The notes under the pieces are model-generated. The model did not search any database. It was not told where the DNA came from and worked only from the letters and a program-made list of their open reading frames with translations. Shown one piece after another: positions 1 through 64,000 of a stretch of DNA of 64,000 nucleotides (position 1 is the first letter of the stretch; every line of letters starts with the position of its first letter). The DNA is from Balanoglossus misakiensis (taxonomy: Eukaryota; Animalia; Hemichordata). Location: the NCBI GenBank assembly GCA_040954595.2, contig CM082592.2, positions 8,171,677 to 8,235,676 of the forward strand, written 5' to 3'. The translations under genes were made by a program, and so were the position numbers.

Positions 1-399
1 ATCGTATTTCATCCTTGTGAGAAAAATAGAGGACGATCAGGTTTCGGTCGCCCAAAGAATCGACGTCGAAGAGAAGTTGTGAACTATTATTGCTGCATCC
101 GCGGGAGGAATATTTACCTACGACATGAGCAACCGATTTGTTTACTAGTGCGGGGATACCATCGAGCCTCTCGAGGAGTCCATCAAACATAATTAACTGG
201 AAAGGGTGGATATATCGGAAATATCTTACTATTATAAAGATATCAAGAAGTTTGTTTTGCTGTCAAGCTGAGAAGCTTCTACGAAATGATGGCGGGTAGT
301 GGACGTTACAGTTTTTAACCTTTGCACGAGTTGTTGTATTATGTCTTGACGAAGATTCGATCGATTTCCTCCAATTTTCTGATTGAACTTCCAAGTTCC

Positions 400-3300
400 A
401 TGAAGGACATTATGGATTCCTCCGACAACACGGAATCGCCAGTGAGCGATACAGAACCTGCGCCACCCCCAAACCCGGACAAGCAGACGACTTCTCGGGT
501 TTCAACTCTTTCTGGTATCTCAACGATATCAACTCGGTATGTGAACTTCACGCTGGCGATTTATTTCGCTCGCTTTTAATCACAGCCCCAGTGTCAATTA
601 TGTTAAACTTTGCCCTACCTCTCCCGACTCGTTTGGAAATTTATGAGCCGTGCTAAATCACCACTGAATGTGAAGTGGCACGGTGGTATTTTGACCGAAT
701 TTGCCGTCGGCAAGAATCGCACGGTTGACAACTCAGAAGTTTTACTTTGTGGGTCGGGGACTCGATCGCGAGGAAATTTGAGGACACGGCAGGGTGCTGT
801 GAAGTTACTTAGCACTGCCTTCAAAATGGCTGACAACAATAGCTTTAATTAATTGGGTCAAAACTCAAAACAAAATAATTCACACCTTTGCGGGAGTTGT
901 GTACGTGCGTGTTGGCATGGCAACAAATCAGCTGCGCGCCCAACGAAAGTAACACTGATTAACATATCGCACACATTGCATTGTAACAACATTGATTTGA
1001 CAACATATAGCTTGAGATAGTGCTCTGTTTTTTTTAACCATCCACTTTAGAAAGAACAGTTATGAATCCAAGATTCTGCTCTTTATCATTTTCTATTTTT
1101 GAGGCGAATAAAAGAAGAAACAAACTACTTTTATTTTGACAACTTGTGCATTGGGAAGGCACCACATGTTCATTTCATGCTTTTGTGATGGGTATTGTCT
1201 GAAGGTTGTAGTTTGCCTTAGGGAATTAACTCAATTGTGTTCACTCAAGCAGATGTTTTTGGAAGCCTACCGATTGAAATTATCAGTTGGTGATACCATT
1301 AAAAAGGTTATTTTCCTACTGATTTTAATAGCTCATTTTAAGTGCTAATAGCACTAATGAAAAAGAGCTTCTTTTCATCCAAGTTGAACTTTATCCAAGA
1401 ACGTTGCCACTAAAATCAGAATTTTATTGCTGAGGGGCGGTTTTAGTACCCAAGTTGAATTGTTCGTTTTCTAAAACGAAGATAAAAATCTTGTAATGGT
1501 AGATATGGAACGTGTCTGAGTTTAATACACTGTACGGCAGTGCGGGATGGGTGTGTTTGAATAAGACAAGCGAGATGTCTTCAACTACAGTTTAAGATAT
1601 ATGATGTAGATTTATCTAAAAATGTGTTCATCCATGGATCTTTAATGACCTAAATATTCATAATCTTGATATTTTTTTTCATGGGGGAATATTGTGAAGA
1701 AATGGCTATGTGAATTGTGAGCATTTCCTTCCCTTTTGTTACCATGACAACAACACTTATCTGTCTAAACTGACAATCAGGAGGTAATGTTTAAAGGTGT
1801 GATGATAGCCTATGAATTGGAGTGGATAATCATTATGTCAATACGGTTAGAGATATTAAAAAGAGATTAGACTTGCAAAACACATAAAAGAGCCCCCTTC
1901 CATGATAAGGCAGTGATTTCTGTTGGTGTTGGAAAGAAACAGGCCTGGGAAATGTATTGTATGTGTAGACAGCGGAAAAGGAAAAGGTGGATTTGCCTGT
2001 CACCAATTGAATCAAGGTGATGTGAAAAACTGACAAACAATGACACTTAAAAAATAATTATTGTCACAAAAGTTCACTACGAGACATACTTGATGAATTC
2101 ATTGCTTTCATTTGGTTTAATTCAGTGTTTGATGTTTCAGATATACTCGTATACATGCATGTAATATGTTATTAACATCCATTAATACTTTGACATATCA
2201 ATAACATCGTATTCAATAATTGATATAGCAGAGATTATTTCTAAGCCAACTTTAATGCTGTTGATGTTTAATATTTAAAAGTGCATTAAATGGAATATGA
2301 TGTCATGTCTTAAGAAAAACTGAGACTGAAATGTTTTTCCTTCTCTCCAACAGAAGTTCATTGACATCAGCGCCAGACTCCCAAATAGATGATGCTGAAG
2401 ATGATAGTAATGTCAATGTAGTTGTACGGTAAGTACAACATTTACGGTTTTCGAAATACAAGGTTCATTGCCAATTTTCTTCTGTTTTACTCTTTTCAAT
2501 ATGAGCAGCTACTTAGAGCTGTAGGCTGCCAATACAATATCAAACCTGATCGTTGAAAAATATGTTGGTATTGGAGACTAAAATATGTTTAATATTGATT
2601 TAATTAGGTGTAAATCTGCAATTGCTAAATCAGCCGCGATATTCTCACGTAGTAAAACTGGTGTGCACCTGCACGATGGGACACCAAATATGCAGTGAAA
2701 CCTGATATTGCCTACGATGTGAAATCCACATAAAGTACCGTAGCGCTATAAATCACACCTTAGCCTAAGTGGCACATCTAAAATTATTTTCTCCTTATTG
2801 TCATGGTGACCAACACTATATTTCACTTTAAGTGTAAGACAGTTTAACCACGCTTGTATATTGAATGCTCTATTTTGGTATTTCAGAGTTTCCACGTTTT
2901 TGTCTTATTGTGTGTGTGACATACTAGTCTGTGTGATGTATCGAGTTCCTAAGCTGGGCTTAAGTCTCGTTGTCAGTTCTGAAGCCAATATGGTCAATGA
3001 CTTGCAAAAATTCCTTTAACAAGATATTTTTATCTATCATAATGACGTCTGACTCGGTGGAATTTTTTTGGAAGTTCTCTTATTGACACAAACGGTTTCA
3101 GAAATCTTGAGTTTCAGAAAAACGCATATGGTCCTCATGTTTGCAGTTCACGAACAATACATTTCGGGGTGGTAGCATTTTGGCCGTAATTATTTTTCTT
3201 TGTGGATGGATGACTTTTGAAACTGTTTGTAGCGCCTCTTTCGTGAGCTCGGCGGGCGATGTGAGAAAACATACAGATAATCGCCTGACTACCGCTGTTT

Positions 3301-6300
3301 GTCAATTCTGTCCGCACAGTTGCTAAAAACAACACGGCACTATGTGGCAATTTGCTGCCATTATGCGGGAGTGTTGACTCTCTAATCTCTCTGTTGGCTC
3401 TTCGGCCGTGGCATTCAACCGGCCACCAATATTGTCGTTCCAGCAACAAAGAGATAAACAGCTGGGTATGTGAGAGACAGCAACTTACGCTCTTGTTGAT
3501 ATTGGGGAAAAAATCTTTTACTTGAGTGAAGATTGAATGGCTGTGGACAATAAGTGCTGACAGATGTATAAATAAAGTGAACTGGATTTGTAATTCTGCA
3601 TTAAAAAAAAAAATTGTAGACAAGACAAAATGGCGCGTAATCCATGCCAAAACACCTTGCTATCTTCAGCTCGTCATATGCTAACTTTCAAACCTGACAA
3701 CGTAACTTCAAATCTTATTAACCTAATGTATCTTCGAATACCTGCAAACCCTACTTTGAAAAGTATTGACCTAACCTAAAGAATCTGCAAGCTTTATAGG
3801 AGAAGGACGCTTCCCACGTTCCACACCCACTCTAAATACTAGACAGGGATTTACCCCCTCTCACGCCTCTAGGCAGCCAGTTCCAACTTAGAGATCTCAA
3901 ACAGAAAACAACAATTATGTAATATTGGTGTTTTTTTCAACGTGTGTTATTAAAATTGTAGTATTGATGTTACTTGCCGTGTATCTCAAACAACATGTTA
4001 CTGTGATGTTTCTCTTTGGATAGGTAGTCCGGTAACCTGACTGACGCACGCACACTGTCGTGAGAGAATTAGTGGTCGAGCAAATGGAAATTCTTCTTCA
4101 GTCAGGTGGATTGTTGATGCGAAAATACATTTCGTTGGAACTAGTACCATGCAACTCATATGACATATTTTGGGACTTGTTTACGCCAAGATATGAATAT
4201 CTTCACATCCTAGCTACACAGCCACTTCAATAAGTGCAGTTTCATTCAGCCTATCTATCTTCTCGGGGTTTCCTAGTTACGGCGGCCCACCCTGGAGTGT
4301 GCAATTTTGGGTGAATGGTTATGTCTTACATTTCAGCCCACTGCTTAGTCCATCCTTTGTGTTAACGGATTCACTTTGTGCCCATAGTCAGCCTGTGAGA
4401 GTCCAGTTATGATTTGGTACTTTTTCATGAGTTGTCCAGTCTGGAGTAATTGTTGGCCAGTTGACGTTTTAATATGCGACTGGGCAGCCAGGTGCCATTG
4501 GGTGGCCATTCATCAAACTCCCTTTCTCTCTCAATAATTCAGTGGCCGTCATTAAGGGAACAATTGATTGAAGATGGCTTAATCAGCCTAACGAACGTTT
4601 CAAACCCAGAGTGGAACGGAAATTGCTGAGCGATTTGTACGATGACTCACGTGTGTAATGTAGAGTAGTTCAATGATGAAGGCCGATCGATACTTGCATT
4701 GACGGGCAGACCATATACAGATTGCCATAATCTTGAAAATTGTATCACCATGGTTACAAGATGATATACCAGTTGTAGCTTTACATGTTTCAAATGTCAT
4801 TTGTTTGACCACAAACTGAAAATTTGAATAAGCATTAGCATACAAAATCTGAGTCTAACTGTAAGCGACGTTTGCATCATGACATTCCATACAAAATGCT
4901 ATTTCTAAAAATAAACCACGGAAATCACCGACTATCTGACTGCCCGTGATATTTCCTGTGCATTGAAACCATTTTCCTGATGCATTTCCTGCGTAAATGA
5001 CCTGTGTTTTGGGCATGCCTATATACCGTAGAGATGCCAGAGAAAACACATTGACATGCTGCTGTGACTTTCAGTAAAAGAACACTCTGTACGGCTTCGT
5101 TTGAAGTTCTGCATTTGAATTATTTCTGAGATTGGTTTGTGAAAGGTATGGGGAAAACGGAAGGACTACTGCTGTGTTGGGAGTTAGATTTGTGTGGTTG
5201 AAAGTGGTACGTGTATGTGTGTGTGTTTGATTCAAACCCAGACCTACATGTACGTGCACCTGTTTGCAGATTCATACATCAACAGCAAGTTCTGTAGATA
5301 TATGATTTTCTCTTTCTTGACTTCAAATGGGCAGACAAAATAAAATCAGTAATTCTGTACAGAATCACAGCAGATAGAACAATTAAATGGATATATGTAA
5401 TAATATTACAAATACTTGCAGACTCTCCATCATCCAACCAATGCTTAAAACTTCGTTTAGAACCACCTGTTGGAGTCAAAAGTACCCTAAGCTATTGTTC
5501 TTTCTTCCCCTGCTAATTCCCTAAGTTATTGTTCTTTCTTCCCCTAACTCCCTAGGCTGTTGTTCTTTTCTACGCTTACTCTCTAAGCCATTGTTCTTTT
5601 CGACGATAAACTCCCCAAATAGCTTTTTTCTTGGCAATAGTCCATATCACTAACTAACTCCTTTTTAAAGTGCGCGCGAGAGACTTTCAATTTGCAAGGG
5701 GAGTCTTCATTATCATTGTGTTATCTCTTGAGTTAGTGTATACATGTCAGTGTCACTGAGGAAATCGTCTTTAGTTGCTTGTCCACTTAGCGTGACACTG
5801 CGAGGATCACATTCCTGCTTGTCGCCTGGAGACCGTGTGTTTTCTATTGAGTCCCAGCTCGGTTGGAACATCATTGAGTCGCCCCGGACTAGCTCTCAAA
5901 GTCAAGTAGGGGTTTAAACGCCTGACCAGAGTGTTCAGTTCAAGTGTTTGCAGACTGATGCTCACTAAAAATTGATGATCTCCTGGCAGAGACTTTAAAT
6001 ATAGAAAGATAAAACTCATACAGATAAAAATATCAGTGAGATAAAGGAACAGGCTTCTCGAAGTAGATAAACCAAGAAAATTGGAATGTCAGTATCTACA
6101 CACAGAATATAAAATCACCTCCCAATATTTCCTTAAAAAATAAACTTTTTAAACTTGAATAGTTCAGTCCAAATCCATTGTTTTCTACATGACAGAGGGA
6201 AATGTATGAATGAATTAAACTTGAAGTGGCCAACTGGAATTACAAATTTGATTTAACTTTCTAATAACCTTGGCACAGTACATGTACATGTTCGTAGCAT

Positions 6301-9300
6301 GTATGGTACTAGACTTTAGCTGATTTATAGAACATCCTGAAGCCTGTATATTTTGCAAGAACTTCAATAAAAAGAACTCTCTCGAGAGAAACCACTGGTA
6401 TCGAGCCCCAGAAGCCATCATTAAGTTGTCCATTGTGCTGTAGAGCTTGCGCCATGTTTTCAATTCATAAAGGCTTAAATTCTCATGTATTCTCGGGAAA
6501 AAAACATGACTGGATGGAGTTTTTTCTTGAGGAGAGCGAGTAATCAAAATTGATCATTATCATCTTGCCTCCATTTGAACCGAAGTACCGATATACATTC
6601 AGCTTTTGGCAGGTCATAACTAATTTAAAAGGCAATTTCTCAATTGGAGAATTTGTCTCCACTCCAGGATTATTTTTGAAATTTTCTCCAAACAGCTTAT
6701 CATTTGTTTTCAATGTGGTTGTAAAAACTTTGTCACAAGTCATGCTCAGACAAGTTTGGTCTGGCTGTGGGGCCTTTTTTGGTATGTAGATTTACTTAAA
6801 GCCTTATAATTGCCTCTGGCTTTGGACAATGGTATTTCAATTGAAAACCCCCCTTTAAGACGTCTGTTGAATTATACAACATTCATTCCAGAATCAAGCA
6901 TTTTGTCTCTTCAAGGATATTGGCCCTTGGGATCGAACTCTTGATGGCCAATCTACGGAGTGATATTGTGCAACATTTTAAAGTACACGTTATAGAGCCC
7001 GGCTGATGTCAAAGCAGGTGTATCATGAATTTGGGAGAATATAAAGGCCCAGTACTGTAGCTTATAGTTGTGTGTTTGTAGTTTTGTCTTTTTACCCCTA
7101 CTATATTACTGGGTTAAATGTACTGGCCAAAGACTTGACAAGTGTCAACTATTCCCAGACGTACATCCCATCTGACTCCTGAATCAAATTCGTTGGCAAT
7201 TATTAGAGCATGGAAGTGACCACTAGGTGATAAATGCAGCGTTCCACACCAGTAGCTGCTCTCATTATATTACGTAAAACCAAGTCGTGGGAAAAGTACT
7301 AACTCTATACACACCAGTTTGTTTGCTTTTTTCAACGTAAATTGTTCTCTCTCTTTTGCCATCATGCCAAACTCTACTGTTTGTGGAAAAATAGCTGTAT
7401 GGTTCTAATAAACCAACCTACCCTAAACTGACCCTAAACTTTTTAAAGCCAAATATAAAATGTAAACATCATAATTTGCACAAGAATTAGCATGAAAGTA
7501 ACACAAAATTGCATACTGATATCCTGTCTTTTTGTACACGCAGGGTTCGGCCTCTGAACAGCCAAGAAACAGGACGAAGCGATGCAGAGTCCATCGAATT
7601 TCCAGCCGACAACTCTGTCTTGGTAAGTCAAAGAATAAACGCGTCGCGATCATAATTTATCATGCGAACAAAACATGTGTATGCAAAAATAAGAAAAATT
7701 AAAAATACATGAAAAATGTCGTGTTCTTCAAGAAACTGGGCAGACATCCGATATTCTTATCGATTCAAGAGACTGCAGGATAGGCAAACAGGTAATTATC
7801 TGATTGGGCCGAGTTATTAGGTTGAAATTCAGGATATGGGATTTCACTAAGTGTTGAATAATTAAAAAAGCGGGAATTTGCACTCAATAGACTTCCTTTT
7901 GCCCGTAGGATGTGCGTCTGATTAAATGGCTCGGAAATTGCTGCAAAAGATACAGGACTTCAATTGGCATCTGTGCATCAGGTAGCCATGTGGTGGGCAC
8001 CTGTGTTTTTCGAAATTTTCAATCATGGAAATTACAATGGGAGATAGCGCAGTGGCTTGTTGTAGATGAGAGATGAGATGTGTTGTTAGAAAGGTTGACT
8101 TTGTGTCTGTGTTCGAGGGGGAAGAGAATGGAGAGGGAATTAAATCCTCTGTTTATATTCAAGTGTTGGGAAAAACAGTATACCTGATACATTAACAGAA
8201 TTAAATTCGCCAAGTCCAGATGCACGGTGCATGACGTATATTGGCAAGCGTAAATTAGACGAGATTGTGTCCCTATAAGTCAGAGTAACGGCCGATGCAG
8301 GTTTGTTGGAATTATTTATTGAAATGTCTTAGATCCTCTGACCATTGGTTGAAATAAAAAGACTTTCGGTCATGGGGGTCAAGAATTACCTTTACCACAA
8401 TTCAAATTGTGGTTATTCTTTTAAGTTGTGAAAACGCTCCATTGAGTCAGTGTCAATAAGATTGTACAGTGAACGTTTGTTGAAAATGGCTTTATCCTGG
8501 CTGCCAAACAGAAGTTTGAAAGAGTCAAATGTGATAAAAACACTCATGGGACCCCATGTTATTAAACTCAATGAATGTTTATAATCTCCCTCGACAGGTG
8601 GATCACCAGGGAAGAAGCAAGTCTTTCACCTTCAATGCTGTGTTCCAACCCTCTGCGACTCAGCAAGATGTCTTTGAAAACTGCGGCATAAAGAGACTTA
8701 TAGAAATGGCCCTGGGAGGTTATGCTGGCACCATCTTTGCGTACGGACAAACTGGCTCAGGGAAAACTCACACTATTACTGGTCCTCTGTCAAGGGTAAG
8801 GCCCGTTCTTGTCATCAGTTGCTGAATTGGTCGTTTGTTTTCTTCATACAAGTAGATTTGTTTTGTAAAGTCAGAGGTACCTCTATAATTATTGATGGTC
8901 TACCAATATCTCTAGAGGATTGTAATTATCATGGAAATGGGCCCATTAAATTGTGAGTGTTCTGTGCAAGTATTGATAAAATGGTTAACGGATGAAAATA
9001 ATCTGAACACACTACATATTGACTGGGCATGAGGGTAACAGCATACATCTGTCGACCTGAGATGATGATGATAATGATGATGACGATGATGATGATGATG
9101 ATGATGATCGTCTTTTCTGTTGACATTGCAGGATGAGCCTCCAAATCCAGAGGTGTTTGGTCTGATACAGAGATCGTTTCAGTATCTCTTTGAGAAAATT
9201 AAACAGAACACTGATGAAAATGGCATCTCATACACACTGTCGGCATCCTACCTTGAAATTTACAATGAGCAGGTAAGGCTGAGGTGCTTTTCAAAATTTT

Positions 9301-12300
9301 CTTCGAGAATTCATGTGTCTAATTGTTTTGAATTTTTGTGTGAAGGTCCCTTGGGGTGATCTAAGTCAAATTTGTTGAAATTATGACAGAATGTGCATTA
9401 CTCCTGAGTGTCTGCGTTGATGCGTTGCAGGTCAAAGATCTACTTAACCCCTCCGAGAGGAGTAACCTTGGAGTCAGGTGGTCCAAAACCAAAGGATTCT
9501 ACGTGGAAAATTTATTTGTGGTGGAGTGTGAATCCACCGATGATCTCATGGCCGTCTTGGAGGAAGGTGAGGCAAATCTCCATTTCTGAGAAGAACAAAA
9601 TGAAGTCTTCATATTTTAAGGATAAATACAAGTAAATGATACTGTTCTTCATCATTAATGCTCCAAACAACAAACCACGTGCACCGTGTAACATTACGTG
9701 CAGAGTTCCAACTGAAGCAAACACAGGTCAGATGTTCGTCCCAGCCACACTAGATATTTGACACGCATGAGTGATGTCATCTAATCAACAGTCGTGAATG
9801 CCATTTTTGGTTTGCTATGTCCATGACTTGTTATACCTTGTAATCTGATGTCAAAATGGGAAAATCCCCGCCCCTGGCATCGACTAATCCCTTGTCACGT
9901 GTACACATCCAGGTGGGCTTGTTGCTTGGAAACTGTGTATGTCAGGTCATCAACAAACTCATCGGCATTTTTCAACTCTTCATATTGGTCATCCTGCCTG
10001 TGATAGGGTCATGAGGTCAACTCTTTGGTGGATGATATTGTTTGCTTGTTGTAATGAACATTTTGATGGATTTTTACTCACTTGAACCTAAGTCTGCCTG
10101 ACATGTTCATTATTAAATGTTGAAACAGGAAGCTTTTCATGTTGGAAACAAATGTATGTGGCACACAACTGGAAAACTGTAAATTGTGTGAAACACAAAA
10201 GTACTAGTAATTAAGGCACATCCCTGTCTAGAATTATTGTCACCATCTCACCCCCAGTCCACAGTGTAGAGGTCTTCTTTGGGCATTGAAGAATGCTAGT
10301 CACCTTTTTATACAAGATTCCTCAGAGTTTGAAAATTGACGACAAACAAGAAATTGGCCTTCTGTATTGACTGTTACAAATAGCACGGTAACTCAATCGC
10401 TCCAGCCGTTTACACGCAGAGTGTGCAGGATGGAGAGCGTGACTGAGATATTGAATGGTAGTTTGTAAAAAAAGTAATCAGTACCCTTCATTGTGCCACT
10501 TAAAAAAAAAAGTTGCCATCCGAGATGGCGTATCTTTTGACATGCTTTGGTGCTCCTAAACGGGGTCACTGCTCCCCGGGGCAGTTTGTCGGCTGGTGCG
10601 CGTCCGAAAAAGAAACGGGTAATTGAAAGATTTGGTGGGCGGCTTACACTTACAGCTTAATTTAGTGCCCAGGTCTGACAGGGTTTACCGAGAATGGCCG
10701 GCGTGTTTCCTTGGTGATCAGAAACAAACATGATAGAAGTTCATGTGCTTCACAAGGACATGTCCAAGTTGGCAGTGGTCTAGCTGCCACACGCACTCAC
10801 TCACGCCTACACACAAGGAGAACACAAGTTTATGGCGATGTTTACTGCCGGCAGTAACAGTGTTTATAAACTTAGTCTACCAAATACAAGGGTCAGTTAC
10901 TAAGTGTGTTTACGTATACAGGAGGTAAATAGCTCCCCCCCTGAAGTATTAATTGACCCTGTAGTTGTATATGCCAACTGTGTAATACCAACCTTATCTT
11001 TGATCTACATCAGTGTAATGTATAAAGTTTAAGCAGCGCAGTGATTGTTTTGTTTTGATATATAGCACTGTTATGCCAAACAACCGTAGTATTTGACAAT
11101 GCTGGATGCGTAAACACGCCGAATTGATCCTTGTAACAATTATACCAAGTTCAAAAAAGATAAAAACAATTCTCTGAAATTTAAGGTTCTGAATTTGCGA
11201 GATTTATCTTTCTGTGTGCGGGAGGGGATCAGTTTCTGGAAACGTTCTCGTAAATATTTGTCGGGTCTGTTAGAATTTTTATGGGAGTGGGTAATGGTGG
11301 CACTTGCTGACCTGAGAGAGGTGCTTAAACAAATATTGAAGGTACAGTAGCTGTGTGGGAGGGGGATTAAAAAAAACATGCGATCTTCTCTAGCTTGGCA
11401 TGCCAGGTTGTGGCTTCTACCATTGTGATGTCAGTATAGGCACAACTGCAGTTTGTGCAAAGAAACGTAAACATGTTATCTGAACTGATTAGACATATGT
11501 GATAGTGCCTAAATTATAAAAGACGAACTTGATTAAAAGATATTAGCTTAGCTTGGGCACAAAGCGAATGTCGGTCATTTTAATGTAGTCAAGCGGTGAT
11601 CGGGCAGAGTTAATAATATCTGGTGTGATGTTGACATGAAATTCCTTCATATCGTTGAAATTTCAATTCTTAAATCTTTTTTTGTTTTTATAGCAGAAAA
11701 AGACAATTGATTTAGAACAGGAAATAAAGTTATCAGTTGATCCCTTGTTTCATGATCTTTGAACTCATCAACTCCTTGGCTTCCTGTTTGCCGATGAAGT
11801 ACATTAATCAACAGGTGGTGGGGGCAGTGAATATATACACATGTAGCCTAGCAACAAATGCCGGTATATACACACGAGGAAGGTTCCCAGGTGTACTCAG
11901 CCAATCAGAACATCAAAGGATGATAATGATGATAATGGTGATGAAGAAAAAAGTAATTTTTTCAAGTGAATTTTTGACTGCGGCTGAGATTGACCACTCA
12001 TGAACGCCCCGGAATGCAGAATATGTTGATATGAAGTGCCTCAAGTGAATAATCAATGGTGCAACTAACCCTGTATGTCACTTTGTCGGATTCATAGGGT
12101 ACCTTTGACTTGCAACACTCATCAGGTACATTTAGCACTCACAAAATTGAGTCATTTTAGGTCACCTCTCTCTCATCAGAATGAGTTACTCGACAGAGAA
12201 TGACAACCCCTCTGCAGCCAGTGCACAGTGAGACCGGTATTTGAATCGATATTTGGACGATTTCGTCAACCCGGGTAGCGTGGTCACCATGGCGATTTGA

Positions 12301-15300
12301 AATGACAATGCATTTGGGGTGAAAGGTCACTGCCATTAGCCCAGCGGATGATCCCAGATGTACATCTTTTTCCCCATTGTTGAACAGAAAGGGTTGTGTT
12401 TTGATTCCACTTCTTCCTGTTTGAAAAGGGCGCAAATATTTAAGGGCGAGGTACATAGATCTGTTTTCGTGCTGTCAGTAAACTTTGATTTAAAATATGA
12501 AGTTATTTGCCAGAATGGTGCATGGATGTTGTTTAATGTATTTTTAGTTAACTCGTTTCCTGACAACTGGGTTAAGTCTTTTACTGGTTCATTGATAATA
12601 GACCTCACTTTGGTCTGTTATTTGATAAACTTGAAATGAAGTGGATTTGGGACTTAGCAACCAGAGTAAACAATTGTATGACCCCCCCCCCCCTCCATAT
12701 TCTCATATATGTCAGTCACCTAGATTCAGCACAGTCCTGGTGGTCAGAGTTCAAAGTTCACCAAATAAATCACCTGCGGTGTGTTGTTTTACGCTGACGT
12801 CTCGGTGAAGTTGTTGAAGTGGTGAGTACCATATAATGTGTGGCGGAATCCGAGCAAAATACAGCTTAATTATGGTGTGTGGTTTCAGAGATGCGATTGA
12901 GGGAGTTTTCATCACTGCGCTGTGATTGATGAAAGTTTTTGATTTGGAAATCTGCTGTTGTACAGGCAATGTTGAACTGTCAGAATGTACTTCTCGTCAC
13001 GACATCAGTTATTATTCTGGTGTACCGTAGTTTTCTTCAATATGACAGGATGTTCGCGCTTAGAGGTGCAGTCCTCAACTGTCCAGCAGATAATCCTATA
13101 TGTTCAATTCAAAATGACGAGAAACATACATGGATGCAACGCAGGTGCCCAAATTGGTCGATTGAGATTTGTAATTGATGTCTGGTAAATGTGTTGTGAT
13201 CGATAGACCTTTGTGGTCTGGTCGTTTTGCATTGCGACGCCCGAGGGGAAGACAGTCGACTCGAGGGGTAGCTGGAATTTGGTTGTTAATTGTTATCACT
13301 CTGACATCCAAATCTGTTTTCACTATCATTTTCACCGTTTTGTTTAATGGATGTAAAAGTTCAGCGAAAAGTAATGTTTAGAAAAAGTGTAAGCCTTAGA
13401 AGATTATTGCCGTCACTCCGTCAGTAAAGTGCAAAAGCACACATCAGAAAGTCATTCATCTGACCACAATAGTTGTTGACCGTGCATTTAGAATCCTAAT
13501 CGAAGATTTGATTTGCAAATCCCAAGTTGAAAGATGTGTTGTGTGCAGATACACACCTGTTGTTCAGCGTGGGCTGCCACGGCAACTGACACGCCTGATT
13601 TACCCGTGCACACTTTTTTTTTCGGAAGTCCAACAAGACAATAAAGAAAAGAGCTTTGTGACTCGCTTGTATCTTCTTTTCAAGTCGGGATGGTTACTTC
13701 TTCCCCGAGGTCACATTCTGGTATTGTGTCTGTATAGTTTGGGCTATTGTGTCTCTGGAGGGGTGTGATCATTGTCGGTCCCCCTTGGCTCCTAATTTAA
13801 CTACAGCCCACAAATCAGAGGTCCAATCATGCAGCACACTGTGGTTGGCAAGCAATCACCTTAAATACATGAACCAAATATAGCACAAAGAACTGACAGA
13901 TTAACCTACAGATTTCGAACTCATTTAAAACAAGCGTGGTGTCATTTGAGGTCAGGGTGAGGACCACCTGCCCTGCCAAGTTTTTTTTTGGTTACGGGTC
14001 ACCCTAATGTTCAATGAAATTTAGGTAGCACTGCAAACTGTACAGACATCACAATATGCTACCTGAATTTAACCTTGACATATATGGGGGAGTGTGGTGG
14101 AGGCACACTGTAGGCCCCCTTGGCCGTTTCCTAGCTACAGTGTGTGTGTTGTTGTCCAGCATGGAGGAATGATGTAGTCCATGTGTCAACATTGCAAATT
14201 GAAATACCCTACAGGTGATACCTGTTGCCGGCAGCTGTGTTTGAAAGACGAAAATCTTTGATATGTCGAGAATGTGACAGTGCCAAGGTTGTTCAGTGTG
14301 TAGTGCATATATGCAGTTGTGTTGCACACACATGAAGAATTATTTTAGTGTAAACTGTTACCGTGGGTATTTCTTGGATGGAGTAATTCCTGAGAATTTC
14401 CAATACACCCCCTCACCCCAATTTTCTTTGTAAAAATGGTCTAGTCTTGAATCACTGAAAACATGCAAGTAAAATCAGAGTACTAAACCTGGAAGGGGTG
14501 AAAGCAAAGAACAGCAGAAACATAATTGATTCAAAATAAAAAAGTGAACATGATTTCTTTGTGCCCATCGAGGACGTAGATGAATACTGTACTATGCTCT
14601 TTCCATAATGAAGGTAAATATGTACTGATTGTGTCCGTAAGTGACTTGATTGATTTTGTAATCAGAAAAATTACAGACACTTTGAGGTTTTCTATTTTAG
14701 GTATAGTGCATAAATTTGTGTTCAGTTTAAGTTAGGAGAGCAGTATTTTGTTGTACAGGCAATTAAGAGTCACAGGTTTTCTTTAATAGTCTGTTAATGA
14801 CACAGCCATTGCCCATCCTTGCGGTTGTCTTCTGTGTGTGTGCATGCGGAACGCACAATGAAAATGTCAATACTTTTACCTGTAAGCTATTGGCAGTAGC
14901 CAAGTGGAAAACCAGGCGAGTCCCATTTGCATAGGGTTACGTAACAACACTTAGCTTCCACATTTGTGATTAAAAGAAGTTGTAACCACAATAACTGAAA
15001 ACTGGACACATACGTGGATGAGGGGAACCTTCGCTGAGTCATCATCTTTCTGTCTTTCTTTTTTAAAGTCAAAAAATGAGTATTTTTGGTCAGTGACTGC
15101 CTGTCATTGTTTTTGGCTATTGTTCTGTTTATCGATATTGTCAGGTAACTAGGTAAGTGTTGTGCCTTTATTGATTATTCAAAACACTTGGCTTGTTGTA
15201 GTTGTGTTATCGGGAGAGTCACTAGTGTCTGTGTGCGTTCTGTGAAATAGGACACTGTTTTTCTTTTAACTTTTGGATGATACTTTGAAAAAAAAGCATC

Positions 15301-18300
15301 TTCGTTCATCGTGAGTGGTTCTTCAGCTGGGAATTGGATGGATACTCATACCTCTAGGAGAGCGGTGATTATGATGTTAAGATGAAGACGTTTTTGTCTT
15401 GATGCCATCAATACTTAATCAGTCAATGGCGTGAACTGTTTGTTGCATGGTGTGGTTGCAGGTAACTCGATCACCTAAGGATAAGGACAGAATCCGATAG
15501 CAGGCAACCATTGCTCCAGGATTTGAGTGGTGAGACTCTCGATTTCAATTCAAGACAGGCTGTCATGATTTTCAGAAAAGAATCACCAAGAGTTGACGTG
15601 TGGGACTGTATTTTGATTGTTCTGCACCATTGGGAGAATCATGTTAATGACATTGTAAACAGAACCACTGACTTCTACTTTCTGGAATGAAACTGAGAAA
15701 ATGACAATTACCTGCAGCCAAGAAAGAATTGATTTCAACTTATAACATTAGAAGATAGTGAATTTTGTTTGATTTTTGACCTTGAAGTTGTCCAAGATGA
15801 GTTTTCGAGCAGCCCAGAGCGATAAGCTGTATGAGAGAACGGATTTCTGGAAGAGCGTGGCGGAATTCGACGAGGAAATGAAACAGCGGAGTGACCGACT
15901 GGCCCGGCAGCTGGATGAGGTGCTGCGGGCAGATTCCAGGATGCTGACCACCCGGCAGGGGGATCGCAACAAGGGGGTTCTCAGCCCCAACAGCTTGGCG
16001 TACGAGAAGCAGAGGAAGAGACGGCTGGAGCAGATCGCGGAGAAACTGGAAGAGAACGACGTGAGGAGGACCAGGAACAGGAAGAGCGGAAAGGTGAAGA
16101 GCCTTGAGACGGGGAGGCAGAGACAGAAGAGGTTGGAACAGATCACGAGCAATCTGGATAGTCTGTTGATAGCCCAGCGTGGCAGCGATGATAAGAGCGA
16201 CGATGATCTCTATGTTCCGGCATCCAAGGATTCCCGGAAGAGCAGCTCGCGGGTCGTGGAAGACGAGTCGGTCAGGGAGAGGAGGATTGAAGACATCGCC
16301 AAGGAGTTGGACAGTATCTTCCAGCGCACTGCCACACAGCTCGACATGAAAGCCGGCGCGGGCGTTCCCCGAAAGCTCTCCGTCAATTCGCAGGAACGGA
16401 TTGCCAGTAAAACGTCGAGCCTCTCGCAGTACTCGCAAGGGACGCGGGCGACCAAGTTTTCGCAAGAGCTGGCGGCCATCAACGAGAACTCGACGGACAA
16501 CTTCCAAGCGAGGATGTCCAGTAAACGACAGGTGAGTCCAGAGAGTGCCCGGTACGACAAGCAGCGGAAGAGACACATCGATGATGTCGCGAAACAGCTC
16601 GGACTCGAGCAGGGCAGCGAGGACAGGGTGTCCCGCGTCCAGGAACTCATATTAGGTGAGGAGCAGACGGGACAGGACAAAATTACGAAAGGTACCAGTC
16701 CTATGAGCATGGAATATGAGACTCTGAGGCAGAAACGCATCGAGGAACTGGAGCAGAAGTTCTCCGGTGAGAGCGATTACAGGGATCTGATCAAGGAAGA
16801 AGGCCCCAAGAAGACCGAGAAGAAGCAGAAAGCGAAGGAAAAGCCGAAAGGGAAAAAACCGCATTCGCATTCGCACAGCCACGGACAACATCACTACCAC
16901 CATGCTTCGCACAGCAAGCTGGAGGTTCCAAAGGGCAGGAGGCCGGCCAAAAAGGTCAAATCGAAGATTCCCAACATCAAATCGCCGCGTCTTGCTGAGG
17001 ACGACTGGTTCAAGAAGTACGACTTCTTTGATTCCAGCGACACTGAAGATAACTTGGAGGCAGGCTTTGACGTCAGCAGCGAGGCGGAAGATGGGGAGGC
17101 CGACAAAATCGAAAATGGTGGCGCTGAAGAAGATGCTAGTGATGATGACAATGATGAAGATGATGAAGCTAAGAATTTCCTCGCCAATGTGGAGCAGTTT
17201 TACCCCAGGAATAACACATACGATCCACAGAGGATACACGTTGGGGACACGCCGCTCGTTCTCGGTAAAAACAAAGGAGTCTCCGTTTCCCGGGCGATGA
17301 GTATGAGTACCCAGGATGCTGGAGTACAGACCGTGCCGGAGGTCTACTACTGCTGGGCCAAGACGGAAACCGGAGAAATCACTGGGCCGTTCAAAATGGA
17401 ACTCAGCGATATACAAAGGAGTTCTAGGGAGTTTGTCGTCAATTTTGTTGGCACGGATAAAGTTCTTGAGAATGTCAAACTGGCAGATATGCCTAGGCCT
17501 GGTGGGTTGATAATTTTTTTTTACTAAATTTGCTTTTACAGATGGTGTGTTTTCTTGTTTGGTGTTGGTTATTATAAAATTCAGCACCTTTACCATGGGA
17601 TGTGAGTGAGACTATCAAGCTTTGAGAAAATTGTGCAAATAAACGTCAGAAAAAAATGACCTGATCTGACCTGAGAGCCCAGTCAGGTCAACACTGGTGA
17701 TTAAAGTTAAAATTAAAGATGCCTGATTCTTCTTTTTTGTAAAGAATAAAAGTATTTTCAGGCTATCCCTGGGGTTAATGTCTGGACTGAACAGCTGTGT
17801 TTTTGTCTGTAATCTGTAAATCCTACAGCATTTGCTGTGTCAAAAGTTTGGATTTACGAGTCACCACTGCTAATGATGACCTGGAGTGGTTGTAAATGCC
17901 AGTGGATTTCGATCCAGTTTGCACAGCATTTAAATTTTAAACGACACTAGCCAGATGTCAGGCGGGTTAACAACCGAAAGTGGATCATCAGATTAAAACT
18001 TTAATCTTTTTTTTATCGTCGCTGAAAATGAAAAATCCCTGGAGTGTGATAGAGCAAATCTGAGCTAGGAGCGTCTGACACATACATGCTGGTGTAGATG
18101 AATTTGTCGAACGGGATCAGAAGATTAATTAAGTTCTTCAAAATATATATTCCACAGTTGCTCCTGAAGCTCAAGGTTGGGTAATCTGAATTTCCCGCTG
18201 GTTTCCAGGCGACTCCTGGCAGACCTAGAAATTCCCAAATACATGTTGGTCTTGATCAATCCAACCATACATCCGTCCAAATCTTGGCCAACAATACCAT

Positions 18301-21300
18301 GGCTAATCTCATTTTTATTGCAAGACACACTGAATCAACACCAGTTGAGCTGGTACCATTCACAGACTTACAGCAAGTATTTGTTGAATTTCTTATCTTT
18401 TTTCGTAATGGGTACTAAGTTAATATTCATTTTTTTTTTCATAGGTATAAGTCACCGACAGACAGGCAGCAACAACATCAATGAACATTCCAGTCGCAGT
18501 CATAGTATGCTGTCTTTGTTCATAGACAGCGAAGTGGTGAGTTCTTCATTTTTTCATCTTGATTTGATACATCTTCAGTTTTATCCCCAGCTTACTCCAA
18601 CATGGTTCCCTTCCCCTAACATTGTGTGTGTGCGTCCGTGTATGTATCTATGTGTTTGTCATATGCGTGAGTGTGTTAGTATATGTCCACATTCACCTCC
18701 TAACATCTGTATATTGACACAGCCACTTTGTCTAGTCAGATCAAAACCATAATAAAAACCAATTGTACTCCTTTCCTCTGCCCTGAAAGTCCAACCCCCC
18801 AGCCACTAGGAAACATCAATTAAGCTAACAGCAACAACTAAGTTACATAATGTAATAGCCAGTGTACATAAATAATTAATGTCGCTATTTCTTTTAACTA
18901 GGGGGTCATATTTTATTTAAGGCTGTGCTTAAAGAGGTTAAAGATTCCCAGTTGTGGTCGTAAAAATGCTACTTGTCATTTATACCGATTGATAGGATTC
19001 TTCAAAGTGTCAAGTAAAATTTAATTGCGTTTTAACGAGTCGTAAGTGTTTTGTCCTTGGTAATTACTGCCTCTTATAATGTTCTCATAATAGCTAAATT
19101 TATATTCTGTTAAATATTTGCGATGTGTCAAAAACCAAACCACTTGTGGTAATTCTGAAATTTGATTTACATGGGATAAAAAAGTTGCCCCAACTAGCCA
19201 AACAATGCAAAAACGGTCTGGCTCCTTCCTACTGGCAATAAACGCAGCTATGAATCATCATTCTAATCAATTAGCGACTACCGCAATTTGCACTGGCTCC
19301 CATTGAACCAAGGTCAGCGAACAGGTGGTTTTTGTCCACCGTTCGACGAGGAGAAAATATATCAGCGCCCTCTAGTGGTTGTAGTTGAGCACGATTACCC
19401 ATATGCGGTATCCAAGCAACTGTGGGCAGTCAAAATATTTAGAATGTTTGTCGACCTACGCTATTTGTAAGAAAACTGGCATTTCTTTGAAAAGTAAATA
19501 GTCTTAATAGTGTGTAGTTGGAAGCGAACAATGAAGAACCGTTCAATTTATATTACTGTCAGTTTTGTGTCAATGACGCAGATTGTTGCGTAACCTGCAG
19601 CCCCCATCCCTAGTTTGTTTTTTTAAAACAGAGCCAGTTGACACAACGTGTTTAATCCTCACATTTGCTTCTTTCACTTTCATTTTAGATGTTGTGAAAT
19701 ACTCGTACATGTACACTCATTCTCTAGTGGCCCGTTGATTGGTTGCAGCCCTAGTTCAGTGGTATTCACTGTGACTTCATTTTCAAAGTATTGACAGAAT
19801 CACATTCAGGCGAACAATGATAAGGCAGCCATTAATGTCAATTGTTTGACACACTTATTTTGATTCAATTCAGCTGCAATCAGTCCGTTTTTTGAGATCA
19901 GAATTGACACCAATTACATAACATGAAATTTGTAAGCCTCAGATATGTTTTTCAGAATGATACTATTTATCTAAGAGATGTGGATTTTAATCAATAATAT
20001 AAATGACAAGTGCTATCTCTGTGTATATTTTTCTGTGGATTAAAATAAAACCATGTGGGGTATTCTTTGAGGAGAGAGTGTTAAAGCTGATTAATTTGCA
20101 GGTACCAGCGAATATGTCGCTCAGCTGTCTGGACATCTGGTAGAGGCATAGACAGTACTAGTATCTACTGCCTGTGGTAAAAGGAAAATATGATTTTTGT
20201 TGTTATTTCAAAATGTAAGCATTAACAAACCTTGTTGCTCCTTCTTCAAGGAGTAAGAATGCTCCTAGTATGGTGACATTATGTGATTTCCTTCATTTGA
20301 TATATGAGTTTTTTTAATTTCTTGACAACAGCCTGATCCAGATGATGACGCGTTGTACATCACCAAGCAAGGCAAACTGAGTTTTGTGGACTTGGCCGGG
20401 AGTGAGAAAATCAAAGAACTTGGAAATAATGGTGGAGAGCTACTGACGGAGACTACGAATATAAATAAGAGTCTTCTGACGTTAGGTAGGTTTATCTGTT
20501 TTTGAAGTGATCCTTTCTCTGTTGTCTTTGGATGAGATCAAATCATGGAAGTTGGTATTGGATAATCAAAAAAGAGATGGTCATTCTGAAAATCACTTAT
20601 ATTTTATTTTATGTGCAGGGAACTGTATATCTTCACTGAGTGATCCAAAGAAAAAAGCTGGTTACATTCCGTACAGAGACAGCAAGTTGACGAAGCTGTT
20701 GGCAGACAGTCTAGGTGGCAGTGGGGTGACGCTTATGGTATGTTTAACAATGCTGTCCTGGTCTCCACATAAAAAAGTCAGCAAACGGTGATAGAGATAA
20801 AATAGACAACTTGCATTTGCGGGAGATTCGAAAGTTGTTTACAGTTGTGGTGGTTGGTTCTGAAATCCTTGTGTGATAAATCTTTAATGCCGGTTGATTG
20901 AGAATTTTCACGGTGTCTGATTCTGTTCTCTCTTTCTTTTCTGCATACCAACAGATCGCATGTGTGTCACCATCATCATACAGTGTACCCGAGTCTATGA
21001 ACACATTGCGATATGCAAATAGAGCCAAGAGAATTAAAAATAAACCAGTTGTCAGGATGGTAAGGCAATGTTTACTTCTTACGTTTCGTTTTGTTGTTTT
21101 CGAACTTTGAACTAAGCAAGTTTTTTTCTATTCATTAGAAATGTTTTAGAAGTATCAAATGATGGACACAATTGTGCAGAATGTCATGTTTCCGTGTATT
21201 TCTTTCAAATATTGCTTCATTTTGAACCTCGCCACATGGGGGCGCTCTTGCCACCAGGTCTGCACCAAACTCTCCGGAACTTGATTTTGTTGTATAAATT

Positions 21301-24300
21301 TTCCAACAGGATCCTAGGGAAAAGCTTCTGATGAGCTTGAAACGAGAAGTGAAGCTGCTGCGATCGGAGAACGAGTATCTGAAAGGCCACCTCAAGAAGC
21401 CGTCCGGCGGAGAGTCGAAACAGAAGGAGGGCAAGGCGGACGAGAGCTCCTTGAAGCACGCCACGACTAACGGCCACATACCGAACGCAAACAACTCAGA
21501 CAGTGATGGGCCGGTGCAAAAACCCAAACCCAAGTTGGAGAGGAAAGCGAGGGAAAACTCGACCAGGTCAGATCAGGGAACTCTTTCCCCTAAATTAGTA
21601 ATATTTGTACATCTGTTTATATAAATGTAGCAAGCACATCACAAATATGCAGAGTACAATCAAAAGCTGTGACTGCATATCAAAGTCCATGCTATGATAT
21701 AGTCAAAGATGATTTTTACTGCTCATTACTGCAGAAAAATGAATAAATGAATTCCATCATTGAAAACACGAAAAAAAAAAATTTTTATTTTGGTAATTCA
21801 TATTGTTTTCTGTAGTGATAATAATGTTCTTGTTCCATTTTCCTTGACAGCTCGATAAGTACTAGCCTCAGCATGAAGTCCGCCGCAGACAATGGCCTGT
21901 ATGAGATGCTCCAGGAGTACATGATTGAAAATGAAAATTTACGCTCGGAGAACAATGAACTATCCTCCACCAGACAACGGGCCAGGAGAGAACACGAGTA
22001 CCTTTCGAAAGAAAATGAAAAACTGGGAAAGAAACTGGAAGACTTGGAAAGGTGAGACAATTTGTTAAAATCTACTTTTGAGGGAGGGGGAGATTATTTT
22101 AATATAGCCACAGTTACCATGGAAAGTTGAGATCTAGCCAATCACAGATTTTGATTTTGTGGTCAGGTGAAAAAAAATTGCACCACCATTTGAAGGCTTA
22201 GACATACCCTTTTAACTATATATGAGCATAATGGTGACTGTGTACCTTTAAAATGTTGATAGCGTTGATGTCAAGTGTAATTGGTGATTAATTTGTTTGT
22301 TTCAGAGTTATGGCATCCTCACCGCTGTCATTTGCGAGGTACAGTTTCTACAGTCGGGGCAGTTCAGGGAGGTCTTCTCAGCCCTTGGCGCTGGCAAGCG
22401 TGACCTCATCGTGGCGTGCAGAGTCCAACACGCCCGTCTCACAGCAGCAGTATCAGCAGCAAGACGCCCCTCTGCAGCCTCTGCCGCAGCAAGGGTTCAC
22501 GCAGCCGCAACCGCAGCAGTACGCACCACCGCAACAGCCGACGTCGTCGCAGCACCAGCCCCTACCTCAGCAGCATCCTCACCAATATCAACCCAACTCA
22601 TATGCACCGGCAGCTGGGCCCGTCGCCACCCAGCAACAACCGCCCTATCAACCGTTTCCCCAGCAACAGCCTCCACCACCACCTCCTCCTCAGCAACAGC
22701 AGCAGCAGCAGCAGCCGTTTCCACAGCAACGAATCTCGCCGAACAACCCCATCCCGGCCGGGCACACCAAGAACGGGCCAAGCCGCCAACCACCGCCAAA
22801 GAAACAGGTGAGCCTCACCCATTGGATGATTTTGATCATGTGACCAGAATGCAGCAATTTCATTGGAATACACTTTCCTATGTCAAGTCATTGAGTGATC
22901 AAGTCTATGTGGCCTGTTGACCCCTGGTTAGTAAAGATATTCCTTTTGCCAATCAATAAATCATCTTGGAATACCTGTTTACAAACAATTTTATCCTCCA
23001 TTTCACAGCTTCATGAGCTTCCACCTGTAGACAACATGAAAGGAGTCCCCAACACGTACAAAGTGAGCAAACAGGCTCCATATCAGCTTCAACAGAAGAA
23101 CAGCAAAAACAAAATATTGTAAGTACTGATCGCAGAGTCATTCTCTGAGCACTATTTTGAAAAGACGTGGCAGTTTAATACTTTGGTACAAAAAAGAAGA
23201 CATGAAGATAGATTACTGGTAATATGTCTATTCACTGCTGTGCAACGGAGACGTCTATGTTTGCTGAACTAACCCACTAACTGAAAGTTTCTCTTCTGAA
23301 AGAATATAGAAAGAATTGTAGTATGGTAGCTACATCATAAAAAAAAGTGCCTTCTTGGTGCAGAACTAACCAGCTTTGTTTTTCTTCTTCTCTGATTTTT
23401 CATATCGTGTGAATTAAAAAAAATGATACTTGGTAAGTGTGTAAGATTTGACTACTGCCCAGTGGATGCTAGTTAATGCTTGGATTTTAATAAAATAAAA
23501 ATAAGCAAGTTTGGTAAAAGTGAGTGCTTGTGGTGGCAGGGGAGTTTCAGCTGAGCTCATCTGAAGTATGTTTCACAGAAATAATGCATGACTCACCAGT
23601 TAGTGAAGTTTTCACTGGTAACTGCAGCTATTGGCTATAATTAATGGTGGGTCAAAGTTGGTTAACTGTGATCCCCAAGGGTCATGGTGAAAGATTATTC
23701 CAAGCTTATAACACCCAGTATTGGAGCAGGCTTTCTTTAATAGTATAATTGCTAAAACGCTTCAAAGAGTCCAAGGTGTCGTGTCAGTTGCCAAGAGTTC
23801 AAAACCTGAGAGTTAACGCATTCTATATTTTAGAAAATATATGGTAAACTTCATTTTCATTTTTGATTTTTTTAGAGGTTCTAACTCAATTTCCGTTTTT
23901 GTGTTGTTGACAGGGATAACAGCCAGAAGAGTCAGGATCCCCATGGAAGTTATGTAGACAGATTTCAACAACAGCAGACGTTCAATAAACTCTATGGACC
24001 CGAGCAGGCTACCACCTCCCCTCGACAATCCAAACAGGCAAACATCAATATACCACCAGCTAGAGGCCTGGAAAGGAGAGGTAAGATTAAATTGTTTGTC
24101 TTTTTCTCATCTTAGAAAGTTGGTAATCTTCTTAATTATATCTTCCTAGATAAACTCAACTCAGATAAAAGTATCTCTTCAGTTTATTTTTATCAGAAAG
24201 ATTCCTCAACTTTACATTATAGTTTAACTTTTTCCATTTGATAGATTAAAACAGCTTCATTCAATAAACATAAGCCTCATTTTTTTTCTATTACAATAAA

Positions 24301-25452
24301 AGTTCTACAATATTTATAATTTCATTTTTATTTTATTTTGTAATGAATGCATTTATAACCTTGCCTCATTCCCTTTCTTCTGTCTGTCTGTCTGTCTATC
24401 TATCTGTCTGTCGGTCCACCTATTCACTCATCTCCTTTCCATAGATGAATCTCCAGATAAGAGCATAGACCATTCTAAATCTAGTCCACAACACCCTAGC
24501 CATCATCAGGGCTCACCCAAACAACAACAGGCCGCTAACGCTCGGAGTAGTGAAAAAACGCACGCCAAACACGGCGAAAAGAAAGCAAAAGGTGCCCGTG
24601 GGGAGAAAGGTAAATAGAGGTCAGAGGTCGCAGGCCCCTTATCGCCCCACCCCTGGTAAGGTGTGTGGGAATGGCAGGAGATATTGTCTATCATCATTCA
24701 CCGTCCAGACATCCCCCAAAAATGGATCGGAGCCTGACAATACATTGAAATGTGAAAGCTGACATGATCTTTTCACTCAGTAAATGTCAGAAAACGTTCG
24801 AGAGTCAATTTAAGTTTTAAAATAGAAATGATGAGACTTGTTAATCCTGTGGTAAGTTTATTTGTAACAACATGAACAGTGTTATAATCGCACTGAATAC
24901 TTGTCAATGATTTTGTAATGTCTGATTTGTTATCCAGGTGTTGATCCATCATTGGATGCAATCCCACCAACGCCCACAGCCACGCCACCACCTGTGAAAT
25001 ACACGCCCAAAGGAACGCATCAGATGTTGCAGAGCTCTTCTATCGACATGGCAAAGACCTCAGCCAGCTCTGGTAGGTCACAATATCAGTTTATTAGCGT
25101 GTTGGACTCTAGCCTCACCATTGTATGCAATAGGATTAACTTGAAAAAAAATAATTGTATGGACATGTATAAATGTGTGTGTGTATGTATGTATCTATGT
25201 ATGTATGTATTATGTCAATATGTAAATTTTTCATGTAACAATTCTGATCAAATTCAAGCTAGTACAGTTTCCTTGTCACGATTTTCATATTTTCATCATC
25301 ATTTTCTAGGAAACTGGAACCAAATCAACGACAAGCTGCGACAGGAACTGCAAGAGCTGGACGGCGAAATAGAATACATGAAATACATGAACAAATCACA
25401 GGCGTCTTCGGCTGCTCCACCCAAACCGGCTCCTAGAACCCGGAAAAGATAG
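400..25452 (+). CDS. KIF12: Kinesin-like protein KIF12 (kinesin-16 type), ~971 aa, 18 coding exons
   Basis: Exons joined with GT-AG and consistent phase: 400-536, 2354-2428, 7544-7622, 8598-8795, 9132-9272, 9431-9566, 18445-18536, 20332-20485, 20619-20737, 20955-21059, 21310-21566, 21851-22051, 22306-22807, 23009-23118, 23914-24080, 24445-24609, 24938-25072, 25310-25452 (2916 nt, divisible by 3). Motor motifs: NVNVVVRVRP, P-loop [21 protein letters not shown], switch I NEHSSRSH, switch [25 protein letters not shown]12-typical segments: [33 protein letters not shown], coiled coil [18 protein letters not shown]-rich tail. Start ATG and tail exon boundaries are less certain than the motor exons. 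Confidence 0.9.
1738..1751. promoter_or_regulatory. X-box (RFX-binding)-like motif in KIF12 intron 1
   Basis: GTTACCATGACAAC matches the X-box palindrome GTTNCCATRGNAAC; similar motifs at 911, 2797, 4744, 9921, 10705, 12283 and 22113. Confidence 0.55.
5485..5612. repeat. Degenerate minisatellite, ~31-34-bp unit x4, in KIF12 intron 2
   Basis: CCCTAAGCTATTGTTCTTTCTTCCCC-like unit at 5485, 5519, 5550 and 5581. Confidence 0.8.
9061..9108. repeat. (GAT)n microsatellite, imperfect
   Basis: ~16 GAT-like units ending just upstream of the acceptor at 9131. Confidence 0.9.
15797..17527 (+). CDS. Large ORF nested in KIF12 intron 6; probable alternative first coding exon (15797-17501) of KIF12, or a stand-alone ~576-aa protein
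   Basis: Open from 15776 (first ATG 15797) to TAA 17525-17527, GC-rich against AT-rich flanks, natural-looking charged protein. CCTG|GTGGGT at 17501/17502 is a phase-1 donor matching the phase-1 acceptor at 18445. The codons after the donor are T-rich and intron-like (GLIIFFY*). Confidence 0.75.
   Translation: MSFRAAQSDKLYERTDFWKSVAEFDEEMKQRSDRLARQLDEVLRADSRMLTTRQGDRNKGVLSPNSLAYEKQRKRRLEQIAEKLEENDVRRTRNRKSGKVKSLETGRQRQKRLEQITSNLDSLLIAQRGSDDKSDDDLYVPASKDSRKSSSRVVEDESVRERRIEDIAKELDSIFQRTATQLDMKAGAGVPRKLSVNSQERIASKTSSLSQYSQGTRATKFSQELAAINENSTDNFQARMSSKRQVSPESARYDKQRKRHIDDVAKQLGLEQGSEDRVSRVQELILGEEQTGQDKITKGTSPMSMEYETLRQKRIEELEQKFSGESDYRDLIKEEGPKKTEKKQKAKEKPKGKKPHSHSHSHGQHHYHHASHSKLEVPKGRRPAKKVKSKIPNIKSPRLAEDDWFKKYDFFDSSDTEDNLEAGFDVSSEAEDGEADKIENGGAEEDASDDDNDEDDEAKNFLANVEQFYPRNNTYDPQRIHVGDTPLVLGKNKGVSVSRAMSMSTQDAGVQTVPEVYYCWAKTETGEITGPFKMELSDIQRSSREFVVNFVGTDKVLENVKLADMPRPGGLIIFFY
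19363..19381 (-). promoter_or_regulatory. CTCF-like motif
   Basis: Reverse complement reads CAACCACTAGAGGGCGCTG, a close match to the CTCF core CCASYAGRKGGCRS. Confidence 0.6.
24379..24411. repeat. (TCTG/TCTA)n microsatellite
   Basis: tctgtctgtctgtctgtctatctatctgtctgt in the intron upstream of the acceptor at 24444. Confidence 0.8.
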
Positions 25453-27657
25453 TGGAGGAAAGAAACAGCAAACACTGGCGGGGTCGCCATCTCTACAAGG
25501 CTTTACAGTTTTTGTTCATGTGAACAGACATATCAGGCTGGCCGGCTTGCAGCTTTAAAGACATGACAGCATTTACGCGAGAGTTTTTGATACTTTCTCA
25601 TTATGAGTTTGTTGAAAATGCGAGTAGGAGTTCTTTTTCCAAGTCTTTCTTGCCAGGAGCTGTTGTTTTGAGCATGGACCAGCCTCTGTTCTCAGCCTAT
25701 ACAAGCAAGCTGATGAAGGTTGTCAGAAGCAAGGGATTGAGCTTTTCAGAAGAAATATTTACCGTGTGGTCATTTTAGAGACGCGTCGGGAATTTCCAAT
25801 TGCGTCAAGACAGGTCTGCGAGTATTACTGGCCAAAGGACACGAAACCATGGATACGTGTTATGCAGGGATGAACGATATGAACCAAAGTTGGTGAAAGT
25901 TGGTCACAATTAAGCATAAAAGTAGACTTTTCTTGCATACAAACAGGAGATTATATACAGCAAAGATGTTTAACGCTGATTTTCTTCTGCACTGATTTTT
26001 TTTTCCTGATATGCAGCTGCGGTCAGTACTACGAAATGCAGTGATGATCAAGTATGCTCAATATTGCGAAACCATATCCCATTCTGCAAAACTTTTGAGT
26101 ACACACACTTACTTGTACATCATCCACTGCAAAATCACTGTGTGCCGTGAATCCTGACAAATATTGTTACAGATTTTGCCTTCTCATTTAACTATGTGGT
26201 GCTTATACTTTCCCTGGTCAATTTCCCTTGATAAATTTTTATCGTGAATTTGACAATCCGATGTTTGTTAAATTCTCAGAAACATCCATCACACACACAC
26301 AAGAAAAGCAACTATCAAATTTGAAACAGCTGCCAAACAAGATATACATGTATCTTTTTACAATCGGAAATCAAACTTCGTTCACTGACCCACATCAAGA
26401 TAAGACTTTGATCTTTGTTTTTGACATGATAGTGGTCACCAAAACAAACTCGCAATGGAACTTTCTGGAATTTGAAACTTTATTCTCAGAAACTGCGGAC
26501 AAATCAAAGTACCTGTATCTGTACAGAATGCTTGGAAAAGTATTTCATCTTGATGAAACGTGGTGTATAGCAGATGAGCTTTACAAAGAGTCAATATATA
26601 TTTGAAATTACAATCCGTCCACTTAACCATTGACTATTTACGTTTAGATTTGTACATTCAGTAGACAAAAGTGTTTTGAAATCTTTGATTTGATTACACA
26701 ATCAGCCCTGTGTTCATTCCTGCCAAGATATTTCAATTGATAATCATACGAAAATGTAAGATATTAATGTGTTTCATGTATTTCCCAAGACTGTGTGCTG
26801 ATCGACAGTATTTGACAATATTTGACCTTTGACACAGCATTTTCTTTCAGGCTGCATGTAAGAGACAGTGTATGTTTTGCACTGTGATAATTTATTTTTA
26901 CATGTGTGCTTCTGGGAGTGGTTGATACCATGTACGAAATCTTCACTACTTACACAGGTTTTAGCAGTGTTGAAATTCACTTCGTATGAATGACAGTATC
27001 TACGAACAGAGTAGATATGTATAGAGTTTGTCTGGTCTTTTTTTATTACAATTTGTTGAGCGTAACAATCATCAAGAAAGGACTTTCCCGTTTCCTTATA
27101 ATAAGTCTTGACAAATCAACTCTGAGTCTGACATGATGGGACAACACTTCCTTTGGCCAAGAATCCCCCCCCCCCCCAAAAAAAAGATAATAAGTTGTAG
27201 TGACGTGAAAGAAGGCAGTGAAACTGTTGAGTGTCACAAAACTTCAAACACAAAAAAAAAATTTCGAGATAAATTCTAGAGTTGATAATCGAGTCAAACG
27301 CTTTATCCCCGTATTTTTTTCTCATTTTTTTGTTCTCCGATATCTTTGCCACGGAGAATTATCAGCAAAGACGTTGACAGCCTTTTTAATTGTGTAAAGC
27401 ATATTTTTACATTTATTTCAAGATTTGAAGCTGTTTGTAAATACTTGTCAAGTCTTCTGCATGCATCTGAGAGCATACTATCATCAGTATTTAAACTTTG
27501 AAAGAATTTTTATGATATATTTATGACTTTTGGACATTGCCATCTAATACGTTGTGTTGTTTGTCACATGAAGAATTATACGGAGCTGTTGTGAATATTT
27601 CTCTGTACAAAAATTTAATTAAACTCAATTTGTATTGCATACCTTCATTGCGACATT

Positions 27658-27663
27658 AATAAA
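27658..27663 (+). terminator. Candidate KIF12 polyadenylation signal (implies a ~2.2-kb 3' UTR)
   Basis: AATAAA followed by a GT/T-rich downstream element. An opposite-strand AATAAA at 27829-27834 likely serves CDIPT. Confidence 0.5.
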
Positions 27664-27716
27664 TTTATTATTTTTGAAATGTTTGAAGGTTTGTGCCTGG
27701 TTTCCTGGTTTTTGAC

Positions 27717-27734
27717 GGGCGCCCTCTAGTGTCA
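27717..27734 (-). promoter_or_regulatory. CTCF-like motif between the convergent KIF12 and CDIPT 3' ends
   Basis: Reverse complement TGACACTAGAGGGCGCCC, lying between the two opposed AATAAA signals. Confidence 0.55.
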
Positions 27735-27933
27735 AAGGCTTCTCAGAAATCAACTTTTGTTTTTAGGCATGGTTGCCTCCACCATATGTGAACATAAAAT
27801 CTACAAACATTGCATTGATAGTGTAAACTTTATTTGATGAACTGCCAGTCTCAATGACATTTTACAAAGAATGTACTCTCATCTTAGGAAAAAAAAATTG
27901 TGTCATATTTATGTGTCTTAATAATTACACTTT

Positions 27934-27958
27934 TGAATGAATGAATGAATGAATGAAT
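27934..27958. repeat. (TGAA)n microsatellite
   Basis: Six TGAA units, in the likely CDIPT 3' UTR. Confidence 0.8.
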
Positions 27959-29092
27959 TCCAAATCTTATACATTTATCATGTCTTAGATGATACAGGAT
28001 CAAAACTTTCTTGGGAAGAATGTGGAAAATAAATAAATGTCTTCAAACGAAAAGTTTGCAATATATATATATACAGATGTAGCACACAAAGATGTTTATA
28101 AGGGCACTGCAACTCCTAACATAGAGTTCTTGCAAAACTATGCCATTCTGATCACGAAGTCATGACTTTAAAAATATCTTCAAATTTCTTGTGTTTTCAC
28201 GGCCTGCAAATAGACAGAGATCTGAATAACTGCCATGGTATAGGGGATGGCAAATCAACCACCAAGTCTGTATTAACCACTCAAGTACTGTATCTTTGAA
28301 AGAAACCAAGATGCACTTTTTAGAAACAAACAAAAAGTGATCAAGAAGGCAGAAGATGTTGCAGTACACTCACATGGGCCAACATTTTTTGCTGTTGCAA
28401 GAACTCAAAATTGTCTAGGAGGTCACATGACCAAGCCTGATTTCCAGTGTGTGATTTATATGGTATAAATGTTTGTATAATAGAGGCAATGTTATAACAA
28501 CTAAAAGCTGCCAATACATAAAACATTACACAATATAGTGTATGTATATATATTATTCTGATTAAAATGTTTAATGTTAAATCTTTTAAAATTGAAAGGT
28601 CTAAATCAAGGTATTACATCTCTATCACAGAACAACTATGACCATCACTAGCTACTCGAAAATGTTGGGGTATTGATTACCCTCTCTATCTGTCTCAGTA
28701 TTTGATCTCTCACAGAAACAATGAGCAACAGTGGCGGTAAACATCTAAGAAACACAACTTTACAATAAAAGTACAGTAGAATATATATGGTGGTTTAGTT
28801 GGAGTAACTTACAAGTCTTGTTTAATTGCTTTGTGCGTGATTGTATGTAATTAAGTATAATTTTGCCTGACTGAGCAAGACTTTACTAGTGTAGAGAAAC
28901 ATGACAAGGCCAGCTAGACCATTGCTCTATTGTAACAGTCCTACAGAATGCAAAGTACATGTAAGCACTTCTCAAGTTTATATAATTCTGACCAGAAAAT
29001 GAGAAACTTGCAATTGTCATTAAATGAATAATCAGATAATAGTACTATAATTTGAATATATCTTTTTTACAACTGATAGAACAGTATCTATT

Positions 29093-30967
29093 TTATTTAC
29101 TTTGTTCTTCCCTTGCATTGGCTCGTTCTTCCACGTCGACGATCCCGATGTTGCGGCTTGCGATGATCAGATGCAGGACGCTGATGCCCGCCTTCGCTAT
29201 GGCAACCGGCAGGCAGATGTAGAAGAGGAGTCTCCAGAATCCGATTGAGAAGACGATGAAGGGAACTGTCAAGATGCAAAATGGAGAATCTCGAGTCAGA
29301 GGTGGGAAGTGCGAGCCTGTTCAAAGTGTGTGATGTGAGATTGTCAAATCTGCAGTTTGGCAGCCTGGTTGAGGATTTATGCTTTATAGGACGAAGTGGC
29401 AACTTTTTACATATACACTGTAAAAGTCAACAGTCAGTGATGATGTCACAGAACATTTGCCAACAGTAAGTGATGATGTCATATAAATATGTGTAGATAC
29501 TCACTGATTGGTCCCTCTGTGAAGTACATCATGTACAGTGACACATAGCACAATTCATTTCCGCCACACATGAAAAATAACACAGGCTGTAAAACAAAAG
29601 ATGCAAATTCTTTATTATTCGATGGATCAAATAACTGATTTCCCAGTGAACATTACATCCTGCATTGCAAAGGTTAGGTACAGTAAAGTGTCTTAGACAG
29701 TATACTGAGCTAAGGTTACAATCCATCAAAGTTTCAAACAGAGAAATTGACACCTACCCTTGATGTGTAGTACAGGCGCATTATGGGATTTCCAGATGCA
29801 TCTATCTTTTTGTGGCTGGTCATTCCGATCATATTACAACTGTAATAGAGGTCAGAGGTCAGTAATGAATTTGGACTTTATGCTATCGTTTGCAAGTTTG
29901 GACAAGGTCTATATAACACATCATGCATTTCCTTACCTGTGCAAATGCATCCAGTGGCAGACGACGTCGATCGCCATGCTCATTTGAAAAACGAACATCC
30001 ATTTGGGATACAGGTGAGCCAAGACGACCATCAGACACATAGTGGCCGCTCGGTCCGTCAGCTGGTCCAGCATTGCACCAAACTTTGTAGCTGTTGGGCG
30101 AAGGAAGAGAATACGGCTTAATTTCCAGTCCACAGTTTGTGTGTTTATGTGTGCATGGTTGGTTGTGTGTGTGTATGAAACAGTCACAGTGTATTTGACC
30201 AAGAATGCAGGTCATACTAAACCGAATCGCGTCTAGTTGATTTCTGAGAGGACATTGATGGCTCTGATACTCACACTGACTCAGCATCCTGGCAGCATGT
30301 CCATCAAACGCATCCAGGAAAGCACTAAGCACGTAACAGAACATAGCAAGTGCATAGTCTGTTGGCATGTACCAGAATGATATAATATTGAGAATGATTC
30401 TGGCATACCCTGAAAAAAGGCAAAAGATACAAAAATTACTGAGGTCAGCAACTATAGCTCTTCATACAACAGTGTGCTTTTCAGATTAATAGCAATACAT
30501 ATCAGAATTAATGATAATAATTTTTATCATTAATATAATGAGCTTCACATTGAGCTTTGAATGACAGCTTAAAAACTGATTAAGTTTTTTCATTGCAATT
30601 ATAATCACTGTGATTGCATTGAGCATCATACAAGCACTGTAGTGTATGTACAAAACTCAGGTACACTGTATGTTGACATCTGTGAAATTGTTGTCATAAT
30701 ATTTGTCAACAAGCAGTTTTGATCGATCTCGATTTCTCCATATGTGTCAAATTCAACAGCAATTTATCACCTTTGCCCACAAGTAAAACCCTGATTTATA
30801 CAGATAAGCAAATCAATGTATGCAAAGAACCGTGATCAAGGAATAAAACGTTCCTAATTTCCACTGCACTGTCATGTCAATATCGGAAGCCATGGAATGG
30901 ACATCATGCAACCATGATGCAACTCACCTATGATGTTTGGAACAAACAGAAAGATATTTTCAGACAT
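29093..30967 (-). CDS. CDIPT: CDP-diacylglycerol--inositol 3-phosphatidyltransferase (phosphatidylinositol synthase), ~221 aa, 6 exons
   Basis: Exons (minus): 30967-30928, 30409-30275, 30090-29937, 29839-29758, 29586-29505, 29265-29093 (666 nt). MSENIFLFVPNIIGYARI; CDP-alcohol phosphotransferase motif LDAFDGHAARMLSQSTKFGAMLDQLTDR; SHKKIDASGNPIMRLYYTSRPVLFFMCGGNE. Confidence 0.95.
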
Positions 30968-31437
30968 CTTGTTTTGTTTCTCTTGTCGTGCTTATTTAGC
31001 GCTTGCCTGTAACAGTTACAAGATGTCTTCCCACAGATCGACTGACCAGTTTTCGCTGGAACAGCTCATTGAAAATACTTGACCTTTGCTGATTAGCGAA
31101 CCATATTGATTTGTGTGTGCAGCGCCCTCAAAGCAGTATGCTTCTTTTGTTTTCACTGAGACGAATATACTTACAGGAGTAGTACTAGTCGTACTTGTTT
31201 ACACTTTGAATTAAAATTTAAAAGAAATGTAAGATAACAGGCAAACTTTAAATTGGTAAATGTTCCCAGTGAAAATATTTATCTGCCATCCGGCCACCGA
31301 CACGTTCATTTCAGGACGGGGTGCCCTCACTGAGGTGGTGTCCCCCCGATTTACCTTAACGAAACAACAAACAAACGCCCGATCCTGCGTAACAACAAAT
31401 TATTTATTCAAAATGGCGACAAACCTCGTAGGTGAAG
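30968..31437. promoter_or_regulatory. Probable bidirectional promoter between CDIPT and the uncharacterised gene
   Basis: Divergent start codons only ~470 bp apart; locally CpG-richer; AAAATGGCG (YY1-like) at ~31410. Confidence 0.65.
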
Positions 31438-34400
31438 ATGATGAGCGATTCCGTAGATTTTCCGCTTGAAAATCGCCGTCTTGCTTTGTTGCTCGCACGT
31501 GCACTTAGACAGGCCGACGCCGAGAGATTCTTCACTGTGTATGACGACATTATACCGCAAGATTTACCCATAACACAGGTAATACTTTCAGTCAAGTTTG
31601 ACACGGAGCGCTGTACGCTCCTGCCGTTGTAATGCAACTTTGTATGAAACACATTCCTTCTGCGGCTTCCGCAGTCATTCTCGTCGCGGACTTGTCGTTG
31701 CATGTATTTCTCTGATATACAATAGCGAATTTTGGACTTTTTCTTCGTTTTTCTGTATTATTGTTGCGGCCATAGTTTTAATTAGTTGTAGAGTGACACA
31801 GGTTCCCTGCTTTGACATTATTTTGATGTTTATTGCATTGAAATATCACTCAGCCACTCGAACTCGTCGCATCCCGTCTGCTGCAAAAACCAGGGTCGTG
31901 CATTAGTCTGCACCGCGTTTTCTATCTGCAGCTGTCGTGGGGAGAATGCTTTCATACATGGCTTTATAATTTCTATTTCTAAAATGACCTGAGTAAATCA
32001 TGAGTAAATACATGTAAATTCTTTTCGGGCGCACGCACCGTTATATGCGTATTGATGAACCTGGCAAATTGTACATAGAAACCACAATGCGAAACGCCAT
32101 CACAAGCCCGTGGCCTTTTGACCCAGCAGGCTGATACGTAGAGCTGACAGCTGGCGTGGTGTGTCATGCGCTTTCCATCTCACAGTCCAGGTCTGCATAC
32201 TGCCCTTGTAAAAATACCTTCACCACTTCTCTCCGCTGTGAAAAACCATCCACTAGTAACTAGTAAGGAAATGTACATTCTTATTGTAATACTGTGTTTT
32301 CTGTTTTAAATTTGAAAAAAAAAGATCTATCTTTCCTTTTAAAATTTTTTTGCTCAGTGATGGTTGGCTGTGGATGTTTGAGTATTCAAGTCATGCAGCA
32401 GACATAGTTTTCCATATTGTTGATCTTCATCATGGTTGAATTTGATTGAGTTACATTCGTATGCGATGTCTTTTGCCCAGTGAAGATAATCGTGATTAAT
32501 TCCGTCTTGTAAATTGGGTCGCAGTGATAACGCTGGATGCACAGTCGGTTTTCAATTTGTGGAGAAATACCCAGCGTCTCACTGTGGAATCGAGCATTCT
32601 ATCATTTGGTGGAATTTTTTCCACCATTGACTAACAGGCTGATCAACATGTTAGCTATGTGCAATGGTATTTGGAGTCAGTATTGGGCATATCCAAAGGG
32701 CAGCCGTCATGTCGGCCTTGTTGAGTTTCAGACTTTTTTTTTGCTATCCTCCTGGGTTATAACGAAGCAGTACAATTAATTAAGAAAAGTATATAGTGCT
32801 TGTATTTACCGACAGTTTGTGCAGTGAATGCTTAAAAATTTGAACTAAACATGCAAGTTTCCCTAAACAGGAGTAATGCTGGCCTTTTTGTAGTTTTGGA
32901 TTGTTATTCATCAAGTCAAATCGTATTCTAAATTTAGAAGTTTTATCATAGAATATTCTTGTTTATTCTTTTTTTTTTGGAATGTGTTTTGTCTCGCAAG
33001 TGTTTTGGCAAGTTTTGTCCTTTTGGTCAACTGGGCTTTGATACCAGTTGACAGTTCAAATGCTCAAGGTTGAATCTGCGTATGGCCATAATTGATATCT
33101 TGGTAATCTTGTAAAAAATCAAACAATAATTAATAACAACATCGCATATCCTAATAATTGCAAAAACAATTAAAATGTGGGAGAAAAAAGTGATGCAGGG
33201 ATAGGATCCTGATTCATCATGAATCATGTGGGCTTTTTTTGCAACTTTGTGGGTCTGAAACCATAGAAACCAACTTGGAGGGGAATGTAAACTTGTCAGA
33301 AATACAAGATGGTGGCAACAGTTAAGTTTACTTTAGAGGATGGAAACAAACAACATATCGTCTGTGTCAATATGAGTCACCACTGAAGCAAAAAAATACC
33401 ATTATTACATGTTTATACAGAAATGTATTATACATTTTCTCAATGTCAAACAGGCTTGATGTTTCGAAAACCATGTGTGTCACTCAGGGTATATCGTACT
33501 GTAAAACAAAATTTCAATGTCTCAATCAAAGAGCCTTTGTGAGTTCTTTGCTTTTTTATTTGAATTTCAGTAGCAGGCATTATTGTTTTAGTGTTCATTC
33601 AATCCAATAAGAGACCACAGAATGACCTTGTACGTTCTTTACTTGTGTTGAATTATTTTTTTGATAAACTGAATAGTGTTTAGTCGTTGGTATTTACTGG
33701 TTCGTCAGGTAAACCTGTGTCAAAGCAGATGTCAAATTTATATTCCGCACGCAACCACCGACATGGTTATATTTATTGACCTCTTCTCTATTAATAACCT
33801 GCACATACCCTGGCAGACATATCCACTCATTATGTGGTTTTACACACAACTTTAGTGTCACGTCTGATGCATGGAACAGACAGGCATTTTTATTTTGCAC
33901 ATAGACATTCAATGTGTTTTGAATTCTTGTCAAAAAAATGTGTTTTGCAAAAACGGTTAGTGTCAGCTACAGGTGGATGGTTTATGGCTAATAAAATGAA
34001 TATGGAGCAGTGACAGTATTGCTGACATTGAAAAATTAAACTTTACAGTGATTTTGTATAAAAATGCTGCTTTTTGCATATTTTCTGGCAACTTGCGTTT
34101 CAGGTAATGCTTAAAGGTATACAGTCGCCTCTTATTTACATTTATGTTATGTTTTTTTTCCCCCGATTTTTTTTAGATTGAAGCTATCAAAGAATCAGCC
34201 CGGGAGCTGGCAGACCTTCCGCAGGAGGAATTCCGGGAAAAGGAACAGATTTACATCAGTATGAACTCTGCTAATGACCCGGTAGTGGACAGTGGGCTAT
34301 GTAGCGTCAGCAGCAACAGTAGTCTGCATAGTCAGGATTACCTAACTGAGGAAAGCGACATCTCCAGAAAAGGAATAAGACGCGCAGATTCCTTGAGTAA

Positions 34401-37400
34401 AGATGACACTTTTGCTTCCGACGGCGAGAACGGGGAGGAGGTGACCTCGAGACGCTACATGGGCGACACCGCGCCTTTCGGCGAGCCGGTGTGCTACGAC
34501 GCGGTGGCGGCCTCGGCCATGGAGCTGATCAGCGACAGGAGCGCCAGCGAGAGCATCACCTGCCCAGAGCCGGAACCCATCCCCTGCAACACCCAGGCCA
34601 GTGTCATCGAGACGGTCGAGCAGGAGCTGCGCTTGGAGAAAACTGCGGCGGCGACGGCACACAGCGAAGACGACGACGACCGCTGTTCGCACCGCAACGA
34701 ACAACTCTCCAGTGAGGATATTCACCATTCGGGGGAGGGCGAAGCGACAGGTGATAGCAGCAATGGAAAGAAGAAAAAGAAACGGAAGAAAAAGAAAAAG
34801 AAAGGTTTGTGCTGTTTTTTCAATAGGAGTAATAATACGCCATTTTAATTAACACTTTGGAAAGGTGCTTTTCACGAATATCGAACCCACTTGAATTTGT
34901 AAATAGAGCATACTGATAATATCCAACAGCTATTTAGACTCATTCAATGAACATGCATAATTATCGTAAACCATATTTGCCATAGTGATAAAAATAGCTA
35001 TTGCCACTAGACCGTAAAAAGTGAAAGGGTCGAAACATGAAAGCGTTATAATATTTTTTTATAAACACTTGCATGGATCTTAACCTCTATCATCCCTCGT
35101 CCCAGTGTACTGGTCCAAACCATTGTGGTCAAACTGTTGTGGTCAAAAGGGGTCAACATTGCTCCTTGGCTCAGCAATGTCTAGACAATTGTTGTTTTGA
35201 AACGGCGGATAAGCTCACTTTAGCACCTACGCGTTTAGCACACCGATGTGCCTGACAGGGTTTGATTTGGCATGAATAATTCATCGGGGGTCATTTCGGC
35301 GTTTGGCGCCAATGGCATTCTGTCCGTTGGTTCTTACAGTGAGAGTGCACTAGCAGTTGTTTCAGAGTGTCATGTGTCGCGATCCCATGTTTTGAATATG
35401 ATTATTTAAACAGGTACATGATGTTTATTATTGTAGGATTCCCGCCCCCAGTCACCACCTTTCCAGCTGCCACACCACCTACACAAAAAATAAAAGATGA
35501 TGTAAATTATAAAAACTAAAAATGTACAGAATAGATGTGATAAAACAAAAAAAATGAACGTGACATCATACATGTTGTACAACATGGACAGTCTTAAATT
35601 GTGTTGGCATTGTTCCAGACTTTTCAAAAAAATTATGTTCAGTTGTGTGTTCCGAGCCAGTAGCGAAATTAGACTACTTTTTCCATGTGAACAATAATAA
35701 AAATCACAAAAATGAGGGCATTATTTACAAAGTAACCTCAAGACAGCTCTTGATAGCGACACAGCCAAATGGAAATGGAAATTCTATCTGTCATTTTTAG
35801 TATATGAACCTTAGTGCTCAGCTCAGCGTTGTTGTGTTTCGAAATAGCATCATAATCCATTATCCATCAAGGGGCTCCATCATCTCCCAGTATTAGGTTA
35901 CACATTACATTGTATAGCATCATTCGGCCGGTATAATTTTCAAGGTGAAACTGAGTGAAAAGCAAATTGATAAAGTATTTCAGTTTAAAAGAAAGACCAA
36001 CACTGGTGGGGTTAGCACATCAACATCACCATGTATGTCGGCACCTTGTCGGTAAAGTTTTGTATTGACACAAAATCATCAATGTCGACATGCTACATGT
36101 ATGTCAGCCAAGAGCCAGGTACATGTACATGTACGGAGTTGGTTTGAGGGGGGAACAGTCATTCAATACTAGCTCAACAAACTGGAATAAGTGTTAAGCT
36201 GCATGCAGAAAGAACTTCAGTAGTGAAACGTATTCGTAACAGACACACACTTGATATTTCCACAGAACGTGTGATCTGTTATTTGTATGTAAGATTATAT
36301 TTGAGACAGCAGTACTGGTATTTTCTTTTTCCGTCCATCCATCCGTCGCATCCATCCAATCATGGATCACATGGTCTCTGTGAAACTACTTACCTCGTTA
36401 TGGCAATATAGGTTTTCATTTTCTATGGCTGCACATTGCTGGAAGAGATTCTCATTTCTAGACTGGGAAGGATTTCTTATGTCTTGTTTACTTGGAGACG
36501 GGACTGAGCACTAAAACTGATATAGGATGTGTGGCATTGAAAGTAGCAAGATGTCCTCTCTTTAAGTGGTGGTGTATATTTCTTTGTCTGGTAATTAAAT
36601 GAGCAAGTCAGTTTGTCATGGTCAAATAGTATTTGCTGGCGTGTGGCAAGTACATGTAATGGTACTTGTACACGAAAAACTGCAAGTTATATTATTCATA
36701 TGGCCGTGATTGGCGTTTGTGACATATTTGGTATATTAACAGCTGTGGGTAGTATGTGTGGGCGAGTTTCATCGCTTTGGGCAATGTATTCTGTCTGGTT
36801 AAAGTGGTTTCATAGGAATATGATATCATGTTACAATGTCTGCTTGTTCATGTGACGTGGTTGTCCAGTAAAACATTGTTTACAAATAATATTAGCGTTT
36901 TAAACGTCTGTCTGATAGCGATAATATGTGGTGTATTTTTTATTCTCCTGGAACCCATCATGTACATGCAGTATCAGCACATGCTGAGTCATAAACAATT
37001 CAGTGGTCCATTGAGTTGTATAGCACTGATCATGTGAATGGTTAAAGTCTGCTTTCATATTAATAGAAATCAATCCTTGTAGAATATAGGTGTGTTTCGA
37101 AAATTGAAATAGTCACACCTGTACGCAAATGAGTATCATGTAAATAACATGTCACTTGTGATGCAGACTATTAAACACCCAATCAGACGGCACAACTGTG
37201 TGTGTTTCAGGTCATGCCTTAATCACTATTCAGTCGAGCTTTAAAATCTTTGGGCATCCATCCTATAGTCGTAATAACCTTTTAAATGGTCCGTCTGATG
37301 AATTAAAGTGCAGTGTTAATGCCAAGTGACCTGTCGGCGACCTACCACCCCCAGCGACCTTTACTGAATAATTTCCTGAGATGAAATGCCAATGCACAGA

Positions 37401-40078
37401 TTGCATGCCAACCGCGCACATGTATGTAACAAAGACATCCGGCTTCTCTCTCTGCAAATCATGATGAACGGCTTGCTATGCCGAGTGACTCTTGAGTCTG
37501 TACTGTAATGTGATATTTGTTTTGGCAATAACCACTGTGACCCTCCTGTTGAGCAGGATAGGACCGTGAGATGTTCGTTTGAAAGTCCAGTGTACTTAAA
37601 AAACACTTGTCCGTAAAACCCTTTTTTTCCAAAGCTATATTGCACAATAGAGTTAACATAAATTTCCATATGTTGTAAGTCTATTTACCAGAAAGCATAG
37701 TATCTGAACTTTTTTGTTTTCCATTAGTAGAGGAGTGTATTTGCCAGCTTACATGAAAATACTCTCCTGCATATTGTCTACTTTCACATTTGAACTGGCT
37801 AGTCTGTTTTCGCTTCACACAGCTCTCTGCTAGAAATCATAAACTCATTTAGAGACCACCTTCACCTAAGTTGTCTAAATTTTCTAATTCCTTTGATTTC
37901 TTCTACAGCAAAAGAAGAAACCCCATCTGGTCTCGTGTCGCCGGCAGAATCTGCGTCATCCGACCAAGCTATGTACCCAAAGGAATTCAAATATCACGGC
38001 AGTCCCAACAGGGTGTCCCTAGTGGCAGTCGATGGCAAGTATGTCACCGGGGTCAAAGTCACCGGCAAGTACATGGTGCAGAGAACAATGAACCAACAAG
38101 TGAAAGTGCCTGTGGAGGACTCGACGAAAGGGAGCGGCGGAAACGCGAACACTCAGGAAGTTGATCTGGGAAGGCAGGCCTATAGAACTAGCAAGAAAGA
38201 AAATAGCATTAGAGATAAGCCTGACAATAACATAAAGGGTGACGTTAGCGACACTGCCAGGGAACTAACCGACGACTCTGTCTTGAATACAAAAAACGGC
38301 AATAAGGGGATATCTACAGATCATGACAGTATTGCGGTGATGCCCGGGAAGGAGCTGTCAGCGGAAAATGACTCTTCGGAAAGTGGGCTGGGAAGCTGCG
38401 AGGATAAAAGCAGTACTAGCCATTCGGACGATAAGGAGAAAAGGCACGACTGCCCCGGTTTGGAGCCAGAGTTCGAACTGGAGGGTCTCATAGTCGGGTC
38501 GAAAAGGACTGAGATCGGAGGGAACGACAAAACTTATTACTGCGAACTGGAGCAACCTGTTGAGGATAGTTTTGAACTTGTGGAGAACAAGCGTAGCAAG
38601 AAGCGCCAACAGAAGATGCAGTCGGAACCGGGCGCCGGCGAGACGAAGTTCGATGCGCGTCAGAAAGCCAAGGGGAGCGGCGCAAGATACCGGGCTAAGG
38701 GATCGTACATGGACTCCAAGAGCAAACCACCTTTCAAGGACAGCGCCATGTATGCGTTTCATCACTTTGCTCAGCTGGAAGGGCCGGCCAACGTTGATGC
38801 CGATCAGGACTCGCAACACCAGCCCTATGCAAGGAGGCAGAGACCCAACTCTGCCAAGGCGTCGGATCGCAGGTACGAGGAATCGGTGAGAAATTCACAC
38901 CCACCCGCGATAGGTATCCACATATCAAGAAGCGAACCTCATTTACCTTTGAAGAACTTTGAGGAGAAAGTTGTCTTGTCGAGGGGACAGCTCAATGGAA
39001 TTCTTTTACCCCAGTCTTTGAAACAGAACTTTTTCCCCAAGGAGACCTACTCATGCACGGAAGCATTACGTTTTGACAGCAGCAGTAGCAACAACGAGAA
39101 GACTTTGACACGAAGCGACAGCCTGCCGGAGATTCCAGTCTCTCAGGGGGATTTCTCGGTCTCTTCGAGTCACTCAGATGTGTGTTCTGTGGACGATACC
39201 TATGCAAGTCGGCTGAAGAAGAACCTTGTGTCTATGCCAAATGCCCAGCTGCCGACCACAGAAAGCGTCGCGGCGGCGGTGGTGGTCGCGTCCACTGCGA
39301 AGGAAAATGAGCGGAGTAACTCGGGCAACGCTGCTGCGCTGGACAGTGTGCAGACCTCGTGTAGTGACGTAGCCTTACAGCCGGCGGGCGGCGCGCGAGA
39401 GAAAGAGCTGCCAACTGCCTTGCAGCCGAAACCTTCAGACAGCGCCGACGCCATACAGTTTCTGTCCGCGTTGAAAACGGAAGAGTTGAACTGCAAGCGG
39501 GCCGACGAACTCAAGTGGAACGACGGCAGCCGGAAAGCCACGGAGAAGTCCAACGGGCGTAATTCCGTGAAGGGGACGAATAAGGGGATCTTCTTCCCGC
39601 TGAGCGATCCGGGTGCCTTAGGAGGGGACGAAGACTTGGGAATTAGCTTCGGAACTGTTGTGTTCAAGAGTGGCCATCTTGTGATTGACGCTGCAGATGG
39701 CAGGGACTCTATCAAAGGCGACAAGAAGACTGAGGTGGAGAGAGAGAAACACGAATGCGCAAAGTGTGACGATTGTAGGACTTTCAATCATAAAGATGTC
39801 GCCCGTTTCTTGGAAAGAGGTAGGGATGATTTCCTCACATTTATCCGTGATGCAGTCTTTTTCTTCTTTTAATTTGTAGCATTGGCCTTTTCAGAGGGTA
39901 TTGTTCTTCGGTTATTGGTCCCCCTCCCCATCGTACCTATTATGAACACGCCCTTGCCTTGTTTGTGTTTCGGATTTCTCATCCATGACATTGTCTCGTC
40001 TTCTCCCCCACAGCATGGAAGAACATCACCAATGATACCGGTAACGAAGGAACGGTTGTCTACTACTCTGAAGGTTGA
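31438..40078 (+). CDS. Uncharacterised ~914-aa, largely low-complexity/disordered protein, 4 coding exons
   Basis: Exons 31438-31578, 34177-34804, 37909-39819, 40014-40078 join in frame via GT-AG (2745 nt). Two large GC-rich exons match ORFs 34261..34848 and 37893..39872. Poly-K NLS-like run (KKKKKRKKKKKK); C-terminus FNHKDVARFLERAWKNI...VVYYSEG*. No catalytic domain recognised. Confidence 0.75.
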
Positions 40079-43000
40079 AAAGAAAACAAAAGAAACAAGA
40101 CAAAACAAGACAAGACACAAGAGATGCGTATATTAAGGAAGTAGACGTGGACAATTTACATCTTCAAGATAAAAAAAATACCTTAGTGAGAGTTGAGGAG
40201 GGTAAAAAAAAACGAACAAGAAAAAAATGTGCAATGTTAGAGCCTTATAAAGTGAGCTGTGTGCTTGAAGAACGCCTTGCGTTATGCAGCTCGGTCTAAG
40301 CTCTGGCTGATATCATTAACCTTTAACCCGGCGTTGCAAATGCCATGTAACAAACCCACTTGGACTTGAAATATTTTTTCTTTTTTTTTATAACACGAAA
40401 AATTGCGCATGAGGAGATATATGTATGCATGAGAATAATAATCTGTAACATAAGTCGAAATTAACCGCGCAAGTCAGATAGATTATCTGATGTGGACCTT
40501 CAAATGTACGACAACCACCATCTGAGATTCTCCGTCCACACATTCGCTTTCAGAAGCATTAATTTGGAAGTTCTAAAAAAAAATAATGATATTCATTTTT
40601 TAAAAATGCAAAAAAAAAATAGAAAAAGGTTATAAAACGTAAAGAAAAAAATAACTGAGATGAAAGTGAATTACAAAACAGTTGCTTAACACACAAATGC
40701 AGCTGATACTGTGTCCCACCACCACTGGTTGTTTACAATATGTGAAATTTTCACTAACAAGTTATGAGGGGAAAATGTTGGCTTTCGCCAATTTCACCAG
40801 TGGCAGATCGAATGTACAGGTTCTTTTTTGGGGATGGATGGGGGTGGGGTGGGGGGCTCATTCATTCAAGAATAGAAACCAGCTCAAATTTTAAAACCCC
40901 TGAAACACTTGTGTGTACATGAATGTTTTGATGTTTTTGATGCTGGTAATATTATGAAATACACACTACGCCACATCAGTTTCTGTTTACTTCTCTGGGA
41001 ATTACAATGGTCCTACAATGCCTTAGTTCATAATGAATAATGTACATATCCTCATTTAAATATTTCACATGCAAATTAGATACATTCACATGCAAATTTA
41101 ATATGCAAATGATTTTACATGGCTTCTGCTTAGTGTTGGTGCATGAATTTCCAAGAATACGAGAACTCGGGGTTTTTTTTTGGCATTTTAACATTTTAGA
41201 TTCTTTTTTTCACAATAGGCCAGTACTTCAGATTGATCATTGTGCGTTCCAATCCATCCACTGGCGTTGCCGTCAGAAATGGCCTTTCGGGTATCTGACC
41301 TCTCAAACAGATATCAATGAGACCAGCTCCACTAACTTGTGGATCTACGGGAGTCTGCGATACCCATTATGGAAATAGTGGCTCCGTTTCGCGAATGTTT
41401 CTCCCGGCGGGCATTTACAGTTTCAAAACGTTACTGTAGAACTTGTGAGTGGTCTTAAAATTCGAGTGATGAAACATCACTCGGTCTCTGTCTGAAAAGG
41501 CAACAAGTGTGTCACTAAATTGCTGTTAGTATTTCAGAAATAATTTCTCACTGCGCCTGTTTATATTTTGTTCACAGTGGTTCCATGTTCCCTGTCAGCA
41601 CCACATTTTTCGTCTCAAGGCTAACTTAACACCCCATGACTCCAACTTTTGCCATGAAAACTAAAACATGCCTCATAACGTGCTGCTACAGCTAACAATA
41701 GAATTAATACGATTAAAAACAATGCAATCAAACGGAAAAAAATTAAAGATATTTTAAATACCAAAATAAAATATTTTTCACATAAATAGTAATGAGCCAA
41801 GCAGCTTAGAGATGCTTGAGATTTATCCTATTTTGATTTTTTGTTTTATTTGTAAAGCTTTGTCATTTTACAAATGGCTGTATTTTAGAAGAAGAAAAAT
41901 CACAAATTTTCAAAAACAGTCAGGTGAATTTTCTCTGAAGGGAAAATTTAAGACAATGGAGGTGACAACTGAAGTCTGTTACATATTTGTGAGTCGTCAT
42001 GCCCCTGTTGTTGTAAACTACTTGAAAACTGTCACAATTTTTTTTTCTGGTTTTTCTACAGAAATAAGCTAGAGAGAGGCTAGTGCATTTGAAATGTTGA
42101 AACTGAAATTAGACCGACAACGTCCCCTTTGAAGAAAGTGGACTGTTCTGCTTGGCTGTTCTGCAGTGTATTCATGCAGTTCAGAGCTTGGCATAGTTTG
42201 TTTGTCCACGGTTAATATCATATCCCCTCCACCATATCCCTGCCACAAGGTGTGAATACATCAAAGAGTTTTGTACAGGGCAATTTTTTGTATAAAAAAA
42301 ATATTTTGTTTTAAACTTAAGTAGCGATTTGCAGGCAGTTGACACTGGTCAGTAATTTTGACAAATCTGTAGATTCTAACAAGGCACTTAATATGTCGGA
42401 ATGCCAGCACTGAGAGATGGTTTCACAAATTTGGTCAGTATTAAAAACATTTTTTTGACAACAGGACTTGCTGGCCATCGTCAAGGGAAGTGATTTTTGG
42501 AGTTGCCAAAAATGCAAGCACTGGGGCTTCAGGGGGCTTGTTGGTGGAATTTTTTGTTGTTGCAGTTTCGACAAATTGCAATCATTTGTGTTGATGAAGC
42601 AGTCCATATTGCGCTGAAATGAAGAAATTTGTGTAGTGCAACAGAAACTTGTATTATATTTTTTGAAACTTTTTTTTGTAAATAGATTTTTTTGTAAATC
42701 TGGACTGGTTTAATACTGCACATGTAGTTTGAACTAGAAACACTTGTTGGCAACTCTGCAAATAAGTTCATTCACCAATTCACCTGCCAGACTCATGCAA
42801 GATGTGATTTGATGACTTGGAAAGTGCATGACATAAGTCGTCCAGGCCATTAGAACTGTCCATTTCTTTTATCCCATCCATGTACTGAAATGCTTATAAT
42901 AACACACTTGAATACCAAAGCCTAGCACATGACAGTTGCAGAATGCAAGGAGATATTGTGGGCAAGTTCTCTTTAAACACTTGCATACAAACCAAACCAT

Positions 43001-43177
43001 GTCAGATTTTGTCCAAAGTGAACTTATTACCTCACAAATTTTTTTGTCTTTTCATGGGCAGTTTGGATCTTCAGAACTGAATTGTTTTAAAGAGAGATAG
43101 GCATTTTATTGAATTGACGATGTCAGGGGTTACAGTGGTGTTGTGCCACAAGTTGAAACAAGAGAAATCGTTATAAT

Positions 43178-43195
43178 TGCCACTAGGTGGCAGCC
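43178..43195 (+). promoter_or_regulatory. CTCF-like motif
   Basis: TGCCACTAGGTGGCAGCC, a close match to the CTCF core. Confidence 0.6.
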
Positions 43196-45197
43196 TGTAG
43201 ATTTCTGGTATTGTTGGATGTGAAAGCTGACGTAACCCTTCCAGAGTTTGTGTTGTGTGTGCAGAGTGGCCGTTGCCAAGGCTACATGTAGTTAACTATG
43301 CCGAGATCAACTGACTATTAAGGGCAATGTGCTGAAATATGTAGAGCGGCTTTTTTTGTATGAATTTGTCAACGTGTTACGAAATGATACCTTCATTGGT
43401 AATGACAAGTAAATTTTCAGAAGAAAAAAAACAGACGACGAAAAAAAAAATTGATCTGTACACAAATGTATAGTCACTGCACCTGTAAATAGGTGTTTTT
43501 GTTGGTTGTCAAGGCAACTCAAAGCAAACTTTATTGATGTAATGAACTAGGCAGTTCTGTTTTCCTGTGAGCTCATTGTACAAGCGATTTAAAAATGTCG
43601 TCATCAGCAAAAACTGTCAGAGCTTGGCGTTCTTCACTTCTGGTGTCGACTTGCCTGAAATGTCTGGCTGTGAAAACATTTTGAGTTTGGCCAGGGTATG
43701 TTTGTATAGCAAGAGTTGGAAAGTTGCATTCCCCTTTCGTGAAATTTGTCGCGTCATTGTGTACAGTCACTGAACTTCTTATGATAGGCATTGACCACAA
43801 GATACAGTTGAGGGCATACTTCGCAAAACGGGAAACCTACTTTCAAATGCAAATATTGTATATATGTATGTGTGTGTGCTTGTTTGTGTCTATGTACACA
43901 ATGGATATGTACATGTGCGCGTAGGTCTGTGTTTGGGTGTGCGACTGTGCGTGTGTGTAGGGGTTGAGAGAGATACTCGCAAAGTTGCTATAAGCTGGCT
44001 AAGTATGTTTCGCTCCATCATGTTGGTTTTGTTCTCGTAATCAAAGTTGTATCATCGATAATTCTGGCGTTTGTTTTATCCATGACTGTTTTCAGCAGAC
44101 CTGATTAATTAGAACTTTGTGCCTACCTGTGCTTTTTTCGGATTTCCTTTCGAATAAGTTCCTTTGAAACAGTGGTGATGGGTGGAAACAAACCTTGTAT
44201 ACTTGTGTGAATTTGTTTTCCTCTCGGAGATTTAATTTATTATTTTTGTCCACAAAATCGGCAAATTTTGATTGTAATTTTTTGTCGGTAGTACCGATAA
44301 TTATTCAGTGTTCACCATGCCGTATCTGTTGTCCTAGACACGTTTTTATTTTGAACAGTAAAATTAATCTTAAAAAAAAAAATGCATGTCTTATTTCTGT
44401 AATGATTTTCTCAGACCTGAGGTTAATTTTCTTTTTTGTTGTTGTTGCAAATTTTGTGTTTGATTCAGTCTTGATGGCATCAGGAATGTGTTTTCCCAAT
44501 GGTGATGCCGTGTCAAACGTATACATGAAATTAGCGTGTACATGTGCATGTCAGAGGAGATGGTTCTGAAGGTGGGCTGTAAAAATGAATTCTGTCAATG
44601 GAACTTGATCGTTCAAGTGTACGTTGTGACCTCTCGACAGAAAACATTGTCAGAACCACGATTTCTGGAGAGAGAAAAACTTATTTTTCCGGAATGACAT
44701 GCAGAGAGAACTGCGATACTTAGAAGCTTTGATAAACTGTGTTTTCGTTATTTCATCGGAAAGCTGTTCAATGTTTTGTCAGATGAAAAAATGGTATTTG
44801 CTCGCTTGACACTGCTTGTTTTTGACATTTATTGTTTTGTTTTTTTACACAGAGTCTAGGCTAACTCTAGTTTTACTTTGTTCAATGTATGAATGCAGAG
44901 AGAAATGTCACTAGAAGAATGTGAATGAGTAAAAAGCTTTACTCCTTTCAATGTCCGTGGCAGAAAAAAAACTTTTTGTTGTAGAATCTTTCTCTTTTTT
45001 TTGAAGGCACTGGTTCATGTGAGCCCAACGAATAAAAGTTGACTGCTATAAAATGCGACAAGTCTGACTCCTGGTATATTTATCACCGTGTGGTTGTACT
45101 TACTGTAAAATGAGAAATCCGAACAGAACTCTAGAAATTACCCACCCCTCCCCCCTAACCCCCACACAGTTTTTGTCTCGGTAAATAATGTCTCTTA

Positions 45198-48100
45198 CTA
45201 CTGTGACGCCAAGATGTCCACACCAATGAACAGCTTTTTACAGAAGTCTGGCAGCTGTTCGCCCGGGCTGATCTTCGTCAAGTGTCTCTCGAAACTTTTG
45301 ACGTGCGTGCCCAGCTCGGTGAAACACAGCAGATCATCGGCCACCGACGTCACATCGTATTCCGCGACGCCGCTCAGCTTCGGGGGACAGTGGTAGTCGT
45401 CGAGCACCACCATGACCCCGCCGTCTGACATCTTGCTCCTCTTGGCGCAAGGGGCGAACGTTTCGGAGTTCTGCGACGACGGCAAGCTGCCTTGGCTGTC
45501 CGGCAGCACCACAGTCGGGTCGGACACCGTCTGGTCAAGTTCAAACTTCAGCAGATGGAGGTCGTTGACTTTCAGGTACGACCGGATCAACTGCTTGACC
45601 AGTATCGCGTACTGCACGCACTGGCCTTCGGAGAAACGCCGCTTCCGGCCGTCTCCCGTCTTCAGCGCCTGCGAGTATTCGCCGTCGGACGGGTAGAGGG
45701 CGCTGTTGTCACCCGAGGGCGTACTACTACAACCGTCAGACTTGAAGGACTCGGCCTGACTTAGATTCTGCGAACTGTTCACAGCCTGCGAATCACCTCC
45801 CCAAGTAGGGGTCTCTGAGCTGCAGCTGGATTCCTGACTACAGCTGCTGCTGCTGCCAACTGCGTTCGTCTGCAACGCGGCTTTCATCTCCTCGCTTGCA
45901 GCGCAGTCCACTGGAGTATACCCTTGGGAGTTCTTTGCCGTCAGAACAGCTTCACCTGTGAAAAATAAAACGGAAGAAATCTTGCATGAGAGACCATGAT
46001 CTCTTCGGATGCCTAATTAATGGTACATGTATCTGTATTACTGCAGACAAATACAAACTGCAAAGCTCACCTCCAGCCTTGGCTAGTAGTCTAGCGACGC
46101 TGACATGTCCCGTGAAGACCGCATCATGCAGTGGGGTTGTGCCGCATTCAGGCGCCGCCAACAGGTCCACTGCACTACCTCTGCTGCTTTCGTCAGCCTT
46201 GTCACCTAATACAGAGAAATACAATTACAACCAGTATGAATACAGAGAGTATACACTGCAGTCACGTTAAATACAGAGAAATACACCAATGTCTTTGCTG
46301 TACTTGTCGGGCTAGGTTTGCGTATTGATTTCTCACCTTTGCCAAAGAATGACAAGATGGTTGGCGCCCGTTTGAATTTCAGCAGCTCCTTGACAATCGC
46401 CAGGTTGCCATGGTTGCAGGCCTCGTGGAGCGGCGTCCATCCGGCATTGTCCCTGGCATTGACGTCGATTCCGGGACTGGTCAGCAGTTCCTTCACCTTG
46501 GACAGATTGTCCCTCATACAGGCCAAGTGTAGTGGTGTTTCTCCTGAAGCAGGCAAGGGAAGAGACAAGGATTATTATCCTGAGGATTTTTGTTTTTGCG
46601 GGAAGGAATGAGTGATCAAAACATGAACGATCAACATTTCTTCTTTGTGGAGAAGATTTTCTAGTGACAGGGAAAATTACCTTTCATATTTCGCTTATTG
46701 ACTTGACTTTTCTTCACGTTCTTGACATTGCTACTTTTACTGGGTGACAATGGAAACCGCTTGCTTGGTTCGAAACCCATAATGGTATTTGATTTACTGG
46801 AGAGAAAGCAAACAAATGACGTATTTATATTATTTGGCAATTTCTAAAACCGACACAAAAATTTCAAGAAATCGTATTTGTCGAAGGGCACATTGCTTGA
46901 TTGAAACATGAAATTACACCTTCCTGATATACTTACGCTAGAGTCTGCAGAGCTCCTGATTTCTGAGATTTTTTTCTCTCTCTGAAGGACGATGGTTTCT
47001 TATTTTCAATGTTGTTCGCGTTTGGTTTCTGGATTGGCGATCCGTCTACTGTGCTGGCAGGGGTCTTTGGCAGCATGAAGAAATAGCAAGACACCTGAAG
47101 AAAAAATATACAATGTATATTACAGTCAAACCTGTCTAATAGTGGCCAGTCAAGGGACTTTCCTAATTCATTCCATATGCTCTTAAACTGATGACACACA
47201 CACACAAATTCTTACCAGTTTCCGTAGCGACAGTTTCTTCTCCAGCAGAGGTTTGTTGTCGGGGTGAACGAGTCTGTTGTCGTAGCAACTGAGCATGGCT
47301 TCGGCCAGTCTCATTCTCAACCACATTGGCTGCGTCGTCTGCAGCAACAAACTGACACTCTCATTGCAGTCCAGGATGCCACCTGAAGATCAGAAAAACA
47401 TGTGTCAGTAGGTTTGTCAGTGGGTGTGTGAGGGGTTTGTGTGTTATGTGACAGACCAGTTTAAAGTTTTCATTGAGATTTGGCATATTGACTGATATCA
47501 CTTGCCGTCTTGAACAGCTCTTAGGATCTCCTTAGCAAAATCTCGTTCGTTGTCCATTGACGCCGACACTAGCACCACACTGACTTGCTGGTAACACTCG
47601 GCTGCTATGGTAACCATCCTTTGCACCATATTAACCAAATGTGTCTGTCGTGAATGTAAAAAAATATTTTTTTATATTATTTTTTGTTGTTGAAACAAAC
47701 CAATAGCCAGCACAAAAGAATATTCGGGCCATCACAAATAAATCAAGACCTACCATGTTGGATTCTGCCGTTGCAAGTTTAATTGCTCGGACAAGATACT
47801 CCAGTAAAGTGACCACGGCCGTGCTGATGACCCCAGGGTAGCCGTCTGGCCACAGAAGGCAGGATAGTATGCACTGTCTGGTCTGTGAAACTTTCTTCGT
47901 GGGCGACTTCCTGGGAGATGCCCTCTGTCTGAAATCCAGAAAACAAATCAATAAATAAATGTTTTGTGGCTTGGCTGAGTCAGAAATCAGTTGCAAAAAT
48001 AGTTTCTCATTATACTATAGATTTAAAAAAAACCTCTTACCTGGTAACTATACCCAAGAAATCTTGTTCAAATAAATTCACCAAATATTGGAAGAGAAGG

Positions 48101-51058
48101 CCGCAACTCTTTCTATTATTCTTCCGGATGCCACAAGAGGAACACATCTTGTCTTCCACACTTTCCTCCCCTTGTGGAATGTCGGATTCCGTATGAAGCT
48201 GGTCATTTTCATCCTGGACATCCTCTGGATCCATACCGATGGAATTACTGGGAAGGGGAAATATGGAATTTATTTTAGTTACATGTGAATTTGAGTTTGC
48301 TGTATGTAGAAGCATTTGGGTAATTTGCTGTCTGGGTAATTTGGCAGTATACAAACTATAGACAGGTTTGACTGCACTAGTATTCACCTGATGATGGTGC
48401 ACACAAAATCCCATTCTCCACCACTGACGTGCTCCATCCTCTCAGTGTACTCGGTCGTCGACAGCGACTGCAGATACATCAGCCGCAGCGCAGGCGAGGT
48501 GGTGGGGCAGTGCATACACAGGAGTTGCTTCAGCAGGTGGTAGACGCCCTGGATCACAACCTGATTGGTCGTCTGCGGTGAAGAGAGACCAATGAAACAG
48601 TGAGTTTCTCAGTTGTTGGACTGGCCATTAAAAATCCCAATTTTTACATGTCTTTGTACTTAAATGACTGGAAACACGTCGTACCTGGACCATTTCCACC
48701 ATCAGCTGATGCATCAAAGATGGCGGTGGGTATCGGCTGGACGATATGATGGCCTGCAAGTCGTGGATCACTGCACACCACATTCCCTCCTCCATAGTGG
48801 CTTCCAGGATATTGATCTGGCTGCGGTTAAACGGCAGGGCACATTTCTTGGTCTGGAAATATAAAAGTATTGTGCCAAGTGGCTATGTTGTCTCGGAAAA
48901 TACGGTTTGAAATCATAGGCTTTTTTTCAGGGTTAAATATTAGTCTCTATCTTATGATTTGTTGATCAACTGCTAATCGACCTGATATCGCTTGTATGTG
49001 GGTGCAATTGCATCACTGATAACAATGGGATGTATCTACCTTCTCTTTTGGCAGTGGCAACATCTGAAAACAGTAAGGAACAAAACTGGGTCCACTCTGT
49101 TTAGACTGAAAGAAAAAAAACAACGAACATAAATTAATTGAACTCGGTATTATAAGACACAACACAGTGCTCAAAAGTTTTCAAATAATTTTACCTTTCT
49201 CTTCTTAACTCTAAGAACGATATCCCGGATGATATCTTCCGACTGTAACAACTTTCTCTTCACTCCTCGAGGGTCAATTATTTGTTTGTTTGGGGTCATG
49301 TTCTTTGTTTCCTCCTCTTCTTTCAGGGCAATCTTCACAGTGTCTGTCAGCAACTTCGGCCCGACATCATTTACCCGTTTTCCTGTTGTGAAAAAACAAA
49401 AACATGTTTACTTAATTATTACAAACTGCATCATCAAGGAATTATGGACTGGCACGAAACCTGTCTTTTCTGAACAGCCATTTTTACCTGCTGGAGATGT
49501 TGTTTTGCTACTTGCAGCGCTGGACGTCAAACCTATGAGACTGAGTTTCGCGCCGCTTTGAGACAAGTCAGTTGAGGACCTCTGGCTGTTTGAAGTTGAA
49601 TCCAAGCTGGTGGTTGTCTGGCTGCTTGACAACGAAGAACTGTCAGATGAGGAGGCGGAGGTGGATGTTGTTGCCGATGACTTCTGGTTGCTAGGGACAG
49701 AGCTGACCGTTGTTTGACTGTTCGGCAGTGAACTGACGGAGGAAGTTGTCCAGGATTTCTTGTTGCTCGGGGCAGAGCCAACAGTCGTCTGACTGCTCAG
49801 CGATGATCTCCCGGTCGATGAAGACGTCAACGACAATAATGGTGACGTGTAGGTTGACACGGAGAAGGGCTCTGTATCTGGCGCAACGTCCTTAGAGACA
49901 AAGAATTCTTTTGTTAATTTGACATTCGAACTGAATAAGCATGAATGAACACACAGCCAGTGGCAGTGCATAAAATAGCATATACCTGAAGCAGAGTCTC
50001 AGCGATGTAGTCGGGCGAAACACACGGGATTCCGCGTCTCACAAATGCTTTGATGTTATTTTCATACTTCCTGTCGACGAACACGTGGGTCAGCTGCTTG
50101 GCCAAGCCGTCCAGGTCTTGAAGGGTGAATCTGGGTGATAGGACTGTGGCACCCCCTGCTTCCAACAACCTGGAGTCAAACACACAAGCAGAGCCAAAAC
50201 CATGTTAGGACATCAGTGATAAAAAAAAAATTTGTTTAGTAATGATTACTACCAGAAAAATTCAGATTTCGGAAGTGGACACAACTAAACGGGTGCCTCT
50301 ATTCAAAACAGGGGTAACAGAAAACTGATGTCAATTTTACCGCTTGTAAACTTCCGGCCTCCTTTTCACATTTTCGACCAAAATCATAGCGGTCCATCCA
50401 CTGAACGGTCTCTTTCCGGTCGCCTCTCTCTGCAGTCGCCATCGTTTCGGCGCGGTCAGCAACGGAAGGGGATAGTTGCTGTCTGTTGGTATCTTGTGGC
50501 CCCACTCATAGAGCCTGCTGTCCAACCATTTGCCGGCTTTCATGCTGTCTCTGACATATTCCTTGGTGACCACCCATTTTCCTGGATAAGGAAGAGAGAG
50601 AGAGATCCATCACAGGATTATCGGAGATCTCACTGGTCTAAGGTTACCACACCCCAAAAATATTCCACAAGAGAATTTTTTTTTTTACTTTCTCACAGTA
50701 GACTTATTCTCCATCCTGACACACTACTTACCCTCAGCACACCCACACAGGTACTTTTCACTGCGGATGGGTTTTGAAGACACAATGTGTGTACAGTCTA
50801 CCTTGTATTCCTGTCAAAAACGAAAAACAAATATCAGCACAAAGTTATCATAAAACTTTTACAGACGGATGGACAGGCAGAACCCAATCAATAAGTCCCC
50901 AGACTTGGCCTTACCTGTGTTTCATAGTAGACTCCTCCAAGTGTCAAAATGTATTTTGCCAGTTTTATCTTCTCATGGTCCGCGAATGATGATAGGAGAA
51001 ACTTGAACTTGTCATTCTTAAGTTCACAGCTTGATTTTCTTGTGACTTTAGTGCTCAT
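45198..51058 (-). CDS. SLF1: SMC5-SMC6 complex localization factor 1-like (ANKRD32/BRCTx): N-terminal tandem BRCT, C-terminal ankyrin repeats, ~1239 aa, 18 coding exons
   Basis: Exons (minus): 51058-50915, 50810-50732, 50581-50341, 50169-49986, 49890-49488, 49382-49195, 49105-49040, 48852-48685, 48572-48388, 48247-48041, 47928-47754, 47644-47506, 47382-47216, 47094-46937, 46796-46681, 46543-46337, 46205-46071, 45955-45198 (3720 nt). BRCT: CTHIVSSKPIRSEKYLCGCAEGKWVVTKEYVRDSMKAGKWLD...YEWG and LLEAGGATV. Ankyrin: NMKGETPLHLAC, DNAGWTPLHEACNHG, GTTPLHDAV. BRCT before ANK fits SLF1 rather than BARD1 or TONSL. Confidence 0.85.
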
Positions 51059-52168
51059 CTTCTCCAAATGATTGATTATGTGACAGAGCAGTGATCTGAA
51101 ATATTAGCAGATGTATTAGCCATTTTGAAATGTACAAGCATGATGATGTTACACAAAAGAAATGAATATTTATAAGAAATTGTACATGTAGTTCAAAGGT
51201 CATGACAGAGGTGTACGCGCGCGCGATGGGGGAATCCCACCTCCCCGCGCGCGCTGTCAAGTCTTTCTAAGACGTGAGAAGCGTCGATGGGTCCCCTCAT
51301 GCCATTCAAACGAATTCAACATTTGCAGAGCCTTTAATCGAAAACACAGATCGGGGAACAGTAGTTGCCACCGACAGAGTGAATTTTCCCGCGATATAAA
51401 TGAATGATGTAAGTTTCCTATGTGACTAATGTGTGTTGAAAATTTACTTCATGAAAATGCCACTGAATTAAACTTAACGCTTACCGTTTATTGGCGATCG
51501 ATCATGCTCAGAGACAGATAGGAATGTTTCTCAAAATGTTTACAGTCGTATACACTTTCTGATCGTCGTGGTACTGGTATTATTTGATGATCAAGTTTTC
51601 TAATCGGTCGTCCTGTGCAGTTGTATTGTGTACGCGTACGTCTCAAAATTCGCGCTTTCGGGACCAACTATTGTGAATTAGGGTTGTCTGGCTTATTTGA
51701 AGTCAAATGCTCGCCGTTTTGACATTAATCTGCTCTCAAATTCACGATAAAAATTGTTTTGAAGGTAAAACTGATTCTAAAATATATACAGTATAACCAA
51801 AAATGGCGAAAATGATGTAGAGTTTGAGAAATTTCAATACAACAGCCTTCACACCCCTTTAACCAATGGAATATTTTACGATATAGACAGCGGTGAAAGG
51901 TCAAAGAAAGATAACCTTACGAATGCACGGTTGTATATTCGACTTAAAATTTGTAAGATTAAAAAATTATACCAGCATTATTACTTTAATACAATTAAAA
52001 TCAAATTTATAATATAATTATTATTAAATGGCTACACTCAGTAAATTTATAATAATAATTGCTGGAGCATGATTTGTATAATATTGTACTATAAATAAAA
52101 GCATCATTCCACGGAAACTGTCTGAATTTCATTACGGAAGTGAAATATACAAAGCCGCTGTTATAAAC
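51059..52168. promoter_or_regulatory. Probable bidirectional promoter SLF1/BCL7, including an SLF1 5'-UTR intron
   Basis: Divergent ATGs ~1.1 kb apart. Minus-strand donor ACG|GTAAGC at ~51485 and acceptor at ~51096 suggest a non-coding first SLF1 exon. CCAAT at ~51863 and AAAATGGCG at ~51800. Confidence 0.55.
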
Positions 52169-54292
52169 ATGATGAGCTACAGTTCCGCGCGATCGGCCAG
52201 GGCAGAGACCCGTAGTAGAGCTAAAGATGAAATCAAACGTGTTATGCAAGCCATTGATAAAGTCAGGAAATGGTAAGTTTGTCATATTGAAATGGTTTTA
52301 TATAGAGTTTTCATTGTTTTCCATTTTCTTTCGCTATGCCGCAGTCTTTCACGTACAACACGGTCTTTGTTGTCCATAGTTTTGTTTCTAAACTGAGCAA
52401 TCGGTGTGTTAATTTATTTGCACTTAAAATTTGAATCTCACAAAGAAAGGAACACAGACATTTTAATTGTTCTGTTTTGGTAATATGTCGCTTGCGAGTC
52501 TTGAAATCGGTTTACGTTTGGAGAAACCAACAGTCGGATCCACGTACGACTGCCTTTCAGTGCCGTTTTCCGCCATATTTAATGTATTCAGAGGCCGTGT
52601 TTCTGTCGTTTAAAATGCCGAAAATATCGCGATATTCCCACTAAATATTGCTTGGATCCATTCACTCCGTCGAGATGTGTGATCACTCGCGTATCTGTGT
52701 GCATTAGCCGGGTTGATTTTCGCTCCCATTCATTGCGCGTCTAAACAATCATCAGCTGACAGGTGGAATGGGATATATAGCGATCTCAAGAAATGATACA
52801 CTCCCACTGGGAGTTGGCTGTTCCAGTAATTGCTGTGCCCCGTGAAAATGGCTGTTGATGCCAAATTTTTATTTGCCTGCCTGCACAGGGAAAAGAAATG
52901 GGTGACAGTGGGCGACTCCTCTCTGAGGATTTACAAGTGGGTGCCAGTTCTTGAAGACAAGAAGAAGAACAATGACGATAAGGACAAGAAACAAGAAGAG
53001 TCTGGACAACAACAGGCGCAGGACGGCCAACAGCAGAAGCAGCAACAAAGTGAACTGTCACAGGATCAGGGTAAAACTAAAAGTGAACCCAATTCAAATG
53101 CATCCCAAACTCAGGGTAAATGCTTATGCCTTTCTAGTGCTCTAGTTTTCTGCAGTTTCTTTCCTCAAATTAAATTATTCATTTTTTTTTCAAAATTTTC
53201 AAGTTTTGCACGTCTTGTATATATATTTTTTATATTAATTTCTTTCACATTTATCTTTGTAGTTGGCCACTAATAGTAAACTGCTTGCTTGATGTAAAGT
53301 GAGGAACCTTGAAAACCCTGTTTTTTTAATGCTAATAACACCAGTACATTGGCAAAAAAGGAGATCTCTAGAGAAGTGTGATGTTTTTTTTGTGAAGAAA
53401 GAGCATGTTGATTTTGTTATTTCTGTTTAATTATAGAAAGCAGATCATCGGGTCAGAGCAATGAGAAAGACGGGTCACAACAACAGCAAACTCCCAATAA
53501 ACCAAAACAGAGAGATTTTTCAGCATTGTTAAACGAAGATTCAAACTCAAGATTAAGTAAGTAAAACAATCAACTTTTGTACTTTTATCCTGTCAGCCCT
53601 GTCTAGCTGTTATTCGAGTCCAACTGTCACTGATTTGTTTTTTTTATCTTGATCTGTATTTCAGCCCCGAGTTCAGCAGTGAGCAATGATGAGTCGACAT
53701 TTGATTCCAACTACAGTGATGAAAATGATGACACGAGTACAAGTTACAATGGAGAAAGTAAGAGAAAATCTTGATGATTTCATATTACATGCTCAGCTTG
53801 GAATGTAGGTATAATTCTTGTGTCGGGGAGATTTTGATATGTCTGACGTGGACGTTTTTTTTTTTCGCTTTCAGGTAAAGATTATTCACAGAAAAGGACG
53901 GATCGATCACCCGTGTCCACTTTTAATGAAAACACAAATGATACGCAACAATCTCTTCCACAGTCTTTGACGTCAGAAACCGAACAGTCAGTAACACATC
54001 AATTGGTGAGTACGCAAAATTAAAGATGCATTGTCCATGTTTTGTCTGGCAGTCTCTTAACATTAAAGATGCATTGCCCATGTTTTATCCGGAAGCCATT
54101 ATGATAAAGATTTTCCTTGGCTTATTTCTTTGAACATGGGATCTTCAGATGTTGTGAGAAAAAAATTGGTTCAGCAGAGACTATGGTCATTGACAGTGAC
54201 TTTCTTTTATTCGTCCGCAGGACACTCAGGATAGCATGGACGAACCACCAAGTAAGAAATCCAGGCCAGACGCGCCGTCCCAGTCGAGCTGA
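52169..54292 (+). CDS. BCL7: BCL7 family protein (SWI/SNF-BAF subunit), ~248 aa, 6 exons
   Basis: Exons 52169-52272, 52889-53115, 53437-53556, 53665-53757, 53875-54005, 54221-54292 (747 nt). N-terminal BCL7 signature [47 protein letters not shown], then an acidic/Ser-rich tail ending DEPPSKKSR. Confidence 0.93.
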
Positions 54293-55842
54293 TAACTTTG
54301 ACAATGTCTCTGTGAATGTATAATATTTATACACATGTATATCTGCACAGCCAGCTGTCATGGCCGAAAGTAGCAGACACTTTGAAAAGTTAAAGCATCA
54401 CCTGTCCAAGATTTATTTCCGCGAAGTTGGGTGGACTCTTTTTATCATGTGACACCGCTGTCATAGGGTTTTTAGAGCGACAGCCTGTCCAGGTAGATGA
54501 TGTGTGCGTCCATCTCAGGCCCTTGTGAAAATTAATTTTAATTCCTCATGTGAGATTTTTTAAGTCCAGATTTATGAGTTCGTACACAGTAACACTGAAA
54601 TAGTGAGGAATGAGGTCGGTGTTGGATTTGGGTCCATGTGAGTTGGAGATCATTCATTTAAAGCACTGAACTCTAAAAAGTGGTTTACTGAAACCTATGT
54701 TATTACATGTTTGCACAAAATACTATGGGTTGTTTCTTGAAGTGGAATGCCGTTCTCGATACGAAATAGCAATTTTAGGTGATGTAAATATATGAGGCTA
54801 TTTTTTGCTTCCACAAGTCTACTTTTCATGTTGCGTGTAAAGTCACATGATGTCAGATCTCCGTTGTTGCCGTGATGTGCACTTCATGGTTTGTATTTCC
54901 GTCAGATTTTGTCTTGGAATAATGGAGACCAACTACAACTTTGGAAAGGTCTGATTGAAAAGCATTTACAAGCATCCTGTAGTTCTTGAAATATAGAAAC
55001 AAAGTATATTGACTTGGCAGAGAAAAAAAGAAGTATGGATCATGTTTTGATATCAGTTGGCGGCATCGGTGCAGGGGATGGAGTTAGGGATGAATATTCA
55101 CTTGGAACTGCTCTGTTCTGTCAGTTATTAAAAGAAACCACTTGCCTCAGCTGTGTGTATTGATGCTATTATCGAGTAGTTTGGAGATTTTTTTTTTCCG
55201 TTTCAGATATTTTGTTGGAAATGTGGTCTCCCAGACTAATAAATAAACCACAAGACAACTCAAGTACAGCCGTAGTTTGTCTTTTGTTCACACCTCTTTA
55301 GCACACCAATGTAGTTCTGTCATGTGAAGTCATTGCTTAAGATAACAAACCTTGGCATATTTTTATCTTTTGTAGCATAAGTTTGGCGCAATAGACAAAA
55401 ATCGGAATAAAAAGATACATAGAACCGATGAATATAAAGCTTTCAAAAGTCTAAATTTATTTCAAAGCAGAATTAGAAAACTAGAAATAAAAGATTGTCA
55501 ACAATATTAAATGATTTCATTATGGAAAAAAAATATGTTTGCATTTGTCAAAGGACTGCATCTACCAGTTCCACACAATAATAAAATTCATGACAGAGGC
55601 GTGAGTAGATCATCATGGGAATGTGACGTATGCATTTTCGTAAAATGTGGATTGTAGCCAAGATGCCACAAATGCACACCGCGTATCCCCGTACGTAATA
55701 CGGTAGCAAGCGACAGCGCCACCTATGGCGAAATGTGAACTTTCTTTTGTATCATTCACAGACGTCTGTGAAGAATTCAAAGTGGTCCTTGGCATCCGTC
55801 CTATCAGAATATCGTTCATGTTGGTGCAAATGAGTCTCTCTC

Positions 55843-56571
55843 TCACCCTGTGTTCACGTCAATAAGATTGTTCTGGTGGTGGTACGCGCGGCGAAATATC
55901 CACCGGTGGATTGCTTGAATGCCCGAAGCCATGGTTCCAGTGTGTCCGCATGAATTCACGAAAAGTTCAAACCCTTGGTAGCTGAGTTGCTGGAACAATT
56001 TCATCCTTCCCAGGTCGTTCAGATCCGGCAGTAGTCCGTTTTCAGTACAGTGATAGAGGGCGGTATGGTAGTCCCAAACCCGCAGTCGGTATTTTCTGGT
56101 CTTGTTCACTTCTTTCCTCAGAGTGGGTACGCTCCTCCACAGCCTTGGGGGCGCCATTATCCGCACCCCACCACCGGACTCTTCAACTTCTATATACTCG
56201 TACACAAACCTATGCCCTTCCCGCCTTTGTCTGCATTCCCGGATTGCCGTTATCAGGTCGGGGATTTGATAGAAATCGGCCTCATCTTCTAGCATGTCGA
56301 TTTCTTTAAAGTCTTCGGGGAGTCGCAAGTTTCCCGTCCTCAAGAAGTTCAGGATGTACCTGAAAGTCTCTCCATCGCGGTCAATGACGACGTTGCCATC
56401 GGAATCGCAACGAACAGGCAGGTTTCCTCCAAACATCGCCCCGAGCATCGAGTCAGGATAACACGTCAGAGTTGATTTGGAAGTTGTGTAAATTTTCCCA
56501 CCAACATTTAGGAAAACGATGTCGTCCTGAGATTGACCAATATTTTCGTTCATAGTGGCCATGGTTGTCAT
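55843..56571 (-). CDS. KCTD-family BTB/POZ (T1-type) protein, intronless CDS, ~242 aa
   Basis: Single ORF; IVFLNVGGKIYTTSKSTLTCYPDSMLGAMFGG...IDRDGETFRYILNFLRTGNLRLPEDFKEIDMLEDEADFYQIPDL is a typical KCTD BTB domain, followed by a ~120-aa C-terminal region. Subfamily not assignable; several possible start ATGs. Confidence 0.9.
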   Translation of the reverse strand: MTTMATMNENIGQSQDDIVFLNVGGKIYTTSKSTLTCYPDSMLGAMFGGNLPVRCDSDGNVVIDRDGETFRYILNFLRTGNLRLPEDFKEIDMLEDEADFYQIPDLITAIRECRQRREGHRFVYEYIEVEESGGGVRIMAPPRLWRSVPTLRKEVNKTRKYRLRVWDYHTALYHCTENGLLPDLNDLGRMKLFQQLSYQGFELFVNSCGHTGTMASGIQAIHRWIFRRAYHHQNNLIDVNTG

Positions 56572-57327
56572 GCTATAGCCGGCAAAGTGCAGTTTAAAAA
56601 ACTCGCAATTAATGACAATAATTCACCGCATAATCTTCTGCAACTTTTTAAGTGTTATCGTCACTCTCGTAAAATCCGTTATTACATTTTAGAAGTTCCT
56701 CCAATGTTCTAGATAATCTCCATGCAGCGTTCCATACGCGCAACGGAGGGCGAACGCGCAATGGAACCTTGCTGCGCCCAGGTGCGTTGCTCCCACATCA
56801 TGCACATACTCTTTCGTTGATCGTGAGGATTAGATCAAATGAGACGTATAAAACTTTATAAAAATACCACAGGCGATGGCAACGAAGGTTTCCCAGTCAG
56901 TTATGAAGATTTTATTTTGTCTTTGCTCTATGCACACCAGAAAAAGTTTGTTTCTAGGGAGGCCAAAATCAAGATGAGTTTTTATATAGAAGTTTCGGTT
57001 TCGAAAGCTTATAAAGTTTTATTAAATATTTTCACCTCTCTGCATCAAATAAAACGCCGATTTTGATTTACCGCCGAACTTTTCGACAATCAAGACCCTC
57101 AATTCTTCGTCGAGACGCCTCAGCCCAAGCAGCATAAAGTTCTGAAGTAGACGACGGAAACGCAATAACAGGGGTCATGACCTAGCGTTGCCTTCCTATA
57201 TTGACACCAGCAACGCGATCAACGGTGTCATGCTCCGAGAAATTCCCTCGTTCTAGCGGGAATCGGCGTTCGCCTGTGGTCCAGCGACAAGAAGAGCTAA
57301 CTGTTCTACTAAACAGGACATGGATGG

Positions 57328-58233
57328 ATGGATGACATCGTAGGCCTGAACGTCGGCGGTAGGATTTTCATTACATCCTTGCCGTACCTTACTCGCTACC
57401 CCGACTCGATGTTGGCGGCCATGTTTACTAGCGAGTATCTGTGTGGGCAACGCACAAACGGCCGCAAGACTGATAAATACGGCAATTTGATCATCGACAG
57501 AAGCGGCGATCTGTTCCGATACATATTTTACTATCTGAGGACGTCGATACTGTTGTTGCCGGATGGATTTAGTGAGTGTGATCTGGATTTACTTGCGAAC
57601 GAGGCTCGATTCTACAACCTGCCAGATCTTGAGGAGGCCATCGACAGAAGAAAAAACGGTATCGGTAGAAGGTGTAAAGTCGTCTCGAAAACTCCGGTAT
57701 CGGCGCAAAGTAACGGAAAAGTGACAGGAAAATGTGAAACAGAGAACGAATGCGTGATGCCTCCGAGCGATGTGGTCGTCGACCCACCCTTTCGAACAGA
57801 ACAAAAGAAAGAGCGACCTTTGAATTCAGCGCCGACTGTCAAAGATCGGTGCGTGATTGTAAAGTCAGCGGCCAAGATTCCAACAAAACAGAGCGTTGAC
57901 GGCCAGGCCCAGCAAAACAACGCCCAACGTTCAAATAACTGCGTTAGAAAACTGCAAGGAAGTCAACAGAACACTGTCAAAGCTGAAATCCCAACGCCGC
58001 CCCTTTCGAAAGATGACCACAAAAGTGCAATATCGGTTTCGCAAATCGCGGATCAAGAGAAACGTCCAAATTCACACTTGCGGAAAGACAGAGCTAACAC
58101 CTCCGTCACTGGAAGAAGTTTAAGAAAAAATACCAGCACCGAAAATCCCAATGAAGGCAAGAAAAAGACAATCAAGAAAGTCAAGGCCGAATACCCGCAG
58201 TTGCAGTGCTTTGAATACGTTTCATTAGAATAG
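57328..58233 (+). CDS. KCTD-family BTB/POZ protein with long low-complexity tail, intronless ORF, 301 aa
   Basis: IVGLNVGGRIFITSLPYLTRYPDSMLAAMF...IDRSGDLFRYIFYYLRTSILLLPDGFSECDLDLLANEARFYNLPDL; AATAAA follows the stop at ~58312. Confidence 0.85.
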   Translation: MDDIVGLNVGGRIFITSLPYLTRYPDSMLAAMFTSEYLCGQRTNGRKTDKYGNLIIDRSGDLFRYIFYYLRTSILLLPDGFSECDLDLLANEARFYNLPDLEEAIDRRKNGIGRRCKVVSKTPVSAQSNGKVTGKCETENECVMPPSDVVVDPPFRTEQKKERPLNSAPTVKDRCVIVKSAAKIPTKQSVDGQAQQNNAQRSNNCVRKLQGSQQNTVKAEIPTPPLSKDDHKSAISVSQIADQEKRPNSHLRKDRANTSVTGRSLRKNTSTENPNEGKKKTIKKVKAEYPQLQCFEYVSLE

Positions 58234-59499
58234 TTTATCAAAATTATGAGCTTATTGCCTGTAGGTCTATTTTAATTAATTCCTTTGATTGTCTAACATT
58301 ACAATAGTGAGAATAAATTTACAATTTCTTTTTATACCCAGAATTTCAAGAGACAAGGCATAGTTAAATGAAAGATTTTAAAATTGGGTCAAGGTTAAAC
58401 TTACAGAATTGTTCTGTCAAAAACTTACAAAATGCAGGTAAAATTAATTCAAAGGGAAAATAAATCCATGAAATAATATATTAAAACGACCGTGTTTTCT
58501 ATAATTGTAAAATTTAATATTCAGTTGACATATTTTATGCTCATTTTACATATTCAGAATTACAAAAATGCGTCTCCAAGTTATGGACGTATCGGGACGA
58601 ACTATGACATTTTACACGTCGCAGGTTTCTGATAAATTACGGAGCACATAGTTTTGTTTTATTTGCTTATTGTGCCTGTACTATTTCGGTGTTCCGTATT
58701 TTGTTGGTGTTAAGTGTGATGATGAGAAATTTTAGAGGGGTTTGTGTTTGCTCAAGGCTCATGCGCCCTTTCAGAGTTTAGGTACACTCCATAGATTCCT
58801 TTAGGAACAGGAAAGACTTCTGTTTGAGCACGGTCCCAGGACCCTCCGCGCACAGAAATTATCATTGTCGATGGTTCCCGCCGTTTATTTGCACTTTAAG
58901 TCTTATTTTTGTACAATACATACATTGTGAGATTACTGATTTCATTGTTTCGCAGACCTTTTCCGTTTATTTTGAAAATGAAATATTTAAACTGGAAAGC
59001 AAATGTGTTTTATAAATTATATGAAATGACCGTGATTTCGAAATTTAATAAATAAAGCTAATGTTTTTAAATGCTAAAGCGTTCGTTTTCATGTGTATAC
59101 GTAATACATCGTTCTATGTTCTGATATACCAGTACGTCACTTTGAACATTAAATAAGCACTCATGCAAGTTTACAGAACACGATTCGGCGAACCGGAATC
59201 TATTAAAAAATCGAGATTGATGATTAAACCTTTTCAAATTTACGATCGAACACACTTATTATATATTCATATTTTTTTATTGAAATGGTCAAACTCATCT
59301 CTCCGATGCTCAAACTTCCTCAAATTTTCGCTGTCCACTCGCCTTCTGTCTACAGCTGACTGACAACAACAACACGAACTTACACGAAAACACTTTCGTT
59401 TTATTATCGGGAAAATTTCGGACATTGCCGAAGTGGATACGTTCGGAAATCTTCGGAGACAAGCTGCACCTTGAAGACGAGCCGAGGTCTGTGATGCGG

Positions 59500-59555
59500 G
59501 TCACGTGACATGACTTGAGACGCGTCAGAGCAACGTTTTCGCCGCTGATTGGTTG
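59500..59555. promoter_or_regulatory. Palindromic E-box/CLEAR-type element (GTCACGTGAC) plus inverted CCAAT box; likely promoter
   Basis: GTCACGTGAC at 59500-59509 matches the MITF/TFE/USF-type palindrome. CTGATTGG at ~59545, CpG-rich context, and a strong donor G|GTAAGT at 59719/59720 downstream. Confidence 0.55.
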
Positions 59556-60031
59556 GAGCCACCTGGACCACCTCCACTTGGAAAATCTCCGTCTAGCCTT
59601 CCGTGCATTTTCATAAGTGACGACCAGGCTGCTGCATGTAGGACGTGTTGCGGAGAGGATGCGGAAAACTCTGTCCCGAAACAGAGTTTCTCCGCTGGAT
59701 AGTTTTCATGACGACAGCGGTAAGTAAAGTAACAGAAGTAGACACATTTACTCAATTTTTGACCAGAAACATGGGTTTTACTGTGGCGAGTTACGGACAA
59801 CTAAAAAGCCAGGCGTTTACACCAACGTTTGTCCGACAACCACGTGCGTCACAGTCACACGGCTCGAGTGGGCGTTTCCCTGAGTTTTATTTCACAAATT
59901 CTGCTCTTTCGCGTTACTGAAGTTGAGAAGTACGGTTTATTGAATTAGACTAGTCGATATTATAGTTCAACTGCTGGGAAGCAGTTTTTTGTACATCCAA
60001 AAAGCACGATACAGTTTCTCTGGAGGGGGTA

Positions 60032-60073
60032 TCGATGAATTGGTAGCGGGTTCGATGAATTGGTAGCGGGTTC
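60032..60073. repeat. 20-bp perfect tandem duplication
   Basis: TCGATGAATTGGTAGCGGGT x2. Confidence 0.9.
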
Positions 60074-60957
60074 ACGTGTGGTCAGCGTGTTTTCGAGTGT
60101 GAGCGAATGCAAATTTTGTATTACACTACCAGACAATGACAAAAATAAGCTTTGAAACGCTTCATTGGAACTGTTATTTTTGTGTGTCCGTACAGTCTTT
60201 GCCCCCAAAAATATATATATTTTTTGTCGGAGTTTAAAATGTTCCGCTTGGCTGTAGGCCTAAACTTGAAAATATGTAAATGTGCATAGTGCCATGCTGG
60301 GGTTACAGGCTACTTGTCTGTCAGCGAAGCCCTAAAATATAAATGTCGTCGTGAATGATGTACAATATGCAAATGAAACGAAATCGGTGATCACGGTTGA
60401 TATTTGGTTTCGTGTTCATGGATAGAAATTAAATTTGTTTCCTTATTTTTTGCAGACCGAAGGCCCAGATGAACTGATTCTGTACGTTCCACGTGGATGC
60501 TATGATGTTACAAGCATGATGTCAAAGTAAGCGGTATCAGCCAAATTTTTCTGGCAATTTTTAAGATTTTTCAACGATTCTGACTGGTGCCGGTAGCCAG
60601 TTCAGCGAACCAATTTTGCACAAATCTGAAGAATGCGGATGCTATATGTGCATGTCATTGAAGTTTTAAAACCAACATGACTACATGCTCGGTGTATGGG
60701 TCATTTTTGTTACGGCACCAACAAGTCCATCGGCTTTGAATGCTTCGAAAGGTGCTCGTTGTTGCGAGTGTGTGTGCATGTGTGTGTCAAGGTAAGTTGT
60801 ATGGTATAATTCCGGCCATGCAACTAGAACTTCATTAGGTAAGCGCTTGTATGTTCCATGGCTGAATGAAGACCAGTGGATGAAGTTTCGTAACAAGTAA
60901 GTTATATAGACATAAATAAAATCCCCGGTGCGGGTGGGTCCCATCCCTCAGACCGTC

Positions 60958-61540
60958 AGTTAATACTTAATACAAGTTTTTTTAGATATGTTATCTTTCG
61001 TCATTATTCAATAAAAAATATTAAAAACATACACGCACTCATAATACTGGGAGTGGTTTATTTCCGTACCGATCATCTTCGCGCGTGCGTATATAGTTAA
61101 TATAAGTTTTTTTTAGATGTGTGATCTTTCGTCATTATTCAATAAAATATTAAAAACATACTCGCACTCATAATACTGGGAGTGGTTTATTTCCGTACCG
61201 ATCATCTTCGCGCGTGCGTATATAGTTAATATAAGTTTTTTTTTAGATGTGTGATCTTTCGTCATTATTCAATAAAATATTAAAAACATACTCGCACTCA
61301 TAATACTGGGAGTGGTTTATTTCCGTACCGATCATCTTCGCGCGTGCGTATATAGTTAATATAAGTTTTTTTTTAGATGTGTGATCTTTCGTCATTATTC
61401 AATAAAATATTAAAAACATACTCGCACTCATAATACTGGGAGTGGTTTATTTCCGTACCGATCATCTTCGCGCGTGCGTATATAGTTAATATAAGTTTTT
61501 TTTAGATGTGTGATCTTTCGTCATTATTCAATAAAAATAC
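60958..61540. repeat. Tandem repeat, ~130-bp unit, ~4.4 near-identical copies, plus a degenerate copy to ~61740
   Basis: ATAATACTGGGAGTGGTTTATTTCCGTACCGATCATCTTCGCGCGTGCGTATATAG recurs at 61041, 61170, 61300 and 61430 (period 129-130). Confidence 0.95.
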
Positions 61541-61751
61541 TGTGTGTATGTCTGTTAGTCTGTTTTTATGGTAAAATGAGTTGTTTACTTTTCAGTTTTT
61601 TTTGAGATTTGTAATCTTTTCCAATTTACCACAACTTCAATCAATAAAACTTTATCGAAACATACTGGTATAACCCGAGTGGTTTACTTTGCACCCATCA
61701 TCTTCGCGAATTTTATTTTTCAGATTTGTAGTCTTTTGACGTTTTCCTATT

Positions 61752-62018
61752 ATAGACATTCACTTTCATTTGCTTGTTTTGCAGATCCAGAGACGAGATC
61801 AACTGATGGTGGTATTCATCAACCATGCTTGGGGCTTAAATGACTAGTTATTTTCGCCATGCAGTGGTATAGCTGGGTGAGGTAAAGACAGGTATGTTCC
61901 ATGGAAGAACGATCATGAATATTAGTCATTCACTTTCATTTGCTTGTTTTGCAGATCCAGAGACGAGATCAACTGATGGTGGTATTCGTCAACCAAGCTG
62001 GGGCCTAAGTGACTAGTT
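61752..62018 (+). repeat. Direct duplication of an acceptor+exon module (~95 bp), with more diverged copies at ~60350-60480 and ~62408-62550
   Basis: CATTCACTTTCATTTGCTTGTTTTGCAGATCCAGAGACGAGATCAACTGATGGTGGTATTC occurs at ~61757 and ~61927. Confidence 0.9.
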
Positions 62019-64000
62019 AAAGGCAGTATGTTCTATCATGGCTGAACGAAGACCAAAAGTTTCAAACAAGGTTTGACAAGCGATATAGACATCAAAGCCC
62101 CTCTTTTCATGTTCGCCATCTTTGTAGGAGACATTCCATTTACATACCTTTCATTTATTCCAGGTACCTCGTAGATGATGCTAAGATGATTGCCAGCCTG
62201 AATGATTGATGTCCAGAGAATACTGCATGGATGTGGGAAGGTAAGAATTGTGGGAAAGAAAATTGAATGAGATAATACATAGTAGGCGTGTGGGTGGGGT
62301 GTGTTTGTTCACAATGTCCAGGAGTTGTCGGTTTAACTAAGTACAATTACATCAAAATTAAATCAAGTTGCCAAATAGAGTGAAATTCCAGGCAGCCATA
62401 CAGATTTGCATGATGTACCATCTGCGAATGAACAATTGGCGTACAGTGGTGATCATGCTTTGTTTCATGTCCATGGATATTATAGACATTCATTTCTACA
62501 TTGCTTGTTTTGCAGATGCAAAGACCAGATGGGTATCCGGCAACCAAGCTGAGGACGAAGTGTGCATTTTCCGTATTTTAGTATGCCTTGCATTGGTAGA
62601 TTTGTATCCATCAATGGAGATACAACGAAAATTGTTTTAGCTTCACAGAAGTAATAAATTTGCTAATTTTTCATATTGTAAGTATACAGATGATACTGTA
62701 TACATGTATACTCTTGTGTTTGTGATTTCAAAACTTTGACATTAAAATTTTCAATGATTAAGATTAAAATGAAATACTTTGTGTCTGTATCATTTTATTA
62801 CCCCAACACTGCCTTGATGTTGAGATAATTGAAACGGGTAAGGTCAAAGGTCAACCCGCTAATTTGTAACACTAGGCTGTCCCATTGAAATCAAGAAGCG
62901 CCAGGTTTGCAACCATTACAGTTACTGACGTATGCAAAGAAGGTGAAACTAATTCATAGCAACTGAGACCTTGGTCTTTGCTTCCTACTGACGCTCAGGA
63001 AATTCAAAAGTAGGCGAAAGATCACCTTTAAATATGGAAACAAATTCTGGAAGTTTGACCTGTTTTCTAAATTTGCTAAAATGTTCAATATGTCAAAAGT
63101 TGCCATAAATCCAAAGTCTGTAACCTTGCTGAGCTTTTCCAAGTAAACCTGTCCAAGTACACTACAGCAGCCGAGACAGGGCGAAAAAACTGTCGTTGAA
63201 TGTATGAATAAGGTAGCAGTTAATCAAGTTTCCCCCTTCCCCGCTATGCTTCCAAGTGTCTTAGCGATGGGAGAGGGGGGTCAAACTTTGGTGTACGTCA
63301 CTGAGGGCACCATAATATTCATCACTACTGCAGCAGCAAGTGAAGATGTGGCTGATTTACTTTGAAGTGATCCGGATAATTGAAGATTTGACTTATTTGC
63401 TCGGAGATGATCCAGACAATCAGCAAGGTGGGTGACTTTTCCTTGTGTTTTTTTCTTCACAATTTGAGATGGTCAAAAATGATCGCGTTGTCAATAGCCC
63501 GCCCTCTGTAGTCGTCTTTGCTATTTACTGACACCTGTTGATATCGTATAGGAAAACCCTGCGATTAAATGTTAACTTCGGGTGACCATAATTTGACCTC
63601 CCATTCCGCTAAAAATAGCCGAACAGTTTTTAAAAATTGACTCGTCAGTTTATAGCAGCATTAATGGTTTGGCCGGCGCGTCTCTGATTTGATCATCGAT
63701 TACCCGGTCGTAAAATTTACATTAAGGGACAAATAAAACCACGCGGAAATATGTTAGCTTTAGCTGAATAATCTATACATGTAAATAGGGACAACACGTG
63801 AAATTGTTTTATGTCCGGTTTGGCGATAAGATATCTGGGTGGGGATGTAGGGTCAGGGTGTTAAAATGGGTTTGTGGGTCATAAGCGTGTACCAGCCACA
63901 ATGTTCTGTGACGCGTAACAAGTTATGAATGGTACTGACCCCGACCCGAGATACTAGTACATGTATTCGTAAGCCATATACAGTGTACATTGTATTTACA

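Follow-up and report, generated by a model that had tools for sequence, protein, structure and literature searches.

A likely alternative first coding exon in an intron of KIF12 predicts a P-loop-less kinesin isoform in acorn worms, molluscs and nemerteans

A giant open reading frame (ORF) in intron 6 of a KIF12 gene of Balanoglossus misakiensis is likely to represent an alternative first coding exon of ancient origin. Its product would be an ATPase-dead isoform, probably a motor-less scaffold or anchor, a reading of the sequence data to which we give about an even chance. The new observation is that the join of this exon to the second half of the motor and a short motif before that join are common to acorn worm, mollusc and nemertean gene models. 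The likely motor-dead form of KIF12 probably predates the protostome-deuterostome split.

The host gene and its intronic open reading frame

The stretch of DNA analysed (the window, 64,000 nucleotides) contains a forward-strand gene of 18 coding exons (412..25452) that encodes 967 residues and whose introns are all of the GT-AG type (Table 1). On the basis of identity, rather than of an outgroup tree, this locus is an N-terminal kinesin motor whose nearest relatives are KIF12. The full form has identities of ~85, 74 and 65% with three proteins of hemichordates, of which one bears the name KIF12-like, and of ~85% with isoforms X6 and X7 of Ptychodera flava. Among the matches listed for the shared half, most of the named ones are KIF12 and some carry other kinesin names. 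Exons 1 to 6, which are missing from the alternative isoform, encode the N-terminal half of the motor. Exons 7 to 10 encode switch I, switch II, L12/alpha5, alpha6 and the neck linker, and 151 of their 157 residues are identical in P. flava. The downstream coils are predicted in homologues at pLDDT 82-92 (AlphaFold2). In passages of PMC11914266, KIF12 is presented as a poorly understood kinesin whose loss leads to childhood cholestasis, the tail of the mammalian protein as a scaffold independent of the motor, and a motor-independent role as an open proposal.

Intron 6 (9567-18444; 8878 nt) starts at a phase-1 donor. A preliminary description of this DNA had pointed to a 1705-nt, ATG-initiated open frame on its sense strand, itself followed by a phase-1 donor, and both are indeed present. 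The frame is open from 15773 to 17527, i.e. 584 codons from stop to stop; when the stretch was shuffled 1000 times at constant base composition, no ORF exceeded 302 codons, and the longest had a mean of 146. Joined to exons 7 to 18, the exon would yield a protein of 1284 residues with a single terminal stop. The in-frame join and the size put forward earlier thus agree with the sequence, RefSeq models of P. flava have the same join, and the reading as a spliced, P-loop-less isoform is supported.

With a matrix built on the donors of this gene, the site after 17501 scores 8.6 bits (leave-one-out range of the true donors, 5.6-10.8 bits). Donor-like sites inside the ORF outscore it, at 16531 (11.0 bits, phase 0) and 16655 (9.2 bits, phase 1), so that the score alone does not select 17501; the comparison with P. 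flava does. The preliminary description had found no phase-1 acceptor at the 5' end of the exon. Eight AG sites in 15600-17501 score above 3 bits, none of which has the phase required after exon 6, and the joining of exon 6 to four candidate acceptors led to a stop after 5-24 codons. Inclusion as a cassette after exon 6 was ruled out on these grounds. The donor-like site reported near 15153 was also found again.

The exon product is charged and has few hydrophobic residues. Outside the conserved motif it is lineage-specific and predicted to be disordered. Identity to P. flava is 81% over the final 88 residues of the exon, versus 60% in the acidic middle. The 3'-end motif and the five helical repeats of the exon had escaped the preliminary description. 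P. flava has kept the R/K-rich repeats, and a search of 16 N-termini from molluscs and nemerteans revealed none of them. An origin from a transposon, a match to which had been named as evidence against the isoform, was rejected, since no Pfam family reaches its cut-off with the exon, no flanking inverted repeat was found, and the position is orthologous across phyla. Profile comparison also gave no match that would point to a duplicated exon 6 or to a copy of the motor half that is lost, and such an origin was rejected.

Table 1. Features of the KIF12 locus (positions in the window)
Feature	Position	Strand	Remark
KIF12 coding exons 1-6	412-536, 2354-2428, 7544-7622, 8598-8795, 9132-9272, 9431-9566	+	open frame with exons 7-18
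P-loop GQTGSGKT	8745..8768	+	in exon 4
Donor-like GTAAGT, candidate end of upstream non-coding exon	15153..15158	+	strong consensus, 10.6 bits
Giant alternative first coding exon (putative)	15797..17501	+	1705 nt, 568 codons + 1 nt; ATG-led
R/K-rich repeat of ~19 residues in five copies, core R-[LI]-E-x-I	15998..16768	+	predicted amphipathic helices
Repeat copies	15998-16054, 16106-16162, 16259-16315, 16550-16606, 16712-16768	+	
Conserved motif, residues 515-540	17339..17416	+	predicted beta-hairpin
Phase-1 donor GTGGGT	17502..17507	+	same join in P. flava X1-X5
Unspliced read-through to TAA (17525-17527)	17502..17527	+	7 codons; not conserved
Shared exons 7-10	18445-18536, 20332-20485, 20619-20737, 20955-21059	+	common to both isoforms
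Shared exons 11-18	21310..25452	+	neck coil, second coiled coil, Q/P-rich tail, C-terminal helix

Gene models and a conserved motif in other species

Five RefSeq isoforms of P. flava (X1-X5; XP_070573071-75) have the same start and the same join and are devoid of a P-loop; the N-terminus of XP_070573072 is 69% identical to the exon. Isoforms X6 and X7 (XP_070573076-77) have a full motor; beyond the join, the two types are identical over 500-704 residues. The same join with the motif is found in models from 17 bivalves, eight gastropods and two nemerteans, i.e. 28 species with P. flava, which stem from RefSeq and several GenBank annotations. A full-motor model is also present in 16 of these species, and the motor-dead form is the sole KIF12 model found in 12. 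Where a full model was available to match, the run of identity after the join spans 373-704 residues in the best isoform of each species.

We regard the P. flava isoforms and their counterparts, all database predictions, as an orthologous isoform with the same join and motif. These proteins, with counterparts such as XP_041349655 (Gigantopelta), XP_064619151 (Lineus) and XP_022337119 (Crassostrea virginica), are unnamed (those of P. flava are listed as 'uncharacterized protein') or misnamed 'homeobox protein 2-like', 'trichohyalin-like' or 'KIN-14R'; the isoform would account for many misnamed database proteins. No description of it was found in the literature searched, from which most subscription papers were absent.

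Among the 120 KIF12-like matches listed, 22 have no P-loop, and 21 of these have a foreign N-terminus that ends at a Gly 15 residues before SSRSH. A P-loop-less Strongylocentrotus model (P0018) was excluded as a plain N-terminal truncation with normal sequence before the join. Of 256 collected proteins, 66 combine the motif with a half motor without P-loop, 121 have a P-loop and a full motor without the motif, and one has both. The exon is merged with P-loop exons in one Physella model. Among the matches listed, motif-bearing models were absent from echinoderms, amphioxus, chordates, annelids, arthropods, cnidarians, Glandiceps and Saccoglossus. With the entire exon as query, P. flava was the sole match among 1.84 billion representatives, and a metagenome scan for the oyster loci gave 140 pattern matches, none of which was confirmed. 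The profile of a third homologue search, aimed at motif carriers in other phyla, was dominated by the whole oyster protein and added three gastropods; the taxonomic range of the motif is therefore a lower bound.

The motif, Y-x5-T-x2-G-x3-GP, comprises ~26 residues and lies 1-56 residues before the join in every such model. The Y, the two G and the P are present in all 23 aligned rows and the T in 22. A 48-column profile of 20 mollusc and nemertean proteins matches the exon of the window at residues 515-540 with an E value of 3.6e-6, the next best match in all six frames of the window having an E value of 0.85. The link between hemichordates and molluscs thus consists of 26 residues at 21 bits, and the rest of the exon gave no alignment beyond close relatives. 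The motif has no match among PDB sequences or in Pfam and represents a sequence module absent from the latter. Its predicted hairpin is, to our eye, reminiscent of that of GYF, a family that gave no match in the Pfam search of the motif. If the motif is orthologous, the presence of a P-loop-less form across the protostome-deuterostome split would mean that a motor-dead KIF12 has long been under selection, and one exon with one 26-residue motif would provide a precise handle for tests in oysters, mussels and snails.

Possible functions and alternative explanations

Gene finders are prone to fuse a long ORF in an intron with the exon that follows, and the ORF might be a nested single-exon gene that ends in the intron, the fused models being artefacts. 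We take Klp54D to be the fly orthologue of KIF12; according to a section of PMC4528329, an exon that had been fused to that gene by mistake was separated from it in FlyBase. The TAA in the intron, the AATAAA hexamers at 17638, as described earlier, and at 17745, one position from where the second had been placed, and one Mya model with the exon as a stand-alone gene are compatible with a nested gene. In addition, all support for the junction comes from gene models, and all 47 motif-bearing Logan/ENA proteins listed are unspliced ORFs. However, these ORFs of oyster and mussel assemblies run to the junction Gly in one frame, as G followed by GT predicts, and then diverge into tails of 7-33 residues unrelated between genera. 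Their continuity up to the Gly points to the same single giant exon in oyster and mussel, and the unrelated tails weaken the independent nested protein envisaged earlier. AATAAA occurs 62 times on the + strand of the window, ~1 per kb, and at this background density the intronic copies carry little weight. Moreover, the join recurs across annotations and species, often beside a full-motor model, and RefSeq alternative isoforms normally require transcript support. We thus consider a nested gene very unlikely.

As for the protein itself, skipping of exon 4 would remove the P-loop GxxxxGKT/S, and strands beta1-beta5 would also be absent. Switch I (SSRSH) and switch II (DLAGSE) would be retained. 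In nine P-loop-less proteins, Pfam PF00225 is covered only from ~159-186 to 327 of its 327 positions. Two AlphaFold2 models predict the motif as an antiparallel beta-hairpin and give the half motor pLDDT values of ~31-58 and pTM values of 0.22-0.30, based on shallow alignments of 23-26 sequences and no matched control. The microtubule-binding face that the preliminary description considered retained is therefore present in the sequence, but it belongs to a half motor that was not folded in these two runs; structure prediction, which had also been proposed, yielded a hairpin for the motif and no confident half-motor fold. When the motif (43 residues) and the half motor (163 residues) of P. flava were modelled as two chains with alignments unused, both runs scored 0.00 and gave no answer. 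Foldseek found nothing in the PDB at E 0.001 or better for model 1, and a wide structure search with model 2 returned generic coiled coils alone (Z <=6.6) and hardly probed the hairpin. In the ESM Atlas, the Gigantopelta motif in its kinesin context matched kinesin clusters at 0.80, which is a lead only, and the Mya exon-only protein had no usable match.

In kinesins, beta1 and beta3 belong to the core sheet, and antiparallel strands adjoin beta6. The hairpin might complete the half motor, as a monomer or within a dimer, to form a small, non-catalytic head with nucleotide-independent binding to microtubules, which would give full-length KIF12 a foothold, as Vik1/Cik1 do for Kar3. The constant proximity of the motif to the join would fit such a head, as would the retained alpha4, L12 and alpha5 and the predicted strands, the kind of element lost beside beta6. 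Passages of PMC11914266 also predict that the human truncated variant keeps microtubule binding, and others in PMC4338441 indicate that a head of the Cik1/Vik1 kind can set processivity and speed. Nevertheless, the core strands beta1 and beta3 are missing, the linker varies and is of low complexity, profile comparison revealed no likeness of the motif to the lost motor half (probability <1%), and the half motor is poorly predicted, which makes this head unlikely. It also seems improbable that the isoform is mainly a dominant-negative competitor that takes up KIF12 monomers and tail partners, its N-terminal arm setting only location or stability. The coil and tail are fully common to both isoforms, and the logic would be that of headless Myo10, an alternative-start negative regulator in the relevant part of PMC7702012, but a competitor has no need for an arm of 400-1460 residues or for a motif kept between protostomes and deuterostomes.

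In the scaffold or anchor reading, an internal promoter would drive the exon, which would be spliced in phase 1 to exon 7, a splice backed by the gene models in 28 species. The shared neck coil might mediate pairing of the isoform with itself or with full-length KIF12, and the conserved hairpin would dock on a fixed partner, although its fixed position could equally mean that it acts on the half motor itself. The long charged arm may be a lineage-specific spacer or binding region, and the half motor would mostly be a linker inherited from the exon layout of the gene. As a result, KIF12 tails and any partnered full-length motor would be held at a fixed site, not transported.

Comparison with known systems

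A short variant of human KIF12 (NM_138424 / NP_612433.1) is described in part of PMC11914266 as devoid of the N-terminal motor and is proposed to be an immotile scaffold. It lacks exons 1, 2 and 4, its coding start is 414 nt (138 codons) later, and it is minor in liver, with FPKM values of 0-0.54 (PMC10813742). It belongs to the same gene family and presumably lacks the P-loop, as does the acorn worm isoform. In contrast, its start would lie upstream of the join studied here and no large new exon has been described for it; homology between the two is not established.

Headless Myo10 arises from an alternative transcription start in a motor gene, and the truncated, motor-dead form (163 kDa versus 237 kDa) is called a negative regulator in sections of PMC7702012, including the title of the cited Raines 2012. 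Similarly, the KIF12 isoform would come from the same gene as the motor, without the nucleotide site and with coil and tail kept. However, Myo10 is an actin motor and the function of its headless form was tested experimentally, whereas the KIF12 isoform is known from sequence models. Headless Myo10 is also presumably a plain truncation that gains no large, conserved N-terminal exon.

Finally, the yeast proteins Vik1 and Cik1, partners of the kinesin-14 Kar3, neither bind nor hydrolyse ATP and pair with the active motor, as stated in part of PMC4338441. They are encoded by separate genes and have a globular motor-homology domain, whereas the KIF12 form would arise by splicing from the locus of the motor itself and have no more than the C-terminal motor half, with no confident predicted fold. 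It is doubtful that KIF12 has encoded its own non-catalytic partner since the protostome-deuterostome ancestor, with the hairpin replacing the ATP-binding half to remake a nucleotide-free microtubule-binding head and alternative exon use yielding a Kar3-Vik1-like heterodimer. The shared coil makes pairing of the isoform with the active KIF12 motor plausible.

The giant exon and its host gene

The giant exon of KIF12, a putative alternative first coding exon in the 8.9-kb intron 6, lies in an uninterrupted open frame of 584 codons, compared with at most 302 codons in 1000 shuffled sequences. The preliminary description had reported an ATG-led stretch of 1705 nt (15797-17501), ending at a phase-1 donor and joining the switch-I exon (exon 7) in frame. 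Both the frame and the donor (GTGGGT, immediately 3') were confirmed, and joining the exon to exons 7-18 gives a reading frame of 1284 aa with a single stop. Its view that this is not a cassette exon also held: no acceptor above 3 bits was found in the phase required after exon 6, and exon 6 joined to four trial acceptors reached a stop within 24 codons each time; hence, inclusion of the giant exon as an in-frame cassette can be rejected. The host gene comprises 18 coding exons and codes for a 967-aa full motor, ~85, 74 and 65% identical to KIF12-like proteins of Ptychodera flava, Glandiceps and Saccoglossus, respectively, which points to a ptychoderid acorn worm as the likely source.

The giant exon contains a His-rich run (SHSHSH...HHYHH), also present in P. 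flava and bordered by a basic stretch that gives way to an acidic one. The first exon of the P. flava full-motor isoform X7 differs from that of Glandiceps and from that of the window (412-536), and judging from these sequences, there may be further alternative KIF12 starts upstream. The other loci of the window are listed in the table; the two BTB_2 frames are head to head, ~700 bp apart, and the second giant open frame probably represents a large exon belonging to a different gene.

Features of the window
Feature	Position	Strand	Remarks
KIF12 host gene	412-25452	+	
Open frame of the giant exon	15773-17527	+	ATG at 15797
His-rich run	16855-16915	+	in giant exon
CDP-alcohol phosphatidyltransferase exon	29883-30461	-	tail to tail with KIF12; presumably phosphatidylinositol synthase-like
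Open frame resembling 37803-39872	34177-34848	+	223 codons, no family
Second giant open frame	37803-39872	+	689 codons, GC-raised, no Pfam family
Ankyrin-repeat gene	45198-50000	-	
BCL7-family exon	52830-53273	+	
BTB_2 (KCTD-type) ORF	55843-56622	-	BTB domain inside single open frame
BTB_2 (KCTD-type) ORF	57313-58233	+	BTB domain inside single open frame

Counterparts in other species and the conserved motif

Of 134 candidates, a search with the last 137 residues of the giant exon retrieved a single protein, XP_070573072 of P. flava, which is 1260 aa long. It starts at the equivalent Met, shares 69% identity across 572 aligned residues of the exon and runs on into the switch-I exon at the identical Gly; the P-loop-less spliced isoform proposed initially is thus modelled in this species. 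Its cluster comprises P. flava isoforms X1-X5, and X6-X7 of the same series are full motors that share 500-704 identical residues with them past the join. Identity in four successive parts of the giant exon is 74, 73, 60 and 81%, vs 96% in the shared half motor (the C-terminal motor part coded by exons 7-10). The whole exon, compared with 1.84 billion representatives, matched P. flava solely.

Among the best 120 of 420 passing matches to the half motor, a P-loop is present in 98 and missing from 22. All but one of the latter have a foreign N-terminus ending at a Gly 15 residues ahead of SSRSH; the remaining one, from a sea urchin, was rejected as a plain truncation. The 256 proteins stored from these matches, the cluster members and a further search include 66 with the motif described below and the half motor but without P-loop, 121 full motors without motif, 49 exon-only ORFs bearing the motif and 19 fragments or pattern misses. 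A single one, Physella acuta XP_059144272, combines the P-loop exons with the giant exon; it is probably a merged prediction, as its bridge resembles unrelated filler. By a hand count of source names, the 66 proteins represent 28 species (P. flava along with 17 bivalves, 8 gastropods and 2 nemerteans), for 16 of which a full-motor model is also among the matches listed, several with the same LOC number. No motif-bearing models of echinoderms, chordates, annelids, arthropods, cnidarians, Glandiceps or Saccoglossus are among the stored proteins, which may reflect loss, divergence or missing annotation.

The motif-bearing Logan/ENA proteins among the matches listed are all unspliced. Since 47 such ORFs (redundant, and grouped with oyster or mussel proteins) extend to the junction Gly in one frame, at the position predicted from the isoform start, the giant exon is a single exon shared by oysters and mussels. 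The ORFs diverge after that Gly, with tails of 9-33 aa in the six measured. The shorter isoforms X4 of Ostrea edulis and X5 of Crassostrea virginica begin from a Met within the giant exon; the former is a single protein under four RefSeq accessions, so that oysters may have several non-coding exons further upstream.

Toward the 3' end of all these exons lies the motif Y-x5-T-x2-G-x3-G-P-[LMF]-[RKQ]-[LFM]-[DE]-[IVL]-x-D, first spotted by eye, 1-56 residues from the join. Its Y, both G and P occur in each of the 23 aligned rows, and T in all but one. A 48-column profile derived from 20 proteins of molluscs and nemerteans, with zero hemichordate rows, hit residues 515-540 of the giant exon among six-frame segments of the window (E 3.6e-6; runner-up 0.85) and no ordinary full motor better than E 5 among the 160 proteins then stored. 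The cross-phylum connection amounts to 26 residues and 21 bits. The motif matched neither Pfam families, PDB sequences nor the lost half of the motor. Outside it, the N-terminal arm (~400-1460 residues where the model is complete) is charged, contains few hydrophobic residues and can be aligned between close relatives only; that of both acorn worms contains five repeats predicted to be helical.

Possible roles of the isoform

Lacking the P-loop, the isoform cannot bind ATP in the manner of a kinesin. Alternative isoforms in RefSeq as a rule require support from transcripts. We consider the existence of the spliced isoform very probable. The evidence for the join consists of gene models, and caution is advised by PMC4528329, according to which a wrongly fused exon was split from Klp54D by FlyBase. 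An independent nested gene with artefactual joins appears improbable; the two AATAAA sites past the giant exon occur at the background frequency of the window, ~1 per kb.

Conservation of the half motor is uninformative on the role of the isoform, because its exons also serve the full motor. The conserved element peculiar to the isoform is the motif, predicted to be a hairpin, and therefore we favour, at roughly even chances, a motor-dead scaffold or anchor that would dimerize through the coil common to the full motor and dock its hairpin onto a putative partner. A plain dominant negative is a rather unlikely reading, and equally doubtful is a Vik1-like, microtubule-binding head rebuilt from the hairpin. 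Structure prediction of the fused protein had been suggested in the preliminary description. For the motif, half motor and coil of P. flava (23 sequences), AlphaFold2 gave a mean pLDDT of 47 and a pTM of 0.22; the motif was modelled as a beta-hairpin (pLDDT 52-59) and the coil with confidence. For the whole Pecten isoform (26 sequences), pLDDT values were 60-77 for the motif strands, 31-58 for the half motor and 82-92 for the coils. As both alignments were shallow and run without a full-motor control, low values are no proof of an unfolded half motor; the models lend no support to a rebuilt head.

Comparison with known systems

In the literature that we searched, we saw no account of the exon, the motif or the isoform of these invertebrates, and the available portions of bioRxiv 10.1101/2025.06.27.662005 and PMC6611504 contain nothing about isoforms. 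We conclude that this is very probably a real headless motor isoform, that it is probably ancient and apparently undescribed so far, and that the conserved module before the join is new. Extracts of PMC11914266 show that the KIF12 tail acts as a scaffold independently of the motor, and mention a human variant, NP_612433.1, that has no N-terminal motor and is not expected to move. According to the accessible text of PMC10813742, exons 1, 2 and 4 are missing from this variant, a minor form in liver; the variant numbering used in that paper puts its start 138 codons further on, by inference past the P-loop and ahead of the join studied here. Going by excerpts of PMC7702012 and PMC4338441, headless Myo10 and Vik1/Cik1, respectively, may be regarded as functional analogues of the isoform.
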